Positions 1 to 64,000 of a stretch of 64,000 nucleotides of DNA are shown in pieces. The position numbers were made by a program, and so were the translations under genes. Location of the stretch: IMG/VR virus record IMGVR_UViG_3300028595_000010; one strand, 5' to 3'. Below the pieces are notes generated by a model, which saw only the letters and a list, made by a program, of their open reading frames with translations, was not told where the DNA came from and searched no databases. This DNA is from an uncultured virus (IMG/VR IMGVR_UViG_3300028595_000010). Taxonomy: Duplodnaviria > Heunggongvirae > Uroviricota > Caudoviricetes. How positions within the stretch are numbered: position 1 is the first letter of the stretch; every line of letters starts with the position of its first letter.

Positions 1-321
1 CCAGAAGGAACAGATCCAGTAGAGGCAAGAAAGATTCATCTTGAAAATAATACATATGATCAGATTCCAAACTTCATTAAATGTGGAATCGATTATCAAA
101 TCAAAATGGTAATTAAAGGAAGAGAAGATCTTTCTGAGATTAAGAAGTTTGTTGAGTTATATGGAGTTCCAAGTGAACGAGTATTTCTCATGCCTGAAGG
201 AGTTACAAGAGAAGTCCAAAGAACTAGATCTATTGAAGTGGCAGAGATTTGTAAAGAAGAAGGTTATACTCTCTGCCCAAGATTACAAATTGAACTTTGG
301 GGAACAATGAGAGGTGTATGA
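1..321 (+). CDS. queE: 7-carboxy-7-deazaguanine synthase QueE, C-terminal part (5'-truncated by window)
   Basis: Frame is open from base 1. C-terminus VFLMPEG...ICKEEGYTLCPRLQIELWG..RGV is typical of QueE, and a QueC-like gene is nearby. The radical-SAM motif lies outside the window. Confidence 0.72.
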   Translation, partial: PEGTDPVEARKIHLENNTYDQIPNFIKCGIDYQIKMVIKGREDLSEIKKFVELYGVPSERVFLMPEGVTREVQRTRSIEVAEICKEEGYTLCPRLQIELWGTMRGV

Positions 322-779
322 TGAAAACCATCTATCTAGCTGGAGCAGGATGGGAGTTTGATTATCGAAAAGATGCCATATCAAAATATGGAGAGGAATT
401 CGAACTAATTGATCCTATTGGACACAGCAATGAGCTGTTTAAGAGTATAGGATTCAATATGACAGTTGAAGAGATATTCAGTAAACAAAATAAGACAAAA
501 AAGAATTGTCTTCCTGCTCATATTAGAAGTGTGATAGTTCGAAATGATAAGAAACACATTTACAGATCCGATTATCTCATTGCATATGTTGAGAAAGCGA
601 CATTTGGAACTGTAATGGAAATTCATTTTGCATATGAGAACAGAATTCCTGTGTTTGTAGTCAATCCTAATATGGATCTAACTAAGGATGTTTGGCTGTC
701 AGTTCATACTACCGAATTCTTTAATACTGTTGATGATTGTATCGAATTCATCAGACGCTTGGAGTTGAAAAATGTCTAA
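318..779 (+). CDS. Nucleoside 2-deoxyribosyltransferase / dNMP N-glycosidase-like protein
   Basis: IYLAG at the N-terminus, D...I..SD.LIA, and GTVMEI.FAY...PVFV with the catalytic-type Glu. ATG at 318 follows GAGG. Confidence 0.65.
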   Translation: MMKTIYLAGAGWEFDYRKDAISKYGEEFELIDPIGHSNELFKSIGFNMTVEEIFSKQNKTKKNCLPAHIRSVIVRNDKKHIYRSDYLIAYVEKATFGTVMEIHFAYENRIPVFVVNPNMDLTKDVWLSVHTTEFFNTVDDCIEFIRRLELKNV

Positions 780-1374
780 AAAGATTGATCTTCTATTCAT
801 GATGGGCCCAACTAACGTGGGTAAGAGTTACACAATCAATTATGCAGTTGAAAAATATGACGGATATAAAATATCTGTAGGTCAACTACTTAGAGACAAA
901 TATGGCCCTGATTTCTTTAAGGGACAACAGGCACCAGAACACACTAGAGCAGAAGCTCTAAAGATGATGATTGAAGGCATTCAAGCAGGAATCGATGAAG
1001 GAAGATCATTGATCCTTATTGATGGTCAGCCTAGAGAACCAGGCCAAATAGATGCTATTTTCGAAAATTACATCGAAGGCCCAATGAAAGTTTTAGTTGA
1101 TGTTCATTTCTGTCTTCTTCATTGTGATGATGACTTAAGAATGGATCGTCTTAAGAAAAGAGATAAAGATCCTGCGGCTTTAGAACTATCAACAAAGCGA
1201 TTTAATAGAGACCTTGCAGAATTGCAAAAAATCTTCTATATGATTCTTGTAAGAGGGGCGGGAAATAAAGTAGTTCCTATGGATATGTTAAACTCTGAAG
1301 AATCGTTTGATGACTTTTACCGCATGTTGACCTATGACCATTATAAGCACAATACAGAGGACTTTAATGACTAG
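772..1374 (+). CDS. P-loop nucleoside monophosphate kinase (adenylate-kinase-like)
   Basis: GPTNVGKS Walker A, ISVGQLLR and LIDGQPR motifs. Confidence 0.72.
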   Translation: MSKKIDLLFMMGPTNVGKSYTINYAVEKYDGYKISVGQLLRDKYGPDFFKGQQAPEHTRAEALKMMIEGIQAGIDEGRSLILIDGQPREPGQIDAIFENYIEGPMKVLVDVHFCLLHCDDDLRMDRLKKRDKDPAALELSTKRFNRDLAELQKIFYMILVRGAGNKVVPMDMLNSEESFDDFYRMLTYDHYKHNTEDFND

Positions 1375-2083
1375 TGTACTTCTATTCAGCCCAGGTATCG
1401 ATAGCCTTCTAGCTGTCCATTCTTTGGAAAAACAAGGTAAACCTCCAACAGTCTTGGTGTATTATGCATTAGGGACTAGGTGTACTAAAGCTGAGGTAGA
1501 TTACCTCAGGCAATTGATGCTTCCAATTCGTATTGAAACTTGCCTAAATCTTCAGGATATTGAAGACGATCATGCGTATGTGCCAAATAGAAATCTTTTG
1601 ATGGCGATGCACGCAGCCGGTAAATACAATGCGGATACCGTATATATTGGAGGAACCAAATCTGATAGAGTATCGGATAACAATATAGAGGTTATGAAAC
1701 ACCTATCCGACACTATAAGCCTATCCATGCAAAAACCTGTGCAGGTGACTTCACCTTTTTGGAATAAATATAAAATAGAGATCGCTAAGGAGTTTGTGAA
1801 GGATAAAGAGTTCGGCGGCAAATTGCTACAAGGAACATTTTCATGCTATTCGCCGTATAAAAGACCAGACGATGAAGTGTTAGTTGAATGCCAGCGATGT
1901 AATGCTTGTTTTAGAAAGAGTGTTATTTTACACGGATCAGCAGATATTAACAGAGTATTCAAGACTCCACATATCATCGACAAATACAAGAAAGAATTTG
2001 AAGGTCTATCCACAGAAGAGCAAACTCCAAGAAGCATTGCAACTTTGGAGTATATTAAATGGCTAGAAAACAGAAGTCTGTAA
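1367..2083 (+). CDS. queC: QueC-like PP-loop ATPase (7-cyano-7-deazaguanine synthase family)
   Basis: LLFSPGIDS (variant of SGGxDS), YVPNRN, and Zn motif TFSCY...CQRCNAC. ATG at 1367 follows GAGG. Confidence 0.75.
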   Translation: MTSVLLFSPGIDSLLAVHSLEKQGKPPTVLVYYALGTRCTKAEVDYLRQLMLPIRIETCLNLQDIEDDHAYVPNRNLLMAMHAAGKYNADTVYIGGTKSDRVSDNNIEVMKHLSDTISLSMQKPVQVTSPFWNKYKIEIAKEFVKDKEFGGKLLQGTFSCYSPYKRPDDEVLVECQRCNACFRKSVILHGSADINRVFKTPHIIDKYKKEFEGLSTEEQTPRSIATLEYIKWLENRSL

Positions 2084-2619
2084 AACCCAAATCAGTTTCT
2101 GTATACACTCTGTTAGATAAGTGGTTGTTTGACGGAAGCAAGACTAGTCCCATCCCGAAAGAAGTAGTAAATGATAAGAAGATTGGTCCAAATCATCTTC
2201 TCTACTTCTTTTCGGGAACACAACATGGAGTGTACATTTCAAAGTATTTTAACAACTTTGGAATTTATCAATTAGACCGTCTAGAAGTCTTCGGGATGAT
2301 AAAGGACATTGTTCAAAAGACTGCGTATGTTCCCAAATGGAAAAAGAGATTTCATGAGACACGGTCTAAGATATTCAAGGAGTTATGGAGAAAATATCCT
2401 TATCTCAAACCAGACGACATTAATTTACTTGCAGATAATCTTGAGAAAATGGATTGTCGAGATACTGTATTTGAGATGTTTGGCATAGAAAAGCCGAAGA
2501 TGATCAAGGAAAAGAAATCTACACCGAAAGATAAACCAACTAAAGTCGGAAAAACTAAAATTCGTAATCCAAATTCAATGGAAGCTGTTTTAGAAAACTT
2601 CGATATTGTTAAGGAGTAA
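2059..2619 (+). CDS. Hypothetical protein
   Basis: 186-aa ORF packed within the operon; no motif recognised. Confidence 0.6.
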   Translation: MARKQKSVKPKSVSVYTLLDKWLFDGSKTSPIPKEVVNDKKIGPNHLLYFFSGTQHGVYISKYFNNFGIYQLDRLEVFGMIKDIVQKTAYVPKWKKRFHETRSKIFKELWRKYPYLKPDDINLLADNLEKMDCRDTVFEMFGIEKPKMIKEKKSTPKDKPTKVGKTKIRNPNSMEAVLENFDIVKE

Positions 2620-2621
2620 TT

Positions 2622-4739
2622 ATGACAGAGGAAGTTAAATTTTACGGACAACAGTTATGGACATATTGGGATTCTTCTGTAACTGAAAACAATGCGACAT
2701 TGGGGACATTTAGTACAAGAAATGAGTATGGAATGAATCCAATATCTTTGAAGTTAGATATTTACAATACAAAGACACGAGCAAAAGGGCATGTAATTCT
2801 TAATCATAGAAATGTATTCATTTTCTTAGCGAGATTTAAACCTATTTCTGATCAGTTAAGTCAACTTGGCAAACAAATGCAAGCTGATAATACTGTACAG
2901 AAAAGTTTCACCGTAGATGCTAAGAAAATCATTCATGTTACAATGCTTTTCAGATCTGAATACACTTTGCCGTGTTTCAGAATTGCTCTTGCTGATCCAA
3001 AAGATAAATCTCTTGTAGATGCCCATAAGGCATATATTCAATATTATGATTTTATGTCTTTGGTAAAAATCATGTCTGGATTCAGAGATGATTATATTTC
3101 TACAACAAATTCAGCAGCAGTATCAGCAGCAGTATCGGATCTTAATGACATAATTGCCCACATCAATCATAAAATCACAATGTATTACTCAGATTCAAAG
3201 ACATCAAATCGTGGCGTTATCATGTCTGACAAATACAAAGATCCAGACAAACAAGAAATTGATGACTGTTCCAATAATGTACTAAATGAACTCAATCTAG
3301 AAGATTCTACAAAGTCAGAATCAGAAGAAGAAAAAGAAGAAAAACAACAGATTGATGAAGATACTGTTGAAATACCTAAACTTGATAATATTCAAGTAGA
3401 AATGGAAACCTTTGTAACAGAAAACAAAGATTCCATGGAAATTGAAACATATCGAGGTATTAATGAAGATATTGATCATAGAGAAAAGAAAGATTCCGCT
3501 GAGTACAAAGTCACTCAAGCCCCATTATCCGAGGAATTTACATCAAAATTTCTAGAAGGGAGCACTAACAAATTAGAAACTATAATCATGGGTCTTGCAC
3601 ACGAAATAAATCCATTTGATTCATTTGTGTCAATGCTTAGTAGTTCATTGGGAGTTACAAAAGAACAACTTCTTCCTGGATGTAGTAAAGATGATTATAA
3701 TGCAATGTGCTATACGATTTCTAGATATACAAAGGTTGTTTTAAGTAGACATTTGAATACAAAAACTAAAACTCCTTTGCCTAAATCAGTCAATCCGATA
3801 AGATATGCTGCTCAAGGAACTACAAATCTGAATAGATCTATTCTGTATGATATTTTTGTATATTTCATGTACTACACAAATTTCAACAGTCAATTGAAAG
3901 AAAAAGACTTTAATACAACCAACAATAAGGGCATTGTATCATTCCTTATGAAGGTAATGATGTCCCCATTCATATTTTCATTTATCGAAGATGTTGACTC
4001 AGAAGAAACTCTTGTAAAAGAAGTTGGTAATAGATTTAAGAAGTATTATGATCTTGGAGTATTCAATGAGATTGAAGAAAAATCTAAAAGTATTTACGGA
4101 ACTAAAGTAACCACAAGTATTACATCTATCACGGTCGGATTACGAAAACTATATTCTGTAGCAATAGATAATCTTGAAAAATTTCATGTATCTAATGTAT
4201 GGCAATTTCTTAATGTTAGAATGAAAGCAGTAAAGTTAGATTATGAACTACTAAAAGATAAAGATCTAAACATAGAACAAATAAATAGTATTCTAACAAT
4301 GGAAAGGGGTGTAGATCCAACCAGTAGTGAATTCAAAGAAGAAGAATATAAGAATATACCTACTGATATATTAAAGGTGTTTGGTATCGAGTCTATCGGC
4401 CCAGACAATACAAATTTAAAGAAGTATCTAGAAAAGATTATGAAAGACGAACCCCATTTGCAAAGCGCATTAGACATTGCTGACCAAATGCCTACAAGTT
4501 ATCATGAGATTCATGGTAAAGACCTTGACTTTTCCCCATTCTCAAAGGAAGCATTAATCGCATTCTGTGAGTGGAATACAGAAACGGATCGTGAGTTAAA
4601 AACATCAGAAAAGAAGATTGAGGAAAAGGTTAAAGCATCGAGTCTAGATCGGGCTACCGCATTGTCTATGTTGTACCGAGCAGATGAAGAAACAAATGAA
4701 GAAGAATTCGGAAATCTAGCCATAATGGTAGGAGAGTAA
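2622..4739 (+). CDS. Large hypothetical protein
   Basis: 705-aa ORF with AGGAG RBS; no motif recognised. Confidence 0.65.
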   Translation: MTEEVKFYGQQLWTYWDSSVTENNATLGTFSTRNEYGMNPISLKLDIYNTKTRAKGHVILNHRNVFIFLARFKPISDQLSQLGKQMQADNTVQKSFTVDAKKIIHVTMLFRSEYTLPCFRIALADPKDKSLVDAHKAYIQYYDFMSLVKIMSGFRDDYISTTNSAAVSAAVSDLNDIIAHINHKITMYYSDSKTSNRGVIMSDKYKDPDKQEIDDCSNNVLNELNLEDSTKSESEEEKEEKQQIDEDTVEIPKLDNIQVEMETFVTENKDSMEIETYRGINEDIDHREKKDSAEYKVTQAPLSEEFTSKFLEGSTNKLETIIMGLAHEINPFDSFVSMLSSSLGVTKEQLLPGCSKDDYNAMCYTISRYTKVVLSRHLNTKTKTPLPKSVNPIRYAAQGTTNLNRSILYDIFVYFMYYTNFNSQLKEKDFNTTNNKGIVSFLMKVMMSPFIFSFIEDVDSEETLVKEVGNRFKKYYDLGVFNEIEEKSKSIYGTKVTTSITSITVGLRKLYSVAIDNLEKFHVSNVWQFLNVRMKAVKLDYELLKDKDLNIEQINSILTMERGVDPTSSEFKEEEYKNIPTDILKVFGIESIGPDNTNLKKYLEKIMKDEPHLQSALDIADQMPTSYHEIHGKDLDFSPFSKEALIAFCEWNTETDRELKTSEKKIEEKVKASSLDRATALSMLYRADEETNEEEFGNLAIMVGE

Positions 4740-4747
4740 AGGAGTTA

Positions 4748-5383
4748 TTGATGATCACATTCGGAAATAAAGTTAACAGATGTTATTCATTATATTTGCC
4801 ATTTATGGGAACCCATGTTACAGCAAATGCATTTTTCCATAAAGGAAATACCTTTCTTGGATTTACTATTGATCATGGAACAATGAGTATGGTCAAAGAT
4901 GGAAGATTAACTAGTAAAGTTTATAGAGATCTTAAACAATCTTCATTTGCAAATACTTTTCTAGATATTCGAGACTATTCATCTCCTACATTAGATATAA
5001 GATGTCAATTCTCAAATATCCGTAAGCAGTATAAAGATAGAATTCAATATGTCACAAATGAAACTATAAAGCTATCTAAATATCCAAATCCTCACAATCC
5101 AAACAAATTCTTTGAAAGCTGTTTGTACATTTATGTATTTAGTTTTTTGGATTATCAGGACGATTTTTTGTATTTCTTAGCTGAACGTCAACACATTGAT
5201 CAATCTCTTGGTAGAAAACTTGTTAGAACTTGTGGACTACAAATTGCTACAAAACAATGTGCTGAAGATCTAGGAGATATGATGTCATTCTATCACGAAA
5301 ATGATAATAATGAATTCGTTAAAACTGACGATGCACTTAAAGATCTATTTGGAAAAAATGAGGTCAGCGTAAGGAAAATGTGA
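4748..5383 (+). CDS. Hypothetical protein
   Basis: 211-aa ORF with AAGGAG RBS. Confidence 0.6.
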   Translation: MMITFGNKVNRCYSLYLPFMGTHVTANAFFHKGNTFLGFTIDHGTMSMVKDGRLTSKVYRDLKQSSFANTFLDIRDYSSPTLDIRCQFSNIRKQYKDRIQYVTNETIKLSKYPNPHNPNKFFESCLYIYVFSFLDYQDDFLYFLAERQHIDQSLGRKLVRTCGLQIATKQCAEDLGDMMSFYHENDNNEFVKTDDALKDLFGKNEVSVRKM

Positions 5384-5384
5384 C

Positions 5385-6602
5385 ATGTCAGATCCTTCCC
5401 AGTCCCAATTCGAATCAAGATATTACGATCAGGGAATTCACTTTTTCGTAAACAATTGTTTAGGATCCTTCTTTAGAGGGACTTTAAATTGGTTTGCGGA
5501 TCAGTTTTATCCTCGCATCAATTATCGTGTGATTGGTACGTATGAAAAGAGCGTTGAGTATTTTACAAAGAAGAAAACACATGGTCATGAGATTGACAAA
5601 AATATTCTTCCTAGTCTTACTCTCGATCCTGCATATGAATTTCAGCCTGAAGAAAGAGGTGGAAAGTTCTTGTGGCAGTACCCTCATTTAATGCCCGGAC
5701 TGGGAAGGAAGCTATTCAATTCAATCAAACCTTTACCTACAGAACAGAGTATTGATTTTACTCCTGTGTTTACTAGGTATGAAGGCGCATTTGATTTGAT
5801 TTTTTGGTTACATTCAGTTTATGAATTATTTGATTTCAGAGTATTTCTTCTACAATTCTGTGGAGGTTATGGGAGATATATACGTCCTACTGTCTTTGAT
5901 TCAAATATTATCGTTCCTGAAGATCTAGTAGATTACACATATACAGATGCAGATGGAAATGAACGCAATATAGATTGGACTAATACTGATCTAGAAATTA
6001 AACTAATTGATAATACAGCAAAGTATCATTATGTCCTTCCGGTGTTACTCAATCCGATTATGAAATTAGTTTCATTATCAGATTCTTCTGATAAATACGG
6101 AGGTGACACAATCTGTCAATACAAGTTAACTGCCACATTTGAATATGAGATTGAGCTTCCTACTTATTTTGTAGTAACTCCTTGGGTTAAAGATATTAAA
6201 TTTAATGCAAATGTATCTGTAGGATCTACATATAGCCGATATGGTCTTATGCCAATATATAATCCTGTCACTAAACAATATGAACAAGGAAACCAACTTC
6301 CTTCATATCATAGAATGACTGAAGATACAAATGTTGAATCTAATATGGAAATTAAAGATTTTACTCATAAATTTGTGTATTCATTTACGGAAGAAGATGA
6401 AGATTCTTATAAATCAGATGAGTGGTTCTCATTTCCAAATCCTATTCCTATAGAAGCAACATGGGAAAATACTAATATCATTAGTTACCACGGAATTATG
6501 TCATTTGGACAACAATGGAAGTTATCTGATGATGAAACTCAAATCCTTATAGACATCGAACCTTTAGAAGGCGAAATTATAGAGATCTTCTTGTATTTAT
6601 AA
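5385..6602 (+). CDS. Possible tail terminator / sheath stabiliser-like structural protein
   Basis: LPSLTL and PVFTRYEGAFDLIFWL segments loosely recall T4 gp15-type proteins; weak. Confidence 0.35.
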   Translation: MSDPSQSQFESRYYDQGIHFFVNNCLGSFFRGTLNWFADQFYPRINYRVIGTYEKSVEYFTKKKTHGHEIDKNILPSLTLDPAYEFQPEERGGKFLWQYPHLMPGLGRKLFNSIKPLPTEQSIDFTPVFTRYEGAFDLIFWLHSVYELFDFRVFLLQFCGGYGRYIRPTVFDSNIIVPEDLVDYTYTDADGNERNIDWTNTDLEIKLIDNTAKYHYVLPVLLNPIMKLVSLSDSSDKYGGDTICQYKLTATFEYEIELPTYFVVTPWVKDIKFNANVSVGSTYSRYGLMPIYNPVTKQYEQGNQLPSYHRMTEDTNVESNMEIKDFTHKFVYSFTEEDEDSYKSDEWFSFPNPIPIEATWENTNIISYHGIMSFGQQWKLSDDETQILIDIEPLEGEIIEIFLYL

Positions 6603-6684
6603 GGGCATAATTTGTCCTTACATTGGAATAAATTGTAAAGGAAATTGATAGTGTTACTACTGAATTTGAAACAGGAGATTTGTT

Positions 6685-8082
6685 ATGCCAGCTGCTGGTA
6701 ATTATGTATGTGCTGGAGTTGACACATTTCTTCAATTAATGGAGAGATTTATAGATACTCAGCCGGGATTTTTTGATGATGCAAAATTAAATAATATGCT
6801 TCACAATTCAATTAATAGCTTTCTGTATTCTTTTGGTACTGGAGTAAATTACAAAAGCAAGCGATTGTCAAAAAATCATGTGGCTAAATTCATTAATTGT
6901 GTAGATAGAATTAATGTTCGCCCGTTTATGGCCAATACTAAAATGTATTGGGACTCTGGCGGATTTCAGATTGCTAATGGTGGTCTCTATACAAAAGATA
7001 TGCCTAGCTTTATTAATTTGTATTATGACTTAATTGCTCAAGAACGACAGAAATACACAAATGCTTTTATTCTTGACTTGCCTCCGGGTCCAGGATCTAA
7101 AGAAATTTTTACTTCCTATCAAGAAGTAGAAAATATTAATAGATTATCATATCAAAGAGCTCAACAATTACCGCAAGATGTTAAAGATAAGATAATCTAC
7201 ATTCATCATTTTCGCACACCTGAATTATTCAGTTCGTATATGAAATTTCTTAATGAAGGTCTTGCAGATGGATATAGCTATTATGGGACAGGCGGCATCG
7301 TAGCAGGAATGGCATCTGATGTGCGTATTCCTATTATTATTTATGCTATTCCTCTTGCATGTATTCTTAAATATGCTAAAGACAAAGGTTTGAAGAAAGT
7401 AAAATTTCATGTATTAGGTGGTGCAAACTTCAGAGATGTATTCTGCCATCAGATGTTTGAAAGACATGTAAAAGAATACCACGGAATAGATTTAACAATC
7501 ACATATGATTCATCTGCTATCTTCAAGGGCCTTGCAATTGGAAGATATGTTCAAACATTTACTCCTTGGGATGAAATTGTGAAGATGGACATTAGAAGCA
7601 AGAATCTTCCATTAAGATTCAGACAACATAATATTACTGTAGAAGATAATGTTTACAAAATCTGTAATGAAATGGCCGAGAAATACAATTTTAAACCATT
7701 AAATAAGACAGATAATCCTATTTATGATCCTGTAACAAATACTCTAGCTCGTGATGTTCATATGTATTTGATTTCTTATGTCTTCACAATGTTTCATAGA
7801 GTCGAAGAATTATCTAGAACTATTGTAGATGAAGCATACAATGCATACAAAGAATTTTCAGATGATGAATGGAATGGAGATTGGCAATTCAACGACATTT
7901 GTTATAAGTTTACTCGTCTTGTAAATCAGGGAAAAGCTACTACCAAACAAAGAAAGAAGTCCACATTATTTGATACTCTAAAATTCTTAGAGAAATTAGA
8001 TATGGACAAATGTGAGCAAATTGTTGCTGATCATATGTCTGGTGACGATATCTCATTCAAAGAAAATATATTGAGGTTCTAA
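6685..8082 (+). CDS. dpdA: tRNA-guanine transglycosylase-fold protein, probable DpdA-type DNA 7-deazaguanine transglycosylase
   Basis: TGT-barrel motifs in order: WDSGGFQ, ILDLP, GTGGIV, FHVLGG, TYDSS. queE and queC-like genes are upstream. Confidence 0.68.
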   Translation: MPAAGNYVCAGVDTFLQLMERFIDTQPGFFDDAKLNNMLHNSINSFLYSFGTGVNYKSKRLSKNHVAKFINCVDRINVRPFMANTKMYWDSGGFQIANGGLYTKDMPSFINLYYDLIAQERQKYTNAFILDLPPGPGSKEIFTSYQEVENINRLSYQRAQQLPQDVKDKIIYIHHFRTPELFSSYMKFLNEGLADGYSYYGTGGIVAGMASDVRIPIIIYAIPLACILKYAKDKGLKKVKFHVLGGANFRDVFCHQMFERHVKEYHGIDLTITYDSSAIFKGLAIGRYVQTFTPWDEIVKMDIRSKNLPLRFRQHNITVEDNVYKICNEMAEKYNFKPLNKTDNPIYDPVTNTLARDVHMYLISYVFTMFHRVEELSRTIVDEAYNAYKEFSDDEWNGDWQFNDICYKFTRLVNQGKATTKQRKKSTLFDTLKFLEKLDMDKCEQIVADHMSGDDISFKENILRF

Positions 8083-8379
8083 ATGGCAGGAATGGCTAAC
8101 TCTAACAGTAGATGTGTAGGAATATGTGTAGGACACACTCCACCTATTCCTATGATCGGATCTATTATAACATTTTCTGACGATTGTATTGCAAAAGATG
8201 GAGGTGCTGCTAGAGTTGGAGACATTGTAAAAGGAGAATGTGGGCATATAGGAATTATTAACACCGGATCTCCTACAACATCAATAAATAATAAACAAGC
8301 AGCTACTATAGGTAGTACGTTTACAGGAGTATTCTCTGGTACAATTGTATCTGGGGCAAATGACATATTAGTCGATTAA
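8083..8379 (+). CDS. PAAR-like baseplate spike tip protein
   Basis: 98 aa with GAARVGD and QAATIGS repeats, CxGH/CGH metal ligands and I..GS..V-type motifs. Confidence 0.75.
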   Translation: MAGMANSNSRCVGICVGHTPPIPMIGSIITFSDDCIAKDGGAARVGDIVKGECGHIGIINTGSPTTSINNKQAATIGSTFTGVFSGTIVSGANDILVD

Positions 8380-8401
8380 GTCGATTTAGGAGCGTTTTAA
8401 A

Positions 8402-9943
8402 TTGTTGACTGATCAATTCTTGAATCTTGTATGTACCACGTGTATATCTAGCAATCCATTATTTACACCTTTGATTGCATCGGATTGTCATGATATTCTT
8501 ACGTTCTACGAAACACAGGATGAAGGAATCCCACTTCAAAGCCAAATTAAGTTTGACTTAGCTAAAATACTTGCTAAATTAAGATCTGAAGGGCAAAAAC
8601 CAGATACTGTTCTTGAGAATGTAAGAGGTAGTGGCAAATATAAGGAGTTAGATGATTTTATTGTTGCTATATCAAAAACTAGTAAACTTGATACGGCAGA
8701 CAATGCAAGAGAAGCAATCAATCAAATTGATAAAAAACTTAAAATAACTACCTCAATGGCTGACTTTAGTCGGCTGAAAGACTTCGTAGAAAACTTTGAA
8801 AGCAATGGATATGATACCATAGATCAAGCATTCAAAGCATATGAAAGTACGGTATCTGGATTGTATTCAAGACTCAGCTCAATGAAGAGAAGAGAGAATA
8901 CAACTGCTGTACGAAGTCTTGATTTATTTGATGGTGATTATGCTCCGGTTCTAAAACAGATTAAGGACAACAATTCAGGAAAAAATGTTGTACCTACAGG
9001 GTACAAAGAGCTGGACAGATATATGGGAGGAGGATTTCAGCCAGGGCGTCTGTATATTTTCTCAGGCACAAGTAACGATGGAAAATCTGCGTTACTAATG
9101 AATTTCATTCGGAATCAATTAGAGAAACCTGAAACTAAAGTTCATGATGGAGATGAATACGATATCTATCTATACATCACCTTAGAGAACTTAATTGATG
9201 AATCTCTAGTCCGATTGTATTCTAGTGTATCAAATAAAAAATCTAGAGATATTACTGGGAATTGGGAAAACGAGCAGCACAATGTAAGACAAATGATGAG
9301 AGAGAAGCAGGAAAAAACCAAATCAAGAATCATTATGGAGTTCTTCCCTGCTACCTCCATATCGGTCCATGACATAATCACCCTCATTCAACAAACATAC
9401 GAAAAACACGGCGATAAAGGTCATATAAAGGGTATTTTTGTTGATTACCTTGACCTAATACGCTCAGGTCAAAAATTCGACCTATACCGCCTAGAATTGG
9501 GCCAGGTTGCAATCGACCTCAAATGTTTAGCAGTTACAATGCAAATACCTGTAGTAACCGTAACTCAGTTGAATCGCAGTGGATATGATAAAGGTGAACG
9601 AATGTCATTGGGTATGATGTCAGAATCAATTAAGAAAGTTGAACATGCTGACTTTGTAGGACTTTTAAGATCACTAGAAAAAGTAGAAGATTATAAAGTG
9701 GATTTAAATCCGGATGAAGGTCTATTATTGATTGAAATTGGTAAGAATCGAAGTGGTGAAAAGAACCGAAGAATATTCATGAAAACTAACTTCTCAAAAT
9801 GTTTAATTACTGATACAGGTCGAGAAACAATAATCAAATTAGATGAAATATCTGGAGATAATAATCCTCCATTAGAAGCAGCTTTTAATGATAACAAAGA
9901 TGAAAATCCAATTGAGGAAGATCGGTTTGCACCTATTTTGTAA
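8402..9943 (+). CDS. DnaB-like (SF4) replicative helicase
   Basis: VPTGYKELD..GG, Walker A SGTSNDGKS, YITLE, FVDYLDL, TQLNR, ESIKKVEHAD, KNRSG. Confidence 0.9.
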   Translation: MLTDQFLNLVCTTCISSNPLFTPLIASDCHDILTFYETQDEGIPLQSQIKFDLAKILAKLRSEGQKPDTVLENVRGSGKYKELDDFIVAISKTSKLDTADNAREAINQIDKKLKITTSMADFSRLKDFVENFESNGYDTIDQAFKAYESTVSGLYSRLSSMKRRENTTAVRSLDLFDGDYAPVLKQIKDNNSGKNVVPTGYKELDRYMGGGFQPGRLYIFSGTSNDGKSALLMNFIRNQLEKPETKVHDGDEYDIYLYITLENLIDESLVRLYSSVSNKKSRDITGNWENEQHNVRQMMREKQEKTKSRIIMEFFPATSISVHDIITLIQQTYEKHGDKGHIKGIFVDYLDLIRSGQKFDLYRLELGQVAIDLKCLAVTMQIPVVTVTQLNRSGYDKGERMSLGMMSESIKKVEHADFVGLLRSLEKVEDYKVDLNPDEGLLLIEIGKNRSGEKNRRIFMKTNFSKCLITDTGRETIIKLDEISGDNNPPLEAAFNDNKDENPIEEDRFAPIL

Positions 9944-10010
9944 TTCGAAAGAATAAATTACCAAAGATCCGTGTAACCGAAAATCCCACATCCTAACTTA
10001 GGAGTAAACA

Positions 10011-12092
10011 ATGGGTAGAAAAAAGAGTCCCTACCTAAAAATGTTGCAGGAGTCATTGATTGACTTCAGTAAGATGACTACGCACAAGGGTCCGGCATCT
10101 GGTGTCATTAGTTATGACGGCCAAGGTGAATTGGACTTCTACAAACCTGTAAATGATGTAGTATCAATTCTTGAAAGATACTATCTAAAAGAAGGATCAC
10201 TTGATGCAGATGATACACCTATCGCTACTGGTGCAGGTGTAGGTCGTGACAAGAATCCTGAAAACTCAGAATGGGTTGAACAAGATCTCGTAGATATGGC
10301 AACTCAGAAGGCTAGCGGTCAATCCGGTTCTGCTTCTGGTGGCCCAGGCACTATTCCTAATGGTATGCAGCCAGAAGGTTATGATGCCAATGTTATGGAT
10401 CAAGATGATAGTTCTGAAAACAAAGAACAGACTCCTGATTATGGCAAGAAACCTGTTCAAGAATCAATTGAACTTTTCGATGATCTTGAAGCTCTTCTTG
10501 AAATGGATCTTCCCGATGTTGAATCCAACGATGACACCAATGAAGTACAAGGTGCAGACGCAGCAGCGGGCAAAGATGTTCCTGAACTTGGTGACTCCGA
10601 TGAATTCGTAGAAGATTTCGAAGTTCGTCCTGACGCTGATAATACCAGCAAGGCGACCATGCAGGAAATGCTTGATGAAGCTCTCGACGACCTAGACGAA
10701 ATGGGTCTAGAGGATAACGAAGACCCTTTTCTTGAAGCCAGCGAACTTCTAGAGATGGAAGATGAAGACACCATGGAACCGAGCGATGATTTCGGTGGCG
10801 GTGAAGGCGTTCCGGTAATGCCCGCTGGCGATGATGATTCCATCGGAGATGAAGGTGATCAAGAAACTGATCTTCAAGTTCCCCCTGTAGGAGATCAAGA
10901 AGACGAAATTGATGAAGACGAATCTTCCGCAGAAGAAGAGCCAGAATATGGCGAAAATGAAATGTATGAAAACGACGCCTTTGGTCTTGACGAAGAACTT
11001 GAAGAAGGTTTTTTGGAAGGATCAGATGATCTATCTGAAGTAAGTCTTGATGAAATGCTTCAGGAAATGGATGACGATATATCATCCGGCGAGGTAGATG
11101 ATGCTGGCGTCGAAGATGACGACGAGGAAGAAGCAGATGATCTAGATGAAAGTCTAGATGATATGCTTGAAAATCTCGGTGATTCTGGTATGGGCCCAGA
11201 CGATGGAGAACCTAATGTAGGTCCTGGCCCATCCGGTGTAGAATCAGTTGATAATGAAATAGGTCCTGATCGCGGCCAAGGCACTCCAGGTGAAGGCCGC
11301 AGAGCTGATGCAACAGCAGAAGCGCTCGAAGAATTCGACGAATTCCTATGGGAAGACGCCGAAGACGGAGGGCAGGATTTTTTTCAATCAGCCGTCGATG
11401 AGTCAGGTGAGGAGCCAGTAGCCTCTGAGGACTCCGCAGACACCAAAGATCTCTTTGGCGGCAAAGATGAAGGCATTCCGGATTCTGATAAAGCATCTTC
11501 ATGGGCAGAAGTTGATGAATCGGCCCTATTCGAAGATGTTGATACAGAGCGAACTGCACCAGGAAAAAGTGGAAATGATGTAGTACCTACCGGTCCTGCA
11601 CAGACCAGCTCAGATTCTATGGAATTCGAACCTATGGAAGAAGATGCTGATACTGAACTCACAGAGCCCGGTAAAGCTGGAAATGCAATGTCCGATATAG
11701 GTGAACAGCACAGGACTGATTTAGGTCCTGACGCTGGTGGCGCTGGTGATAAACTAGAAGGTCTCGAAGAATCTGATGATCTGTTTGAAGAAGCACTAAA
11801 AGAGGAAGATGAAATGGATCTTTCATCTGAACCAACAGGTGGTCAACCAGCAGAGATTCAGAATGCAGACAGGGGAACTCTTCCAAATGAGGAACCTAAT
11901 GCTGATGAAGATCAGCCTGCAAAAATTGAGAACGCTAGTCTCACAAACGAGCAAGTAATTCGTGCTCGAAAAACAAACGAAGAAAATGTAGTCGAAAGAC
12001 TCATTAGAGAATTTGAAAATTACTCTGATGAGGATATCATTCTTGAGTCAGTTGATCTCGAAGATGAATCATTCGACGAATTTTCCGAGTAA
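10011..12092 (+). CDS. Highly acidic, probably disordered prohead core/scaffold-like protein
   Basis: 693 aa, extremely D/E-rich, with many hydrophobic-x-E sites; sits just upstream of the portal/protease/capsid genes. Confidence 0.5.
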   Translation: MGRKKSPYLKMLQESLIDFSKMTTHKGPASGVISYDGQGELDFYKPVNDVVSILERYYLKEGSLDADDTPIATGAGVGRDKNPENSEWVEQDLVDMATQKASGQSGSASGGPGTIPNGMQPEGYDANVMDQDDSSENKEQTPDYGKKPVQESIELFDDLEALLEMDLPDVESNDDTNEVQGADAAAGKDVPELGDSDEFVEDFEVRPDADNTSKATMQEMLDEALDDLDEMGLEDNEDPFLEASELLEMEDEDTMEPSDDFGGGEGVPVMPAGDDDSIGDEGDQETDLQVPPVGDQEDEIDEDESSAEEEPEYGENEMYENDAFGLDEELEEGFLEGSDDLSEVSLDEMLQEMDDDISSGEVDDAGVEDDDEEEADDLDESLDDMLENLGDSGMGPDDGEPNVGPGPSGVESVDNEIGPDRGQGTPGEGRRADATAEALEEFDEFLWEDAEDGGQDFFQSAVDESGEEPVASEDSADTKDLFGGKDEGIPDSDKASSWAEVDESALFEDVDTERTAPGKSGNDVVPTGPAQTSSDSMEFEPMEEDADTELTEPGKAGNAMSDIGEQHRTDLGPDAGGAGDKLEGLEESDDLFEEALKEEDEMDLSSEPTGGQPAEIQNADRGTLPNEEPNADEDQPAKIENASLTNEQVIRARKTNEENVVERLIREFENYSDEDIILESVDLEDESFDEFSE

Positions 12093-12108
12093 GTTTATAT
12101 ACTTATCC

Positions 12109-12140
12109 AAAGGGAGTCAGGTAACACTGGCTCCCTTTTT
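12109..12140 (+). terminator. Rho-independent terminator
   Basis: AAGGGAGTCAG-GTAACA-CTGGCTCCCTT followed by a T run. Confidence 0.85.
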
Positions 12141-12148
12141 CTTATCTG

Positions 12149-12163
12149 GAACAAATATTTAAA
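12149..12163 (+). promoter_or_regulatory. GAACAAA-W-rich motif (putative late promoter)
   Basis: GAACAAATATTTAAA between the terminator and ATG 12191; one of about 17 copies. Confidence 0.6.
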
Positions 12164-12190
12164 TTGAATCTGAATTAGTTAGGAGCTATT

Positions 12191-12541
12191 ATGTCGTCTG
12201 AAGGAAGAAAATTAATTATTTCTCTGAAAGAGGGTCAGAGGAATATGATAATGACAGATAAAAATCCAACAGACTCTATTGAGGATTTGAAAAGTAAATT
12301 AATTAAGTTGATGGGGTCCAAAAAAATTTGCGCCATTCAAACTCAAAATGATTTACTTATTTGTAGACCGAGTCAATTAACAGCAATTATGGTCTCATCA
12401 AAAGGCGAATTTGAAAAGATTGAGTCTTCTGTAGAAGAGACTGATTTTCTTGATGAAATTGAAGAAGATGAAGACCCTGAAAAATCTGAATATGTAGACT
12501 CATTAACTTTTGATGAGGAAACAGAAGATGATCAGGATTGA
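12191..12541 (+). CDS. Hypothetical protein with acidic tail
   Basis: 116-aa ORF with AGGAG RBS. Confidence 0.6.
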   Translation: MSSEGRKLIISLKEGQRNMIMTDKNPTDSIEDLKSKLIKLMGSKKICAIQTQNDLLICRPSQLTAIMVSSKGEFEKIESSVEETDFLDEIEEDEDPEKSEYVDSLTFDEETEDDQD

Positions 12542-12959
12542 TATTTATTTTATCATTGGATTGATTGTCCTATTTTTTGTATATCGCTCAATACGTGAGA
12601 GTATATCGAATTACATTATTGTGAACAAACATCAAAGCTACGTAGAACTTTATGAGTGGTTTTTGGAAAAGGCTTATGATATTGTTTACAGGACACATGT
12701 TATGGTATATTCATCTGAAGGCCTTAATCCTTCTGCCGCAGATATAGAGTCAGCCAAAAGAAATTTTGTAAAATTGACTCGTGAAATGATGGGGTCTACA
12801 ATAGAGCAAGAACTGATTCAATTCTTTGGATCTGAGCAGACTCTAACCGAAAATACAATTTTATATTTCCAGGAAAAGACCATGGCAGATGAGTTGCTCG
12901 AATTGATAAAACAACATAAAGATTTAACTGGTACCGGTCCTACTATAGAAGGTGAATAA
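12528..12959 (+). CDS. Hypothetical protein with N-terminal transmembrane segment
   Basis: IDIYFIIGLIVLFFVY hydrophobic stretch; lies directly before the portal gene. Confidence 0.55.
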   Translation: MIRIDIYFIIGLIVLFFVYRSIRESISNYIIVNKHQSYVELYEWFLEKAYDIVYRTHVMVYSSEGLNPSAADIESAKRNFVKLTREMMGSTIEQELIQFFGSEQTLTENTILYFQEKTMADELLELIKQHKDLTGTGPTIEGE

Positions 12960-12961
12960 TA

Positions 12962-15900
12962 ATGCCGAGCCTTAAAGACTTATTTACAAATCTTAAAGCT
13001 GGAATCGTGGGGACACGAACTCAGAAGATAGATAAGCAGATTGACACATCTATGCGTGTCCTTCAGACCTACGGATCTCAAAGTTCACGTAACATCTATC
13101 ACGATGTAATGAGGAACATGGTTACTGCTGTAGGGAAGCCTGAAAGTGATGACTTTCTAAAGGAGATCAATAAAGTCGGAGGCGCAGAAGCATTAGGGCA
13201 AGGCGAAAGAATCAATCGATATAACGAATATGAGCAAATTGTTCGTAATATTGCTTATTGCCAAAGAGCTTTAAAAGTCTTAACTGATAATATATTAGCT
13301 CCTGATGATATCACAAAAAGAGCTATTCAGGTTGTAGCTGAAGATCATGAAAAAGTTTCAGATATAAAAACTGAAACATCAATTTCTAGAATAAAACAGA
13401 TTGTTAAAGCGATTAATCTCGAAAAACATACTGATAGATTAGTATCTACGACTTTAAAGAAAGGTGATTATTTTCTTGAAATCATTTATTCTCCAAAAGG
13501 TCAGAACGCAATGCAAATTCTTACTGAGAATGCATCAAATGTTCTGAATGAATATTATGGAGAAGGGGAGCCAATTGAATTCAATATTACTGTAGAAGGC
13601 GAAAATAAAAAGACTGAGCAAAGATCAGGCAAGATCATTCTTACTGAATTCAATCCATTTGGTGGTGCCTTATTCCAAAAATCTCCTGTTACAGCCGGTC
13701 CTGCCGCATGGAATACAGCATCAGGAATGCCTGTAACCCATAAGCCATATAATGCCCAACCGAAGTCTAAAGACCCAAATATTACCAAGCATGTGGACAA
13801 TGATCCATATGAAAAGAATTTAAAAAGACAGGGCTATAAATTCAAAAATAAATTTGAAAACGAAAATGGTGAGTGTGAGGACAAAAATAAACCTAAAGAT
13901 CTTAAAGATTTATTTGTTACTTTTCATGATCCAAGATATGTAGTTAAACTACAAACAGAAAGATTTAGAGTTTGTTTAGGATATCTTATCTTTCCCAAAA
14001 TTGAAAAAGGTATGCAACAAGCTCAGTTGTGGAATGTTAATACTGGAGATGTCGATCAAATCTGTATTAAGATTATGGATCAACTCCAAACAAAAATTGA
14101 TACAGGAAAAGACTGCCTTCCTAAACACAGCGACCTTCGCGATATAGTAAGCAAGTATATCAAAGACGTTAAGGAAGGAGAAGATTTAAAGATTAGATAC
14201 GTTTCTCCTGAAATGATCTCTCATTGGAAGATTGGTAGTGATCTATATGATCCATACGGAGAGAGTATTTTCGACTCTGTAATGTTTGATTCGAAGTTGT
14301 TAATGGCTATGAAAACTGCTCAAACCATCAAGCAGTTAACTAGTGCGACAGACAAACGAGTCATTAAAGTAGAGACTGGTCTACCCAGAGACTCTAAAAA
14401 CCTCATAGAATTGATGAAAGAGTCTCTTAGGAAGAGAAAGATATCAATTGATCAATTTGGCAGTGTCGATTCTATTCCGTCTCATATATCCACATTTGAG
14501 GATATTTACATACCAATGAGAGACGGCAAGGAATTTGTTTCAATTGATAATATGCAATTTGGTCCTGATCCACAAAACGATGTAGAGCCCATGAGGTTTA
14601 TTCGTGATAACATTGTTGCTAATTTAGGGGTGCCTCCTGCATTTTTGGGATTAGAAGAGAATACTTGTTTATCATTTTTCACAAAAATACCTTTGTTAAA
14701 TGGACAAACAATTGAAATTGGAAAACTTGTAGAAGCATTTGAAAAAGAACCAGATAAATTTAATGTGTGGGTATATTCAATAGATCCAAAAAATCATAGA
14801 ATAGTTCCTGGTAAAATTACTAAAGCGATGTGGACTCGTAAAAACGCCCAAATGGTAAGAGTTTATTTAGATAATGAAAAATTTGAAGAATGTACTCCCG
14901 ATCATAAATGGATGCTTAGAGATGGAACTTATAAAGAAGCTAAAGATTTGAAGCCCGGCGATTCATTAATGCCTTTTTATAGAAAAAATTCATCTCATAA
15001 ACTTAGAAATAACACCACATACACCCAAGTAATGCATCCTGCAACCAATAGATATCAAACATGTCATAGAATTGTATGTGAAGGATTGGGGACGGTTAAA
15101 AAGAATGATGGGATGCAAGTTCATCATATAGATGGAAATCCAAAAAATAATCATCCAGATAATCTACTAGTATGTTCTCCTAGTAAGCATTTATCATTGC
15201 ATTCAGATTTTAGATACAAATCAAATGATTTGGCTACTTATTCTATAACTGAAGTTCGAAATTGTTGTGTATGTAATAAAGAGTTTAAATGTCGTGTACA
15301 ATCTAGCCAATCGACATGTTTATCTGACCAGTGTGTTACTGAAAGAAAACGTTTAGCTGGAATCAAATCATGGGAAAAAAGAAAAATTCGAGCAGGCAAA
15401 GAAGTATCTGTCACTACATGTGAGTGGGATAATAAAAAATATATGCTTATGAAATCTTGTAAGAATAGAGAATGTTCTAATGCATGTAGAGGGTATAATA
15501 CTGCATACACAAGATTTGGCTCAATTCCACAAATTAAAGAAGTATTAGTAAATCATAAAGTTTCTAAAATTGAATATCTCAAAGAAAGACAAAATTGTTG
15601 TGATATTGAAGTGGATAAATATCATAATTTTGCTGTAGATTCTGGAGTATTTGTACACAATAGTAACAGAGCTTTACTTACAGTTGAAAATATTCTCTTT
15701 GCTCGAAATGTAATTGCATATCAAAGAGTATTTTCAGATATGTTACATGATCTCCTTGAGAAGATGTATCTTCTAATTTATCCTGAAGGGATAGGAGATT
15801 TAGATACAATTATAGTCACCTTCCCGCCACCAAAGGCTAGCCCATATGAACATCAAATGGAATACATCGAGCAAATGGTCAGATTGGCTGAAGCTCTAGA

Positions 15901-16063
15901 AACATTTGGTGTACCAAAATCATACTCCAAACGAAAGTATCTTCCTGATATTGATTGGGATGAAGTTGAACGAGCAGATGCAGCTCATAAAGCTAAAACT
16001 GAACTTGGAGAAGAGCCTGATCCTAATGAAGGAATGATGGGTGGAGGAATGGGCGGATTCTAG
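12962..16063 (+). CDS. Portal protein (T4 gp20-like), intein-interrupted
   Basis: PYGESIF, KRVIKVETG, EDIYIPMRDG, LGVPPAFL and ENILFAR motifs; positioned before the protease and capsid genes. Confidence 0.88.
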   Translation: MPSLKDLFTNLKAGIVGTRTQKIDKQIDTSMRVLQTYGSQSSRNIYHDVMRNMVTAVGKPESDDFLKEINKVGGAEALGQGERINRYNEYEQIVRNIAYCQRALKVLTDNILAPDDITKRAIQVVAEDHEKVSDIKTETSISRIKQIVKAINLEKHTDRLVSTTLKKGDYFLEIIYSPKGQNAMQILTENASNVLNEYYGEGEPIEFNITVEGENKKTEQRSGKIILTEFNPFGGALFQKSPVTAGPAAWNTASGMPVTHKPYNAQPKSKDPNITKHVDNDPYEKNLKRQGYKFKNKFENENGECEDKNKPKDLKDLFVTFHDPRYVVKLQTERFRVCLGYLIFPKIEKGMQQAQLWNVNTGDVDQICIKIMDQLQTKIDTGKDCLPKHSDLRDIVSKYIKDVKEGEDLKIRYVSPEMISHWKIGSDLYDPYGESIFDSVMFDSKLLMAMKTAQTIKQLTSATDKRVIKVETGLPRDSKNLIELMKESLRKRKISIDQFGSVDSIPSHISTFEDIYIPMRDGKEFVSIDNMQFGPDPQNDVEPMRFIRDNIVANLGVPPAFLGLEENTCLSFFTKIPLLNGQTIEIGKLVEAFEKEPDKFNVWVYSIDPKNHRIVPGKITKAMWTRKNAQMVRVYLDNEKFEECTPDHKWMLRDGTYKEAKDLKPGDSLMPFYRKNSSHKLRNNTTYTQVMHPATNRYQTCHRIVCEGLGTVKKNDGMQVHHIDGNPKNNHPDNLLVCSPSKHLSLHSDFRYKSNDLATYSITEVRNCCVCNKEFKCRVQSSQSTCLSDQCVTERKRLAGIKSWEKRKIRAGKEVSVTTCEWDNKKYMLMKSCKNRECSNACRGYNTAYTRFGSIPQIKEVLVNHKVSKIEYLKERQNCCDIEVDKYHNFAVDSGVFVHNSNRALLTVENILFARNVIAYQRVFSDMLHDLLEKMYLLIYPEGIGDLDTIIVTFPPPKASPYEHQMEYIEQMVRLAEALETFGVPKSYSKRKYLPDIDWDEVERADAAHKAKTELGEEPDPNEGMMGGGMGGF
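14666..15661 (+). mobile_element. Intein (332 aa) with HNH homing endonuclease, in portal
   Basis: Starts CLSFFTKIPLLNG; block B ECTPDHKW; HNH HHIDGNPKNNHPDNL; ends HNFAVDSGVFVHN followed by +1 Ser. Confidence 0.93.
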
Positions 16064-16077
16064 AACAAATATAAAAA
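16063..16077 (+). promoter_or_regulatory. GAACAAA motif (putative late promoter)
   Basis: GAACAAATATAAAAA upstream of ATG 16084. Confidence 0.6.
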
Positions 16078-16083
16078 GAGATC

Positions 16084-16668
16084 ATGTATATACTAGAAAA
16101 GTTCCAGAAAATCAAAGAGAATTACTATATGAATTCTCTTGCGGAGACTGATCTTACTGAACAGACTCCACCTGAGGCTGCCGGTCAACCCGAGCCACCT
16201 CAACCTCCACCGACTGGTGCTCCTCCTATGCCTGATATGGGAGCTCCTGGTGGAGAAATGGAACCTCCTCCTGGTGCAATTGAAGGTATCCAAGGGGAAG
16301 TAGGCGGAATGGGAGACCCTGGAATGATGGGTTATGGAATGGAGCAACCGAAAGATCCTACCCATCTAGGACGTGTATATGAACTCAATAAGATTTATTA
16401 TAGGCTTCACATCATCCATAAGTGGTTAATGAATTCTCCAGATAAACAACTGGAGGAAACTAGAAAGATTGCCACAGAAGCTTATGATATATTTAAGTTA
16501 ATAATGAACAATCTTGCTAGTTATAAAGACAAGGTTGATGATATTATCCTACAATTTTCTAATTTCGTTGCTAACCTCTCAATTCTTCTTGCAAAACACA
16601 CAAAGCAGAAAAATGCCCTTGAAAAAGAGGAAGAGCAAAAGAAAGAAGAACCAAACGAGGATGAATAA
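16084..16668 (+). CDS. Head-module protein with Pro/Gly/Met-rich N-terminal region
   Basis: Lies between portal and protease; low-complexity PEPPQPPP region then a helical domain. Confidence 0.55.
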   Translation: MYILEKFQKIKENYYMNSLAETDLTEQTPPEAAGQPEPPQPPPTGAPPMPDMGAPGGEMEPPPGAIEGIQGEVGGMGDPGMMGYGMEQPKDPTHLGRVYELNKIYYRLHIIHKWLMNSPDKQLEETRKIATEAYDIFKLIMNNLASYKDKVDDIILQFSNFVANLSILLAKHTKQKNALEKEEEQKKEEPNEDE

Positions 16669-17333
16669 TGTTAGCATCAATTAGAGAATCGGCCGTATAC
16701 GCCAGACCTGAAAAGATCAAAAAGTATCTCGATGGAAAAGTTGTATTCGAAACCTATCTACAAGAAGCGGAAGAACGCAATCAAAATAAAAGAGTCTATT
16801 CTAAACCCGTTCTATCTGACGGAATTAATAGAATTAAAGATAAGATTACTAGAAGAAGTTTTCTAGGGGAGTTGGATCACCCAATCACTACTAATCAGAT
16901 TAGACAGACTACAGTTGAATATAAAGGTGTCTGTCATATCATTAGAGAAGTTGGATGGGAAGGCAATTTGTTGAAAGGGGTTCTCGAAACTACTCCTTAT
17001 ACTGAAAATGGAAAAACGTTAAGTGGTCTAATTCTCGACAAGGTAACTGTAGGATTTTCACTTAGAGGTCTTGCTGATGTTCAAGATAGTGGTAGCTATC
17101 AAATGGTAATGAGTCCTCTAATTATGATTGCATATGATGCAGTTAGTGAACCGTCTAATGCTAAGGCGACTATTCAGGAGGTTAGACAAGAAAACTTCGT
17201 TCGTATCGTTCATGAATCTCAGCAAATGATTCATTGTGATAATGGGAAGTGTTATCTTCCCGACTTTTTCGATGAGTTAGTTGAAAGAAAAATCATTAAT
17301 CTGGCAGATAAGTACCAAAATAGATGGATCTAA
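16668..17333 (+). CDS. Prohead core protease (T4 gp21-like)
   Basis: FLGELDHP, VCHII, GFSLRGL (catalytic Ser) and YDAVSEPS. Confidence 0.9.
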   Translation: MLASIRESAVYARPEKIKKYLDGKVVFETYLQEAEERNQNKRVYSKPVLSDGINRIKDKITRRSFLGELDHPITTNQIRQTTVEYKGVCHIIREVGWEGNLLKGVLETTPYTENGKTLSGLILDKVTVGFSLRGLADVQDSGSYQMVMSPLIMIAYDAVSEPSNAKATIQEVRQENFVRIVHESQQMIHCDNGKCYLPDFFDELVERKIINLADKYQNRWI

Positions 17334-17356
17334 TTTAGGTTTTCTATAAATCACAA

Positions 17357-17370
17357 GAACAAAAATTAAA
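17357..17370 (+). promoter_or_regulatory. GAACAAA motif (putative late promoter)
   Basis: GAACAAAAATTAAA upstream of ATG 17404. Confidence 0.6.
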
Positions 17371-17403
17371 TTGTAAGTTTAAGATTAAACTCGGAGACCA
17401 AAA

Positions 17404-18306
17404 ATGCTTACACCAAATGATCGTAACGATCTTAAAATCGCGATGCAGGCTGCACTCTTAGAGGAAAGCCAAGTTGTTACTGAAAGTGTTGTAATGGAAA
17501 ATTACATCAAGAAAGAAGTAACATATGAACAGCTCCTGAATCTTTGCTTCAACCCAGTAAGGGACGAAGTATATCTTGAGTCCTACCAACTGGAAGATGT
17601 CGCAAGAGATTACATTCTTGAGATGATTTATGGAGATGCTCCTGAGACTCCTAAACCAGAGACTGCTACTGGCAAGTATGAACTTCTTGAAAATATTATT
17701 TACGAAGCTTCCGTTTCAGATCAAATTAAGTCTCTTCAAAGCCAGATTACTACTGCTGCAAAGAAACTTCCTGAGTTGAAAGGTGATGCAAAAGAAAAGA
17801 TTCAACGAGGTATTGCAGCTGCAAAAAAGAAGATAAAAACTCTTAAAAAGGATCAGTCTTCTGAAAAGATGACTGGAAGAAAAGAGGCTGTAAAGTCTGG
17901 CGCCAAGAAACTATACGGCGCAGCTAAAGAAAAGGCAAAAGCCGGATATGAAAAAGGCAAGGCTGGAGTAAAAGTAGCAGGGGCATATGCCACACAGAAA
18001 TCAAAGAGAGCTGCAGATAAGGTCGGTGGCAAATTAACTCAAATGGTCAGCAAGGTTTCCAAAGGAGCCGCTGGTAAAATGAAGGGCCATGAAAGAGCCA
18101 TTGGTGGTGCAGCTATTGGAGCAGCTGGTGTAGCAACAGCAGCAAGTGCCTGGTATCTATATCGCAAGCTGAGAAAGCAAGGTGTAGAGAAGAAGAAGGC
18201 CGCTCAAGCAGCAGCAGTTGCAGCTAAGAAGAAAGCTGAGAAGTCCGGAACCAATAAGGACAAAGAAACTGCCGCAAGATGGGCATCAAGAGCCAAGGCT
18301 GCTTAA
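17404..18306 (+). CDS. Probable internal head protein: acidic N-half, Lys/Ala-rich C-half with Gly-rich hydrophobic segment
   Basis: Sharp charge switch near IIYE|ASV; AIGGAAIGAAGVATAASAWYLY segment; has its own promoter motif and terminator. Confidence 0.55.
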   Translation: MLTPNDRNDLKIAMQAALLEESQVVTESVVMENYIKKEVTYEQLLNLCFNPVRDEVYLESYQLEDVARDYILEMIYGDAPETPKPETATGKYELLENIIYEASVSDQIKSLQSQITTAAKKLPELKGDAKEKIQRGIAAAKKKIKTLKKDQSSEKMTGRKEAVKSGAKKLYGAAKEKAKAGYEKGKAGVKVAGAYATQKSKRAADKVGGKLTQMVSKVSKGAAGKMKGHERAIGGAAIGAAGVATAASAWYLYRKLRKQGVEKKKAAQAAAVAAKKKAEKSGTNKDKETAARWASRAKAA

Positions 18307-18324
18307 TAGATTAGGTTCTATTTT

Positions 18325-18362
18325 AAAGGGTCCTAGCCAATTTAGGTTAGGACCCTTTTTTT
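18325..18362 (+). terminator. Rho-independent terminator
   Basis: AAAGGGTCCTAGCC...GGTTAGGACCCTTT followed by a T run. Confidence 0.88.
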
Positions 18363-18397
18363 CACACAAGGTTCAGGAACTTAAGATTTTAGTACTC

Positions 18398-18436
18398 GAC
18401 TTATAAGTACCAGGAACGCATCCTGACTTATAAGTA
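18398..18436. repeat. Two copies of GACTTATAAGTA containing the palindrome ACTTATAAGT (operator-like)
   Basis: Copies at 18398-18409 and 18425-18436, upstream of the genes leading into the capsid gene. Confidence 0.6.
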
Positions 18437-18495
18437 GGGATTTAAGATAATTGAAATTGATTTTTGACCTTTAAAAACTCTAAGGAGGGTTTTAA

Positions 18496-18804
18496 ATGTC
18501 TATTCTGGTAGAATGTGATTCTGAAAGATCCCACGAACAAATAAATGATAGCGTAGAGTACATCTTCAACGGTATCAAGTCAATTCTTGAAAACGACGAG
18601 TTTGGCATCTTCGAACTTAGGGCATCTAAACGAACGGATGACGAGATCGAACGAACGGATGAACAGATTCAGAAAATGATAGTAGCCAGCCAAGAGAGAA
18701 ATGATAAGAACACGAAACTCTCAAATCTGGTTCAACAATTGAAGTCTGCAAATCAAACTAAAGCTGAAACTCTTATTAAAAGGATTGGAATTGATGCAAA
18801 TTGA
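18496..18804 (+). CDS. Hypothetical head-module protein
   Basis: 102 aa with AAGGAGG RBS; coiled-coil-like. Confidence 0.55.
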   Translation: MSILVECDSERSHEQINDSVEYIFNGIKSILENDEFGIFELRASKRTDDEIERTDEQIQKMIVASQERNDKNTKLSNLVQQLKSANQTKAETLIKRIGIDAN

Positions 18805-19213
18805 AGAGACGTACATATTTGATTCAGATTTTGATGCTTCGCAAGCGTCGAAACTTCTCCTCATGGAGAGGATTGTAGAAGCCTTTACACCGCTTTTTTC
18901 TGAAGAGATAGAACGAAAGAAAAATAGGTTGCAGGACAACAGGCAAGACTACAGTCGTTTGAAGCAAGTTATCAAAGATGCTACTTCTACAAATGAAGAA
19001 CTGAGAACTGAATTTGAACGAGAAAAGAAGATTGAGAAAATTCTCGAAGATTCGGAATTGTTACTGAATAGCAATGTTCTTTATGGCAAAAACAAGCGCG
19101 TAGTAGCGAGCATATTGAATAACTTGGATACGATGAATGTAGATGACCTGGACAAAAGCACAAGGCTGCTAGGAAAGCTGATGCGGCAAAATATCAAACG
19201 TGTTATAACCTAA
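18794..19213 (+). CDS. Coiled-coil protein, possible scaffold component
   Basis: E/K/R-rich helical ORF immediately upstream of the major capsid gene. Confidence 0.5.
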   Translation: MQIEETYIFDSDFDASQASKLLLMERIVEAFTPLFSEEIERKKNRLQDNRQDYSRLKQVIKDATSTNEELRTEFEREKKIEKILEDSELLLNSNVLYGKNKRVVASILNNLDTMNVDDLDKSTRLLGKLMRQNIKRVIT

Positions 19214-19234
19214 ATTCATAATGAGGTCTATCTC

Positions 19235-20674
19235 ATGAAAGAACTCCTTCTTGAGTCTTACAAGACTACTTACAAGATGACTGGCATGGATCCATCTAAG
19301 CCTGGTAAAATCAAGGAAGTAATCTTGAATGACCAAGCCTTTGACGTTTACATGGAATCCCTCTCTGAGGGTCTCCGTGAAGGCGACAAGAAAGGCTTTA
19401 AAATGCTGGGCGAAAATACCAGAAAGGTCCTTCTTGAAAACTCCATGTATCAGTTGAATCCATATGAAACATTGGCGCTTCCTCTGCTCCGCGTTTTCTA
19501 TCCGAAGACCGTTGCTAAAGAACTTGTCACTGTTATTCCTATGGACAAACCTGAAATCATTCGTGGTTTTGTTCGTGCAACATTTAACCGTTTCGGCGAT
19601 AGCAACAACTATTCTGCTCCTTCCTACACTGACGTTTCCTCTGGTCCTTCCATTGGTGTTCCTGTAGCAGCAAGTGCAACAGTTGGCGCTACTACTGACA
19701 TTCTAGCTCTTGCTGGTCTTACTTCAGATGTTGCACACATCGAAAAGACTATCAAATTTGTTAGTGTTACTGACGGTGTTGAAACTCTCACTATTGAAGT
19801 TGAGCCAACTGTAGATGGCGAATTCTCATTCAGTGTTGATTTCACTGCTGGTACAGACGTCTTGACTGGTCGTATTAACTACCAAACAGGTCTGTTGAGT
19901 GTTGCAAGTGTTAATGGTGTTGCGACTGCTGTAGGATTCCAGGTAACTGTATCCTTGGAAGAAAATACCATCAACCCACGCGTTACTTTCAATATTGACA
20001 AGCTTCGTCTTGTTGCTAAGGACCGTCAGATCTCAACCGAATGGACAGTTCAGTTCGAGCAAGACATTAAAGCTCTCTTTAATGTCAACACTCAGGCCGA
20101 GCTTGTTTCTGTTATCGGTCAGCAGATCGTCCTTGACATTGACAGAGAAATTGTCAACTCCCTGATCTATGCAGCAGAAAATCTTGCTGGTGCTTCTCAC
20201 GTAGACACCTTTAGCAAGACTCCTCCTGTTACATATACCTGGGGTCCAAAGCAATGGCTCGAAAATATTATTCCTCCACTGAATAACCTCAGCGCGCAGG
20301 TATATAATGACACCAACATCAGTGCTGCAAACGTTATCGCTTGTAACCCAATTGATGCTGCTGTATTTGAGTCACTACAAGAATTCCGTTACACTGGTAC
20401 TTCCAGTGAAGATGGTGACCTCGGTTACGAAAGTGCCACTGTTGCTAATGGAAAATGGAAGATCCTGGTTTCTAATGTAGTTCCGCAAGGAAAGTCATTG
20501 ATGATTTACAAGCCTAATGAAGAAATTCGTTCAGTCTTCATCTTTGCTCCTTATGTACCTGCAGTTCTTACTCCATACCCACTGGGCAACATTCCGTCAT
20601 TGACGGTTCTGTCTAGATATGGATCACACCTAATTCGTCCTAACGGCATTGCAGTTCTCAATATTTCTGCATAA
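19235..20674 (+). CDS. Major capsid protein (T4 gp23-like)
   Basis: RQISTEWTVQFEQDIKALFNVNTQAELVSVIGQQIVLDIDREIV and IFAPYVP...SRYG match gp23-family motifs; codon usage looks highly expressed. Confidence 0.92.
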   Translation: MKELLLESYKTTYKMTGMDPSKPGKIKEVILNDQAFDVYMESLSEGLREGDKKGFKMLGENTRKVLLENSMYQLNPYETLALPLLRVFYPKTVAKELVTVIPMDKPEIIRGFVRATFNRFGDSNNYSAPSYTDVSSGPSIGVPVAASATVGATTDILALAGLTSDVAHIEKTIKFVSVTDGVETLTIEVEPTVDGEFSFSVDFTAGTDVLTGRINYQTGLLSVASVNGVATAVGFQVTVSLEENTINPRVTFNIDKLRLVAKDRQISTEWTVQFEQDIKALFNVNTQAELVSVIGQQIVLDIDREIVNSLIYAAENLAGASHVDTFSKTPPVTYTWGPKQWLENIIPPLNNLSAQVYNDTNISAANVIACNPIDAAVFESLQEFRYTGTSSEDGDLGYESATVANGKWKILVSNVVPQGKSLMIYKPNEEIRSVFIFAPYVPAVLTPYPLGNIPSLTVLSRYGSHLIRPNGIAVLNISA

Positions 20675-20694
20675 TTAGCTTAAGAACACCCCTT

Positions 20695-20727
20695 TCCCCT
20701 TGGTCATTAATTTGGCCAAGGGGATTT
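20695..20727 (+). terminator. Hairpin / terminator after capsid gene
   Basis: TCCCCTTGGTCA-TTAATT-TGGCCAAGGGGA-TTT. Confidence 0.75.
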
Positions 20728-20817
20728 CACTACGGCACAAGGAAGTTTAAACTGTATTTATATTTGATTTATTACATATATTCAAATATGAAGTTAATAT
20801 TATACTAAGGAAATTTT

Positions 20818-22515
20818 ATGTTTACAGAAAGAGATGTAGAAACTTTAAATTCCGCTATAAAATCTACTAACCCAAAAGGGTTATCACGATGTTTATCATG
20901 TAATCATCCCCATTTGTATGATAAACTGAAAACCTACCAATCAGAAACTAAACTTAAAAATCTTTCCGAATGCATTTTTTGGTTAGTAAATGACATGTCT
21001 GAGATTCCATTATGTCCAACATGCGGAAAACAGAAATTAAAGTTTAAAAGTCTTTCCTTAGGATACCAGAATGAATGTGGAAAATGCTCAGCAGGGAAAA
21101 ATTTAAAGAAAACGATGCTTGAAAAATATGGAGTAGAAAATGCAGCACATATAAAAGGAATTCAAGAAAAGAAAAAACAAACATGTTTGGATAAATATGG
21201 TGTAGAACATCATACACAAACACAAGAAGTCCAAGACAAGAAAAGAAAAACTTTACAAAATAGATACGGAGTAGATGCGCCGCTCCAACATCAACAATCC
21301 AAAGATAAATTCAAACAAACATGCTTGGATAAATATGGTGTAGAGCATCATACACAAACACAAGAAGTCCAAGACAAGAAAAAAAGCACTTGTCTTAAAA
21401 GATATGGGGTGGAAAATGTAATGAATGTTATAGATATAAAAAACAAAGCGAAAGAAACATATTATAAAAATTCTGGATTCTTTGGATATGCTGAAAAGTT
21501 AGCTAAATCTAAAGGTATGACACTAATTGCATATGATAAAGCATTAGATCCAGTCATATTAAGATGTGATGAATGCTCTAAAGAATTTTCAATAATATGG
21601 AATAGTTTTCAACAAAACGGATGTGTATGTCCTCACTGCTATCCTAAATATCATGGATTTTCTAAACAAGAAAAAGATATTGCTGAGTATATAAAATCTC
21701 TTGGAGTAAAAATAGAAGAAAATTCAAGAAAAATAATTTCTCCATATGAGTTAGATATTATAATTCCATCTGAAAAAATTGCGATTGAATATTGTGGATT
21801 ATATTTTCATTCGTCCGGGCCAAATTCTAATAGTGATAAAGATAAAAATTATCACTATGACAAACTTATAGCATGCAACAATGCCGGATATAGATTAATA
21901 ACTATATTTGAAGACGAATGGGTCAACTATCCCGGCGTAGTAAAATCTAAGATTTCGCAAATCCTCAATTGTTTTAGCGGTAAAAAATTTTATGCTAGAA
22001 AATGTATTGTTCAAAAAATAGAATCAGAAACAAAAACAGAATTTTTAAAATCATATCATTTACAAGGAGATGCTACCTCTTCAATCAATCTAGGCCTATT
22101 TTTTGAAAATGAATTGGTATCAGTCATGACGTTTTCAAAAGATAATAATGGATTGCAAATGCGAAGATTCTGTTGTAAAGAAAACACACAAGTAATAGGA
22201 GGAGCCAGTAAACTTCTATCATACTTTAAAAAATCTTACGAATGGTCATCAATTATTACATTTTCAGATAGACGATGGTCTACTGGAGAATTTTATAAGA
22301 CCTTAGGGTTTTCATTTAGTCATGCATCTGATCCAAATTATTGGTATTGGGGTAAATCAATTATAGGTCGCAGACATAGATCTAATTATCAAAAATCAAA
22401 ATTAAAAAATATGAAATCATACTCTGACACATTAACAGAGCATCAAATTATGGCACTAGAAGGTTATATCTGGATTTATGATTGCGGAAATCTGAAATTT
22501 ACATTAACCAAATAG
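20818..22515 (+). CDS. Free-standing putative homing endonuclease (Zn ribbons, KYGVE repeats, Vsr-like PD-(D/E)xK domain, C-terminal GNAT-like domain)
   Basis: CPTC, repeated KxTCLxKYGVE, ELDIIIP.EKIAIEYCGLYFH, ITIFEDEW, GGASKLL...FSDRRWS.G..Y..LGF. Confidence 0.72.
   Translation: MFTERDVETLNSAIKSTNPKGLSRCLSCNHPHLYDKLKTYQSETKLKNLSECIFWLVNDMSEIPLCPTCGKQKLKFKSLSLGYQNECGKCSAGKNLKKTMLEKYGVENAAHIKGIQEKKKQTCLDKYGVEHHTQTQEVQDKKRKTLQNRYGVDAPLQHQQSKDKFKQTCLDKYGVEHHTQTQEVQDKKKSTCLKRYGVENVMNVIDIKNKAKETYYKNSGFFGYAEKLAKSKGMTLIAYDKALDPVILRCDECSKEFSIIWNSFQQNGCVCPHCYPKYHGFSKQEKDIAEYIKSLGVKIEENSRKIISPYELDIIIPSEKIAIEYCGLYFHSSGPNSNSDKDKNYHYDKLIACNNAGYRLITIFEDEWVNYPGVVKSKISQILNCFSGKKFYARKCIVQKIESETKTEFLKSYHLQGDATSSINLGLFFENELVSVMTFSKDNNGLQMRRFCCKENTQVIGGASKLLSYFKKSYEWSSIITFSDRRWSTGEFYKTLGFSFSHASDPNYWYWGKSIIGRRHRSNYQKSKLKNMKSYSDTLTEHQIMALEGYIWIYDCGNLKFTLTK
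21175..21382 (+). repeat. 70-bp direct repeat within the endonuclease gene
   Basis: 21175-21244 vs 21313-21382; two synonymous differences; 138-bp offset. Confidence 0.9.
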
Positions 22516-22531
22516 CAATATATCTAATATT

Positions 22532-22566
22532 GAGTCAGTAGGAATTTAAAAAGTTCTTATTGACTT
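22532..22566 (+). other. 16-bp RNA stem-loop after the endonuclease gene
   Basis: GAGTCAGTAGGAATTT-AAA-AAGTTCTTATTGACTT is fully paired on the + strand with four G-U pairs. Confidence 0.6.
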
Positions 22567-22634
22567 CAACTAGATCTACACTATACTCATTTTCTACTCC
22601 CTCAATCCTTCTTTTTTGCCCAAAAAAGTTTTAA

Positions 22635-22648
22635 GAACAAATATAAAA
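22635..22648 (+). promoter_or_regulatory. GAACAAA motif (putative late promoter)
   Basis: GAACAAATATAAAA upstream of ATG 22662. Confidence 0.6.
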
Positions 22649-22661
22649 GAGAATTTTTTAA

Positions 22662-22934
22662 ATGACTATTCATAAGATTCCTGTTGCTATAATCTTTGAA
22701 TCTGATTCATTGAATGAAGAAAAGAAATGGATTCAAAAAGCTGTACCACCATCACACGAAGGACAATTTAAAGCGTGGTGCAACAAACATGGTTTCAATG
22801 GAGTTAGCCAAGCTTGCATTAATAAAGCCACAGCAAAGAAACAGGACGGCAGCGCTCAATATCCAGACGCTATAAGAATGGCGAACTTTGCAATAAATGT
22901 AAGTAAAGGTAAATACAAGCATCCCAATAAGTAG
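22662..22934 (+). CDS. Small basic protein with IP.xI[IL]FE leader (putative internal head protein)
   Basis: N-terminus MTIHKIPVAIIFESDSLNE matches the leaders at 62009, 62331 and 62687. Confidence 0.6.
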   Translation: MTIHKIPVAIIFESDSLNEEKKWIQKAVPPSHEGQFKAWCNKHGFNGVSQACINKATAKKQDGSAQYPDAIRMANFAINVSKGKYKHPNK

Positions 22935-22984
22935 AAACTACAACTCCAGAACAAAATAATAAACAATCAAGCAGGTACATGTAA

Positions 22985-24727
22985 ATGAAATCATATGGAC
23001 TAGATATGCTTGGCCCATTAGTCTTGGAGCGTGTCGAAACTCTTCCGACTTGGACTGCGGCCATGGAAGGAAGAATTATTTATAATGAAGCAGACACAAC
23101 AGTCTATTTGGCCACATCATCTGGTTGGACTCATCTAGGATCTGGTGGTGGATCTATTAGTGATGAGGCATATGATCCAACTACATGGGATGGAATAGCA
23201 ACAGTTGGAGCATCTAAAAATGCGTTGAGAGATAAATATTTTTCAACTGATGAAATTATTAATAAACTCCTTCCTGCTAAACCTCCATATCTTTCAGATG
23301 TTGTTTTAGTTATTACTCCTGACTCAGGATCTATATATAATGCAAACAGATCTTCAGGCACAACAATTCAGACAATATCGCCAGGAGTCTTGGCAACTGC
23401 TGTTGATATTCTTGATGATCCAAAACCATCAGGAGTTTCAGCAAGAGAATTTTATGATGGAAATAATGGAGAACTGTCTGGTAAAGTTGACAATCTAGAT
23501 GGAGGTCATCGAACTTTAACCACTAGCTCAGATGTTGGAACATACATCGGTCTATCTGGAAGAATGGAAATAACTAAAGATGCTGATTACTATTCCGGTC
23601 AAGGAACCCCAAAAGAAGGCTTCTGGTGGGCATTACTGGCCAAGGTGACTCCTAATTCATCTTTGGGTATAGGAGAGCATCTATACGCCTTAATTCATTC
23701 AATGACCGGCACTAGTCAGAAAGCATGGATCCTTGATGATCCTTCAACTCCCAATATTACTGGATACAGTGTATCTCCAGGATCAACAACTGCAAAATGG
23801 CTTAGTGGTGTTCCTTCTGTAAATGCAGGAGATACATTCAGTTGCACCTTCAATGTTAACAACGCAGTAAGCGAATGTTACAATCCAACTCAAATAGCAC
23901 AAATTATAAGTTCAGCAATTCAAGCAACAATCAATTTGAATTTCTCAAGCACTCCATCCAAAGGAGATGTGTTATTTGTATCTGGAAACACACAAGCGCA
24001 AGTTGGTAGTGGGGTATACACTGAAAATGCTCAATTTACGTTTAGAGGATATAACTCTAAAGGAGAAACAGGAGAAATATCAACTTCCTCTGGTGTTAGA
24101 GTTGATACAGTAAGTCCTCTTGAACAAGCTGATTACGATAATCACGGATTTTCAGATCAGCCTTTTAGAGTTCAATCAGGTACTGGAATGTATCCAGCAA
24201 ACACTCCAATTAATTATGGAGATGTTTTTGATCCAATACAATCACTAGAGCTATCTAGCGAGCTTCAATTAATAAATGGAAAAGTTCAGTGGCCTCCTGC
24301 TTCAAATTATTCATCAAACATTCCTTTAGCAGGTCCGAATTATTTATCATTATCTGGTGAAAGTTATCCCCCACTTTCAGATGTTAGATGGTATACTAGA
24401 AAACTTGGATCAGTAACTGCTATAACTGGTTTTACAATTACTATTGAAGGATCTGAAAATTTTAGTTCTGTAGTAGAAACAGATATGATTCTCCAAGCTA
24501 AAGTTGCTGGAGTCACTGGTTGGGTAGATGTGAATCTTGCCTATCCAGGTACAGGAAATCCAAATGGAGATGGAGATGCAGCATTGGTTGTAGGCTCATC
24601 TACTGGTACCACAAAGCGAGGAACATTTGGATCAGCAGCGAAGACGGGCGATCTATATATCAGAATCGGAATTCCAAAATCTTCATCGAAAAAGTTTTCA
24701 TCAATTAAATTGCTTGCAGTATCATAA
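22985..24727 (+). CDS. Virion structural / fibre protein
   Basis: S/T/G-rich beta protein; its N-terminal module is shared with tail-collar fibres 41961 and 44632. Confidence 0.65.
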   Translation: MKSYGLDMLGPLVLERVETLPTWTAAMEGRIIYNEADTTVYLATSSGWTHLGSGGGSISDEAYDPTTWDGIATVGASKNALRDKYFSTDEIINKLLPAKPPYLSDVVLVITPDSGSIYNANRSSGTTIQTISPGVLATAVDILDDPKPSGVSAREFYDGNNGELSGKVDNLDGGHRTLTTSSDVGTYIGLSGRMEITKDADYYSGQGTPKEGFWWALLAKVTPNSSLGIGEHLYALIHSMTGTSQKAWILDDPSTPNITGYSVSPGSTTAKWLSGVPSVNAGDTFSCTFNVNNAVSECYNPTQIAQIISSAIQATINLNFSSTPSKGDVLFVSGNTQAQVGSGVYTENAQFTFRGYNSKGETGEISTSSGVRVDTVSPLEQADYDNHGFSDQPFRVQSGTGMYPANTPINYGDVFDPIQSLELSSELQLINGKVQWPPASNYSSNIPLAGPNYLSLSGESYPPLSDVRWYTRKLGSVTAITGFTITIEGSENFSSVVETDMILQAKVAGVTGWVDVNLAYPGTGNPNGDGDAALVVGSSTGTTKRGTFGSAAKTGDLYIRIGIPKSSSKKFSSIKLLAVS

Positions 24728-24740
24728 TAGGTGACGTCTT

Positions 24741-25562
24741 ATGGCTATAACAGATTCACAAAAAACTAATACACTTTTTAAAAAGCTGTTAGAAAAATCT
24801 CAGTCAGATGTCGATAAGCAGTTTTTCGAAGAGTTAAATACTCATAAAAAAGTATTACAACAAGATATTTGGGAAAATACCCCAAGTAGAACAACTCCGT
24901 CTGATTCAGTAACTGCTGGAATTATCTCACTAGTATCATCTCAAGCTTTTATTCATATCGCAGGAACTGATGCTGGGTATAGATTATTGGGAATTGAAAA
25001 TTTAATTCCTTTTAACTATGGCGATGTTGGAAGTACTGCTGAGCAGCTTGCTCCTACTGGATACAATTATGTACTAAAAACTGCTGGCGGAACAACTATT
25101 CCATTTGGATTGAATGATTGGTATATAGATCCCGACTCTGCTACTCTGATTTTCTTCGGAGGAAATCCTCCAGGAGTATCTCCATCGACTCCTCCTGTTA
25201 TTACATGTTATAGATATAGTGGAAGTTTAGGCGCAGCAACTGAAAATGCACTAAATGGATTTATTGAAAAAGTTAAAGTTAAAACTTATACTTTAGTTCA
25301 AGAAACTAATTTTTCAGGAGTTTTAACTGCTCTTGTAGCTCAATCAACTAATGTATCTGCATCAGGTATTTTGTCATTAGCAGTAAATGGGACGCCAGTA
25401 ACATTCAATGGAGGACCATTTATTATATCTGGTGTGACAGAAACTAACGATACTATTTCTACTGGAGGAGAATTTTCAGCAGGAGATAGAATTACTATGA
25501 CTGCTTCTAGTGTATCTGATTTAGAAGATATGGGCTTTACGATGAAATATGATAGGGCATAA
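24741..25562 (+). CDS. Probable virion structural protein
   Basis: S/T/G-rich, located in the appendage operon. Confidence 0.55.
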   Translation: MAITDSQKTNTLFKKLLEKSQSDVDKQFFEELNTHKKVLQQDIWENTPSRTTPSDSVTAGIISLVSSQAFIHIAGTDAGYRLLGIENLIPFNYGDVGSTAEQLAPTGYNYVLKTAGGTTIPFGLNDWYIDPDSATLIFFGGNPPGVSPSTPPVITCYRYSGSLGAATENALNGFIEKVKVKTYTLVQETNFSGVLTALVAQSTNVSASGILSLAVNGTPVTFNGGPFIISGVTETNDTISTGGEFSAGDRITMTASSVSDLEDMGFTMKYDRA

Positions 25563-25568
25563 AGTATA

Positions 25569-26432
25569 ATGGACTGGATTTTTATACCCGCTAAGGACAA
25601 CTATGAATACGAACCTTGTCTAGAACCTAATGCGGAATACGAACCTTGTCCTTCTTCTTCAAGTTCCTCTAGTGGTGGTATTACTAGTTCCTCTTCTAGT
25701 TCCTCTAGTAGCAGTGGAATAAGTAGTAGTTCAAGTTCCTCTTCTAGTTCCTCTAGTAGCAGTGGAATAAGTAGTAGTTCAAGTTCCTCTAGTGGTGGTA
25801 TTATTAGTTCCTCTTCTAGTTCCTCTAGTAGCAGTGGAATAAGTAGTAGTTCAAGTTCCTCTTCTAGTTCCTCTTCTAGTTCCTCTAGTAGCAGTGGAAT
25901 AAGTAGTAGTTCAAGTTCCTCTTCTAGTTCCTCTAGTTCTTCATCGGGATCTAGTAACAACGAATGTATTTGGAGTTTCGAAGGAACATGGTCTTGCGGC
26001 ACAGCATCAGGATCTGTGGATTCAACAACATTTGAAGGATGCGCGGATCCAGCTAGTTACACACTCGACACATGGATCTTGGTTCAATCGTCGGGCTACC
26101 CAGTGACCTGCGAATATATAATGTACCGCTCTGCCGGCTCATGTTCTGGTGATGGAGATTGCACATCTCCTCCATCTACGCCCAGTGCACCTACTGGAGT
26201 CGGATGCATTTGTAATCCTTGGTATTGTGTCAAAATTGAACAGTGGTCCGGTGGTAGCAATTGCGCTGGTGCTCCGACGTCCACCTCCCATTCCTGTATG
26301 CGCATGGCCGATATCGTGATGTACGGCGGCTGGGAGACATGCTACGACTACGGTAGCGGCTGCGTCAAACTTTACAACGATGGTGGTCCATATGAATCGG
26401 AAAGTGCATGTGAAGCTTGTCCCAATTGTTAA
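25569..26432 (+). CDS. Poly-serine plus cysteine-rich protein
   Basis: About 100-residue Ser tract punctuated by GI/GGI, then a Cys-rich domain. Confidence 0.75.
   Translation: MDWIFIPAKDNYEYEPCLEPNAEYEPCPSSSSSSSGGITSSSSSSSSSSGISSSSSSSSSSSSSSGISSSSSSSSGGIISSSSSSSSSSGISSSSSSSSSSSSSSSSSSGISSSSSSSSSSSSSSSGSSNNECIWSFEGTWSCGTASGSVDSTTFEGCADPASYTLDTWILVQSSGYPVTCEYIMYRSAGSCSGDGDCTSPPSTPSAPTGVGCICNPWYCVKIEQWSGGSNCAGAPTSTSHSCMRMADIVMYGGWETCYDYGSGCVKLYNDGGPYESESACEACPNC
25652..25956 (+). repeat. Tandem repeats encoding poly-Ser
   Basis: Recurring TAGTTCCTCTTCTAGTTCCTCTAGTAGCAGTGGAATAAGTAGTAGTTCAAGTTCCTC units. Confidence 0.9.
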
Positions 26433-26462
26433 TGATTTTAATGAACTAATTGGTAATAGATT

Positions 26463-29033
26463 ATGGACAATATAATTCTGCCCGGTTATCAAGGTGCAGT
26501 AGTAAAAGTTGACGGAAATTGTTATATATTCAAACAATATACTGCATCCTCATCTACTCATACTACAGTAGAAGGGGTATATGCAACTTGTATAGATTGT
26601 AATAGTAGTTCTAGTTCATCTAGTAGTTCTTCATCGTCAGGAATATCGTCTAGTAGCAGCTCAACAAGTTCTTCAAGTAGTTCTTCAAGTAGTTCCTCTA
26701 CATCATCAAGTAGCAGCTCAACAAGTTCTTCAAGTAGTTTATCTAGTAGCAGCTCAACAAGTTCTTCAAGTAGTTTATCTAGTAGCAGCTCAACAAGTTC
26801 TTCAAGTAGTTTATCTAGTAGCAGCTCAACAAGTTCTTCAAGTAGTTTATCTAGTAGCAGCTCAACAAGTTCTTCAAGTAGTTCCTCTACATCATCAAGT
26901 AGCAGCTCAACAAGTTCTTCAAGTAGTTCTTCTAGCACCTCAAATTTTGTTTTCATTGATAACATGAATGGATTAGGTGATGACTTTGAAGACATATCCG
27001 AAGGAGGAGTAGACAGTCCCCATACAATTACAGCTAATGGGGATGCTACTCAGATTAAAACTGCTCCCGGTCCTTTTGCTGATGGAGTTGGTTCGTTTGA
27101 TGGAACAGGCGATACATTATCAATTCCTGATAGTGATGATTGGTCATATGGGTCCGATGATTTTACTATGCGCGCATGGGTACGGTGGGAGGCTTTGTCT
27201 TCTACACAATATTATTTCTATGCTCAAGGAAATTCACCAATTATTTCATGGTACCATGATCATAGCACCAATGAATTGGTATTCTTTGATTACAATGGAA
27301 GTAGCTATTTAATTGAATTCTATTGTTCGTGGACACCAGTAATTGATACATGGTATCATATTGAACTAGTACGAGATGGAAATACATGGTACATGTTTAT
27401 CAATGGCGAAAGTCAAAGTTTGACTTTACGCAACGGTTCTTATTCGGCTACGTTGGGTAATTACTCATCTACGCTATACATTAATAGTCGTAATAATTCC
27501 ACTGGTTTCCATAATGGCCAAATGTGTGATTTTGAGGTGTCTGCAACAGCAAGACATACATCTAATTTTACCCCTCCATCTCGCCTATCTTCAGATTCCG
27601 ATACAAAATTATTACTACCCATGACAGCCGATCTGGACGGGTCAACGACATTCACAGACTCGTCAGGTAGACATACAGTCACCGCCAATGGTGATGCCGC
27701 AATCAGGAAACAAGTATTCAGCCCATTCGAGTGTCAGGCCGGAAGCTTTGATGGAACAGGCGATTATCTTAGTGTACCCGATAGTTCTGATTGGGATTTG
27801 GGAACTGGCGATGCAACTATAAGAACTTGGGTGTATTTCGATACACTCAGTTCTTCCCACGGAATCTTTACGCTGAAACAAGACCAAGACAATAGGGTCG
27901 GTTTTCGTTGGAATCATAGTAATAACAAATGGGCATTATATGCTTTATCAGGAGCATCTTCTGTTATAGACAAGGCATTCTCTGACTCTATCGCTCAAAC
28001 TGGTTGGTACTACATCTGCCTGGTGAAGAACGGCTCTACATATGACTTTTATCGAGATGGTGTAAAATTATCAGAAGCCGGTACTGATGGGGCATGGCCA
28101 AATTTAACGGCAGATTTGGACATTGGGCGTGCCGACTACATTACTTCCTTCCAGTATTTAGACGGTAAAATGGCAGACTTTGAAATCATAAAAGGTACTG
28201 CTATTACTGATTTCTCAGCTCCTACTGAACGCCTCACAAAGCAGGCAAACACCGTCCTTCTCGTTCCTATGAATGGCCTCGATCCAGACGGCTGGGAAGA
28301 CATTAGCGATAATACTCACACAATTACAGTAAACGGCAACGCCTTCATTGAGTCTGACGCGAGCGATCCATATGTTGATGGATGTAGCGAATTTGATGGC
28401 ACAGGCGATTATCTTAGTGTGCCTGATAGCGATGACTGGGATTTTGGGTCTGGTGACTTTACCGTTGAGTTCTTTCTCCGGTCATCCTTCATATCCGACA
28501 CATGGGACAAGTTCATCGTAGGCAGTAAAACTGATAGAGACGCCGGTACCGGATGGGCGTTCGCTATGGCTTCCCCTCAGAATCTTGGGAATGTTCTCTT
28601 TTGGAGTGGGGTCAATCAAACTCTTTCCAATGCATTGGGGTATGATACTGGACCAGATGTGAATGATAACACATGGCGCCATATCGCAGTAAGCAGAGAC
28701 GGAAACACCTATCGCCTGTTTGTAGATGGGACAATGGTTGACACCAATTCAGAGTCGGAAGCGGTTAATGCTGATGGAGATTTGTATGTAGGATCAAGCT
28801 TAGATCTGAATACCAACAGGTATTTTCCAGGCTATCTCGGCCCCACACGCATTTCCAAGGGCATAGCTCTTTACACATCTAATTTCACACCTCCAAATGC
28901 TCTATTTGTGGGCGCCTTTGGAGGAGATCTTGATGGGGGATCTCCAGGAGAGGCTGAGACAAACGTAGTGGATGGAGGAAGCGTTCCAAACCAAGCACCT
29001 TCAAATGTTTATGACGGCGGATCCTTGGGATAA
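26463..29033 (+). CDS. Poly-serine-stalked protein with three LamG/ConA-like domains (probable receptor-binding appendage)
   Basis: About 110-residue Ser/Thr tract, then three FDGTGD.LS.PDS.DW..G..DFT...W.HI....G......F.DG repeats; ends with DGGS repeats. Confidence 0.82.
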   Translation: MDNIILPGYQGAVVKVDGNCYIFKQYTASSSTHTTVEGVYATCIDCNSSSSSSSSSSSSGISSSSSSTSSSSSSSSSSSTSSSSSSTSSSSSLSSSSSTSSSSSLSSSSSTSSSSSLSSSSSTSSSSSLSSSSSTSSSSSSSTSSSSSSTSSSSSSSSTSNFVFIDNMNGLGDDFEDISEGGVDSPHTITANGDATQIKTAPGPFADGVGSFDGTGDTLSIPDSDDWSYGSDDFTMRAWVRWEALSSTQYYFYAQGNSPIISWYHDHSTNELVFFDYNGSSYLIEFYCSWTPVIDTWYHIELVRDGNTWYMFINGESQSLTLRNGSYSATLGNYSSTLYINSRNNSTGFHNGQMCDFEVSATARHTSNFTPPSRLSSDSDTKLLLPMTADLDGSTTFTDSSGRHTVTANGDAAIRKQVFSPFECQAGSFDGTGDYLSVPDSSDWDLGTGDATIRTWVYFDTLSSSHGIFTLKQDQDNRVGFRWNHSNNKWALYALSGASSVIDKAFSDSIAQTGWYYICLVKNGSTYDFYRDGVKLSEAGTDGAWPNLTADLDIGRADYITSFQYLDGKMADFEIIKGTAITDFSAPTERLTKQANTVLLVPMNGLDPDGWEDISDNTHTITVNGNAFIESDASDPYVDGCSEFDGTGDYLSVPDSDDWDFGSGDFTVEFFLRSSFISDTWDKFIVGSKTDRDAGTGWAFAMASPQNLGNVLFWSGVNQTLSNALGYDTGPDVNDNTWRHIAVSRDGNTYRLFVDGTMVDTNSESEAVNADGDLYVGSSLDLNTNRYFPGYLGPTRISKGIALYTSNFTPPNALFVGAFGGDLDGGSPGEAETNVVDGGSVPNQAPSNVYDGGSLG
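26604..26942 (+). repeat. 36-bp tandem repeats encoding SSSSSTSSSSSL
   Basis: TCTAGTAGCAGCTCAACAAGTTCTTCAAGTAGTTTA at 26742, 26778 and 26814, with variant units on either side. Confidence 0.9.
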
Positions 29034-29058
29034 AGCCAATATACAGGAGTAATGAACA

Positions 29059-29586
29059 ATGGCAGATACTATTCAGTTAAAACGTGGAACATCCAGTCAA
29101 TGGGAGAGTCAAAATCCATATCTTGAAGATGGTCAAGAAGGATGGGATAAGACCATACGGCGGATGAAGATTGGTCCGGGTTATTGGAATGATTTATCAT
29201 ATATAAACGGAGTAGTTGAGAACGTTGGTTTTGCTGAAATTAAAACCGATCGCGATTTTGAAGAAAGCGCGGGAAGCTGGCGTCCTATCTATGCCAAAAC
29301 TATAGACATCGGAGCTTTGCCAAATGCTACAACAAAAAATGTAGCACACAATGTGAGCAACATTTCGACTTGGGTTAAGTTAAGCGGCGTGAGTACCGAT
29401 GCTTCTAAAAATTGTCGTCCGTTGCCTTATGTAACATCCACACTCGCCACAATGATCCAATTGAGAGCGGATAATGCAAATATAATTATCCAAACTAGTT
29501 TCGATTGGAGTGCTTACAGCGGATCAGTTACCGGGGAATACACAAAGACTACCGACACTGCAACCAGCTCTCCGCGCTATACATAA
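29059..29586 (+). CDS. Short fibre protein with Mtd-N / hyaluronidase-type N-terminal domain
   Basis: IQLKRGTSSQWESQNPYLEDGQEGWD....MKIG motif. Confidence 0.7.
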   Translation: MADTIQLKRGTSSQWESQNPYLEDGQEGWDKTIRRMKIGPGYWNDLSYINGVVENVGFAEIKTDRDFEESAGSWRPIYAKTIDIGALPNATTKNVAHNVSNISTWVKLSGVSTDASKNCRPLPYVTSTLATMIQLRADNANIIIQTSFDWSAYSGSVTGEYTKTTDTATSSPRYT

Positions 29587-29730
29587 ATTCATCAGAAAAC
29601 AAAGATACTAATACTGACATTAATAAATTATCTAATTTTGATACCATTGTAGTTGACAAATAGAGAATATTCTAATAATTAGTCAGAACAAATAAATGAC
29701 TTATAAGTGCTAAATTTGGAGAAATTGAAA

Positions 29731-29958
29731 ATGACAGAACCAATTGATGATCTTAGAGACAAAATTGTTGAACTGATAAATGAAACAAATTCAGATACTG
29801 AATTTGTGATAGTTCTCCGTCAGAGTACAGGAGAAAATCATAAAATATCAACATCTATTAAATCTAAAGATCATTTTGGAATGATGCATATGATCGGACG
29901 AGCGTGCGGTGCTTGGGAAAGAGTCAATGTAAGAGATGAACATCTACTAATCAAATAG
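29731..29958 (+). CDS. Hypothetical protein
   Basis: ATG after GGAG; GAACAAA motif at 29686. Confidence 0.55.
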   Translation: MTEPIDDLRDKIVELINETNSDTEFVIVLRQSTGENHKISTSIKSKDHFGMMHMIGRACGAWERVNVRDEHLLIK

Positions 29959-30006
29959 TTCCTTTTATGACTCCTGAGCAATGGTAGCCAATTTTCCATT
30001 GGTTAA

Positions 30007-30021
30007 GAACAAATATTAAAT
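30007..30021 (+). promoter_or_regulatory. GAACAAA motif (putative late promoter)
   Basis: GAACAAATATTAAAT upstream of ATG 30047. Confidence 0.6.
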
Positions 30022-30046
30022 CTTAATCATATAACGGAGACATTAA

Positions 30047-30682
30047 ATGTTATCACAATTGTTTGAAAATGCAACTGGTTTCGATGCAGTTTTTAATGCT
30101 GAATCAATAAATTATGGTTGCAAAGCCGCAATTTTGAAGCACCTTCATGAGGCTGGAGAATTTGAATGTGATGATTACGTAAAGTATGAAATGTCATTCG
30201 AGGAAGCCTACAACCTTGTAACCGAAGAAGAAAATCAAATTCTCACAGAAAGTGTTGAGGGCGAGAATGTAAATCTTCTTGAATCAGCAATGCCTTACGC
30301 TCTATTCCATTTTGTCCAAGAACAAGGCTACTCAAAAGATGAATCAAAAGTTATTGCTGCATATCTTTATGAGAGCATGTGGTCAAAAAATGTTGGTTCT
30401 GCTCTAAAGAAGGATTGGGAAAAAACTAAAGAACGCCAAGGCAAGAGAAATCAAGCCGTTAAGAAGGGCGCTAAGAAGGTCGGTCAATTCATTAAGAAAG
30501 ATTGGCAAAAGTCCGGTTTGGATCCTAAGGACAAAGAAAGAATCAGAAAACTCAAAGAAAGACTGAAGTCCGCATCTGGACAAGCTGCTGAAAGAATTAA
30601 AAAGGATATCGCAAGAATTCAAGGATATTATAATAAGAATAGCAAAGTAGTCCGAGCAGTCAAGGCTGCTGCAAAAGCTTAA
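30047..30682 (+). CDS. Probable internal head protein, paralogue of 17404..18306
   Basis: Acidic N-half and Lys-rich C-half; YVKYEMSFEEAYNL vs YIKKEVTYEQLLNL. Confidence 0.55.
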   Translation: MLSQLFENATGFDAVFNAESINYGCKAAILKHLHEAGEFECDDYVKYEMSFEEAYNLVTEEENQILTESVEGENVNLLESAMPYALFHFVQEQGYSKDESKVIAAYLYESMWSKNVGSALKKDWEKTKERQGKRNQAVKKGAKKVGQFIKKDWQKSGLDPKDKERIRKLKERLKSASGQAAERIKKDIARIQGYYNKNSKVVRAVKAAAKA

Positions 30683-30700
30683 ATTCTACGCATATCTTCC

Positions 30701-30731
30701 AAGGAAGGAGATTAAGTTTCTCCTTCCTTTT
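30701..30731 (+). terminator. Rho-independent terminator
   Basis: AAGGAAGGAGA...TCTCCTTCCTT followed by T's. Confidence 0.85.
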
Positions 30732-30777
30732 CCAGGAGGTTATTAGTTAACCAAACGAATTGAATTTGAGGAAACTG

Positions 30778-31971
30778 ATGAATAAACGGAATGGTATGAT
30801 TTTAGTTAGTGGATGCCCGAGAAGTGGAACATCTGTATGTATGGATATACAGCGTGCTGCGCATGGGAGCGAAAAAATTCTTGGTGAAAAATTTCCACAG
30901 GAAGCCAGAAAAGCAAGACGGGAAAAACTCCGAGAATATCAAGAGAATGAACCTGTCCATGAATATAGAATCAGACAATACATGATCGACAAAGCAATTG
31001 CTTCAGAAAATGCAAATCAAAGTGAAGATGAGCAGAGATGGAGGGATATGAATCCTGAAGGATTCTGGGAGATGGCATTTTCAGTAAGAGGGATTATTTA
31101 TCATCCTCAATTCAAAGATACTCTAAAAGGAGTTCTTGAAGGAGAAACAAAGATTTGTAAGGTTGTCAGTCAAGGTCTCTTAATGTCTGACCCCCAATAC
31201 ATTGGCAAAATCATCTTTATGATCAGACATCCTAGAGCTGTTGCAAAATCTCAAGAGAGGCTAGTAAGAGGATTCAATTTTAGAGATGAGACAGATGGAA
31301 AAGTTAAAAACATCTTTGAAGGGATGAAAATCCATACTCCTGAAATGTTCATCGGAGTAACTACACAAGCAGCAAGATTCTTTTTAGATAATCCTGAAAT
31401 TCCTGTACGATTTTATCATTTTGAAAAATTGATTGAAGATCCGATTCCCTATCTTGATGATATGCAAAAGTTTGTTGGAGAAGGGGATTATAAAAAAGCA
31501 TGTAATATTGTTCAACCAAAACTAAACCGAAGTAAACATGAAGACGTCGAGAACAAATTATGGGGAGATGCATATTTCATCTATGATAAGTTATGCGAAG
31601 CAGCAGAACTAATCAATAATGATAACACCCGAGAAGAAGCAAACACACTCTTCAAAGAAATTCTTGAATATATGGAAGATCCAAAAAGAGAATATAATCG
31701 AGAAAAAAGACAATGGCGGTGTTATAGAGCAAAACATACTGTAACTGAAGATGTATGTCGGAGCTGTTATTATAACTCACATCATAGAGAAAACTTCAAA
31801 ATTCATAGTGAATCTACAGAAGGTAAAGTTTCTAAGCATTGGACACAAGAGCCTTGTCTCTTTGAATGCGGGATGGATCTTGATAGAGACCCGGATGATT
31901 ATTTAACAATCGAAGAAAGCATCGAAAATAATTTCTGGGAAACAGGAATACATTATCACCCTAATCAATAA
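30778..31971 (+). CDS. PAPS-dependent sulfotransferase-family protein with Cys-rich C-terminus
   Basis: 5'-PSB loop VSGCPRSGTS, 3'-PB motif IFMIRHPRAVAKS, and FEKLIEDP. Confidence 0.75.
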   Translation: MNKRNGMILVSGCPRSGTSVCMDIQRAAHGSEKILGEKFPQEARKARREKLREYQENEPVHEYRIRQYMIDKAIASENANQSEDEQRWRDMNPEGFWEMAFSVRGIIYHPQFKDTLKGVLEGETKICKVVSQGLLMSDPQYIGKIIFMIRHPRAVAKSQERLVRGFNFRDETDGKVKNIFEGMKIHTPEMFIGVTTQAARFFLDNPEIPVRFYHFEKLIEDPIPYLDDMQKFVGEGDYKKACNIVQPKLNRSKHEDVENKLWGDAYFIYDKLCEAAELINNDNTREEANTLFKEILEYMEDPKREYNREKRQWRCYRAKHTVTEDVCRSCYYNSHHRENFKIHSESTEGKVSKHWTQEPCLFECGMDLDRDPDDYLTIEESIENNFWETGIHYHPNQ

Positions 31972-31994
31972 AACTATAAAAAAGATAACTGACA

Positions 31995-32324
31995 ATGGCT
32001 AAATTTACACAAGAACAACTAGATCAAGCAAAATCTCTTCTAGAAAACGGCAAGTTACTTTTTCAAATGAAAGAAGATATGGGAATTGAACAAGAAGATG
32101 TCATGACCCTCAAAGATGAAATGATTGGCGCTTTCGGGATAGATAAAATCAGGCCATTAATCAGAGCAGCAATACAGTCACAAAATGGAAGTATTGGTTC
32201 ATTTGAAAAACTCCCCGCTAGAGTCAAAAAAATGGATCTAAAAAACATTGATAAGATTGATGAAATGATTGCTAATCTACAAGCAACTATCGTAGAGCTT
32301 AATATAATCAAAGCATCTCTTTAA
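31995..32324 (+). CDS. Hypothetical protein
   Basis: 109-aa ORF in the operon. Confidence 0.55.
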   Translation: MAKFTQEQLDQAKSLLENGKLLFQMKEDMGIEQEDVMTLKDEMIGAFGIDKIRPLIRAAIQSQNGSIGSFEKLPARVKKMDLKNIDKIDEMIANLQATIVELNIIKASL

Positions 32325-32746
32325 TGAACGACTTCTTCCATTCTCCACTTTGTCAAGGCCGAAACTATTGTGTAAAATGTAGGACAGATGAAATATTCAG
32401 AAAAGGAATTGTTGATAGTTTCGATGATATCAATGATCCCAATTTTAAATGTCCTTATAATATTACAAAAGAAAATCTTGGAAAAAAATTAGATTCAGGT
32501 GAAATTAAATATCCTGCATTATCTACCCAAGTTAAAAATTTTGGAAAAGCAATGTTTCGATCGGCTGTAGCAACTGTAAGTGGAGAACAAGTAGTAGTAT
32601 CAAATGAAGAACAACAGAGAAGGATAGGTCTCTGTAAACAATGTGAATTCTACGATGCTAAACAAAAGCGATGTAGAAAATGTGGATGTATTGCTCGATA
32701 TAAAGCTAAACTCAGAACTGAGCACTGTCCTTTAAACGTCTGGTAA
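32324..32746 (+). CDS. Cys-rich small protein (CxxC...CxxCGC...CP...W, DUF6171-like)
   Basis: CKQC...CRKCGC...CPLNVW plus extra N-terminal Cys; paralogue at 39618. Confidence 0.65.
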   Translation: MNDFFHSPLCQGRNYCVKCRTDEIFRKGIVDSFDDINDPNFKCPYNITKENLGKKLDSGEIKYPALSTQVKNFGKAMFRSAVATVSGEQVVVSNEEQQRRIGLCKQCEFYDAKQKRCRKCGCIARYKAKLRTEHCPLNVW

Positions 32747-32938
32747 TTGAATAATCCCATTTGCCGGTCACTGATAGCTTTTCATAATAAATACGCCCAC
32801 ATATGTACAACATGTACTAAATGCCGTCAAATCAGTCTTATTATTGTGTAGGGACACGACTGCAAGTAACTTTAATTCATATAAAAACCAATCAAAAATT
32901 CAAAATTGTTATAATTGAATGTGTAAAGGATATTATAC

Positions 32939-34567
32939 ATGGAATACCGAATTGATAAACAACTATGGAACTTAGATGATGAACGAGTTTTTCTTTTAGA
33001 ACATCAAAAGATAGACAAGCAGGAGTTTATTAAACGATTAAGACCTGACGATCCTATTGTTGTATCTGTAGATGATAGAAAAAAGATTACCTATATCAAT
33101 GTATTATCCAAAAAACAAATTCAGAATCAAATAAAAAATTACATTGAAAAATCTGTCAAACATATTCTAAGAACAGGAAATATTGAAGATGTTTCCATAA
33201 TGTTTGACAAAAAAGAGATTATTCTTGTTGTATTCCCCGAGTTAGAAAAAGCTTACAATGTGGCTGAAAAGAAAATTGATGCTTCTTCGTGTAAATCATG
33301 TGAACGACATAGAACTGGGCTCGATATAATAGATGAGATGTATAGAATTTCTGTGGAGAAACCTAGAGATTTAAAACATCTGAAACCATTTATGCCAGAG
33401 TTGGCTATAGATAAACTCCAAGGAAAGCATATAAATGCAGAAGGGATAAAAATTCGTATTCCATCTGCAATTGAGAAAAAAGATATTCCTTTAAAGGAAA
33501 ATATTCCACATATTCAAGCATGTCCAGTATCTGAAAAAGAAAGAGTTATTACTATAGTAGGGCATCCAAGTAAGCTAGGTGGCGCAGATACAGAATTAGA
33601 TCATCAAATAAGAGTATGGCAAGAATTAGGATTGCATGTTCAAATTCTTCACACTGGAAAAATTGATGCGAACCTCAAAGCTATGAAAATGGAAGAAAGG
33701 GGATGCACAATTCTTGAACCACGCAAATGGCAAGCATGTGAAGGTACACATGTAATATCATATTGCAATTCTGAATATCTAGAAAATATTCAAGCTATAA
33801 GAAGTCATGCGCTTTCAACCACATTTGTAAACTGCATGACTTGGCTCTTTCCTAAAGAAAAAGAGGTAATGGAGAAGGGACTTATAGATTACAATTTGTA
33901 TCAAAGACAAGGAGTAATGGATATAAATCTCCCACTCCTTCAACAGATCAATCCTGCACTTCAAGGTTTTGTGGTTAAACCTTATTTTCACAATGAAGAT
34001 TTTCCATTCATTCCTCCAGATCAAAGAAATTATGAAAGATTTAGATTTGGAAGAATTCATAGAGCTGACACAGGAAAATTTAGAACAGATACAAAATGGA
34101 TATATGAAACAATGGTTTCTCCTGTACTTAAAGAAGGAATCATTCTTGGAATCAATCAAAACTGTGAAAATAAAACCGGTAAGTTTCAAGACTGGATTAC
34201 ATGTTATGATTGTGGAGCTATAAGTCAGCAAGAATTCTATAAACGAGTTAATGTCATCATTCAACCTTGTGACGTTGGACATACTGAAAACCTTCCAAGA
34301 ATAGCTTTTGAGGCAATGTCGAGTGGAGTCCCATTAATAGTGGACAACAAAGGCGGATGGCCAGAGTTAGTCAAACATGGAGAAACTGGGTGGCTCTGCA
34401 ATAATGAAAGAGAATTTTCTTATTACTCCAGTAGAATGGCATATGAGAGAGAAGAATATCTCAAGATGATGAATAATGGAAGAAAGTGGCTACAAGAGCA
34501 TTGGAGTATGGATGCTGCAAAGAAAAACTGGACTAAATTCTTCAAACATATAGGGTTAATAAAATGA
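32939..34567 (+). CDS. GT-B glycosyltransferase (GT4-like) with N-terminal extension
   Basis: GGADTE; ENLPRIAFEAMSSGVPLIV...GG.PELVKHGETGWL (E-x7-E). Confidence 0.85.
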   Translation: MEYRIDKQLWNLDDERVFLLEHQKIDKQEFIKRLRPDDPIVVSVDDRKKITYINVLSKKQIQNQIKNYIEKSVKHILRTGNIEDVSIMFDKKEIILVVFPELEKAYNVAEKKIDASSCKSCERHRTGLDIIDEMYRISVEKPRDLKHLKPFMPELAIDKLQGKHINAEGIKIRIPSAIEKKDIPLKENIPHIQACPVSEKERVITIVGHPSKLGGADTELDHQIRVWQELGLHVQILHTGKIDANLKAMKMEERGCTILEPRKWQACEGTHVISYCNSEYLENIQAIRSHALSTTFVNCMTWLFPKEKEVMEKGLIDYNLYQRQGVMDINLPLLQQINPALQGFVVKPYFHNEDFPFIPPDQRNYERFRFGRIHRADTGKFRTDTKWIYETMVSPVLKEGIILGINQNCENKTGKFQDWITCYDCGAISQQEFYKRVNVIIQPCDVGHTENLPRIAFEAMSSGVPLIVDNKGGWPELVKHGETGWLCNNEREFSYYSSRMAYEREEYLKMMNNGRKWLQEHWSMDAAKKNWTKFFKHIGLIK

Positions 34568-37446
34568 TTGAAAATTTAAATATGTTCAATGCTAAAACAT
34601 TTGAACGAATATTTCCAGGTAAAAGAAAAATTTGTGTCATAGGAAATGGGCCTATTGATAAAACAGATTATAAGATAATTGAAGATTCTGATATTGTAGT
34701 TAGATTCAACGACTGGAATAGAAGAAGGACTTTTAATAAGGATACAGGTAACAGATGTGATGTTTGCTTCACAATGTATGATTCTGCTCCCATCATCAAA
34801 GATCCTTATACTAAGCCTCCGTGTGTAATCATTGCTATTCCTCATCCATTCCATTCAGAAAGAATTATTAAAGTAACAAACGATATGTGGACGGATGTAG
34901 ATGTAAGTATGGTCAATCCTTACATCAACGAAGAATGTTGTGCAGCAATTGGACTCAATAGTCCAGGAAATAGACATCCAATAAGCACAGTAGGATTTAC
35001 ATTTTTATATCATACTTCTAGATTTTTGTCTGATGACTATTCAGTTCATGTGTGTGGATTTTCTTGTAGATTTGATGGAGATCAAAAGAAGTTTGATCAA
35101 ACATTTGCAACGAACAGGAAACATAAAAGACATCAAAATCATTGTTATGTAAATGAGTTCTGGTGGATTCATGATAATCTTATGGAAGATAGTCGTTTTA
35201 CATTCTCAAGAACTCTAAGAAGAATCAAAAATCTTGTAAAGAATGTAGATAAGTGCTCAGAAGATTTTAATGATCTTGATAAATTAATGATGCGAGTCAT
35301 TAAAGGAAAACCTTTTGCGTTAACTAGATACGGCGACTATGAGATTAGAGCTATTACAAAACCTGATACTAAAGTAGGGCCAAATAGTAAAAGCTGGATT
35401 CTTGATCCCAACAATGAAGCAGATTGTAAATTAAGACAAGAACTCATTGAATCTTACAAATACAACGATCCGAACAATGACTACATCGTTGGGTGGCATC
35501 CAAAGTTTCCTATTCCTGATGATGCTTGTAACCACATCATTAATGCCTGCATTATGGTCAATGCGAACTACAATCAATTTCTCAATAAATTGATTTTTAG
35601 TGAATTTAAGACTAGAAAAACAGTCTTGATATGTAATGAGGAATGTGATCCATCTAAACTCCCATTTAAACCAGAGAAAGTATTCTTTATAGATAAGAGA
35701 CAATCGTGTTGGAGATATGGAGACATTCAAGATGAACTTGAAGAATATCTGACTAAAACTACAGAATCACATGTAGTTCTTTTTGCTGCTGGCCCATACA
35801 GTTGTACAGTAATATGGAAGGCGTGGTCTAAGGGAATAAAAAATCACTTTTTACTAGACATAGGTTCAGTATTAGATCCTTATCTATTTGGCAAAAACAC
35901 CAGAGGATATCATAGAAAGATGTCTCCTGTTCTATCTAGTGTTGAAGATTATAACGAAGTCCATAACCAGACTGAAGGGATTCCTAAAAAGATTCATTTT
36001 GTATGGATAGGCAAACATATGCCAGAATTTTGCACATATGCTCTGGATATGTTCAAAATATTAAATCCCGATTACGATATAAAGGTGCATGATGAGTCCT
36101 CTCTTAATGATAAATACAAACCTCTTCTGCCCAAATGTCGAAGGACAGCTCAAATAGCTGATTTGATTAGAGCATCTATATTAGAGAAAGAAGGAGGATG
36201 GTATTTTGATTTCGATATGATTCCTAATTCTTCAATAGATACAATTGCATCTGAATATAAGGTGAAAGATTTTTTCATAGTTGCACAACGAGATAAGAGA
36301 ATTACTAATTCAATTATTGGAAGTGTGAAAAATCATCCTATCTGGAAATCTTATTACAATTATGTTGTCAAAGTGGAAGAATGGAATTACACAATGTATG
36401 GCCCAATGTGTTTCACTGAAATTGTTCCAGAAGATATGGTTTGCAACGATGCAAACATGTTTTATGCATTGTGCGCCAAGATGTCTACGCATCGAATGTT
36501 CTATTCGATGAATGATAAAGAAGAATTCAAAAAACACTATTCTGTAATTCATAATAGATGTAAAGGAAGAACTCCACACATGATTCATTTATGGGGAATC
36601 CCTATACGCCCAGGAGTGAAAGAAATCTTTGAAAAAATCTATAAGGATAGAGGATGGACATTCGAAGATCAAAGAAGGCCTGAGGACAACAAATTAAAAA
36701 TTATTCTTTCTTTTCGGGCAGAATTTGGAATGAAATTGATGTGGCATGTTCCGTGGGTGAACGGAATTAAAGGGACCAATCGAATCATTTGTATTGAAAA
36801 GGGAGATGAGTGTTTATATCCGAATGCTAAAGAGTATATCGTCCTTGATCGTAAGGCAGATAAACATAGAAAACATCTGTCTAAGTTTGACAAAGAATTT
36901 AATGATGAGTTAAAAGCATCTCTGGTTAAGAAATATCCTGACGCAGAATACATATATCCTAAAGAAGGTGGTCCATTAAAATGCTTTGTCCCAACTCCTA
37001 CAAAATTAAATGGAATTGGGTGTGATATTGTAATAGCGCCCAGAAAGAGAGATGTTGCACCAATTAGAAATTGGCAGCATTGGGATGATCTAGTATCAAA
37101 ATTGAAGGATATGCATTATAAAATATTTGCTGTTGGATCACCAGATGCAAGTTATAAAGTAGATTGCCCAGCATCATGGGATTATGATAACTTCTTAGAT
37201 GCTACTGTTGAAGCTTTATTAAATTCCAAATGTCTCATTTGTACAGATACAGGAGTTGGATATTTATCTTTATTATGTGGAACTATGGTAAACATGATAT
37301 CATCCAACAAGGCATTGATTCATCCTGGTGGAACTCCTATCAGAATTAATAGATTTCAACAAGTGAATCACAAAAACGTTCAAATCAATGTGATGCACGA
37401 TACATGGAATAGCGCTGAATCAGTAATGCAAAAATTCTTGTTCTAA
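34564..37446 (+). CDS. Four-domain glycosyltransferase fusion (GT29-like, GT-D/DUF1792-like, GT32 DxD, GT9-like)
   Basis: ICVIGNGP..D.VVRFN; RYGDYE...AGP...LDIGS; IPKKIHFVWIG..ADLIR..GGWYFDFD; AEFG...RNW..W..TDTG. Confidence 0.78.
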   Translation: MIENLNMFNAKTFERIFPGKRKICVIGNGPIDKTDYKIIEDSDIVVRFNDWNRRRTFNKDTGNRCDVCFTMYDSAPIIKDPYTKPPCVIIAIPHPFHSERIIKVTNDMWTDVDVSMVNPYINEECCAAIGLNSPGNRHPISTVGFTFLYHTSRFLSDDYSVHVCGFSCRFDGDQKKFDQTFATNRKHKRHQNHCYVNEFWWIHDNLMEDSRFTFSRTLRRIKNLVKNVDKCSEDFNDLDKLMMRVIKGKPFALTRYGDYEIRAITKPDTKVGPNSKSWILDPNNEADCKLRQELIESYKYNDPNNDYIVGWHPKFPIPDDACNHIINACIMVNANYNQFLNKLIFSEFKTRKTVLICNEECDPSKLPFKPEKVFFIDKRQSCWRYGDIQDELEEYLTKTTESHVVLFAAGPYSCTVIWKAWSKGIKNHFLLDIGSVLDPYLFGKNTRGYHRKMSPVLSSVEDYNEVHNQTEGIPKKIHFVWIGKHMPEFCTYALDMFKILNPDYDIKVHDESSLNDKYKPLLPKCRRTAQIADLIRASILEKEGGWYFDFDMIPNSSIDTIASEYKVKDFFIVAQRDKRITNSIIGSVKNHPIWKSYYNYVVKVEEWNYTMYGPMCFTEIVPEDMVCNDANMFYALCAKMSTHRMFYSMNDKEEFKKHYSVIHNRCKGRTPHMIHLWGIPIRPGVKEIFEKIYKDRGWTFEDQRRPEDNKLKIILSFRAEFGMKLMWHVPWVNGIKGTNRIICIEKGDECLYPNAKEYIVLDRKADKHRKHLSKFDKEFNDELKASLVKKYPDAEYIYPKEGGPLKCFVPTPTKLNGIGCDIVIAPRKRDVAPIRNWQHWDDLVSKLKDMHYKIFAVGSPDASYKVDCPASWDYDNFLDATVEALLNSKCLICTDTGVGYLSLLCGTMVNMISSNKALIHPGGTPIRINRFQQVNHKNVQINVMHDTWNSAESVMQKFLF

Positions 37447-37508
37447 AAAACAAATGAAAAATATTATACTCATCGTCATAAACAGAAGTAAAAAATATAG
37501 GTTATAAA

Positions 37509-38462
37509 ATGTATTTAATAAGCACAACATATGGATGGAATCTTGGAGATGATTTAATAAGAGAGGGGTGCTTCAATCTTTTGGATATAACAGGAGATGC
37601 TTGTTTCTTTTTGGATAGAACTATGCTTAATAATAGGAAGAGAACCTATCAATTTCAAAAGAACACCCCTCCACTCGATGAGTTATGTAAAGCATCAACT
37701 TCATTTATTGCAGCTGGAACTCCTGAGTGGTATTTGGGAGATATATTTTCTGCATGCAGAGAAAATGATCTTCCAATCATAATTATTGGTGCAGGAATGG
37801 GTGGAAGATCATTGGAGTCAAGCAAACATCTTATTAAAATTGCCACTTGTAGAGATCATATTGCATTTAAGACATTCAAAAATAATGGAGTTGAAGCTAA
37901 AATATTTCTAGATCCTGCTTTCTTTTGCAATCTGGAACATAAGAACGATACGAAAAAATATGATATTGTAATGAATTTTAGAGCTGGAAGGGGAAATGGG
38001 CATGATACATTCAATCCAGTATATATTGACAGATTTAAGAAACTCTATAGTCAATACAGAGATCGAATTTCAATTATTACTGCTCACGAAGTTCAAGAAT
38101 TGATTGTCGCACAATCTTTGTTTCCTGATTCAAATATATTCTTTAGTAGTGATTATAGAGATTACAAAAAGATATACTTCAATTGTAAACACTATATAGG
38201 TGGCAGAATTCATGGATGTATTCCTGCGTATATAGGCGGGGCGGATGTTCATGTAATATATCATCATCCTAAAATGGGAGTGATCAAATGCGCCAATTCA
38301 ATTCTTCCTAGTGAATTGGGACATTTGAAACTGTATAATTTTACCAAGGATGTGCATATACCTTTTGACTATGAAGATAAGTTTATTACACGCCAAGAAT
38401 TCTTGTCTAATTATTTCAAGGAATATAAAAAATATATTCAAGAAAAATTAGACAAAAAATAA
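37509..38462 (+). CDS. Polysaccharide pyruvyltransferase-family protein
   Basis: NLGDDLI, TCRD, DPAF, GRIHGCI.A. Confidence 0.75.
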   Translation: MYLISTTYGWNLGDDLIREGCFNLLDITGDACFFLDRTMLNNRKRTYQFQKNTPPLDELCKASTSFIAAGTPEWYLGDIFSACRENDLPIIIIGAGMGGRSLESSKHLIKIATCRDHIAFKTFKNNGVEAKIFLDPAFFCNLEHKNDTKKYDIVMNFRAGRGNGHDTFNPVYIDRFKKLYSQYRDRISIITAHEVQELIVAQSLFPDSNIFFSSDYRDYKKIYFNCKHYIGGRIHGCIPAYIGGADVHVIYHHPKMGVIKCANSILPSELGHLKLYNFTKDVHIPFDYEDKFITRQEFLSNYFKEYKKYIQEKLDKK

Positions 38463-38501
38463 GGGAAGTTTTCTCATCCCCTTATTCAATACGCAACTGC
38501 C

Positions 38502-39344
38502 CTATTTTTTAGGACGATGTTTGAGAAACACCACAGTATAGGTATCCGCTGGTATAACTTCGGTTACACCACCACCAACCACCTTAGACATGAACATCAT
38601 TGAGACGGTTTTTCGGCCATTCTTTATTGTGCCGGTGTTTTTAGTCGGAGTCCATCCTTTTTCAGTATACTTTTGTGCAGCAAAATTTGCCACACAGATG
38701 TATATCTTTCCCCCGTCTTTGATCTCCAACTTGGTCTCTAATGTTTCATTCACCATTACATCTGATCGGACGTAATAGTAACCTCTCAACTCCTTAAGAT
38801 CAGGATATTCATAGTCCCGATCATTCCAGAGTTTCGCCGTCTTGGTTGATCGAACAATCTTCCAAGACTTATCATCGTCTCGGATGACCTTGACATACGC
38901 ATCCTTCTTTGCCAATTTTTTAAGATCGACGACCTTTTCAAAATCCTTGGTCATCTTTCCTTTAATGATGTCAACTTTATCTTCTGCGTAGTATTTGGTA
39001 TCTCCATTCCACCATTTGGCGTTATCAAGAATGACCGCTTTTTCTTTTGCCTTTTTGCAGATCATTGCTCTTTCAAAATCTCCCTTCTTGGTATAGTAGA
39101 CGATAGCCTTATCAAGATAGGTGTGGTACTCCTTGATCGCCTTAACCATAGCCTTATCATATTCAGCTAAGGCTTTAGCGGAGGCTTTGTCTAGACGCTC
39201 AAGAGCGATCTTTTGATGTTTTGCAGTGATCTCCTTCTTTTCAGGAGTGGGTGTTTCCTGGCCGTATGCAGTCCAAGCCAGGAAACCAATAATCACCATT
39301 AATGAGATGATGATTGCTTCAATTAGTGTAGGTGTCTGTTTCAT
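38502..39344 (-). CDS. Secreted or membrane-anchored hypothetical protein
   Basis: N-terminal signal-like sequence ending AYG|Q; AAGGAG RBS; helical L....TKKGD.E.A segment. Confidence 0.65.
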   Translation of the reverse strand: MKQTPTLIEAIIISLMVIIGFLAWTAYGQETPTPEKKEITAKHQKIALERLDKASAKALAEYDKAMVKAIKEYHTYLDKAIVYYTKKGDFERAMICKKAKEKAVILDNAKWWNGDTKYYAEDKVDIIKGKMTKDFEKVVDLKKLAKKDAYVKVIRDDDKSWKIVRSTKTAKLWNDRDYEYPDLKELRGYYYVRSDVMVNETLETKLEIKDGGKIYICVANFAAQKYTEKGWTPTKNTGTIKNGRKTVSMMFMSKVVGGGVTEVIPADTYTVVFLKHRPKK

Positions 39345-39358
39345 AGGAATACTCCTTC

Positions 39359-39541
39359 TTAGTATTTGAAACTAACGATTGGGAAATGGTACATGAAAAA
39401 TAACTTGATGTCATTCTTATTTAGAGACTTGTCTCTAAAGATGACATGAGCGTGCTTTCCGTTAACTTCAGCAACGGCGTACCGAACACCACGACAACTC
39501 ATCGCGACATTACCGTTTCTGAATGTGAAGAGTTCATACAT
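39359..39541 (-). CDS. Small hypothetical protein
   Basis: AGGAGG RBS; upstream CTATATATATAAT motif. Confidence 0.6.
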   Translation of the reverse strand: MYELFTFRNGNVAMSCRGVRYAVAEVNGKHAHVIFRDKSLNKNDIKLFFMYHFPIVSFKY

Positions 39542-39617
39542 ATTTTCCTCCTACAATTTCCTCCCTTTCAACCCATTATATATATAGTAAAATATATTCC
39601 ATTCAAAGGAGATAAAA

Positions 39618-39893
39618 ATGGACGATTTTGATGATGATTTGTTCGATGATGAATTTCCCCCATTCCAAGTTCAAGTCTGGAACTTTATAAAATCAATGGC
39701 TAAAGTTTTTTGGGCATTAATAACTTTAAAGAAAGTTAAAGTATCAGATAGAGAATTTATGAGAAGACACAATATCTGTATGGATTGTGATCAACTTCTA
39801 AGAAAAAAGAGATGTAAACAATGTGGATGCTTTGTTGATCCTAAAGCCCGACTTCTGACTGAAAAATGTCCTTTGGGAAAATGGTCTAAATAA
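39618..39893 (+). CDS. Cys-rich small protein (DUF6171-like), paralogue of 32324
   Basis: CMDC...CKQCGC...CPLGKW; AAGGAG RBS. Confidence 0.68.
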   Translation: MDDFDDDLFDDEFPPFQVQVWNFIKSMAKVFWALITLKKVKVSDREFMRRHNICMDCDQLLRKKRCKQCGCFVDPKARLLTEKCPLGKWSK

Positions 39894-39955
39894 CTCCTAT
39901 GATATAACTACTTATTTAGTTCCAGAACAAATAAAAAAGATACCTAAATGAGAGA

Positions 39956-40885
39956 TTGTATATGATTCCTCAGCAGCAAAGAGCGGTTGATCCTTTCTCG
40001 TCTTATGAGTCAGACAATGTGAATAGAATCTCTCGCATTATTACATCCGGCGAAGATCGTATTGTTAGAGATTCAGATCTTTATCCGACATATGTGTCTC
40101 AAACTCTTATATCTATATCTTCTGGTGTAGCAATAAAAGATGATGTTACTATACATTTTCCATCAGCTAGTATAATCGATCTTACTGATGCTGAAAATTA
40201 CAGCCCAAGCAGCACCAATCCAACTCCTAACATCTTCGAATTTTGGGGTTACTGGCCGGGAGACCTTGTTAACAGCAGAGCTTACGTTGTCCTAGAATAC
40301 GAGTATCAAAAAATTTCAACTCCTCCTGAAGCTCAATTTAAGATCCTTAAAGATCCAAATGACTTCACAACTGATAAATACATGTTTCTTGGGATGGTTT
40401 ACTTTAGCGCAGCCCAAACTATAGTAAATCCATTAGTATATATTGATACAATCCCCAATCCGGACGTAGAACGGCAGGTTGCAAATCTACAAGATGCATA
40501 TACTGATTCTGATGCAAGAGCCGCGGATGCACTTAACCCTATCACTAATCATCTTCCTGCTAATAATGTTGGCGGCTATGATCGTAATAAAGCGGTTGTA
40601 ACCGGCACAAACAGCGATAGCCCTCCCGGAAAAATCAAACTTGTAAACTTTGGTTATATTGCATCCAGAATAACAAATGATGCAAGGACCTGGGTAGGAA
40701 GCCCATTAGTTGTAAATCACACTTTAGACTTATATCCTCAAGTTCAAGTTGTAGAAGCATCATCCGGGGAATTTGTTGAAGCAATAATAGATCAAATTTC
40801 AACAAGTCAATTTACAGTAGACTTCGATTTTTCAGATTCAGATCCAGGATTTACTGGGCCATATGAAGTGGTAATCTTATACTAG
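39956..40885 (+). CDS. Probable virion structural protein
   Basis: GAACAAA motif at 39925; C-terminal VNHTLDLYPQVQVV small beta module. Confidence 0.5.
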   Translation: MYMIPQQQRAVDPFSSYESDNVNRISRIITSGEDRIVRDSDLYPTYVSQTLISISSGVAIKDDVTIHFPSASIIDLTDAENYSPSSTNPTPNIFEFWGYWPGDLVNSRAYVVLEYEYQKISTPPEAQFKILKDPNDFTTDKYMFLGMVYFSAAQTIVNPLVYIDTIPNPDVERQVANLQDAYTDSDARAADALNPITNHLPANNVGGYDRNKAVVTGTNSDSPPGKIKLVNFGYIASRITNDARTWVGSPLVVNHTLDLYPQVQVVEASSGEFVEAIIDQISTSQFTVDFDFSDSDPGFTGPYEVVILY

Positions 40886-40909
40886 GATGGAACAAAAGGA
40901 TAAAATTCC

Positions 40910-41599
40910 ATGACTAACTTAAGAAAACCTACAGATATCCCCGAAGGGATGGGTGAAAGATTAGTCACCTATACAAATAATTTTGCTGGTGAGATATGGA
41001 CTTGTGACCACAGGATCTATTCTGATAGAATCTTAGTCAATATTACTGATGAGGATAGAGAAGATATTCTCCCGACAAGAATATTCAAAGTTAGTGACAC
41101 TCGTTTAGTTATCGATTTCTATAAATATGTTACTGGGCAGGCATCAATCTTCAAAATTTCGCCGTTGTTAAAAGGAAAACGAATTCCAATTAATAATAAA
41201 ACATTTATCAGATATAGACACGATTTAAATACAACGTTTCTTATTTGCCAATGTTGGAAAAATGATGGAGAATTCGTGCTACCTGAAGAAGTTGTAGTTG
41301 AGGATATTGATGTCATAAATATCAAATTTCATGTTCCTGTTACTGGATATGCAGAGTTAGTAACTCCTTATCCTAGACAGGTGAATATTGATATAGCAAA
41401 ACGTGAATGGCTTGATATGTACAGAACTGATCTTGATCAATCCTTGATCTTGACTCAAGTATGGCAAGATTATAGTTTATTCCTTCCTACAAATATAAAA
41501 CGAATTGGCGAAACTGCATACCAAAGAGGAATTCAGGTCGATCTACATCAAAAGGCTGTAGGGGATATGAATTCAATTATACACGGATACAGAATTTAA
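40910..41599 (+). CDS. Probable structural protein with three short internal repeats
   Basis: Repeated LP......D.....I.F...VTG-type units; GAACAAA motif at 40890. Confidence 0.5.
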   Translation: MTNLRKPTDIPEGMGERLVTYTNNFAGEIWTCDHRIYSDRILVNITDEDREDILPTRIFKVSDTRLVIDFYKYVTGQASIFKISPLLKGKRIPINNKTFIRYRHDLNTTFLICQCWKNDGEFVLPEEVVVEDIDVINIKFHVPVTGYAELVTPYPRQVNIDIAKREWLDMYRTDLDQSLILTQVWQDYSLFLPTNIKRIGETAYQRGIQVDLHQKAVGDMNSIIHGYRI

Positions 41600-41614
41600 A
41601 AATGGAGACATCTA

Positions 41615-41857
41615 ATGTCCGGAATCGCAAAAGTAGTAGAAGTAATCGCAAAAGAAATGTGTGAATATCCTGACGATGTAGTAGTCAAGGAAATTGAGGC
41701 CAAACATTCAAGTATTATTGAAGTTAAGGTTCATAAAAATGACCAAGGAAAAATGATTGGCAAAGGTGGAAGAACTGCTGATGCAATCAGATCTATTATA
41801 TATGCTTGCGGCTTCAAGTATCACAAAAGATTTGCGTTAGATATTGTTACTGAATAA
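41615..41857 (+). CDS. khpA: KH-domain RNA-binding protein KhpA (UPF0109)
   Basis: 80 aa; P..V.V.E......IEVKVH..D.GKMIGKGGRTA.AIRSII with GxxG loop. Confidence 0.88.
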   Translation: MSGIAKVVEVIAKEMCEYPDDVVVKEIEAKHSSIIEVKVHKNDQGKMIGKGGRTADAIRSIIYACGFKYHKRFALDIVTE

Positions 41858-41862
41858 CAAAG

Positions 41863-41934
41863 AAGACGAAGTCCGACTTTCAACAAGGACCTCACTGGTC
41901 ACGGTTCGTCTTAACATACTATTTGATCAGTGAG
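41863..41934 (+). ncRNA. Candidate structured RNA (pseudoknot with nested hairpin)
   Basis: AAGACGAA(41863)/TTCGTCTT(41905); GTCC/GGAC hairpin; CTCACTGGTCA(41891)/TGATCAGTGAG(41924) with one G-U. Confidence 0.5.
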
Positions 41935-41960
41935 GAATTTGTTTATTTTGGAGAAATTGT

Positions 41961-44126
41961 ATGAAGTTCCATAAAATTAAAATGATTGGCAAATATTGGA
42001 TGCAAGATGTCTCATCTTTGCCATCCTGGGCGCCTGAAGACGAAGGACGTTTAGTATATCAAAATACAGATGAAACTGTATATTATGGAACTAGCACTGG
42101 ATGGGCTGCTGTGGGGTCAGGCGGCGGAGGAAGTCAATTAAATATTGATCGTCAGGAATTTCAAGCATCTGCCGGACAAACAATATTTACTCTATCATTC
42201 AACTACACATTGAGCAGTAATGGCTTAATAGTCTATGCTGATAATATGTTGATGATCAAGAATGTTGATTATTATGAGACTGACTCAAATACAATTACAT
42301 TCATTACAGGCAGAGCACAGGATGAGGAAATAACGGTCCTAAATGTGTCTACAAATGCGTCGATTCAACGTGTCGATGTAGTGTCCACTTTGAGTCAAAC
42401 TGTCTTTAATTTACCGTTTTCATACGTTGTAGGTAGTAATGACCTATTAGTCTTCTCTAATAATATGATGATGATTAAAGGTGGAGTAGATTATACTGAA
42501 ACAGATCCTACTACTATCACATTTGCAACAGGCAGAGCATCCAGTGAAACTATAACATTCATGCATTTAGGTACATCTGGAGAAATCAATACTGGTACTA
42601 ATATTGGCGCAACAGGTCAATTGGGATATGCAGGTAAATCAGGAACAACATTACAATTTAGAAAATTAGATTCTTGTAATGGATTAGTCACTTCAATTGT
42701 AAGTGATACCATTATGACTGAGCCAAATTTCCTTCCTCTAACTACATTCCCAGGAACTCCCGCTTCTAATGATTATTTCATCATGAGAAGGAATGCAGAC
42801 GGATTATATTATAAGGTTCCTGGATCAACTATTGGAGGTGATGACGGTGGATTTGATATGTCATATATTCCTATTACTGCCACATCTGATCAAAGTGGAA
42901 ATCTGACATTTAATCAGACTGGGTCTGCAACTAATTCATATCTATATACTCTTGCAAACTTTAGTGGAGTAGGAATATCGTCCACGGAAATTAGAGGAAT
43001 ATTTGTTAGTACAGAAGTGCGAGTATCGGGAAACAATGTTACAAATGCTGAAGTCCAGGCATTATATCCTGATGGATCAACTGTAACTATACAAGCCAAA
43101 TCGATAAGCGCAGCCGATGATGATGGAAGATCAAATGCAACATTCTTAATTCCTATATCTCCTTCTCAATCTAGTATAACTCTCACATTAGTAACTACTG
43201 ATAATAATGCATATGCTGAATTTACAATTCTTGGAGCTTGGCAAAGAATAGCGGCTAGCATTCAATTCTTTGCTCCTATTGGCACTATACTTCCATTTTC
43301 AGGACCGTCCGGACAAGTTCCTAGTAATGCATTATTATGTCATGGGCAAGCTATATCAAGAACTTCTTACTCTGAATTATTTGCAGTCATCGGGACCACA
43401 TATGGATCAGGAGACGGATCCGCCACATTTAATGTCCCTGATCTTCGTGGTAGATCAATTCTTGGTCTTGATAATATGGGAGGTTCTGACGCTAACAGAA
43501 TTGATAGCTCAGTAACTCCTAATAGAAGTTCTGATACTTGGGCAGAAGATCTTGGTGGAAATGCTGGAGAAGATCAACATACCTTAACTGAAGCAGAAAT
43601 GCCATCTCATATCCATAGCACATTATTAGGGCAAGAAGGAGGAGCATCCGGTAGCGGAAGTTATGATCCTCCAACATATCCCCCTACTGATGTGTCGGTG
43701 GATACAGATTCTACAGGAGGAGATCAGCCACATAATAATGTCCAACCGTCAATGGCAATGAATTGGATTATTATTGCAAGTTTAGATCCACAGATGCCAA
43801 CAGGTAACAATCTAGCTAGAGGATGGGCAAACTTCAGTTATAGTGGCGGAATATTAACAGTCAACGATAGTTATAATGTAGCATCTATTACAAGAGTTGG
43901 TGCAGGAATATATGATATAACTTGGCTAATCACATTTGCTAATGCTAACTATTCTCTTGTAGGAAGCACAGAAGATAATGGATCTGAGGGAGGGCATTTT
44001 TCATATTCGAATAAGACTGCTTCCACAATACGAGTGTACACAAGAAAACAAATAAATCCTAGTAGTGTGTGGCACAACTCATCAGATTCTGCAGACATCA
44101 GTTGTGTAGCTTATGGAGAACAATAA
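41961..44126 (+). CDS. Tail fibre protein with phage tail-collar domain
   Basis: PIGTILPF....LLCHGQAISRTSYSELFAVIGTTYGSGDGSATFNVPDLRGR...HNNVQPS; two GQT.F.L repeats. Confidence 0.85.
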   Translation: MKFHKIKMIGKYWMQDVSSLPSWAPEDEGRLVYQNTDETVYYGTSTGWAAVGSGGGGSQLNIDRQEFQASAGQTIFTLSFNYTLSSNGLIVYADNMLMIKNVDYYETDSNTITFITGRAQDEEITVLNVSTNASIQRVDVVSTLSQTVFNLPFSYVVGSNDLLVFSNNMMMIKGGVDYTETDPTTITFATGRASSETITFMHLGTSGEINTGTNIGATGQLGYAGKSGTTLQFRKLDSCNGLVTSIVSDTIMTEPNFLPLTTFPGTPASNDYFIMRRNADGLYYKVPGSTIGGDDGGFDMSYIPITATSDQSGNLTFNQTGSATNSYLYTLANFSGVGISSTEIRGIFVSTEVRVSGNNVTNAEVQALYPDGSTVTIQAKSISAADDDGRSNATFLIPISPSQSSITLTLVTTDNNAYAEFTILGAWQRIAASIQFFAPIGTILPFSGPSGQVPSNALLCHGQAISRTSYSELFAVIGTTYGSGDGSATFNVPDLRGRSILGLDNMGGSDANRIDSSVTPNRSSDTWAEDLGGNAGEDQHTLTEAEMPSHIHSTLLGQEGGASGSGSYDPPTYPPTDVSVDTDSTGGDQPHNNVQPSMAMNWIIIASLDPQMPTGNNLARGWANFSYSGGILTVNDSYNVASITRVGAGIYDITWLITFANANYSLVGSTEDNGSEGGHFSYSNKTASTIRVYTRKQINPSSVWHNSSDSADISCVAYGEQ

Positions 44127-44620
44127 TGAAAGTAATATCATTTTATTCATTAGATAAAGTGGCATCAGTCATTTATCCAATTTGGAATAATAAAGCTGCA
44201 TCTGAAACAGATGAAGAATTTTTAGAAAGAATAGCTGAAATTGTTCCTCAGCAAATGAAATGGTCGATAAGATATCAAGAAGATACAGATATCCCAGATG
44301 ATTATTTTGATGATGCATGGATAATAGGTGCTGAAAAAATAATTGTCGATATCGGAAAAGCTAGAGATATTCAATACAATAATATTTCTAAAGCTAGAAA
44401 TTATCGATTGACTGAATTAGATTCTTCTGAAATTGAAGCATGGTCAAAAGAAGATAAAACAAAGCTAGCCAAAATTAGAGTAGAAAAACAAAAACTCAGA
44501 GATCTGACTATTAATCTAAAAGACGAATTAAAAGAAATACAAGATTTAGAGAAACTAAAAAACTACTGGCCAGGCATTCTTAAAATCGAAGAACTAAGAA
44601 CAAAATTAAAATTAAGCTAG
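44126..44620 (+). CDS. Putative tail fibre assembly/chaperone protein
   Basis: Follows the fibre gene; IPDDYF.DAW...ARN.RL.ELD...KQKLRDL pattern. Confidence 0.55.
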   Translation: MKVISFYSLDKVASVIYPIWNNKAASETDEEFLERIAEIVPQQMKWSIRYQEDTDIPDDYFDDAWIIGAEKIIVDIGKARDIQYNNISKARNYRLTELDSSEIEAWSKEDKTKLAKIRVEKQKLRDLTINLKDELKEIQDLEKLKNYWPGILKIEELRTKLKLS

Positions 44621-44631
44621 GAATTCAAAAT

Positions 44632-45294
44632 ATGTCTGATCAAATATTTCACACAAACATAGATCATCAAGGCGAAATAAAAATTCAGCCTGTAGCCACT
44701 CTTCCTGTGTCTGCAACATCAGATGATAAACGAAGACTGATCTATACATTAGATACAAACAAACTTTATTGGTCAAACGGATCAACTTGGAGCGAATTAA
44801 GTAGAAATTCCGCGCCAGTAGGTTCTATTATTCCATTTGGAGGAGCCGAAGGATCTATTCCTTCTGAATCATTATTGTGTAATGGCCAGGCTGTATCGAC
44901 TACCACATATGCTGATTTATTTGCTATAATAGGATATACGTATGGAGGAAGTGGATCAACATTCAATGTTCCAGATTTAAGAGGCCGATCTATTGCAGGA
45001 AAAGATAATATGGGAGGATCCTCTGCGGATAGATTAACAGGAGCATGGGCAGATACATTAGGCGGAGCAGATGGAGCTGAAACACATCAATTAACTGAAG
45101 CTGAAATGCCTTCCCATACTCATAATACTGGGAGCACACCAGATGGTACAGCTACCGGTGGTGCTGATTTTGTTGCTCGTCCTGTCGGATCTGGAGCAGA
45201 TAAAGCTACTAGCTCTACAGGTTCTGATGCAGCTCATAATAATGTCCAGCCAACTATGACTGTAAATTACATTATCATTGCCTTAGAAAGATAG
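44632..45294 (+). CDS. Short tail-collar domain protein
   Basis: PVGSIIPF...LLCNGQAVS.TTYADLFAIIGYTYGG...FNVPDLRGR...HNNVQP. Confidence 0.85.
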   Translation: MSDQIFHTNIDHQGEIKIQPVATLPVSATSDDKRRLIYTLDTNKLYWSNGSTWSELSRNSAPVGSIIPFGGAEGSIPSESLLCNGQAVSTTTYADLFAIIGYTYGGSGSTFNVPDLRGRSIAGKDNMGGSSADRLTGAWADTLGGADGAETHQLTEAEMPSHTHNTGSTPDGTATGGADFVARPVGSGADKATSSTGSDAAHNNVQPTMTVNYIIIALER

Positions 45295-45304
45295 GATTTA
45301 TATC

Positions 45305-45439
45305 ATGAAAAAGCAAAATACTCAAAAGAAAAAGAAAAACCCTGTAGTTCCTGTTTGTGAGGAAAATAGATACATTGAAAAGAAGCGCATCAAGAAAGGA
45401 ACTGGTCTTTCTGAGAATGCAAAAATTATCATGGAGTAA
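45305..45439 (+). CDS. Small basic hypothetical protein (44 aa, below ORF-track cutoff)
   Basis: MKKQNTQKKKKNPVVPVC...IIME; fills the gap between two + genes and has AGGA RBS. Confidence 0.5.
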   Translation: MKKQNTQKKKKNPVVPVCEENRYIEKKRIKKGTGLSENAKIIME

Positions 45440-45442
45440 CTC

Positions 45443-45937
45443 ATGGATTCAATTAAACAATTCTTATTTGAAGCATCTGATACCTCTAAAAAAGAAAAGG
45501 TGGTCAAATGTATAATCAAATATGGCGATAAGATATTAATCCTTAGGCGGGCAGCAAATACTCCTGGTGAAGGATCATGGGATCTTCCTGGTGGCATGTT
45601 AAAAGAAAATGAAAAACCAGAAGATGGAGTTAAGAGAGAAGTTAAAGAAGAAACTACTCTTGAGCTTAAAAATCTCAAATCAAAGAAAGTTGTCACAATT
45701 AAAGATAACGAAACTGGCCCAATTAACTCTCAAATTTACAATGCTGATGCCGTCAATGATGCTGTTTATCTTCCGCCATCTACATCGAACAGAGAAAAGT
45801 TTGCTTTTTGGAATGCTCCCAAACCTGAGCATTCAGAATTTAAATGGATTAAATATCAAGATGAATTAGAGCCTCTGCGCATGGTTGATGATTATAAAGT
45901 CGCAATCTTATCAATGCTTAAAGAAAGACAAACATAA
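45443..45937 (+). CDS. NUDIX hydrolase
   Basis: WDLPGG....NE.....VKREVKEET Nudix box. Confidence 0.88.
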   Translation: MDSIKQFLFEASDTSKKEKVVKCIIKYGDKILILRRAANTPGEGSWDLPGGMLKENEKPEDGVKREVKEETTLELKNLKSKKVVTIKDNETGPINSQIYNADAVNDAVYLPPSTSNREKFAFWNAPKPEHSEFKWIKYQDELEPLRMVDDYKVAILSMLKERQT

Positions 45938-46047
45938 TCAGACCCATTTAATAAAAAGTATCAACCCTCTAAATATTGAGTTTTTAGAAAATTCTAAAAA
46001 TAACTTATGAGTGCTAGTAACGCATATAATCTTTAAAAAATGTTTCC

Positions 46048-46061
46048 GAACAAATATAAAA
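46048..46061 (+). promoter_or_regulatory. GAACAAA motif (putative late promoter)
   Basis: GAACAAATATAAAA upstream of ATG 46102. Confidence 0.6.
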
Positions 46062-46101
46062 TCGTAGTTCGGCAATTATTTCAACACAAGGATTATTTAT
46101 T

Positions 46102-46893
46102 ATGGCAGTAGGTTATGGAAGAAACAATTCCTTTACCTGGACCCCACCAACTGTGCTTCCAGATTGTAATGGATGTCTTACATTCTTTGACTATGCGCGT
46201 TTGTCTGCGCAAATGGATCTTTATCTTCCACATAAATGTGTGATTGTACTTCAAGCTCAAGTTGGTCAGCCAACTGACGCATCTGGATATATTCCTATGG
46301 ATTTAACCACAGGTTTATGTCCCCCATCCATTGTTGATGTTCGTGTACCAGATGTTGATCTGGATGTTCCGGGTTTATCTGGCGGAAGAGATATTAATTT
46401 TGATAACTCTCTGACATTACCTGGAGATGGTACTCACTACAGATCCGCCCCTATGGATGGAGTGATTGCAGCACCAGACGCAGCAATTGGAGTTGCATCA
46501 GATGCAATTGTAAGTTACACCAACATCAAAAATTCTGATAGAGGTGAAAATGTAAATGTTCTATTGGAACTCTTCCCATCATCCATATCAGTTAGTTTGA
46601 TTGAAAATCTTGCTAATTTGGTAGCAGTTGATGGAACATTCCAATACTCCACAAATGGCGGAAGTTCTTGGAGCTCCTTGACTCCTATTAGGCGCTGGGA
46701 TGGAGCAACCACTTTTGAGTTGGTTGTAGCATTCCCAAGTGCTGTGGATGGAGAATTGCAGATTCGCGCCACATACGGAGTAGATGCAGTTCCTGGATCA
46801 TACACATGGAGAGTTACATATTCAAAGGATGATAATGTAGGCAACGAAAGAAAGTTATTTGTTGCTGAGGATTCATTCACTTTGACGACATAA
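46102..46893 (+). CDS. Probable structural / decoration protein
   Basis: Monocistronic unit with its own motif and terminator; beta-rich C-terminal domain. Confidence 0.5.
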   Translation: MAVGYGRNNSFTWTPPTVLPDCNGCLTFFDYARLSAQMDLYLPHKCVIVLQAQVGQPTDASGYIPMDLTTGLCPPSIVDVRVPDVDLDVPGLSGGRDINFDNSLTLPGDGTHYRSAPMDGVIAAPDAAIGVASDAIVSYTNIKNSDRGENVNVLLELFPSSISVSLIENLANLVAVDGTFQYSTNGGSSWSSLTPIRRWDGATTFELVVAFPSAVDGELQIRATYGVDAVPGSYTWRVTYSKDDNVGNERKLFVAEDSFTLTT

Positions 46894-46914
46894 TAGATCG
46901 TTAGTCTATTTACT

Positions 46915-46949
46915 AGGGCATCTCAGGGAAACCTGGGATGCCCTTTTTT
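46915..46949 (+). terminator. Rho-independent terminator
   Basis: AGGGCATCTCAGG-GAAA-CCTGGGATGCCCT followed by a T run. Confidence 0.92.
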
Positions 46950-46967
46950 ACGTAAAGGCGGCTACTA

Positions 46968-47525
46968 ATGAATCAGAATGAGTTACCAGATGAATATCCA
47001 ATTGAAGATATTTTTTTTGGAGATGATGATCGTCTAGATATGGACTTCTCAAAAGGGAGACCGCCCAAGACCGAAGATGATAAAAAGAAACCTAGAGAAC
47101 AAACAAAAAAGATAAAGGCCGCATCAGGAAGTAAACATTCTGCAATTCAAAAAAAATTGGAGGAGCAGGAAGACCTGATTAAACAGGCTAAATTCCTAAG
47201 GAAATTTGAAGAACGAATACAGCGACTTGAAGAACAAGAAAAAAAACAAAAAGAAGTTGCCGCAGTTCGTAAACAACAAAAGAAACAAGTAAAAAAGAAA
47301 CTCAAAAAGCACAGTTTAAAACCCATTCAGGCAATTCGTGGTGAGCTAAAAGAACTTGTTTCTTGTAATCATGAAGATGTATTTGATTTCTTCGACGGAC
47401 AAAATGTAAGGTCAAAGTGCAAGCATTGTTCTAGAGAAAAGATTTGGTCTCCTCAAGATTGGAGGAAAGCTAATCCGTTTGTTCCGTCAATTATGAATCC
47501 AAATCCCGTACTGTTTCCATTCTAG
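46968..47525 (+). CDS. Hypothetical Lys-rich protein with C-terminal CxH...CxxC
   Basis: 185-aa ORF. Confidence 0.55.
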   Translation: MNQNELPDEYPIEDIFFGDDDRLDMDFSKGRPPKTEDDKKKPREQTKKIKAASGSKHSAIQKKLEEQEDLIKQAKFLRKFEERIQRLEEQEKKQKEVAAVRKQQKKQVKKKLKKHSLKPIQAIRGELKELVSCNHEDVFDFFDGQNVRSKCKHCSREKIWSPQDWRKANPFVPSIMNPNPVLFPF

Positions 47526-47535
47526 GAGATTCAAT

Positions 47536-48252
47536 ATGCTCCCTAAAGTATCACTAATTATTACAAGCTATCGTCGTCTAGATTTTACCAGAAACTTAGT
47601 AGAATCTATTTTCAATTATACTACCCATCCTAATTTTGAAGTAATTGTTGTAAACACATGTCCTACATATAATAAGATGTTGGACCTGTATGTTGAAGCA
47701 CTCTCTCCTAAATGTAAAGTTGTTTCCGATGGAAGAAATCGACAATTTATGCAAGGCATTGAAGAAGGATATAAAATTGCAGATGGTGATTTTGTATTAC
47801 TAATGAATGATGATATGCTTGTATCTAAGACTCAGGGACATTGGGTACAAGTTATGCAGGAATATCTAATATCCCACAAAGATGTTGCCACATGTTCAAT
47901 TTACCAATATCTTGATGGACAACGACTTTATACTATTGGAGAAACAGATATTAATAAACCTGGTCACACATGTGGGGCTTATAAACTTAGACTTCAAGAG
48001 CTTCCTGAAGAAAAGGAAGTTTTGTGGAATAACTTTTCTTGTGTAATGATATCTAAAACATTTGTAGAAAACAATAGATTCTTAAATGTTGTTCCTGCAT
48101 CACAATATCATTATGGAAGTGATTCTTGTTATTGTAAACATGTAATCGATCAAGGTAAAAAGAATATCTTGATCAACAAAGCCTGGATCTATCATTTTAA
48201 CAGTAGGACCATGAGAGGTCGATATGGGAGATACATTTACCCAGGACATTAA
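47536..48252 (+). CDS. Glycosyltransferase family 2
   Basis: VSLIITSY, FEVIVVN, LLMNDD, YGSD, IYH. Confidence 0.85.
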   Translation: MLPKVSLIITSYRRLDFTRNLVESIFNYTTHPNFEVIVVNTCPTYNKMLDLYVEALSPKCKVVSDGRNRQFMQGIEEGYKIADGDFVLLMNDDMLVSKTQGHWVQVMQEYLISHKDVATCSIYQYLDGQRLYTIGETDINKPGHTCGAYKLRLQELPEEKEVLWNNFSCVMISKTFVENNRFLNVVPASQYHYGSDSCYCKHVIDQGKKNILINKAWIYHFNSRTMRGRYGRYIYPGH

Positions 48253-48700
48253 AATTGTAATTAACGGACGACACTTTAAATTTGTGTCGTACAATATTGA
48301 AACTGACAAATTGAATATTACGTATCATATCCCATGGATGAATAACTGGATGGAAATATCTGAGATGATTCGTGATGGAGAAGCTCCATTACGAGTTGAA
48401 ATGGATATCGATAAAATGGTAGCCACCATCAAAGATATAACTCCTGTAGATCTTCTTGCTGATGCCTTAATCAACAAGATTGCATTCAATGTAGATTCAA
48501 AGTTTAACCACATCGCATTCAATGGAAAGATGTGGGAAATTAAAAAATTCGAAAACAAATGTGAAGGAATTTTTCATCTTGAAGCAGATGAAGTAATCCC
48601 TGAATCGGTAGCCAAAGCAGAAGCTGATAAATTAATGAAAAAGGAAATTGCAGATGAACGAATTAGAAGAAGCAATTCTGAAACAGATGGAGGAGAATGA
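48224..48700 (+). CDS. Hypothetical protein
   Basis: 158-aa ORF with GAGG RBS. Confidence 0.55.
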   Translation: MGDTFTQDIKIVINGRHFKFVSYNIETDKLNITYHIPWMNNWMEISEMIRDGEAPLRVEMDIDKMVATIKDITPVDLLADALINKIAFNVDSKFNHIAFNGKMWEIKKFENKCEGIFHLEADEVIPESVAKAEADKLMKKEIADERIRRSNSETDGGE

Positions 48701-48992
48701 AGGAGCAGAAACAGAAGATGAAAATCTTACACCTTCAGAATCTGAAAACATATCCCAAGGAAAACAGCCAGAATTAGAACTAAAGACACTTACTAAGAAA
48801 GGAGTTGCATTAGTTCTAGATCAAATAGTTGGGGTAAGGTTCAGAATGGGAGAAGCTATATTTGAAATCAAAAGTATAAACAAAGGAAAATGTAGGTTTA
48901 CTGCTGAAGTGGCCAACCCAATCGAAGAATGTAATCAGACAATTGATTATATTGGACAAGCTAGATCTACCGGAACGAGTAAGAAAAAATGA
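48648..48992 (+). CDS. Hypothetical protein (start uncertain)
   Basis: ORF overlapping its neighbours in the operon. Confidence 0.45.
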   Translation: MQMNELEEAILKQMEENEGAETEDENLTPSESENISQGKQPELELKTLTKKGVALVLDQIVGVRFRMGEAIFEIKSINKGKCRFTAEVANPIEECNQTIDYIGQARSTGTSKKK

Positions 48993-49354
48993 TTCAGATA
49001 CGAGTAACAATTCCTGACCGTCTAGCCAAACAGCTAGAGGAATGTGAACTTGAAGAGTCTGAGGTAATTGCTCAAGCTTTAGACAGGTTCTTTTTGAAAA
49101 CTCCATCCATTGATAACATCCAGTGGCAAAAATCCATTGAGATGAAACTAATCGATTTACAAAATCAGTTAGATGCTCATCGCAATGGAGGAAATAAACA
49201 TGACACTGTCCTAGATAGTAGTGCCACTAAAAGAGGAATAGGTATAATGGATCCACTGGATATATCAACGTCAGAAGATGTTAGAGTAACAATTCCTAAA
49301 CCGAGAGTTCCTAAAGTAGAATCTACTTTAGGCGATTTCGAAATTCCTTTATAG
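48989..49354 (+). CDS. Hypothetical protein, possible ribbon-helix-helix N-terminus
   Basis: IQIRVTIPD.L...L......SEVI..AL..F. Confidence 0.5.
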   Translation: MIQIRVTIPDRLAKQLEECELEESEVIAQALDRFFLKTPSIDNIQWQKSIEMKLIDLQNQLDAHRNGGNKHDTVLDSSATKRGIGIMDPLDISTSEDVRVTIPKPRVPKVESTLGDFEIPL

Positions 49355-49661
49355 AAGATTTAATAAAAGTCTTTAACTGGTCTTCTCTTAAATGACCTTC
49401 ATGACGCCCAATGATCTTTCCCTCTTTAATGAGAATAAGAGTCGGGGTCGCCTCGATCTTAAACTTTGATTCTAGGATAGGCTCATCATCAATGTCAACT
49501 TCGGCAAAGGTGATTTTTCCATCCTTAATTCTTTTTTCAAGATCCTCAAGCACTACGTCTTGACGGATACAAGGAGCACACAAAGTCGATTTGAACTCGA
49601 CTAATAAGAGGCTACTTTTTTTAGCTTCTTGAAGGAAATTTGATTCATTAATTACTATCAT
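49323..49661 (-). CDS. Thioredoxin-family protein
   Basis: VEFKSTLCAPC, VDID, ATPTLIL.K.G. Confidence 0.85.
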   Translation of the reverse strand: MIVINESNFLQEAKKSSLLLVEFKSTLCAPCIRQDVVLEDLEKRIKDGKITFAEVDIDDEPILESKFKIEATPTLILIKEGKIIGRHEGHLREDQLKTFIKSSIKEFRNRLK

Positions 49662-49837
49662 TGTCTTAATGGACTCTTCTTTGGAAGGGATTTATTCCAC
49701 TGCTCGAGATCTGTTTCTTCGAGCCACTCATTGAGAACCTCAGCGATAACTTCGCTAAGACTTCTCTTTTGTTTGTTCGCAATTTTACTCAAAGACCTTT
49801 CCAAATCTTCATTAATCTGAATATTTATCCTTGCCAT
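49658..49837 (-). CDS. Ribbon-helix-helix (CopG-like) DNA-binding protein
   Basis: MARINIQINEDL...L..IA....RSLSEVI.E.L. Confidence 0.75.
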   Translation of the reverse strand: MARINIQINEDLERSLSKIANKQKRSLSEVIAEVLNEWLEETDLEQWNKSLPKKSPLRQ

Positions 49838-49841
49838 TCCT

Positions 49842-50120
49842 CTACTCCTTAGCTTTATCATCCAAATGTTTAGCATAATGAATTTTTTGGTATATCATCA
49901 CTGACCAGCACATCATCTGGATGCAATTCATTGCAGTCGTCAGATATAATTTCAATGTGAAACATGATACTGCACTGATTCCTAAGGCAACCAATGATCC
50001 TAACATGAGTTGCCATGAAATTTGTTCAGCACTCTTAGCTATATAATTCTTAATCAATTGTGGAATTAGAGAATAGCCAAACATAAATGAGGCTACAGTA
50101 AATGCGTAATCCTGCCACAT
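49842..50120 (-). CDS. PQ-loop (SemiSWEET-like) small membrane protein
   Basis: Three hydrophobic helices; LIPQLIKNY..KSA..IS. Confidence 0.75.
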   Translation of the reverse strand: MWQDYAFTVASFMFGYSLIPQLIKNYIAKSAEQISWQLMLGSLVALGISAVSCFTLKLYLTTAMNCIQMMCWSVMIYQKIHYAKHLDDKAKE

Positions 50121-50127
50121 CAGACTA

Positions 50128-51810
50128 TCAAACAGCTATTGTAAATGAAATATGAGGATGTGGGTCGTACCCTGTAATCTTAAAATCTTCATAAACAAAA
50201 TCATCTATGGATGAAATCGGATTTCTTGTCCACTCTAATTTAGGAAGTGGTCTAGGTTCTCTTGTTAATTGATCTCTTATTCCATCAAAGTGATTAGAAT
50301 ATATATGAGTGTTTCCTGACGAGATAATAAGGTGACCTGGGTCGAGTTTAGTTACCTTTGCAACCATATGAGTTAAAAACGCATATTGCGCAATGTTGAA
50401 GGGTCCGCCTAAGGCTGTGTCCCAACTTCTAATATACATTTGACAATCAAGATACTTACCTTCTCTTACATTGAATTGCCACATAACATGACAAGGGGGA
50501 AGACCTTTAACGCCCATTGTTTCAATCAATGGGGCATTCCATGCTGATACTATTAAACGTCTACATGTTGGATTATGTTTTATTGATGCAATTACCTTTT
50601 TAATCTGATTACATTCATCGTAAACATATTTAAAATCAGAAGGAGAATCGAGATATTCTACTTTCCATCCTGATTCTGTTAGTTTATTTTCTCGTAAACA
50701 TTTATTAACTTTCCACGAACTAGTTCCTACAATATCACATGCATTTTTCTTGCTCGGGCACACTATAGATTTTTCATCTTTTGTACATTTTATAAATGAG
50801 CAGAGACCAGAATTTAGTACTTGACTTTGTTTATTCATCCATTTACAAGTAGATACTGAATATTTATTAGATGCTGAAAAATCTTTATCTATACTATATT
50901 CATTAGGATATTCTAACTTCAATTGCCAATTTTCTATAGATTTAAAATCTTTTATAAAATTAGAAAGAATAAGCCATGATGAGTCTACAAAAACTCCTTT
51001 ATCCCCATAGCTATCATAGCACACATCTGATTCAGAATAACATCTAGATATCATTCCTTCCCATGTGGGTCGAAGTAACTTATATAAATGTTTATCTAAA
51101 TCTTCTATTTCTCCCATACAAGCAACCCCTTGAATAGAAGGATAATATGGATTAACAATTTCTCCTAAATCTATTGCTTGTCTCGATTTTGATTTAGCTA
51201 TATACCCGTTGAATGTAGATTGACAGTCATGAACTGTCCATCCTTTTTCGTTTTTATATTCGTTAATTACTATAAATTCTCCATAGGTCTTACTTGAAAA
51301 TACTTTGCCTACATATCCATATTTATTAGATGAGTAATCGGGATCAATCAACTCCTTAGAATAAGGGATTTTAGGATCTTCTATTGGAAAGTTTTTAACT
51401 TTAACTAATTTTAGATCATTCCAGTGTACCCATTGATAGCCATACACAGGACCTAATTCTCCCCATTTCTCAGCAAACTTATCATCTGCTTTGATTCGAG
51501 CTGCGAACTCTTTAACTGAAATATCATCTCCTGTTTGCTTCACATAATATCTGTGAGGCCACTCATTCCATATCTTCACATCGTTGTCAACCAAATACTT
51601 GATATTGGTGCTACCTTTAAGCATCCATAACAATTCATGTATGATTGATTTTGTATGAATCTTCTTTGTAGTTACAAGAGGAAATCCTTCAATAAGATTA
51701 AATCTCATCTGGTGTCCAAAGATAGCTCTTGTCCCGACACCAGTTCTATCATTTGCGGTGTCGTAACCTTCCTCCATAATCTTGGACAACATGTCCAAAT
51801 ACTGTTTCAT
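50128..51810 (-). CDS. thyA: Thymidylate synthase ThyA with in-frame endonuclease-domain insertion
   Basis: DRTGVGT, FPLVTTKK, ELLW, LGPVYG.QW, RRLIVSAWN, LPPCH, RS.D..LG.PFN, HIY.NH. Confidence 0.92.
   Translation of the reverse strand: MKQYLDMLSKIMEEGYDTANDRTGVGTRAIFGHQMRFNLIEGFPLVTTKKIHTKSIIHELLWMLKGSTNIKYLVDNDVKIWNEWPHRYYVKQTGDDISVKEFAARIKADDKFAEKWGELGPVYGYQWVHWNDLKLVKVKNFPIEDPKIPYSKELIDPDYSSNKYGYVGKVFSSKTYGEFIVINEYKNEKGWTVHDCQSTFNGYIAKSKSRQAIDLGEIVNPYYPSIQGVACMGEIEDLDKHLYKLLRPTWEGMISRCYSESDVCYDSYGDKGVFVDSSWLILSNFIKDFKSIENWQLKLEYPNEYSIDKDFSASNKYSVSTCKWMNKQSQVLNSGLCSFIKCTKDEKSIVCPSKKNACDIVGTSSWKVNKCLRENKLTESGWKVEYLDSPSDFKYVYDECNQIKKVIASIKHNPTCRRLIVSAWNAPLIETMGVKGLPPCHVMWQFNVREGKYLDCQMYIRSWDTALGGPFNIAQYAFLTHMVAKVTKLDPGHLIISSGNTHIYSNHFDGIRDQLTREPRPLPKLEWTRNPISSIDDFVYEDFKITGYDPHPHISFTIAV
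50614..51414 (-). mobile_element. HNH-type homing endonuclease domain inserted in frame in thyA, no intein motifs (boundaries approximate)
   Basis: W.GMISRCY....Y..YG.KGV.V...W...SNF..D...SIDKD....YS..TC.W, plus a C-terminal HTH-like segment, between QWVHW and NQIKKVI. Confidence 0.78.
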
Positions 51811-51882
51811 ACGGATACTCCATTTTCAATAAGGGTGTTTGTAATTTATTCCACTAAAACGGTTTTGACTGCCCTACTTATT

Positions 51883-52500
51883 TTAGATAGGATGGTCTTC
51901 ACCCAACCAATCCATTTTGATTGAGTCTGAGATATCTCCAACTTGTTTAGTTCCCGGAATTGGTTGGGCCGGTCGTGCAATTGCTCCTCCTGCTGATTTG
52001 CCAATTGGAATTTGTTGCTGTTGTTGAGGTTGTTGTTTTCGCTCATCCATTTTTTGTCTGAGGATTCTTCCTGCTTCTTCTGGAGAAACTGCTCCAGGGA
52101 TATTGGGGGCGGGAGCTGAGGAACTTGTAATGATTGGTTGTTGTGGGATAGGATCTCCTGTATTAGGTCCTTGTGGTCGAAACGGTAACCCAGTGTTAGG
52201 CACCTCCGGAACCGCAGGTGGAGGCGGAAGAGTTATCTGCTGTGGTGGTGCAGACACAGGAGAAATTGTAGGAGCATTAAGCTTCTTTAAGATAGCTTTT
52301 TGAGTCTTATGATTTTCTTTTAATTCCTCAAGAATATTGATCAAAATCAATGCAAGATTGTCAGTAGTATTGTTCAACACATTTAATGTGTTAACAATAT
52401 CTGCAGAAGTAATTTTAGGCTTTTCTGGTTTTGGATCTGGTTTAATAGGGCGACTAATACCAGTCTTCTTCGTCGTCTTCTCTATATTTTTCGTTGTCAT
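51883..52500 (-). CDS. Pro/Gln-rich hypothetical protein
   Basis: Low-complexity ORF; likely start MTTKNIEK. Confidence 0.55.
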   Translation of the reverse strand: MTTKNIEKTTKKTGISRPIKPDPKPEKPKITSADIVNTLNVLNNTTDNLALILINILEELKENHKTQKAILKKLNAPTISPVSAPPQQITLPPPPAVPEVPNTGLPFRPQGPNTGDPIPQQPIITSSSAPAPNIPGAVSPEEAGRILRQKMDERKQQPQQQQQIPIGKSAGGAIARPAQPIPGTKQVGDISDSIKMDWLGEDHPI

Positions 52501-52768
52501 ATTCTTCTTCTTCCTCTTCATAATATTCTTTAAGTTCAAATTCCAAATCAATTATTAAGTGATTTAACTCTTTGTTAACAACTTGAAGATATCTATTATC
52601 AATACTTAAATCTTGTATAATTCCTTTTAAGCGCTCAATTTTTTCTTGTTGTTTTTCAGCTCTTATTTCAAGTAAACCCCGAATGATGCAGTTGTCAATG
52701 GCGGATTGCTTCCACTTATTTATCCTTTCTTCATTAGAAGAAATCTTCTTTGACTCAGATTTTGCCAT
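52454..52768 (-). CDS. Coiled-coil hypothetical protein with acidic tail
   Basis: GGAG RBS lies inside a hairpin (see findings). Confidence 0.6.
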   Translation of the reverse strand: MAKSESKKISSNEERINKWKQSAIDNCIIRGLLEIRAEKQQEKIERLKGIIQDLSIDNRYLQVVNKELNHLIIDLEFELKEYYEEEEEEYDNEKYREDDEEDWY

Positions 52769-52806
52769 CGTGGGATCTCCTTTTTATTTTGTTCGGAAAT
52801 CCCACG
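52769..52806 (-). promoter_or_regulatory. RBS-sequestering hairpin whose loop is the GAACAAA motif
   Basis: Minus strand reads CGTGGGATTTCC-GAACAAAATAAAAA-GGAGATCCCACG-ATG. Confidence 0.7.
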
Positions 52807-52822
52807 GCGACATCCAATAATT

Positions 52823-53593
52823 TTACATTGATGCAGAGCCCTGTCCAGGCACTATCATTGCATCTTTTGCCATATCCGAACCTATAACTCCAGTCGGATG
52901 AGTTATTGTTTGAGATTGATTAGTTCTCATCTGTTGAAGTTGTTGTTGAACAGCAGCAGGAACTTGGGAAGGATCTCCTTCTAGCAGATTCTTAACTGGA
53001 GTAGCAGGGGTCTTTGCATTAGCAGTATCCAGCGCCTGAACGGTATGTGGTTTAACCGCTGTATGAGGAGCATTTTTCTGTGGCCCCAATCCAACTCTTA
53101 CAGTTTGTGGCCTAGGAGAAGGATTAATACCAGTATTCTGTGCTATCTGATTTGGATTTCTAACATTTGCAGGATTCATAGGAGTTGTATTTGACATATC
53201 TTCTGGTCTTGCAGGCCGACGTCCAAGAACTTTAGCCTTCTTAAATGCTGAAAATTCCTCTTCTTGTTTAGGTTCAGAATTAGTTACACTTTGAGGAATT
53301 TCTAATTGGACAGGCTGGAATCCATCTCTGAATCCTTCAGCCGCTTTAGATGCTTTCGCAAGAGCTTTTTCAAGTTCAATTGCGGCAGTAGAAGTTTCCT
53401 GACTGATTGCCATGATGTCATTGATTGCATCTTCACAGGCGAGATAGTTTTCAACAATATCATTAACCAAAGTTTCAAGATTTGGCTTACCGCTGAACTT
53501 GTCCCCAATCTTAGTAATCAAATCATCTTTGATTGCGACTGTGCTTACAGCAACTTTCTTTTCAGGTTTCTCTTCGATCTTTTTCTTAGTCAT
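52823..53593 (-). CDS. Hypothetical protein with Pro/Gln/Asn-rich C-half
   Basis: Likely start MTKKKIEEK. Confidence 0.55.
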   Translation of the reverse strand: MTKKKIEEKPEKKVAVSTVAIKDDLITKIGDKFSGKPNLETLVNDIVENYLACEDAINDIMAISQETSTAAIELEKALAKASKAAEGFRDGFQPVQLEIPQSVTNSEPKQEEEFSAFKKAKVLGRRPARPEDMSNTTPMNPANVRNPNQIAQNTGINPSPRPQTVRVGLGPQKNAPHTAVKPHTVQALDTANAKTPATPVKNLLEGDPSQVPAAVQQQLQQMRTNQSQTITHPTGVIGSDMAKDAMIVPGQGSASM

Positions 53594-53885
53594 TTTCTTT
53601 TCCCTTTTGTTTCGGTTGAATAGTTGACTTATCCACGAAATTTTCTTCTTTAACATTGACAAAATTATCGATAATATCTTGAGGCAGCTTTTCTTCTTTA
53701 GCCCTTTTCATAAGATACTTCCTCAATCCATCTGCAAACTTTTTACAGATTTGTCCTTCAACAGAGCTAGGTTGATGCAGTCTAAACACATACAACAGAT
53801 GTTTGACTTGATTGAACGATAGCTTAACTCCTATCAGTTCTTTATCAAATTCATGTAGGTCTTTTGGAGGGCGTCCACGTTTCAT
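53586..53885 (-). CDS. Hypothetical protein
   Basis: Starts MKRGRPPK; minus-strand GAACAAA motif at 53912-53918. Confidence 0.55.
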   Translation of the reverse strand: MKRGRPPKDLHEFDKELIGVKLSFNQVKHLLYVFRLHQPSSVEGQICKKFADGLRKYLMKRAKEEKLPQDIIDNFVNVKEENFVDKSTIQPKQKGKEND

Positions 53886-53920
53886 ATTCAATTCCAATAG
53901 TTGCTTTATATTTTGTTCAC

Positions 53921-53951
53921 AAAAAAAGAAGAGTAGTATAACCTACTCTTC
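53921..53951 (-). terminator. Rho-independent terminator (minus strand)
   Basis: GAAGAGTAG/CTACTCTTC stem followed by a T run on the minus strand. Confidence 0.75.
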
Positions 53952-53959
53952 CTCTAAAG

Positions 53960-54358
53960 TCACTCAAGGAGACCTTTCCTCGCCTTGAGGTATTTCCTCA
54001 AGTAAGGATAGGTACTCTTTCTTCGGTATCCATTTGGCCCGCCATTATGCATACGAGCCATTTCCGCCCATGTAGGTTTCCTTCCGTTCCTTTTCTCAAA
54101 AACGGTTGACCACCTATGAAGGTACATCTTGACATACCACGTTGCCATCGCGGTGTCTTTCATGTCCTTAGCGGTCGGGATTCGTTTGAATTTCTTCAAA
54201 ACTCTATCCCTGTAAAAATCGTTCACATCATCGACATAAGGCTGACGGATCTGATAAACTCCGTATGCCTTGTGTTTAAGATTTCGATCTCCGATGACAT
54301 CTGGATCGCCTCCTGATTCAATAAGAATCAAAATCTTCAAAAAGATAACCCAATTCAT
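53960..54358 (-). CDS. Lysozyme-like / lytic transglycosylase-fold protein
   Basis: IESGG (catalytic Glu), G.YQI, ARMHNGGPNG...T..Y. True start is ATG 54358 after AGGAGG. Confidence 0.75.
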   Translation of the reverse strand: MNWVIFLKILILIESGGDPDVIGDRNLKHKAYGVYQIRQPYVDDVNDFYRDRVLKKFKRIPTAKDMKDTAMATWYVKMYLHRWSTVFEKRNGRKPTWAEMARMHNGGPNGYRRKSTYPYLRKYLKARKGLLE

Positions 54359-54407
54359 AATGCCTCCTTTTGGGGATCCAGCCACAATTGACTGGATCCC
54401 AATGGGT

Positions 54408-55358
54408 CTACTTTTTACCGAGCAGTTTCTCGGCCATCTCTTGGGCTTTCGCCTCGAAGAGATCTCGAAGCAACTGGAAGTCACTGACGCTGTCCATGTT
54501 GTCGATGAAGTCACTGATGCTGTCGATATTCAAACCGACAACCGGAGTCTTCTCCGAATTTGGAGTTGCATCAGTTGGCAACTTCGATTTCTTTTTGTTG
54601 ATCTTTTTGGCAAAGTCATAGTACTGCTCGTTAAACTTGTCAACAGCTTCTTTCGTATTCATACCGTTTGCTTTATACTTCTGCACGGTATTAACCAAAT
54701 CCTCCTTCTCCTTTTTGGCATATATTTTCCTGCCCTCTGCGATAATGCCAGCCTCCTTTCTCCAAATCGAAATTGCGCCGCTGGATACAGATCTTCCAAG
54801 AATTTCTTGAGAGGCCTTTTCTGTAGCATCTTTTGATAGCATACCGGTATTAACAAGATCTCTAATCCTAAGACATACTGCTTTCCGCTGGTCCTTTGTG
54901 GTAATACTTTTTGGCATGGACACTTTCCTTTTCTTTTGTTGCTGACAAATCTTGCACCACTTTTGTGTGGCGCCAGTTGGAATAAACCAATTGCCACACA
55001 CACATTTTCTCTGCTTGTAGTCGATTTTTTTTCTGGGAAACCTTAATTCACCAGTCTTGACCTTCTCCTTACAGATTGGACAATACGAGTTTGGTGTTCT
55101 GTTTTGGTTAGTACATTTTGGATTTCGACAATCGTATAGCACATCTTTTGTACTATAATCTTGGTTACTCAATTTGAAATTGATTCCATCAAGATTATCG
55201 ATTTCCCTTTGTTGCTTTTCCTTGCCCCACTCGTCTTTTAGCTGGTCAATAAGAGTCTGAGCAGCAGCCTCACTTCCCGGCATTTGGGCTTCTGGATCGC
55301 CCAATTTTTTACGAAGGGATGAGATTTGATTCTCCATCCCCTTAGGAATTTCTCCCAT
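54408..55358 (-). CDS. Hypothetical protein with Zn-finger motifs
   Basis: CRNPKC..CPIC and CVC..CKIC; AGGAGG RBS. Confidence 0.6.
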   Translation of the reverse strand: MGEIPKGMENQISSLRKKLGDPEAQMPGSEAAAQTLIDQLKDEWGKEKQQREIDNLDGINFKLSNQDYSTKDVLYDCRNPKCTNQNRTPNSYCPICKEKVKTGELRFPRKKIDYKQRKCVCGNWFIPTGATQKWCKICQQQKKRKVSMPKSITTKDQRKAVCLRIRDLVNTGMLSKDATEKASQEILGRSVSSGAISIWRKEAGIIAEGRKIYAKKEKEDLVNTVQKYKANGMNTKEAVDKFNEQYYDFAKKINKKKSKLPTDATPNSEKTPVVGLNIDSISDFIDNMDSVSDFQLLRDLFEAKAQEMAEKLLGKK

Positions 55359-55392
55359 GTATACCTCCTGTTTGGTTGGTGAAATTTCCTTC

Positions 55393-55415
55393 GTATCATA
55401 AGGTTATATATTTAG
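55393..55415 (-). promoter_or_regulatory. Second promoter class CTAAATATATAACYTTATGATAC
   Basis: 22/23 identical to 60554-60576; upstream of a minus-strand gene. Confidence 0.65.
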
Positions 55416-55479
55416 TCATTATATATCCAAACAAACCTACGATATGTATGCGAACAAAATAAAAAGCAGGAAAAAAGTT

Positions 55480-55860
55480 ATGAATAAGTATAAACAATTA
55501 TCAATTCTCTTGGAACAACAAAGAGGCCCATACGAACCTGGAACTGAATTCCTGAATTTATCTAAAACCTATTCTAGTCTTAAAGCTGACTGCCAAAATA
55601 AATGCAGAACATCTAGAGATGTTCTTTGTATTCATAAATGTCATGTTGATGCTGCTAAAGATACTTTACGTCAAAGCGCCCAAATGATGACTAGAACTAG
55701 TCAGATTCCTGAACCAAAAAAGCGAGAAAAACAAAGAATCAAACTTCAGAAGCAAATTCAAAATATGAGAGAGCGTCTGAAGCTTGATCAGAAAATTCTT
55801 GACAAGGAAAGACAGAAAGCTAGAGGCGGATATAATCAGGGACGACAAGAAGTTCAATGA
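55480..55860 (+). CDS. Basic coiled-coil protein with leader ending ILLE
   Basis: GAACAAA motif at 55452 implies start at ATG 55480. Confidence 0.55.
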   Translation: MNKYKQLSILLEQQRGPYEPGTEFLNLSKTYSSLKADCQNKCRTSRDVLCIHKCHVDAAKDTLRQSAQMMTRTSQIPEPKKREKQRIKLQKQIQNMRERLKLDQKILDKERQKARGGYNQGRQEVQ

Positions 55861-56690
55861 TAAAATCATATAAGAATCTCTGTGAAATTCTTAATAGGAC
55901 TGAACAGAAGTATCTAGAAGAAACAAAACAGAATATTGGCGAAGATCTAGCATATGCGGCTCTTATTACATTTATATCATTTGTTATGAAATGGTTAGTA
56001 TTTTCTCTAATGCTTAGATCCATAGACAAAAAAATAGAAGATACAAAAATGTCCAAGAAGCTCCAGAAAATTACTGGAGATCCTAATGTAACAGTATGGA
56101 AAGTAAAATCATCAGAAGTAAATGCATTTAATGCAGGAAGTTCTAAAATGTATTACTATACTGGATTAGTGAAGGAACTTAAACTCACAGAAGGAGAATT
56201 AATGGCTGTAATGCTCCACGAATATGGGCATTATAGAGGAAAGCATATTCTCAAAAAAGAGTTAGCATATTATCCTTCATCATTCATTTTAACTTTTATT
56301 TTTGGATATATGTCTAAGCGAGGAGCTATCCATGGAGCTTATTTAGCTATTCTCCCACTTCATATTCTTATGAAGATATACGATGTCACATTTGGGAGAA
56401 AACATGAATTAGAATCTGATAGAGTAATGGTAGAATTCGGATATAAAAAAGAAGCCCTATCAGCATTCAAGAAGCTTTATAAATATGTAAGACATGAAGT
56501 GTGCAGGCAGATGAATATTCCAGAAAATTCTCAAAGTTGTACAGATTTAATCACCGAACTTCATTCATTAGATGAACATCCTACTTTTGAAAAAAGATTA
56601 GAAGAAATCAAAAATACTAAAGCCATTAAAGCATTAACCAGAATGTTGATGGCTAAACTCAAAAATGTATTGCCATTCATTAAAAAATGA
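55857..56690 (+). CDS. M48-family zinc metallopeptidase
   Basis: NAFN, AVMLHEYGH, ELESD, HPT...RL, and hydrophobic segments. Confidence 0.85.
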   Translation: MIKSYKNLCEILNRTEQKYLEETKQNIGEDLAYAALITFISFVMKWLVFSLMLRSIDKKIEDTKMSKKLQKITGDPNVTVWKVKSSEVNAFNAGSSKMYYYTGLVKELKLTEGELMAVMLHEYGHYRGKHILKKELAYYPSSFILTFIFGYMSKRGAIHGAYLAILPLHILMKIYDVTFGRKHELESDRVMVEFGYKKEALSAFKKLYKYVRHEVCRQMNIPENSQSCTDLITELHSLDEHPTFEKRLEEIKNTKAIKALTRMLMAKLKNVLPFIKK

Positions 56691-58018
56691 AAGTAATAGA
56701 AGAATTCATCAATAGATATACAAATCAACAAAGGGAGCAAATGAGTCCGTCTGGATTCGCACTTCCCGATGAAAAGAAATATCCAATCATTACTAAAAAC
56801 GATGTGATGAATTCGATTAGAGGCTTTCATAATTGTCCGGATGCTAAGAAAAAAGAACTGGCGAGAAATCTTATAAAAGCGGCTAAGAAGCATGGAATCA
56901 ATATTAAAGATCCAAACATTCTTAGAGCAGCAGGACAACCAGTTCAAGAGAAAACAATGAATGTGGGAGAAGAAGACTTTCCATTAATCATTGATACAGA
57001 TGAAGATGTACATCTCAATCATGAACTTGTTGGAAAACAAGCACAGATTACTGAGTATGCTGAAAATGCTCTTACTCCTTATAAAGGTAAGATGTGTACG
57101 ATCGAAGGAGTTATAATTCAAGTCGAACAGCTTGTAGGATACAAAATAAAAACTCTAGATGAACGAGTATTCTACTGCCCAAAGAAAGATGTTTATGTAT
57201 TCAAGCAGTTCGTAGAAGACATTTTTCAAGATGCAAGACATGCAATGAGAGCATTTGAAGCTGTACGGCACTGGACCCTTCAACGAGATTACTTTGGTCC
57301 ATCATGGGATGGATTAGAATTACTTTGCTTAAACCTAGCAACAGTTGTGCAAAGTGCAGCAGTTGAAACAGCAGGGTGGTTTAAGTATCCATCTTCAACA
57401 AGAACCAAAATGGACGGAAAGAATTGGAGATATGTTTTCAAGATCGGAGAAATAGAGCACGGAGTAGTCAACTGCAATTCTCTACTACATGATAATGTGT
57501 GGACTTTAGTTACTACTACATACTCAACTAAAGATATCGATAGAAACAAATTAACATTCTTTCACCATGAAGATATTTGGGTTAGATCGATAATGTGGGC
57601 AATCGCAACTGCTAAGCTTCTTCAAGATGATAATTACAACTACTCAAATATAATTCAAGACTTCAATAACAGACTTCAATTAGCCGAACAAGTAACTCAA
57701 TTAATAGATCAAGTAAAACCAATTGTAATTCAAGCACACGAACAGATAACTGGCAAAGAATGTCATTTGAGAAATAAACCTTTAGTTGCTGCAGTAACAA
57801 AGATCTTATTGAGTCCTGGAAAGATAGGAGAATACGTCCCATCTAATACATACCACGCTGCATTCATATCTGTACATCCTAAAGCTTTTCGAGATTCAAA
57901 TTATGTGAATGAAATTGTTAAACATGAACTTGTACATGCTGCATTAGAAACTGAATGCAATGAGAAAAATGACAACAGCGAAGAATTCAAACAACTGATG
58001 GGTGCTCTAAATGGATGA
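56687..58018 (+). CDS. Multidomain protein with C-terminal SprT-like HExxH motif
   Basis: FALPDEKKYPI N-terminal module; KHELVHA...EEFK at the C-terminus. Confidence 0.6.
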   Translation: MKVIEEFINRYTNQQREQMSPSGFALPDEKKYPIITKNDVMNSIRGFHNCPDAKKKELARNLIKAAKKHGINIKDPNILRAAGQPVQEKTMNVGEEDFPLIIDTDEDVHLNHELVGKQAQITEYAENALTPYKGKMCTIEGVIIQVEQLVGYKIKTLDERVFYCPKKDVYVFKQFVEDIFQDARHAMRAFEAVRHWTLQRDYFGPSWDGLELLCLNLATVVQSAAVETAGWFKYPSSTRTKMDGKNWRYVFKIGEIEHGVVNCNSLLHDNVWTLVTTTYSTKDIDRNKLTFFHHEDIWVRSIMWAIATAKLLQDDNYNYSNIIQDFNNRLQLAEQVTQLIDQVKPIVIQAHEQITGKECHLRNKPLVAAVTKILLSPGKIGEYVPSNTYHAAFISVHPKAFRDSNYVNEIVKHELVHAALETECNEKNDNSEEFKQLMGALNG

Positions 58019-58775
58019 TACACAAGGCTACCTAGAATACTCATTTCTAGAAGAGAATAAGAAAAAACCTATACGAGATGTTGTCAAAAGAAGTGACTGG
58101 CAAAAGCTTCGTGAGAGTTTCAAAGGGACATGGATGAAAACTCCAGAAGCTAACTGTAAAAAGCTAAGAGCATTCCTTGGAAACATCAAGTTTACTGAAG
58201 ATGATAAACTTAGAATAGTGATGAACTATTTGACCGGGACTGGATTTAGAACTGGTAGAATAAAACATAAATGTATTCAGTCAATAAGAGATGATGTATC
58301 CGCGGAAATAAAACGAAGAAAATCTTCTCCTGTATCAGAAGGATTAACAGTTAAACTAAATGAAATCTTACAAGAGAAGATCCAAGCAATTATTGCTGAC
58401 GACGAAATCCGCTTGTTCGACCTAGATGCGCAGGAGCATGACCTCCTGGAGCAATTTGTCAATGATAGTCACCTGAATGTCACCTCAATGCAATTGTCCC
58501 CTAGAGAGGCTCAAAAAGTGTTACAAGGCGAAGAGGTATTGATTATAAGGTACCAAAGAGATCAGGACAGATATGAGCAAAACAGAGAATACAATGCTCA
58601 AGGTCTTGATGGAGAAGAGTTGGGTTTCAAAATTCAGACTACGAAAGTATTTCAATCCACAATTGATGAACTTCAAAAGCGTGGAGCTAAGAATGAATTA
58701 ATTGATAGGATGTATGAGAAAGGATCATTTCCGGATGATCAGGTAGACCTAATAAGGATTAGAAAAGTACAGTGA
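58011..58775 (+). CDS. Hypothetical protein
   Basis: 254-aa ORF in the operon. Confidence 0.55.
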   Translation: MDDTQGYLEYSFLEENKKKPIRDVVKRSDWQKLRESFKGTWMKTPEANCKKLRAFLGNIKFTEDDKLRIVMNYLTGTGFRTGRIKHKCIQSIRDDVSAEIKRRKSSPVSEGLTVKLNEILQEKIQAIIADDEIRLFDLDAQEHDLLEQFVNDSHLNVTSMQLSPREAQKVLQGEEVLIIRYQRDQDRYEQNREYNAQGLDGEELGFKIQTTKVFQSTIDELQKRGAKNELIDRMYEKGSFPDDQVDLIRIRKVQ

Positions 58776-59344
58776 GAGTAATACAAGAATATCTTACAAA
58801 GGGCGAAGGAAAAGTTGCCTATCTGTTTGATATGGATGGAGTTCTTACTAAACCTGATCGTAATCTTTCTGCTTATGAAAGAGAGATGATGAATAAATAT
58901 ATTCTCATTATGTCTCTCAGAAAAAAGACAGGCCATTTTGGAGTTGCCGCAAGAAAACTCAAATTTGACGATAAGACGATTAAAGCAATAAAGGAAGTAT
59001 GGTTTAAAATCAATCCATTGAATGAAAGAATACTTCCTACCCTCAAAACTATATCCAGAAAAGGATATACGATGGTAGTTGCAACAAATAACGTTCCTGA
59101 TTTAACATATCTATTTCTAGATAAGTATGATATTAGAGATTACTTTTTGAAGGTATTTGGTCCTGAGAATATGAATGGAATTAGAAAGCCTGAAAAGAAA
59201 TACTTCCTAGAAATATCTGATCAGCTTAGAGTTCCTCCACAATCAATGATACTTGTAGATGACCAAAAAGAAAATATCGATGGAATAAAAAAAGTTGGAG
59301 GAAAGGGAATCTTATACAATTCCCAAACCTCCGTCAAGATTTAG
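58772..59344 (+). CDS. HAD-superfamily phosphatase
   Basis: FDMDGVL, VATNN, RKP, LVDD motifs I-IV. Confidence 0.88.
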   Translation: MRVIQEYLTKGEGKVAYLFDMDGVLTKPDRNLSAYEREMMNKYILIMSLRKKTGHFGVAARKLKFDDKTIKAIKEVWFKINPLNERILPTLKTISRKGYTMVVATNNVPDLTYLFLDKYDIRDYFLKVFGPENMNGIRKPEKKYFLEISDQLRVPPQSMILVDDQKENIDGIKKVGGKGILYNSQTSVKI

Positions 59345-59628
59345 AGACGGCCACGCAGTCTCATCATCTTGTCACGGTACGCATTCAGCATGCCCAATTC
59401 TACTGGGGTTAAACTATCTCTCCCAGCAATTCCACATTTGTTGAGTATTTCATCAATTGTGGGTGTAGCAGAAGACTCTTCATTTTTCTGCTCAGATTTT
59501 TCTGGCCGTCGGGCAAACTGTTTGAGTAAGTCTCCCCAATTCATATTCTTATGAGCCTTCTGACATTCAGGACAGAGAGTAGATGTAATATCATCATGCT
59601 CTTTGTTGCAGTTATAACAATGTGCCAT
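59341..59628 (-). CDS. Small Zn-ribbon hypothetical protein
   Basis: CYNC...CPEC; GGAGG RBS before ATG 59628. Confidence 0.6.
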   Translation of the reverse strand: MAHCYNCNKEHDDITSTLCPECQKAHKNMNWGDLLKQFARRPEKSEQKNEESSATPTIDEILNKCGIAGRDSLTPVELGMLNAYRDKMMRLRGRL

Positions 59629-59650
59629 TCTAAACCTCCTAGGTAACATT

Positions 59651-60052
59651 ATGCAGTTATTTGAAAAAGCAGTCTCGAAAAAGCAGCAACAACTTTTTGG
59701 TATTGTTCACGCTGTTCAGAAAGGAGAATTATCTCCATCCAAAGTTTCTCCCGATGCCAAGAAGATGGCAAGAACAATGAAAAAGAAAGATGTTAAAGAT
59801 TTCGCTGAGACCAAACATAAAGGCCTTCCAGTTAGAAAACCAAAACAAGAATCCAAAATGAACTCTTGGGAAAAATTCAATTATCTATCAGAGCAAGTAG
59901 ACTCTACCTATCAACAATTCTTTAGAAAGAAGCTTATGGTAGCCGGACATGATTCAGTTGAAGAAATGAGCGATGAAGAAAAAAGACAATTCTTCAATAA
60001 GATTGATGCTGAATGGAAGACTAAGGAAGAGGACATCCTTAGCAACAACTAA
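59651..60052 (+). CDS. Two-module small protein typical of T4-like head internal proteins (DUF3008-like N-module)
   Basis: AVSKKQQ.LFG.VHA.QKG...DFAETKHKGLP, then a second module YQQFF.KKL...EEK..FF..ID..W. Confidence 0.6.
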   Translation: MQLFEKAVSKKQQQLFGIVHAVQKGELSPSKVSPDAKKMARTMKKKDVKDFAETKHKGLPVRKPKQESKMNSWEKFNYLSEQVDSTYQQFFRKKLMVAGHDSVEEMSDEEKRQFFNKIDAEWKTKEEDILSNN

Positions 60053-60081
60053 AATGTCTCTTCCTTAGTAGGGAGTAAAGA

Positions 60082-60529
60082 TTAAGATTGGGATCCGCTA
60101 AGAGCATAGCTTTCAGCATTTTTATCCCATTCGAACTCTATTGCCATTCTTCCAATGATTTCAACTGGCACCCGATGGATATTACGACGGGCACATTCTT
60201 GGAGTTGAAGAATGTTCTTCGGCATGACCTCAATAATTCTGACATCATACCCTTGCATGTTTGCAGCAAAAATATAATTCATATATTCCCACTTGTGAAT
60301 AAAAGTATTATCCACAACAACATTCAACTTTTCAGTCAGGGCCATGAGAAATTCTCCATATGCCCAGTTGTGAGCTTCAGCAATTCTTATGGGATTAAAT
60401 ACATATTTTCCATTTTTGATGAAAAAGTTATCAGTGTTAATCCACTGATAACCCTTCGCGATAAACTTTTTTGCTTTCGTACTTTTCCCCGCTACCGGGA
60501 ATACCACGGATAATGATGCACTCAGACAT
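60082..60529 (-). pseudogene. AAA_33 / polynucleotide-kinase-like P-loop gene with 1-nt frameshift in Walker A
   Basis: ATG 60529 (AAGGAG RBS) gives MSECIIIRGIPGSG; KST continues in another frame across a G4 run; downstream VVDNT and RNIHRVP motifs. Confidence 0.75.
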
Positions 60530-60553
60530 GTTAACTCCTTTGGTGTATGTTTG

Positions 60554-60576
60554 GTATCATAAAGTTATATATTTAG
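60554..60576 (-). promoter_or_regulatory. Second promoter class copy
   Basis: GTATCATAAAGTTATATATTTAG on the + strand. Confidence 0.65.
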
Positions 60577-60620
60577 ATACGAGTTTCTTAAACCAGGAAT
60601 AAAAATCTAAAGGTGTGCTT

Positions 60621-60875
60621 ATGGCAATATCTCGAAAAGGTTCACGCAAAATTATTGTAAATGGAAAAAAGTATCGCTGGAAGGTAAGTAAGAATGGAGT
60701 ATTGCATCTTGTTGTGTTTCGAGATGAAGAAGGAGTTTCTTTAAAAATAATTGTTAACTATCCAGATGGGGAAAAGAAGTACATAAAACCCAAAGAGGTT
60801 AAACAGTTCATTTTATTAGCAATTAAGGATGGACTGTCTATAGATCATCCATCAGTTGTTTATCAAGCAACTTAA
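60621..60875 (+). CDS. Hypothetical protein
   Basis: MAISRKGSRKIIVNG...; AAGGTG RBS. Confidence 0.6.
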   Translation: MAISRKGSRKIIVNGKKYRWKVSKNGVLHLVVFRDEEGVSLKIIVNYPDGEKKYIKPKEVKQFILLAIKDGLSIDHPSVVYQAT

Positions 60876-60926
60876 GAGTTTGACTTAGAACAAAAGTACC
60901 AGTGTAAACAACATGGAGACCATATT

Positions 60927-61202
60927 ATGAACACTGCGTGCTTAGAAGATTCTACGTTAAAGGATCTTATAGAATTAATTGTAGATCAACTACACCTATC
61001 TGAAAATCAAGTAGTACCCAATACATTGCTAATTGAATTAGATATGGATTCTATAGATACAATTGAAGTAGCAATTAGAGTCCACGAAGTATTCGGTATT
61101 GAAATATCAAATGGCTTGTTAGACGTCATATCAAAAGATGAATATATGACAGTAAGGAAATTGTTTAATCTCATCAAAGAGTTAAACACAGGAGATAAAT
61201 AA
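60927..61202 (+). CDS. Acyl carrier protein-like
   Basis: Acidic 91 aa; ELDMDSID.IE.......FGIEI....TV phosphopantetheine-site pattern. Confidence 0.75.
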   Translation: MNTACLEDSTLKDLIELIVDQLHLSENQVVPNTLLIELDMDSIDTIEVAIRVHEVFGIEISNGLLDVISKDEYMTVRKLFNLIKELNTGDK

Positions 61203-61207
61203 TAGTT

Positions 61208-61239
61208 AAAAAAAGTAGCTCGATTTTACAAGCTACTTT
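61208..61239. terminator. Terminator between convergent genes
   Basis: AAAGTAGCT/AGCTACTTT stem with A run on the left. Confidence 0.7.
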
Positions 61240-61263
61240 CACCTGTCCAACCTATACGTTAAC

Positions 61264-61602
61264 TTAATCGTCAACGTCAAAGACTTCCCATCCAGGTCCC
61301 GGAGCAATTATAGTTGGTGCAGTCTCAGCTAAAGTTATATTGAACTGCTCCCGCAATAATTTCTTTCTAATACTTACTTGGGCAAGTATTAGTTCCATAT
61401 CTTTGGTAATTAAACATGGAGTAGGATCAGTTACAATCATCGCTAAATGAATTGAATCGTTGATTGCCTTCATGTGTTCAACGACTCTAGGCCTAGCCAG
61501 AGCAACTACATGCTTGTCTCCCTCACAAGCTCTCATGATTGGGAAAGTAACATCCAAAAAAGTCTGCAAATCTGCATTTAGAACTTCACTGATGTTAGAC
61601 AT
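61264..61602 (-). CDS. Hypothetical protein
   Basis: AAGGAGGT RBS; upstream TAAATATATAAC motif at about 61649-61660. Confidence 0.65.
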   Translation of the reverse strand: MSNISEVLNADLQTFLDVTFPIMRACEGDKHVVALARPRVVEHMKAINDSIHLAMIVTDPTPCLITKDMELILAQVSIRKKLLREQFNITLAETAPTIIAPGPGWEVFDVDD

Positions 61603-61730
61603 ATAACCTCCTTCAAGTTTTATAGTTGAAAAGTTAATCTCCTAAGTTGTTATATATTTAATAATTAAAACCAAAATAAATTATTTATTTGAGACTATAT
61701 TAGAGAGTGAATCAACTTACAAGTGGGGAT

Positions 61731-61931
61731 AAGTCATTCGCCTAAGAAAAATGACCAAATAATAATAATATTATATTACTAGTTAAAACATTAAAATATT
61801 TGTTATAATACATATTGAACATCAATGAGTTATAAAAGTTCCTTCCTGACTTGTTTTAGAAAAATACTTTCGGTATCCACATTCTCTGTCTTATAAGATC
61901 GTTAAGGTCATTTCACCTAGGCAAATAACTT
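61731..61931. repeat. 26-bp imperfect inverted repeat enclosing about 150 bp of AT-rich DNA
   Basis: 61731-61756 vs 61906-61931; 21/26 complementary. Confidence 0.65.
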
Positions 61932-62008
61932 TTAAATTAAACCGTTTAAACTATTTAACATATACCTAAAGTTATAGAACAAACAATAAAGTTCAATTAG
62001 GTTTACAT

Positions 62009-62329
62009 ATGACAATTGAAAATATTCCTCTTAATATTTTGTTTGAGGCTGAAAGCCTTAAAGAATTTGCTACAGGTGCAGTAGGAGGAGCATTAGGCGG
62101 GTATTATGCTGGTCATGCTTATGGCCGACATCAATATGCCAAAGAACTTCAACACTACATTAGATCTAATAATCTAGATCCATCTGAGCCTTTTGATAAA
62201 AAACGAATCAAGAATATGAAAAAGATTCTTGCTAAGAAGTACGGACTATCCTCTACACTTATGGGCATCGGATTAGGTGCAGGCATAGGATCTGCTGTTG
62301 GGATAGCCTCTAGATACGGAAGAGGTTAA
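62009..62329 (+). CDS. Glycine-zipper small protein with IP.xI[IL]FE leader
   Basis: Leader, GAVGGALGG and GIGLGAGIG; paralogue of the next gene. Confidence 0.7.
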   Translation: MTIENIPLNILFEAESLKEFATGAVGGALGGYYAGHAYGRHQYAKELQHYIRSNNLDPSEPFDKKRIKNMKKILAKKYGLSSTLMGIGLGAGIGSAVGIASRYGRG

Positions 62330-62330
62330 C

Positions 62331-62687
62331 ATGTCATTACATAAACTTCCATTGCAAATTTTATTTGAAAAACAGAGTCTTGAAGAAATAACCGCTGGTC
62401 CAGCATTAGGAACATATGCTGGAATGGCAGGAGGTTATGGATACGGTCGTCATAAATTTGCATCCGAACTTCAGCAGTATATTAAAGAAGAAGGATTAGA
62501 TCCTTCTGTTCCTGAAGATATGGCCAAAATCAAAAAAGCATCCAGACGTTTAGCAATCCAGTACAAAATTCCTTTTGCAATTGGTGGAATGTTGGTTGGC
62601 CAAATAATAGGAGGATTCCTCAAAGGCGCTAACCGAGGAGTCAAAGTAGCAGTCAAAGCTCAGCGTCTTGCTACTAGAGGAAGATAA
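62331..62687 (+). CDS. Glycine-rich small protein with IP.xI[IL]FE-type leader
   Basis: YGRHKFASELQQYI....LDPS vs YGRHQYAKELQHYI....LDPS. Confidence 0.7.
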   Translation: MSLHKLPLQILFEKQSLEEITAGPALGTYAGMAGGYGYGRHKFASELQQYIKEEGLDPSVPEDMAKIKKASRRLAIQYKIPFAIGGMLVGQIIGGFLKGANRGVKVAVKAQRLATRGR

Positions 62688-62968
62688 TGATTTACAATAT
62701 TCCAGTTCAAATTATATTTGAAAATTACGAAGAAGAATTGATGGGAATTCCTCGTAGCCCAAAATCTTCATCTGCAGAATTGACTACTGGAACAAGACCT
62801 CCGATGGTGATATGGAACCAATCAGAAGATCCAGATGATATGGAGGAATTTGAAATTGCAGTTCCTCCATCATCTCATGTTAATACAGGAGGAGGACCTC
62901 ACGCTCCTGACCTTCCATTAAATCTATCAAAAACCGGATCTAGGCAAGGAGAAGGACCAACAACATAG
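62687..62968 (+). CDS. Disordered small protein with IP.xI[IL]FE leader
   Basis: MIYNIPVQIIFE then a Pro/Ser-rich body. Confidence 0.62.
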   Translation: MIYNIPVQIIFENYEEELMGIPRSPKSSSAELTTGTRPPMVIWNQSEDPDDMEEFEIAVPPSSHVNTGGGPHAPDLPLNLSKTGSRQGEGPTT

Positions 62969-63026
62969 ATCCCAAACAAACCTATGGGAACAAATAAAGG
63001 AGAGTACGCTAATCAAGGAGTTTAAA

Positions 63027-63386
63027 ATGATAGGCCGCAAAGAACAAAAACAAATTCGTAATAAGCTACTAAGAAAATACTATGTTCTTAATAAGGAAAT
63101 TTTTGTCCCACACAAAGAAGTAAGATTTTGGGGCAACAACTATGTTACAGTAAAATGCAAATATTCAGATGATGCTGAGATTGCTGCCCTCCTTATCACT
63201 GAATTGTTACAAGAACAATTGCAGAAATTCATTGCTCTATCTACAAATCCTTTCTCTCCTACCCCATCCTTTGGGAAGTATACTTTAGTATTTAAAAAAA
63301 TTGAACGGTCAAATAGATATGTCAGATGCACATTCCAACTTGTTAAAACCTTTACTTCTTTCAGATTAAAAACAAGCACACTCTAA
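63027..63386 (+). CDS. Hypothetical protein
   Basis: AAGGAG RBS; GAACAAA motif at 62988. Confidence 0.6.
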   Translation: MIGRKEQKQIRNKLLRKYYVLNKEIFVPHKEVRFWGNNYVTVKCKYSDDAEIAALLITELLQEQLQKFIALSTNPFSPTPSFGKYTLVFKKIERSNRYVRCTFQLVKTFTSFRLKTSTL

Positions 63387-63401
63387 AATATAAAAAATAT
63401 C

Positions 63402-63767
63402 ATGGCAATGAGACAAGTAAAATTGGATACATCTCAATTAGATACTGCTATGCATACAACAGCATGGATAGATATAGATATCACATCATTGGAAGATATA
63501 ATATTCTTAGATGTGCAGAAGAAAAAGAAGTATAAATATCTAAAAGAATATCTATCTAAAGAACTCACATTCATCTGCATAGGAGATGCAGATGATGCAG
63601 AGATACTAATGCATAAGGTAGCTCCTGAAGCAAGTCTATTCCATGAATTCACTTTTGCGAAGGGCCAAACATTTCTTCATAATGGCCAATTATATGTAGT
63701 CAATAAAGTTAAAGAAGATGAATCTAGTTGTACAATAATATCTGCATCCACAGTATATCAAACATAG
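63402..63767 (+). CDS. Hypothetical protein
   Basis: 121-aa ORF; shares DDAEI with the previous gene. Confidence 0.55.
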   Translation: MAMRQVKLDTSQLDTAMHTTAWIDIDITSLEDIIFLDVQKKKKYKYLKEYLSKELTFICIGDADDAEILMHKVAPEASLFHEFTFAKGQTFLHNGQLYVVNKVKEDESSCTIISASTVYQT

Positions 63768-63775
63768 GTAAAATT

Positions 63776-64000
63776 ATGACCAATGTCAACATTTCTGATC
63801 AAATGATGAGAAGAAGATATCTTAATAAGAAGATCTATAGATCTAATTATAATAACGAATTTTGGGATATGATTGTTCAAAAGATTCTTGAAACTGATAT
63901 GAAAGAGTTAGAGAGCGAAAAAAGAATACCTACTTCATCAGAATTATTAGAATGTATAATAAAAGCCAGAAATGGAGCTGAGATACATGATTCTATTATT
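63776..64000 (+). CDS. Hypothetical protein, 3'-truncated by window
   Basis: ATG 63776, open to the window end (MTNVNISDQMMRRRYLNKKIY...). Confidence 0.55.
   Translation, partial: MTNVNISDQMMRRRYLNKKIYRSNYNNEFWDMIVQKILETDMKELESEKRIPTSSELLECIIKARNGAEIHDSII

Follow-up and report, generated by a model that had tools for sequence, protein, structure and literature searches.

Long serine-rich tracts that act as stalks bearing a binding domain are known from the streptococcal adhesins Fap1 and GspB, which are O-glycosylated stepwise by soluble cytoplasmic glycosyltransferases (GTs), namely GtfA/GtfB, Gtf3 and the DUF1792 GT-D enzyme GalT1; that system is known to involve neither sulfation nor pyruvylation. 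Maf (nonulosonic acids on flagellin, PDB 5mu5) and TibC/BAHT (heptosylation of autotransporter Ser, PDB 4rap) are likewise cytoplasmic bacterial protein O-glycosyltransferases. Long homopolymeric Ser spacers also lie between the modules of surface or secreted carbohydrate-active enzymes of Saccharophagus degradans and Teredinibacter turnerae; such marine bacterial linkers are usually read as plain flexible spacers, and we know of no dedicated modifying enzymes linked to them. Among phages, the Che8-type mycobacteriophages use phage-encoded soluble GTs to modify their own structural proteins in the cytoplasm, the acceptors being the C-termini of capsid and tail-tube subunits (Freeman et al. 2023, Cell Host Microbe, cited in PMC12619734). 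No poly-Ser stalks, sulfotransferase, pyruvyl transferase or multi-module GT are known to have been reported for that system. The fibrils of Mimivirus, a eukaryotic giant virus, carry long glycans made by virus-encoded machinery, including GlcNAc with a 4,6-pyruvate ketal; these polysaccharides sit on a different kind of fibril protein, and PMC8456856, in what it says of the fibrils, describes no link to a sulfotransferase.

The locus considered here lies in a window of 64,000 nucleotides (the whole stretch of DNA analysed), which was found in marine-sediment runs; the sulfotransferase it encodes is recorded on a contig as long as 185 kb. The locus is the appendage module of a large phage whose capsid is T4-type, and its features and those further on are as follows.

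22985-24727, + strand: fibre-like structural protein, first of the appendage block (580 aa; phrog_8578, E = 8e-20)
25569-26432, + strand: poly-Ser protein 1 (287 aa; N-terminal MDWIFIP, Ser tract, C-terminal domain)
26463-29033, + strand: poly-Ser protein 2 (856 aa; 47-aa N-terminal domain, Ser tract, three LamG domains)
29059-29586, + strand: 175-aa protein with a fibre/tailspike-type N-terminus (phrog_697 and phrog_27786, E = 1e-7 to 6e-7; weak Mtd_N match)
30760-31971, + strand: PAPS-type sulfotransferase with a conserved Cys-bearing C-terminal extension (Pfam alone weak, E = 0.006)
32324-32746, + strand: DUF6171 Cys-rich small protein (Pfam); second copy at 39618-39893
32939-34567, + strand: GT4-like (GT-B) glycosyltransferase (PF00534, E = 3.8e-12)
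34564-37446, + strand: four-module GT fusion (960 aa; modules D1-D4)
34564-35259, + strand: fusion module D1, sialyltransferase-like fold (GT29/GT42-like)
35260-35958, + strand: fusion module D2, GT-D (DUF1792)-like
35959-36663, + strand: fusion module D3, GT-A with a DXD motif (WYFDFDM) and a GT32/GT44-like sugar-binding region
36664-37446, + strand: fusion module D4, compact GT9-like (heptosyltransferase family) GT-B
37509-38462, + strand: polysaccharide pyruvyl transferase (PF04230, E = 3.9e-17; CsaB model, 1.6e-8)
41961-44126 and 44632-45294: fibre genes with Collar/Gp10_C
47536-48252, + strand: GT2 glycosyltransferase (PF00535, E = 1.7e-16), 9 kb further on, past the two tail-collar fibre genes

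The best reading of this module, which we hold tentatively and which draws on gene content and arrangement, is that the phage may O-glycosylate and sulfate or pyruvylate its own Ser stalks in the cytoplasm. Such decoration would resemble that of mycobacteriophage structural proteins and of Mimivirus surface fibrils.

The sequence-only reading had described two adjacent appendage genes with poly-Ser tracts of about 100 residues, one preceding a Cys-rich domain and the other three LamG domains, and this description holds. The tract of poly-Ser protein 1 spans residues 27-134 (nt 25647-25970; Ser at 84 of 108 positions, 78%) and is followed by 152 aa with 15 Cys, a C-terminal domain without a match in Pfam, PHROG and Atlas searches. 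In poly-Ser protein 2 the tract spans residues 44-164 (nt 26592-26954; 97 of 121, 80%), with three Laminin_G_3 stretches C-terminal to it (Pfam, E = 2.3e-41); families of virion structural proteins and of baseplate wedges are among the PHROG matches of this protein, and its N-terminal domain is homologous to the N-terminal domain of a poly-Ser/FG-GAP protein at another viral locus (L025 2687-4825, E = 3e-8). When the entire window was scanned in all six frames, Ser runs gave three matches, all within these two genes. Each tract uses both AGY and TCN codons (tract 1: AGT 37, TCT 23, TCC 13, TCA 6, AGC 4, TCG 1) and is made up of 36/60/120-nt tandem units; the tracts are thus repeats of coding sequence in which serine is maintained, as opposed to a simple run of one triplet. 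When contigs from three marine-sediment runs were compared with the region, the tract flanks matched at 99-100% identity but the contigs of all three runs break inside the tracts, so that the exact tract lengths are without independent confirmation. A natural in-frame variant without both tracts is present in two runs; this, like the usual view of marine bacterial Ser linkers as spacers, counts against decoration of the stalks. Those linkers, however, are in secreted enzymes, whereas the phage tracts belong to virion proteins and have a genomic link to a sulfotransferase.

The domain calls made earlier for the downstream + strand enzymes (sulfotransferase, GT4-like enzyme, four-domain fusion and pyruvyl transferase) and for the GT2 proved right. 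A profile of the predicted sulfotransferase (A4) matches SULT1A3 (1cjm, E = 1.3e-5), most of its 404 relatives carry PF00685/PF13469, and its GCPRSGTS and RHPRAVAKS segments align to PAPS-binding motifs; sequence comparison thereby confirmed the family assignment. The enzyme looks catalytic, judging from the conserved PAPS motifs and from the APS kinase genes (PF01583, E = 1e-34 to 1e-42) that adjoin it in three of 28 loci carrying the family. DUF6171 (E = 4.7e-6 and 9.5e-9 for the two copies in the window) has a homologue directly 5' of the sulfotransferase in one of these loci, L011.

Ahead of its GT domain, the GT4-like enzyme has an extra 195-aa N-terminal region, which was assigned to no family; its PDB matches are BshA-type and other GT4s, and orthologues of 340 and 356 aa occur in the related records L002, L003 and G003 (E = 1e-102 to 1e-122). 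Within the fusion, the RYGDYE, AGP and DIG motifs are present in D2 and align to the GT-D prototype GalT1 (profile A2; 4phr/4pfx, E = 1.3e-3), and relatives have weak GT-D or GT-D-like Pfam matches. D3 matches PF04488 (E = 2e-8) and PF12919 (E = 1.5e-10), and, of its PDB sequence matches (E = 9e-7 and weaker), the recognisable ones are protein-modifying GT-A enzymes. D4 (about 250 aa) is a compact version of its fold. For each module of the fusion there are solved relatives that act as cytoplasmic glycosyltransferases on protein Ser/Thr, which supports decoration of the stalks; against it, the structures that D1 and D4 match best have glycans or lipid A core, and not protein, as substrates, Maf and TibC/BAHT being outscored by sialyltransferases (D1) and LPS heptosyltransferases (D4). 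The proposed analogy with Fap1 stands as far as the weak GT-D match goes; unlike in streptococci, no GtfA/GtfB-type pair, accessory Sec system or LPXTG motif was identified in the window, and the phage tracts are near-homopolymeric Ser in place of dipeptide repeats.

None of the cassette enzymes and neither poly-Ser protein has TM-like segments, and the enzymes are soluble. The 64-kb window encodes no polytopic membrane protein, and a Pfam search of it found no lipid-carrier machinery (flippase, polymerase, ligase or phosphoglycosyl transferase). The cassette genes share strand and tight spacing with the virion operon; the + strand run ends with the pyruvyl transferase gene, and the next gene is convergent (38502-39344, minus strand).

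The expected co-occurrence of poly-Ser genes with this GT set was borne out in two related records, adjacent in L002 and within the same genome in G003, but the fusion is absent from other poly-Ser phages. In the phage contig L002, a gene for a poly-Ser protein with the same MDWIFIP N-terminus lies 117 nt from the orthologous GT4-like gene and divergent from it; the GT4-like gene is followed by a D1-D3 fusion, D4 as a separate ORF and the pyruvyl transferase (5124-6110, E = 1e-43), and a fibre-like gene flanks the other side. The N-terminal motif of the fibre-like protein heading the block in the window recurs in L002 (6597-7103, E = 2e-8) and in L001 (15378-15941, E = 2e-9). The complete 341-kb genome G003 has the sulfotransferase, the GT4-like gene and fusion pair and, among 437 called genes, four poly-Ser ORFs that represent three distinct genes, one being duplicated in the terminal repeat. 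Several comparisons count against decoration of the stalks: the G003 fusion and the closest poly-Ser gene are at least 21 kb apart; around the L003 fusion, no poly-Ser ORF lies within 10 kb; poly-Ser genes are present in G002, G004 and G005, and the D1-D3 fusion was not found in these or in G007 and G008, all sulfotransferase-bearing; and in L001, the closest capsid relative (MCP 77% identical), the linker protein encoded at the corresponding position is poly-Pro and not poly-Ser. A search of the 193-kb L001 contig (61% complete) found no sulfotransferase or GT matches.

We surveyed 28 viral loci with this sulfotransferase family (L011-L038; 26 distinct sequences), and found poly-Ser ORFs in six of the 28, or five of the 26 distinct. 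In all five distinct poly-Ser loci the poly-Ser gene is the immediate, co-oriented neighbour of the sulfotransferase gene (product of the per-locus chance values, 2.8e-4). As a control, 39 viral loci centred on homologues of D4 or D2 (GT9/GT-D; 617 kb, 766 genes) were scanned, and none has a poly-Ser ORF (P = 0.008 against the sulfotransferase loci, one-sided Fisher's exact test). The statistically supported link of poly-Ser is thus with the sulfotransferase, and not with GT-D or GT9 modules generally. The sulfotransferases beside poly-Ser are scattered over the family tree, on which well-supported branches force at least four changes, and have terminal branches of 0.7-1.0 substitutions per site; given this spread they may count as independent cases, in support of stalk decoration. 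GT/methyltransferase/sulfotransferase clusters adjoin the pair in L019 and L030, and GT4 genes lie elsewhere in all four large records with the pair (four of five records searched). This repeated adjacency suggests, without proving, that the phage decorates its own stalks. The earlier proposal of glycan, sulfate and pyruvate on the stalks thus gains a comparative linkage, to which must be opposed the 22 of 28 sulfotransferase loci with no poly-Ser ORF within 10 kb, where the enzyme must have another or broader target. Also against it, the other three distinct poly-Ser loci (L016, L021 and L025) have no GT in the available flanks, and a search of all 28 loci found none of the four fusion modules.

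An alternative that we consider unlikely is that the Ser tracts are unmodified flexible spacers, and that the cassette acts in the infected cell on envelope glycans of the host (LPS core, capsule or S-layer glycan), for example stopping adsorption of progeny or competitors; its place among fibre genes would then reflect only that host-range genes gather there. The LPS heptosyltransferases that are the best matches of D4, the action of CsaB-type pyruvyl transferases on cell-wall polymers, the poly-Pro protein of L001, the tract-less variant and the occurrence of GT/sulfotransferase sets without poly-Ser in most loci all fit this account; it is harder to square with enzymes lacking TM segments, a window without lipid-carrier, flippase or ligase genes, a cassette laid out with the virion operon, and an adjacency to poly-Ser above both chance and control. 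Rather unlikely is direct sulfation of Ser hydroxyls to poly-O-sulfoserine with no sugar between, the GT/pyruvyl cassette serving another acceptor or being an optional add-on. Here the adjoining gene is indeed the sulfotransferase and not any GT, three of the five loci show no GT nearby, GT-D/GT9 modules have no poly-Ser association, and the family matches PF13469, which presumably also includes protein tyrosine sulfotransferases. However, we know of no serine sulfotransferase from bacteria or phages, the best solved relatives are small-molecule SULTs, GT clusters are close by in the window, L002, L019 and L030, with GT4 genes elsewhere in the large records, and most loci have the enzyme without any poly-Ser gene.

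It is quite improbable that the cassette decorates other virion proteins (capsid, tail, LamG or other fibre domains), the poly-Ser linkage being a by-product of a shared appendage module. Of 68 neighbours of the sulfotransferase scanned in the 22 loci without poly-Ser, those labelled are tail fiber (L017, L024, L029), tail assembly chaperone (L035, L037) and internal virion protein (L034), and in L031 a collagen and LamG protein lies directly 5' of the sulfotransferase; the mycobacteriophage acceptors are a reported precedent (Freeman 2023, cited in PMC12619734). Most of the neighbours are unannotated, however, with 'structural' inferred for them, and poly-Ser as immediate neighbour in every distinct locus that has it would be left unexplained. 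That the GTs hypermodify phage DNA is scarcely credible: GTs that glycosylate DNA are well known in phages (Pyle 2024, cited in PMC12619734), and QueC-like, NUDIX and kinase genes occur in the window, but the cassette is in the appendage operon, away from these nucleotide genes, and the thymidylate synthase, at 347 bits where TIGR03284 requires 108, is a true equivalog, so that the window shows no hydroxymethyl-pyrimidine route. To our knowledge, moreover, neither sulfation nor pyruvylation is a DNA modification.

Under decoration of the phage's own stalks, the appendage module would carry its own cytoplasmic decoration cassette; we infer the Ser tracts as acceptor, together with the order of steps, donor sugars and purpose given here. 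Late in infection, before assembly or while it proceeds, soluble phage enzymes would work on the two new appendage proteins. O-linked sugars would be started on the homopolymeric Ser tracts by one or more GTs (candidates being the GT4-like enzyme, the four fusion modules and possibly the GT2), and other modules would extend the chains. An acidic sugar, nonulosonic or ulosonic, may come from the sialyltransferase-like D1, while pyruvate ketals would be supplied by the pyruvyl transferase and sulfate by the PAPS-dependent sulfotransferase. The outcome would be a stiff, strongly anionic and protease-resistant stalk that would set the Cys-rich domain and the three lectin-like LamG domains at a distance from the virion.

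The window is phage DNA. Its structural genes are listed here together with the poly-Ser and enzyme genes under study.

Structural, poly-Ser and enzyme genes of the window
12962-16063: T4-type portal (Portal_T4) with an intein (Intein_splicing, E = 3.7e-17) and an HNH endonuclease (HNH_3, E = 3.9e-8)
16668-17333: prohead protease
19235-20674: gp23-type major capsid protein
25569-26432: protein 1, poly-Ser and Cys-rich
26463-29033: protein 2, poly-Ser and three LamG domains
30760-31971: sulfotransferase
32939-34567: GT4-like enzyme
34564-37446: four-module GT fusion
37509-38462: pyruvyl transferase
41961-44126 and 44632-45294: tail-collar fibre genes
47536-48252: GT2

Among deposited phages, the best matches to the capsid protein are jumbo phages, at about 25% identity; the sole capsid relative found, L001, has a major capsid protein 77% identical to that of the window. 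The window sulfotransferase is recorded on a contig of up to 185 kb, and the DNA at 25300-29300 is present in three marine-sediment metagenome runs from three studies. Consensus scans of the window gave promoter-like sites (58, against 63.9 expected) and terminator-like sites (13, against 9.9 expected) at the level of shuffled sequence, and were left out of the reading; no RNA dataset was listed as carrying the region. A homing-endonuclease-like gene of 565 aa (20818-22515; phrog_3339, E = 5e-122) lies directly 3' of the capsid gene, and L001 has a 560-aa ORF (11566-13248) in the equal position. The thymidylate synthase ORF (50128-51810, minus strand; 560 aa) matches in two stretches and contains an HNH endonuclease-like region (phrog_2081, residues 162-394); either an intein or the insertion of a homing endonuclease could account for it. 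The G+C content of 10001-12000 is 0.455, against 0.32-0.37 in both flanks, and the 693-aa ORF located there (10011-12092) has no Pfam or PHROG match. A QueC-like gene (1334-2083; PF06508, E = 1.9e-15), by position unrelated to the cassette, hints at deazaguanine chemistry.

The sequence-only reading had described two adjacent genes encoding poly-Ser tracts, one joined to a Cys-rich part and the other to LamG domains, and both ORFs were confirmed with this architecture. Protein 1 (287 aa) has 84 Ser within residues 27-134 and a 152-aa terminal part with 15 Cys; protein 2 (856 aa) has 97 Ser within residues 44-164, followed by three Laminin_G_3 domains. No further Ser runs of this kind were found in any frame of the window. 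The reading frame of the tracts is set by the recognisable downstream domains, and because both serine codon boxes are used and the tracts are built from 36/60/120-nt tandem units, their make-up suggests that serine has been selected for, and that the runs are not the outcome of simple slippage. Public contigs from the three runs confirm the flanks and break within the tracts, none bridging them, so tract length is known from this assembly alone. In the same runs (X1-X3), contig words from the tracts (25702-25969 and 26774-27041) reach a summed depth several-fold above that of their flanks; thus, Ser-tract words are common to other sequences of these samples, and poly-Ser coding repeats may be common in them. 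The Cys-rich domain gave no usable ESM Atlas match, and the Cys-rich parts of proteins from the window, L001 and the fusion-bearing phage record L002 are without significant mutual similarity by BLASTP.

The 403-aa sulfotransferase ORF has a weak Pfam match (E = 0.006; 17.3 bits against a cut-off of 27), and a PDB sequence search with this single protein gave nothing meaningful. The family to which the ORF belongs has at least 404 members; of the 120 relatives listed, most carry precomputed PF00685/PF13469 matches, and five relatives that were scanned lie above the Pfam cut-off. A 21-sequence profile matched human SULT1A3 in the PDB (E = 1.3e-5) with both PAPS-binding motifs aligned: GCPRSGTS, nearly invariant across the 21 sequences, with YPKSGTT of SULT1A, and RHPRAVAKS, in which R156 and S164 are invariant, with RNPKDVAVS. 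We assign the ORF as a sulfotransferase whose C-terminal extension bears Cys and is conserved. An APS kinase gene (PF01583, E = 1e-34 to 1e-42) adjoins the sulfotransferase gene in three viral loci (L014, 9411-10013; L015, 2256-2816; L018, 9440-9937). It is a phage-borne PAPS supply step, which argues that the sulfotransferase is catalytically used. A search of genome contigs with the sulfotransferase returned one Bacteroidales MAG contig, without poly-Ser, and we draw no host assignment from it.

Each of the four modules of the 960-aa fusion (D1-D4) is also found free-standing elsewhere (1735 matches at E <= 1e-3); the closest relative of the fusion (P0002) is 65% identical. D1 has the GT-A variant fold common to ST3Gal-I and Cst-I/II, and is sialyltransferase-like (GT29/GT42) in fold; its profile matched nothing among PDB sequences, and no gene for CMP-sugar synthesis was seen by Pfam in the 64-kb window. 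The RYGDYE, AGP and DIG motifs of D2, previously proposed to be of GT-D type, were indeed aligned to the DUF1792 prototype by the D2 profile. RYGDYE, in which R23, G25, D26 and E28 do not vary across 10 sequences, aligns to RFGDGE of 4phr and has the DxE metal-binding motif. The profile match to 4phr is weak (E = 1.3e-3), D2 of the window protein has no Pfam match in the GT-D families (PF08759/PF22882), and among four free-standing relatives scanned one barely passes as GT-D-like (28.5 against 27), two are sub-threshold and one is without a match; we regard D2 as putatively GT-D-like. D3 is a GT-A DXD domain, and D4 is a compact GT9-family fold that matches WaaC/WaaF by sequence profile (PF01075) and by fold. 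The GT4-like enzyme matches PF00534 in its C-terminal nucleotide-sugar-binding domain (residues 432-517; 46.5 bits against a cut-off of 26.4); NCBIfam GT4 models match the C-terminal part only, all far below their cut-offs, and an additional 195-aa N-terminal region belongs to no known family and is absent from orthologues. Its 17 PDB sequence matches at E <= 0.1 include BshA-type, WbaZ, PglH-type and other named enzymes, none of them named GtfA. The pyruvyl transferase has the full PF04230 domain, scoring 63.5 bits (cut-off 25.3), with residues 11-253 covering positions 1-279 of the 280 in the profile; a PDB sequence search with this single protein gave nothing meaningful. The GT2 has a clear Pfam match. 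Single-protein searches found no close IMG/VR relatives of the fusion or the GT4-like gene, and a fusion alignment matched no genome contig. A small Cys-rich DUF6171 protein is encoded in two copies flanking the cassette (32324-32746 and 39618-39893), and a homologue (9519-9935) lies directly upstream of the sulfotransferase in the viral locus L011.

The cassette enzymes and both poly-Ser proteins have no TM-like segment, and the latter no signal-like segment either. The window encodes no polytopic membrane protein, and lipid-carrier glycan machinery has no Pfam match in it. Any glycan here is made by soluble enzymes on a soluble acceptor. The best-supported reading, which we put forward tentatively and at rather less than an even chance, is that the phage O-glycosylates its own Ser stalks by means of a soluble late-operon cassette, which also adds sulfate and pyruvate. 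Such modification would yield a stiff anionic stalk beneath lectin-like heads. Self-decoration of the stalks had already been proposed from sequence; it is retained here in sharper form, with its comparative support firmest for the sulfotransferase part.

Scanning IMG/VR with the sulfotransferase family profile yielded 28 loci, of which 26 are distinct. Poly-Ser ORFs, defined as having any 30-residue window with at least 70% Ser, are found in six of these loci (five distinct: L016, L019, L021, L025 = L026 and L030). In all five, a poly-Ser gene directly adjoins the sulfotransferase gene, co-oriented with it and at tight spacing; allowing for how many poly-Ser genes each locus has, the chances of adjacency are 0.10, 0.087, 0.125, 0.68 and 0.38 (product 2.8e-4). 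The control set of 39 viral loci anchored on D4 (14) and D2 (25) homologues has no poly-Ser tract in any of its 766 called genes, so that poly-Ser occurs in 5 of 26 sulfotransferase loci versus 0 of 39 control loci (P = 0.008 by one-sided Fisher's exact test). The sulfotransferases with a poly-Ser link lie scattered over a maximum-likelihood tree, at least four changes being forced by its well-supported branches, and terminal branches are long; the arrangement is thus old or recurrent, and not one recent inheritance. Adhesion-type domains (FG-GAP, Kre9/KNH Ig-like and LamG) are present in the poly-Ser proteins of these loci, and one such protein has the N-terminal domain of window protein 2. 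In L019 and L030 the pair is adjoined by GT9, GT4, GT2 and GT8 genes, methyltransferases, more sulfotransferases and sugar-modifying enzymes; no GT was found in the available flanks of L016, L021 and L025. A further locus, L013, has neither the fusion nor poly-Ser; its enzyme mix resembles that of the window, two GT9-like genes and one for a pyruvyl transferase joined to a methyltransferase lying within 7 kb of its sulfotransferase (12797-18149, minus strand).

The D1-D3 fusion was found in three records besides the window. In L002, an 18.8-kb contig, the fusion is 41% identical to that of the window, and a poly-Ser protein starting MDWIFIP, like window protein 1, is encoded divergently from the orthologous GT4-like gene, 117 nt away, the contig ending within the poly-Ser gene. 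Beyond the GT4-like gene lie the fusion, a separate ORF for D4, a pyruvyl transferase, a methyltransferase and then a fibre-like gene that the window shares. The L003 fusion, which has an extra N-terminal part that looks sulfotransferase-like by eye, adjoins a GT4-like orthologue, a cupin, collagen-like fibre proteins and GroEL, with no poly-Ser ORF within 10 kb. The complete 341-kb record G003 has terminal repeats and 437 called genes; because its GT4-like and fusion pair has ORF lengths equal to those of L003, the two are probably the same lineage. It encodes a sulfotransferase of this family and four poly-Ser ORFs, two of them one gene repeated in the terminal repeat, and none of the four is closer than 21 kb to its fusion. 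Thus poly-Ser genes are present in every fusion-bearing record of sufficient length, with tight linkage in the window and L002 only. Whole-record scans for Ser-codon runs were used qualitatively, since their pattern is specific neither to serine codons nor to one strand. The expectation that related phages carry both gene sets is partly borne out, by L002 synteny, the G003 genome and the sulfotransferase adjacency, and not by the D4/D2-anchored loci or by most sulfotransferase loci.

Several observations count against the preferred reading. Five other sulfotransferase-bearing records lack the fusion, poly-Ser genes being present in three of them, and all four large records (four of the five searched) carry GT4 genes, but far from the sulfotransferase/poly-Ser pair. 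In L001, a 305-aa protein with a poly-Pro tract of about 90 residues (20011-20928), followed by a Cys-rich ORF (20945-21436), takes the slot of the poly-Ser genes; the contig stops shortly past the appendage genes, too soon to judge whether a cassette follows. Contigs in two of the three runs (X1 and X3) join window position 25597 to 26936, an in-frame deletion of 1338 nt (29 + 2098 nt, 708 codons) supported on its shorter side by 195 nt in X3 and only 28 nt in X1. In the predicted product, the first nine residues of protein 1 (MDWIFIPAK) run directly into the LamG body of protein 2, and the Cys-rich domain and both Ser tracts are missing. This tract-less form, probably a coexisting strain variant, indicates that the stalks are dispensable or variable in nature.

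As the comparative evidence attaches most firmly to the sulfotransferase, direct O-sulfation of the tract serines has to be weighed, at a probability that we consider low. We likewise give a low probability to a broader proposal, that widespread large-phage sulfotransferases, sometimes with a phage APS kinase, make virion Ser stalks a polyanionic brush, as poly-O-sulfoserine or as sulfated O-glycans. The top structural relatives of D1 and D4 act on glycans and LPS core, which counts against self-decoration; that the cassette modifies the host envelope and leaves the Ser linkers unmodified is unlikely, yet not negligible, and it has to be set beside the soluble nature of the enzymes. Also against the preferred reading, 22 of the 28 sulfotransferase loci have no poly-Ser gene. 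Their neighbours are mostly large unannotated ORFs, and a few of 68 neighbour proteins scanned match families of GTs or of tail fiber, tail assembly chaperone or internal virion protein. We think it improbable that other virion proteins are the acceptors. DNA glycosylation by the cassette GTs is very improbable, being weakened by the window's ThyA, a true thymidylate synthase.

The proposed cassette would work much as does serine-rich-repeat adhesin (SRRP) glycosylation in streptococci, and the analogy with Fap1 stands as far as the weak GT-D match and its aligned motifs. The window cassette is not a member of that system. No accessory Sec component (SecA2/SecY2/Asp) has a Pfam match among the 59 window ORFs scanned, and no SRRP-type cell-wall anchor was found on the poly-Ser proteins. 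Of the GtfA/GtfB initiating pair none was identified, the window having only one GT4-like gene. Mycobacteriophage self-glycosylation, as cited in PMC12619734, works much as the proposed cassette would, and the fibril glycans of a giant virus, with pyruvylated GlcNAc, resemble the proposed pyruvylated stalk glycans (PMC8456856). Among the matches listed in the open-access literature, we found none on poly-Ser phage virion proteins, on a linked phage sulfotransferase or on O-glycosylated serine-rich tail fibres of phages.

To our knowledge, a few actinophages are so far the only phages shown to glycosylate their own particles, and we know of no description of polyanionic modification of Ser stalks for any virus particle, or of O-sulfation of serine in bacteria. 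The adjacency of sulfotransferase and poly-Ser genes is a concrete, testable prediction. If the receptor-binding appendages of large marine phages do carry stalks with sulfated, pyruvylated glycan or sulfoserine, a defined, small set of soluble enzymes would be available with which mucin-like or heparin-like polyanions could be built onto a poly-Ser scaffold that is itself genetically encoded. Host recognition would then have an added chemical layer, which would also bear on the stability and stickiness of particles in sediments and on the reading of phage host range from sequence alone.

Follow-up and report, generated by a model that had tools for sequence, protein, structure and literature searches.

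The thymidylate synthase genes thyA and td are classical targets of homing endonucleases, among them I-TevI in the td gene of phage T4 and I-BmoI. Elements of this type lie in a self-splicing intron or outside the gene, encode GIY-YIG nucleases and occupy another site than the insert described here. I-HmuI, the nicking endonuclease of Bacillus phage SPO1 (PDB 1u3e), is encoded by a group I intron and has a canonical His-containing HNH motif. To our knowledge, homing endonuclease genes are thought to persist in essential genes only by means of introns or inteins, and otherwise to lie between genes.

The nearest published analogue of our locus that we found, judged on the available text of the article, is the ShiLan domain and the 'lone LAGLIDADG' insertion in DNA methylase genes of actinobacteriophages (Arsenault, Gosselin & Gogarten 2025, PMC11855218). 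The IPA-HNH genes of ICP1-like phages, of which gp59 is an example, are associated with essential and nucleotide-metabolism genes, according to the accessible part of their description (Barth, Dunham & Seed 2023, PMC10448857). PacI (PDB 3m7k/3ldy) is a His-Me finger enzyme of group 20 that lacks the catalytic His, for which a Tyr of the omega-loop substitutes; its nuclease domain is joined to an HTH-like one, and its group is predominantly viral, whereas His-Me finger groups that have neither the His nor a substitute Tyr, such as Smad MH1, are viewed as inactive DNA binders (excerpts of PMC5714182).

A thyA gene with an in-frame insert

The window analysed here is a stretch of 64,000 nucleotides from a marine-sediment phage that carries a thyA gene with an insert. 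Positions 50128..51810 of the minus strand form a single stop-free ORF of 560 aa, followed by its stop codon (50128-50130), which agrees with the claim of an earlier note on this DNA that the frame is open throughout. That note had also placed about 270 aa between the motifs QWVHW and NQIKKVI. Alignment with insert-free alleles fixed the boundaries at W130, the end of QWVHW, and N401, the start of NQIKKVI; the insert thus has exactly 270 residues (131-400), where ThyAs of 264 aa have about 8 (alignment A4) and P0277, the closest insert-free relative (309 aa), has 16.

The only Pfam match on the whole protein was Thymidylat_synt (PF00303, E 8.6e-99), in two stretches. The N-terminal part (aa 1-130, 51421..51810, minus strand) is 79% identical to residues 1-130 of P0277 and 75% identical to P0160. 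The C-terminal part (aa 401-560, 50131..50610, minus strand), which holds the catalytic Cys440 and the dUMP-binding residues, is 64% identical to residues 147-309 of P0277 and aligns with residues 110-263 of the E. coli TS chain, residue 401 corresponding to residue 110. The window's ThyA (P0001) matched E. coli TS with an E of 5.6e-79 (phmmer), and its core superimposed on E. coli TS chains with a TM of 0.96, normalised to E. coli TS (E ~1e-27, Foldseek). The catalytic motifs reported earlier as retained are all in place (P439-C440-H441, R461-S462-x-D464 and P470-F471-N472). Among 60 insert-carrying ThyAs, C440, R461, D464, H502 and Y504 are invariant (60/60), and R417, R418, S462 and N472 each reach a conservation of 90% or more. 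The AlphaFold2 model of the 560-aa chain gave a confident single-chain fold (pLDDT 95.4, pTM 0.92, every segment at least 50). The window's ThyA is complete and probably active as an enzyme.

Two candidate explanations of local features were rejected. The 50-residue extra segment of the L. casei-type ThyA was considered at the insert site and dropped, as by residue numbering that segment belongs to an upstream loop, in which the window ThyA has an extra segment of its own (aa ~86-115). An internal start within the insert was discarded as well: AAGGAG occurs at codons 152-153 and is not followed, at a usable spacing, by an ATG, GTG or TTG in frame.

Build and family of the insert

The insert begins with an N-side linker (aa 131-165, 51316..51420, minus strand) that opens with a predicted strand (130-137), and it ends with a C-side return strand (aa 391-400, FKYVYDEC; 50611..50640, minus strand), assigned by DSSP on the full model to residues 393-400. 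It had been suggested that these flanks might pair as a beta-stalk; the strands are predicted where the suggestion put them and may form such a stalk. Among the 60 fusions the linker is highly variable and its first position has no conserved Cys, Ser or Ala, while the last residues before the (D/N)Q motif are variable too, with no His-Asn and no Cys, Ser or Thr at +1. Free-standing homologues begin at about insert residue 36. There the insert is predicted to form a small SH3/Tudor-like beta-barrel (aa 166-217, 51160..51315, minus strand); residues 32-87 of the insert model matched SH3/Tudor-like barrels with Z scores of 5-6 and the N-terminal domain of Hpy99I with a Z of 4.8, which are middling values and indicate a common fold only.

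The barrel is followed by the conserved core, a putative His-Me-finger-like nuclease domain (aa 218-336, 50803..51159, minus strand), with the key residues W250, R256-C257-Y258, Y268-G269, W279, D288, D308-K309-D310 (50881-50889), Y317 (50860-50862), C322 and Q330 (50821-50823). The motifs noticed by eye in the insert proved to be true family motifs. Column counts over the 60 fusions showed that W279 and Y317 are invariant (60/60), that W250, the R256-C257-Y258 triplet and D310 are each kept in 59, Y268 and D308 in 58, K309 in 57 and C322 in 53. Two strands (305-308 and 323-326) and a helix (327-333) are predicted within the core. The position of the general base, a His in HNH enzymes, is occupied by Lys in 57 of the 60 fusions and in all 48 sequences of a set made of the insert and 47 free-standing members, in which Y317 is also invariant (48/48).

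The tail (aa 337-390, 50641..50802, minus strand) had been described as HTH-like, and it is resolved here as a predicted I-HmuI-type, NUMOD-like/HTH DNA-binding domain: VIA aligned it with I-HmuI (1u3e_M) over 53 residues at a Z of 6.9, an rmsd of 1.6 and 24% identity, and with the DNA-binding domain of I-TevI at a Z of 5.2. The same structure, 1u3e_M, was the sole match of the family profile against the PDB (E 4.5e-4, via the tail) and I-HmuI was the best Foldseek match of the whole insert (E 2.7e-3). PF22083 is present in 15 of 48 family members and absent from the window's own insert at E<=0.01; an AP2 domain occurs in 2 of the 48, and Pfam found none in the window protein.

With the insert alone as query, 3887 representatives were matched at E<=1e-3, and 583 remained at the stricter E<=1e-10. 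The best 150 relatives comprise 87 ThyA fusions, 56 free-standing proteins, mostly of 190-320 aa, and 7 fragments. PHROGs phrog_2081, 'HNH endonuclease', matched aa 162-394 (E 1.8e-34), and ICP1 gp59 was matched both by the family alignment (hhalign, 99.4%, E 1.8e-21, 161 columns) and by the insert itself (BLASTP, E 5e-6). This sequence evidence places the insert in a large family of phage proteins that bears the label 'HNH endonuclease', and its core is homologous to the 'IPA-HNH' type of ICP1 gp59. In the ESM Atlas, the nearest named clusters to the core carry NUMOD-type families only (best score 0.90), which we take as a lead only. No Pfam host domain was found in nine longer 'free' relatives (380-661 aa). 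Staphylococcus phage matches annotated 'dUTPase' were examined as a second host gene and set aside, since the match covers a 212-aa stand-alone ORF and the annotation looks like a mislabel. At 0.17, the GC3 of the insert is lower than in any of the 17 other long ORFs in the window, which average 0.28 and go down to 0.20.

The name HNH, used by the earlier note, fits the insert loosely: the phage family is so labelled, but Lys stands in place of His, and Pfam HNH models gave no match at E<=1 for the window protein and none at E<=0.01 in the 48 family members. The family likewise showed no similarity to the HNH_3 segment of the window's portal intein (hhalign, probability 0.1). The nearest structure for the core, though a weak match, is PacI (VIA, 3m7k_A, Z 4.8, rmsd 3.2, 84 residues). 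In the model, the core looks like a His-Me finger in which Asp-Lys-Asp, the invariant loop Tyr and a helix Gln/Asn replace the classical His...Asn...His. The accessible text of PMC10448857 contained no biochemical test of a family member, and on all these counts the assignment to the nucleases is indirect. Whether the window copy still cuts DNA is, in our estimate, a matter of about even odds.

Distribution and phylogeny

The architecture of an N-terminal ThyA part, the insert and a C-terminal ThyA part was found in 93 stored homologous proteins, most of them less than 50% identical. In 92 of the 93 the C-terminal ThyA match resumes at a position equivalent to residues 401-412 of P0001, that is, at the same site, and at least 87 clusters (50% identity) share a single insertion site. 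These fusions come from gene-call databases and represent open-frame copies only; broken copies would go unseen there or be counted among the fragments (7 of the 150 best relatives). Fusions annotated as a single CDS occur in the cultured Bacillus phages 015DV002 and Kioshi, Klebsiella phage KP13-7, Escherichia phage ph0011 and Tenacibaculum phage PTm1. The free-standing members are stand-alone phage genes annotated as homing endonucleases, adjoining genes such as thyA; in Bacillus phage LY2 a free-standing relative lies directly upstream of thyA.

Comparison of the ThyA parts of the window protein with those of other phages showed 79% (N-terminal) and 64% (C-terminal) identity to the insert-free P0277, while identity to any of 96 insert carriers was at most 46% and 52%. 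The insert was absent from all of the best 120 ThyAs of 308-980 aa. The nearest relatives of the insert itself are only 38-45% identical, and no recent transfer into the lineage of the window is therefore documented. A search for related loci among viral and metagenome contigs did not find a close relative of the window phage's thyA, with or without the insert: judged by match length, 9 of 9 thyA-related viral loci (135-1089 nt) and 80 of the 80 metagenome loci kept, of 279 confirmed (420-948 nt), look insert-free. Positions 44000-56000 gave no megablast match to phages, and within the 64 kb the family profile matched the thyA ORF alone, with no paralogue of the insert.

We then built a ThyA tree of 64 carriers and 56 insert-free proteins from which the insert columns had been removed. 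P0001 was sister to the insert-free P0277 (SH-aLRT 99), in a clade of 12 rows of which 10 are insert-free (SH-aLRT 96), and the branches with an SH-aLRT of at least 95 force at least four changes of insert state. Such trees do not separate gain of the insert from its precise loss. AU tests on the ThyA data rejected a single clade of all carriers (dlnL 227, p 1.9e-4), a 14-member insert clade (dlnL 423, p 1.5e-4) and the insert topology (dlnL 1125, p 1.7e-7), and those on the insert data rejected the ThyA topology (dlnL 1385, p 2e-54); the tests used IQ-TREE constrained fast searches (LG+G4, 80 and 64 rows), which can exaggerate differences. The distribution of the insert is patchy, and the phylogenies of insert and host gene conflict strongly. 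This patchiness, together with the insert-free state of the nearest ThyA relatives, makes it doubtful that the domain is 'permanent', as the earlier note had it.

Competing explanations and known systems

Our results are best accounted for, we think with good probability, by a one-chain ThyA that carries a homing-endonuclease module in a hairpin, is not spliced, acquired the module by homing and tolerates it. The gene would be translated into one 560-aa polypeptide in which the W130-N401 hairpin has given way to a full-length module of the homing-endonuclease family, borne on a two-stranded stalk and made of the beta-barrel, a gp59-type core and the I-HmuI-type tail, and the element would be removed neither from RNA nor from protein. 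It would spread by homing, now or until recently: during co-infection the chimera would bind and cut an insert-free thyA near the hairpin codons, repair would copy the insert, and the insertion would abolish the element's own target site. Persistence would follow from a loop that tolerates a large domain, at small cost to the phage. A selfish element inside a key enzyme appears here to survive through tolerance, not splicing.

The alternative is a cryptic removal that leaves a mature ThyA of ~300 aa, whether through self-splicing of an RNA that goes unrecognised, through an atypical intein-like reaction or through translational bypass; we consider it very unlikely. The 50 VIA matches listed for the insert include no intein, which would not decide the matter alone. 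Pfam (E<=1) found no Hint or intein domain in the window protein, whereas Intein_splicing (PF14890, E 3.7e-17) and HNH_3 were detected in the window's portal, and Intein_splicing and LAGLIDADG in the ThyAs P0063 and P0070, which also carry this insert. The junction columns of the 60 carriers lack intein residues, being variable and having at +1 the Asp/Asn of the (D/N)Q motif; the lack of an intein signature noted earlier was thus borne out. An Rfam search of 49500-52500 (E<=10) gave no intron and two chance snoRNA-like matches, a negative that is weak because the positive control, the LY2 thyA locus, which is interrupted by an annotated intron-associated endonuclease ORF, also gave 0 matches (E<=1); a divergent intron could escape in the same way. 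However, homology to free-standing proteins extends over aa 166-390, the ~35 codons before it and the ~10 after it are too few for a group I core, and the ends of the insert are predicted strands (pLDDT 87-96). The frame is open over both junctions in the window and in 92 other stored proteins, in databases that show open copies only. We know of no precedent for translational bypass of 810 nt, which also counts against such removal. The ShiLan authors, in the available text, could not fully rule out an unknown splicing in their own case (PMC11855218). An assembly chimera or mis-joined contig, which the earlier note had named as a possible refutation, is close to inconceivable. One 15,379-nt contig of run X1 spans the whole stretch at a depth of 148 with 0 differences, and run X2 has both junctions within two contigs, also with 0 differences; runs X3 (11 of 30 bins) and X4 (3 of 30 bins) cover fragments only, and no RNA run was among the sequencing runs listed for the stretch. 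No joints, indels, variant letters, reads breaking at both junctions or insert-free form were seen in these runs. The window is metagenomic and X1 and X2 are not independent, since both may be the source of this DNA, but the same architecture in 93 stored proteins, including those from complete genomes of cultured phages, gives independent support for a real fusion. Translation of the insert in frame within ThyA, with no recognisable splicing apparatus, is supported by the free-standing homologues, the shared site, the lack of a Hint domain and junction nucleophiles, the confident single-chain fold and the incongruent phylogenies; every computational test run agrees with such a homing-endonuclease-derived module. 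We infer from this that neither RNA nor protein splicing takes place.

A more serious contender, which we nevertheless consider improbable, is a domesticated domain, a former homing endonuclease that no longer cuts and has a useful DNA-binding or protein-docking role in ThyA, for instance in keeping dTMP synthesis close to phage DNA under replication or in gene regulation, with recombination of thyA alleles producing the patchiness. The family-wide replacement of the catalytic His speaks for it, given that His-Me groups without His and substitute Tyr are seen as DNA binders only, but the invariant loop Tyr of the insert agrees with the way in which PacI stays active (both points from the portion of PMC5714182 at hand). 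The module is packed rigidly on ThyA in the model, the catalytic residues of ThyA and the motifs of the insert are both conserved in the 60 carriers, and the window copy shows no recent transfer; these points likewise speak for a domesticated domain. The same motifs, K309 and Y317 included, are however invariant in the 47 free-standing members, which are ordinary phage genes annotated as homing endonucleases; the strong incongruence of insert and host and the four or more changes of state are more in keeping with a selfish element than with a domain of use to the phage, and the closest relatives of this ThyA manage without the insert.

Beyond the unspliced, tolerated homing module in this one gene, a broader proposal is possible, and we lean against it for now: that such inserts form a distinct and widespread splicing-free homing class, in which the nuclease exists solely as an inner domain of a host enzyme, uses a His-less (Lys/Tyr) chemistry, and might have two nuclease heads paired by the obligate ThyA homodimer for double-strand cleavage of insert-free thyA. 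If this were true, the element would borrow its expression, dimerisation and target immunity from the gene that it invades, a third way beside introns and inteins.

Comparison with the published systems, on the text of each that was available, showed both shared and distinct features. The ShiLan and ThyA inserts both lie inside a phage enzyme gene whose frame stays open, with no intein or intron detected; both have a disjunct distribution that suggests active homing and are predicted to loop out of the host enzyme (PMC11855218). In ShiLan, where the host is a methylase, the HNH endonuclease is read in another frame and the host frame yields a poorly structured segment, whereas the ThyA insert encodes an endonuclease-like protein in frame with a confident fold. 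The barrel and core of gp59 are homologous to the insert, and the two share the W..M..RCY and LDKD motifs and an atypical domain missed by Pfam HNH_3 (PMC10448857). By that account, an IPA-HNH gene stands alone or is associated with an intron or intein, and has AP2 as its C-terminal domain, in contrast to the in-frame insert with its I-HmuI-type tail. Thymidylate synthase has 0 occurrences in the accessible text of PMC11855218 and of PMC10448857, and the architecture of the ThyA insert was not found described in the literature searched, most subscription journals lying beyond reach. PacI parallels Y317 in its omega-loop Tyr and in the lack of a catalytic His, as far as the available part of PMC5714182 describes it, but the similarity is weak and the insert family keeps just two conserved Cys (C257 and C322). 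I-HmuI shares with the insert its C-terminal DNA-binding domain and modular build, and the family profile found no sequence match to its nuclease half in the PDB. The insert family points to an uncharacterised His-less branch of the His-Me finger nucleases.

The window itself offers a comparison in the portal intein (12962-16063), in which, as in the ThyA insert, an endonuclease domain is translated in the frame of an essential phage protein; it has the splicing domain and the canonical HNH_3, while the ThyA insert is without either. ThyA complementation is a classical selection, and together with the several culturable carrier phages it makes the ThyA insert a readily testable system, and a natural example of a large-domain insertion tolerated by thymidylate synthase. 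Unlike the td-type elements, of which the LY2 locus is an example, the ThyA insert is in frame and has no recognised intron. An endonuclease-like protein translated within a folded, conserved enzyme would add a further route to those known for homing endonuclease genes, that of a loop tolerating a domain.

The thyA reading frame and its insert

The thyA ORF (50128-51810, -) is a single 560-codon frame with no interruption. Thymidylate synthase is the only Pfam family that its product matches, and the match is divided into two stretches (E 8.6e-99). Between W130 and N401, the latter aligned with residue 110 of the E. coli TS chain, lie 270 inserted residues (131-400), compared with about 8 in 264-aa ThyAs and 16 in P0277, the closest insert-free relative (309 aa). 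The catalytic residues are complete, and invariant in 60/60 insert-carrying homologues. These results confirmed the earlier note's observation of a ThyA with an in-frame insert of about 270 aa and retained catalytic motifs at these coordinates. An AAGGAG Shine-Dalgarno-like hexamer was observed at 51352-51357 (-), in codons 152-153 and about 12 codons ahead of the point where free-standing homologues begin; it is probably due to chance, since no in-frame start codon follows it at a usable spacing.

An assembly chimera, raised earlier as a possible explanation of the fusion, would be an artefact of extremely low probability. The thyA stretch is present in marine-sediment metagenome runs, where one 15,379-nt contig spans it entirely with 0 differences, and both insert junctions are covered by a second run. 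These two runs are not independent support because both may be where the window DNA came from; the same ThyA-insert-ThyA architecture in 92 other stored proteins is. The claim that the insert is not an intein was also borne out. No Hint or intein domain was found in the window ThyA (Pfam, E<=1), while the same library detected the canonical intein of the window's portal protein (Portal_T4; 12962-16063, +; Intein_splicing, aa 578-900, E 3.7e-17; HNH_3, aa 702-743), as well as Intein_splicing and LAGLIDADG in ThyAs P0063 and P0070, both also insert carriers. In 60 aligned carriers the junction residues are free to vary at both insert ends, with no Cys/Ser start, terminal His-Asn or +1 Cys/Ser/Thr, and position +1 is taken by the Asp/Asn that opens the (D/N)Q motif of ThyA. 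A covariance search (Rfam) gave no intron match around thyA (49500-52500, E<=10), but it is uninformative, as it was equally blank (E<=1) on a control, the thyA locus of Bacillus phage vB_BceH_LY2, which is interrupted by an ORF annotated as an intron-associated endonuclease. The frame is open across both junctions in many carrier proteins less than 50% identical (a biased sample, since gene-call databases list open copies only), and only about 35 and 10 codons, predicted as confident strands, lie beyond the region homologous to free-standing proteins. The insert is therefore probably not an intron, and its cryptic removal is improbable.

Predicted structure and candidate nuclease activity

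The insert alone was predicted with a pLDDT of 87, and the structure prediction proposed in the earlier note gave a confident single chain for ThyA and insert together (560 aa; pLDDT 95.4, pTM 0.92), with a ThyA core matching E. coli TS at a target-normalised TM of 0.96. Strands bordering the module were predicted at 130-137 and 393-400, where the flanks of a beta-stalk had been placed. The module comprises an SH3/Tudor-like barrel (Z 5-6, indicating a shared fold and no more), a core that comes closest in structure to PacI, a restriction enzyme of the His-Me finger type (weak; Z 4.8, 84 residues), and a tail resembling the DNA-binding domains of I-HmuI (Z 6.9, rmsd 1.6) and I-TevI (Z 5.2). 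The sole PDB match of the family profile was I-HmuI, through the tail (E 4.5e-4), and PF22083 was found in 15/48 insert-family members. Homology to gp59 of phage ICP1 extends over the barrel and the core (hhalign 99.4%, E 1.8e-21); gp59 is, in the available part of Barth et al. (PMC10448857), among the three proteins behind the definition of 'IPA-HNH' homing endonuclease genes.

The assignment to the HNH family stood in part. It was supported by the gp59 homology and by a match of residues 162-394 to phrog_2081 of PHROGs ('HNH endonuclease', E 1.8e-34), but Pfam HNH models matched neither the window ThyA (E<=1) nor any of 48 insert-family members (E<=0.01), and the position of the general-base His of HNH enzymes is a Lys in this family. 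No similarity was found between the insert family and the canonical HNH_3 of the portal intein. Asp308-Lys309-Asp310, which closes the first predicted strand, Tyr317 in the next loop and Gln/Asn330 in the helix are nearly invariant among fusions, and Lys309 and Tyr317 are invariant in 48/48 sequences, 47 of them free-standing. According to the accessible text of a classification of His-Me fingers (PMC5714182), an omega-loop Tyr stands in for the missing His of PacI, and groups with neither residue are probably inactive. With Lys for His and a conserved loop Tyr317, the insert family resembles the PacI solution; by this analogy, an enzyme active despite the missing His is plausible, and the module is a putative nuclease. 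The missing His would also fit a domesticated, non-cutting DNA-binding domain, which we consider unlikely; the conserved Tyr317 speaks for a nuclease.

Distribution and probable mobility of the insert family

The insert, searched alone against 1.84 billion representatives, matched 3887 proteins at E<=1e-3, 583 of them at E<=1e-10. The best 150 of the 3887 were sorted by phmmer, with each of the window protein's three parts serving as a query. They comprised 87 ThyA-insert-ThyA fusions, 56 proteins with the insert only (mostly 190-320 aa, beginning near insert residue 36) and 7 fragments, so that members of the family occur as ordinary independent phage genes and also inside ThyA as a domain. 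In 92/93 stored fusions, the match to ThyA picks up again at one common point. Cultured carriers annotated with a single thymidylate synthase CDS include Bacillus phages 015DV002 and Kioshi, Klebsiella phage KP13-7, Escherichia phage ph0011 and Tenacibaculum phage PTm1. In phage LY2, a free-standing relative lies directly upstream of thyA (locus L003, 1483-4551); this thyA is without the insert, and an I-TevI-like ORF annotated 'intron-associated endonuclease 1' interrupts it. A 212-aa stand-alone ORF of Staphylococcus phage vB_SauM-V1SA15 (locus L008, 1273-1911) is homologous to the core and tail, and its dUTPase annotation in four Kayvirus records is probably a mislabel.

Other forms of the fusion were also observed. 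Eight shorter fusions of 459-474 aa (P0023, P0047, P0082, P0097, P0100, P0102, P0105 and P0116) match from insert residue about 90-115, without the N-terminal beta-barrel; either natural size variation or progressive decay may account for them. P0063 (909 aa) and P0070 (871 aa) are doubly invaded, with this same HNH-like in-frame insert at about aa 140-350 and, downstream of it near the catalytic-Cys region, a genuine LAGLIDADG intein (Intein_splicing, Hint_2).

Insert-free P0277 shares 79% identity with the N-terminal and 64% with the C-terminal ThyA part of the window protein; among 96 insert carriers, the corresponding identities reach no more than 46% and 52%. The insert was missing from all 120 best-matching ThyAs of 308-980 aa, and judged by match length 9/9 viral loci and 80/80 kept metagenome loci (of 279 confirmed) look insert-free. 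In a ThyA tree of 64 carriers and 56 insert-free sequences, made with insert columns removed, the window protein was sister to P0277 (SH-aLRT 99) within a 12-row clade of which 10 rows are insert-free (SH-aLRT 96). Well-supported branches (SH-aLRT ≥95) forced at least four changes of insert state, each of which may be a gain or a precise loss. Because the insert-free sequences were drawn from the neighbourhood of the window ThyA, the count says less on other lineages. In the insert tree, the window insert fell within a supported clade of 14 inserts (97) whose host ThyAs are scattered across the ThyA tree. AU tests on the ThyA data rejected monophyly of all carriers (dlnL 227, p 1.9e-4), the 14-insert clade (dlnL 423, p 1.5e-4) and the insert topology (dlnL 1125, p 1.7e-7), while the insert data rejected the ThyA topology (dlnL 1385, p 2e-54); these came from fast constrained searches under LG+G4, so the sizes of the differences, though not their direction, are to be taken cautiously. 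The GC3 of the insert (50611-51420, -) is 0.17, compared with 0.39 and 0.24 for N- and C-terminal ThyA, and none of the 17 further long ORFs checked in the window has so low a value (mean 0.28, minimum 0.20), a weak compositional hint of foreign origin. A co-conversion tract is conceivable behind the lower C-terminal identity to P0277. No recent donor emerged, since the closest insert relatives are only 38-45% identical.

The window belongs to a large T4-like myovirus of marine sediment; megablast of 44000-56000 against the phage collection gave no match. It encodes a Gp23-type major capsid protein (19235-20674), a DnaB-like helicase (8402-9943) and, immediately downstream of thyA, a thioredoxin (49323-49661). 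Two adjacent large glycosyltransferase-like ORFs (34564-37446 and 32939-34567, +) may serve the modification of DNA or of the surface with sugars; a DXD sugar-binding region and a match to a TcdA/TcdB-type glycosyltransferase domain (E 1.5e-10) occur in one, and Glycos_transf_1 in the other.

Proposed mechanism and known systems

The window ThyA is a genuine and intact example of an arrangement that recurs but is barely described, and we regard a module derived from a homing endonuclease as its likely explanation. A gp59/IPA-HNH-type gene with an I-HmuI-type tail would have entered the codons of a ThyA surface hairpin in frame, and would be translated together with a ThyA that keeps its catalytic competence. 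During mixed infection, the chimera or better-preserved relatives would recognise and cut insert-free thyA, repair of which would copy the insert; the insertion would itself destroy the target site.

A literature search covering few subscription journals returned no account of this ThyA architecture, and thymidylate synthase is not mentioned in the accessible parts of the IPA-HNH paper (PMC10448857) or of a paper on the ShiLan domain (PMC11855218). The nearest published analogue found, in the accessible part of the latter, is the insertion of the ShiLan domain and a 'lone LAGLIDADG' in actinophage methylase genes. In ShiLan, an out-of-frame HNH goes with a poorly structured in-frame product, whereas the insert of the window ThyA encodes an endonuclease-like protein in frame.
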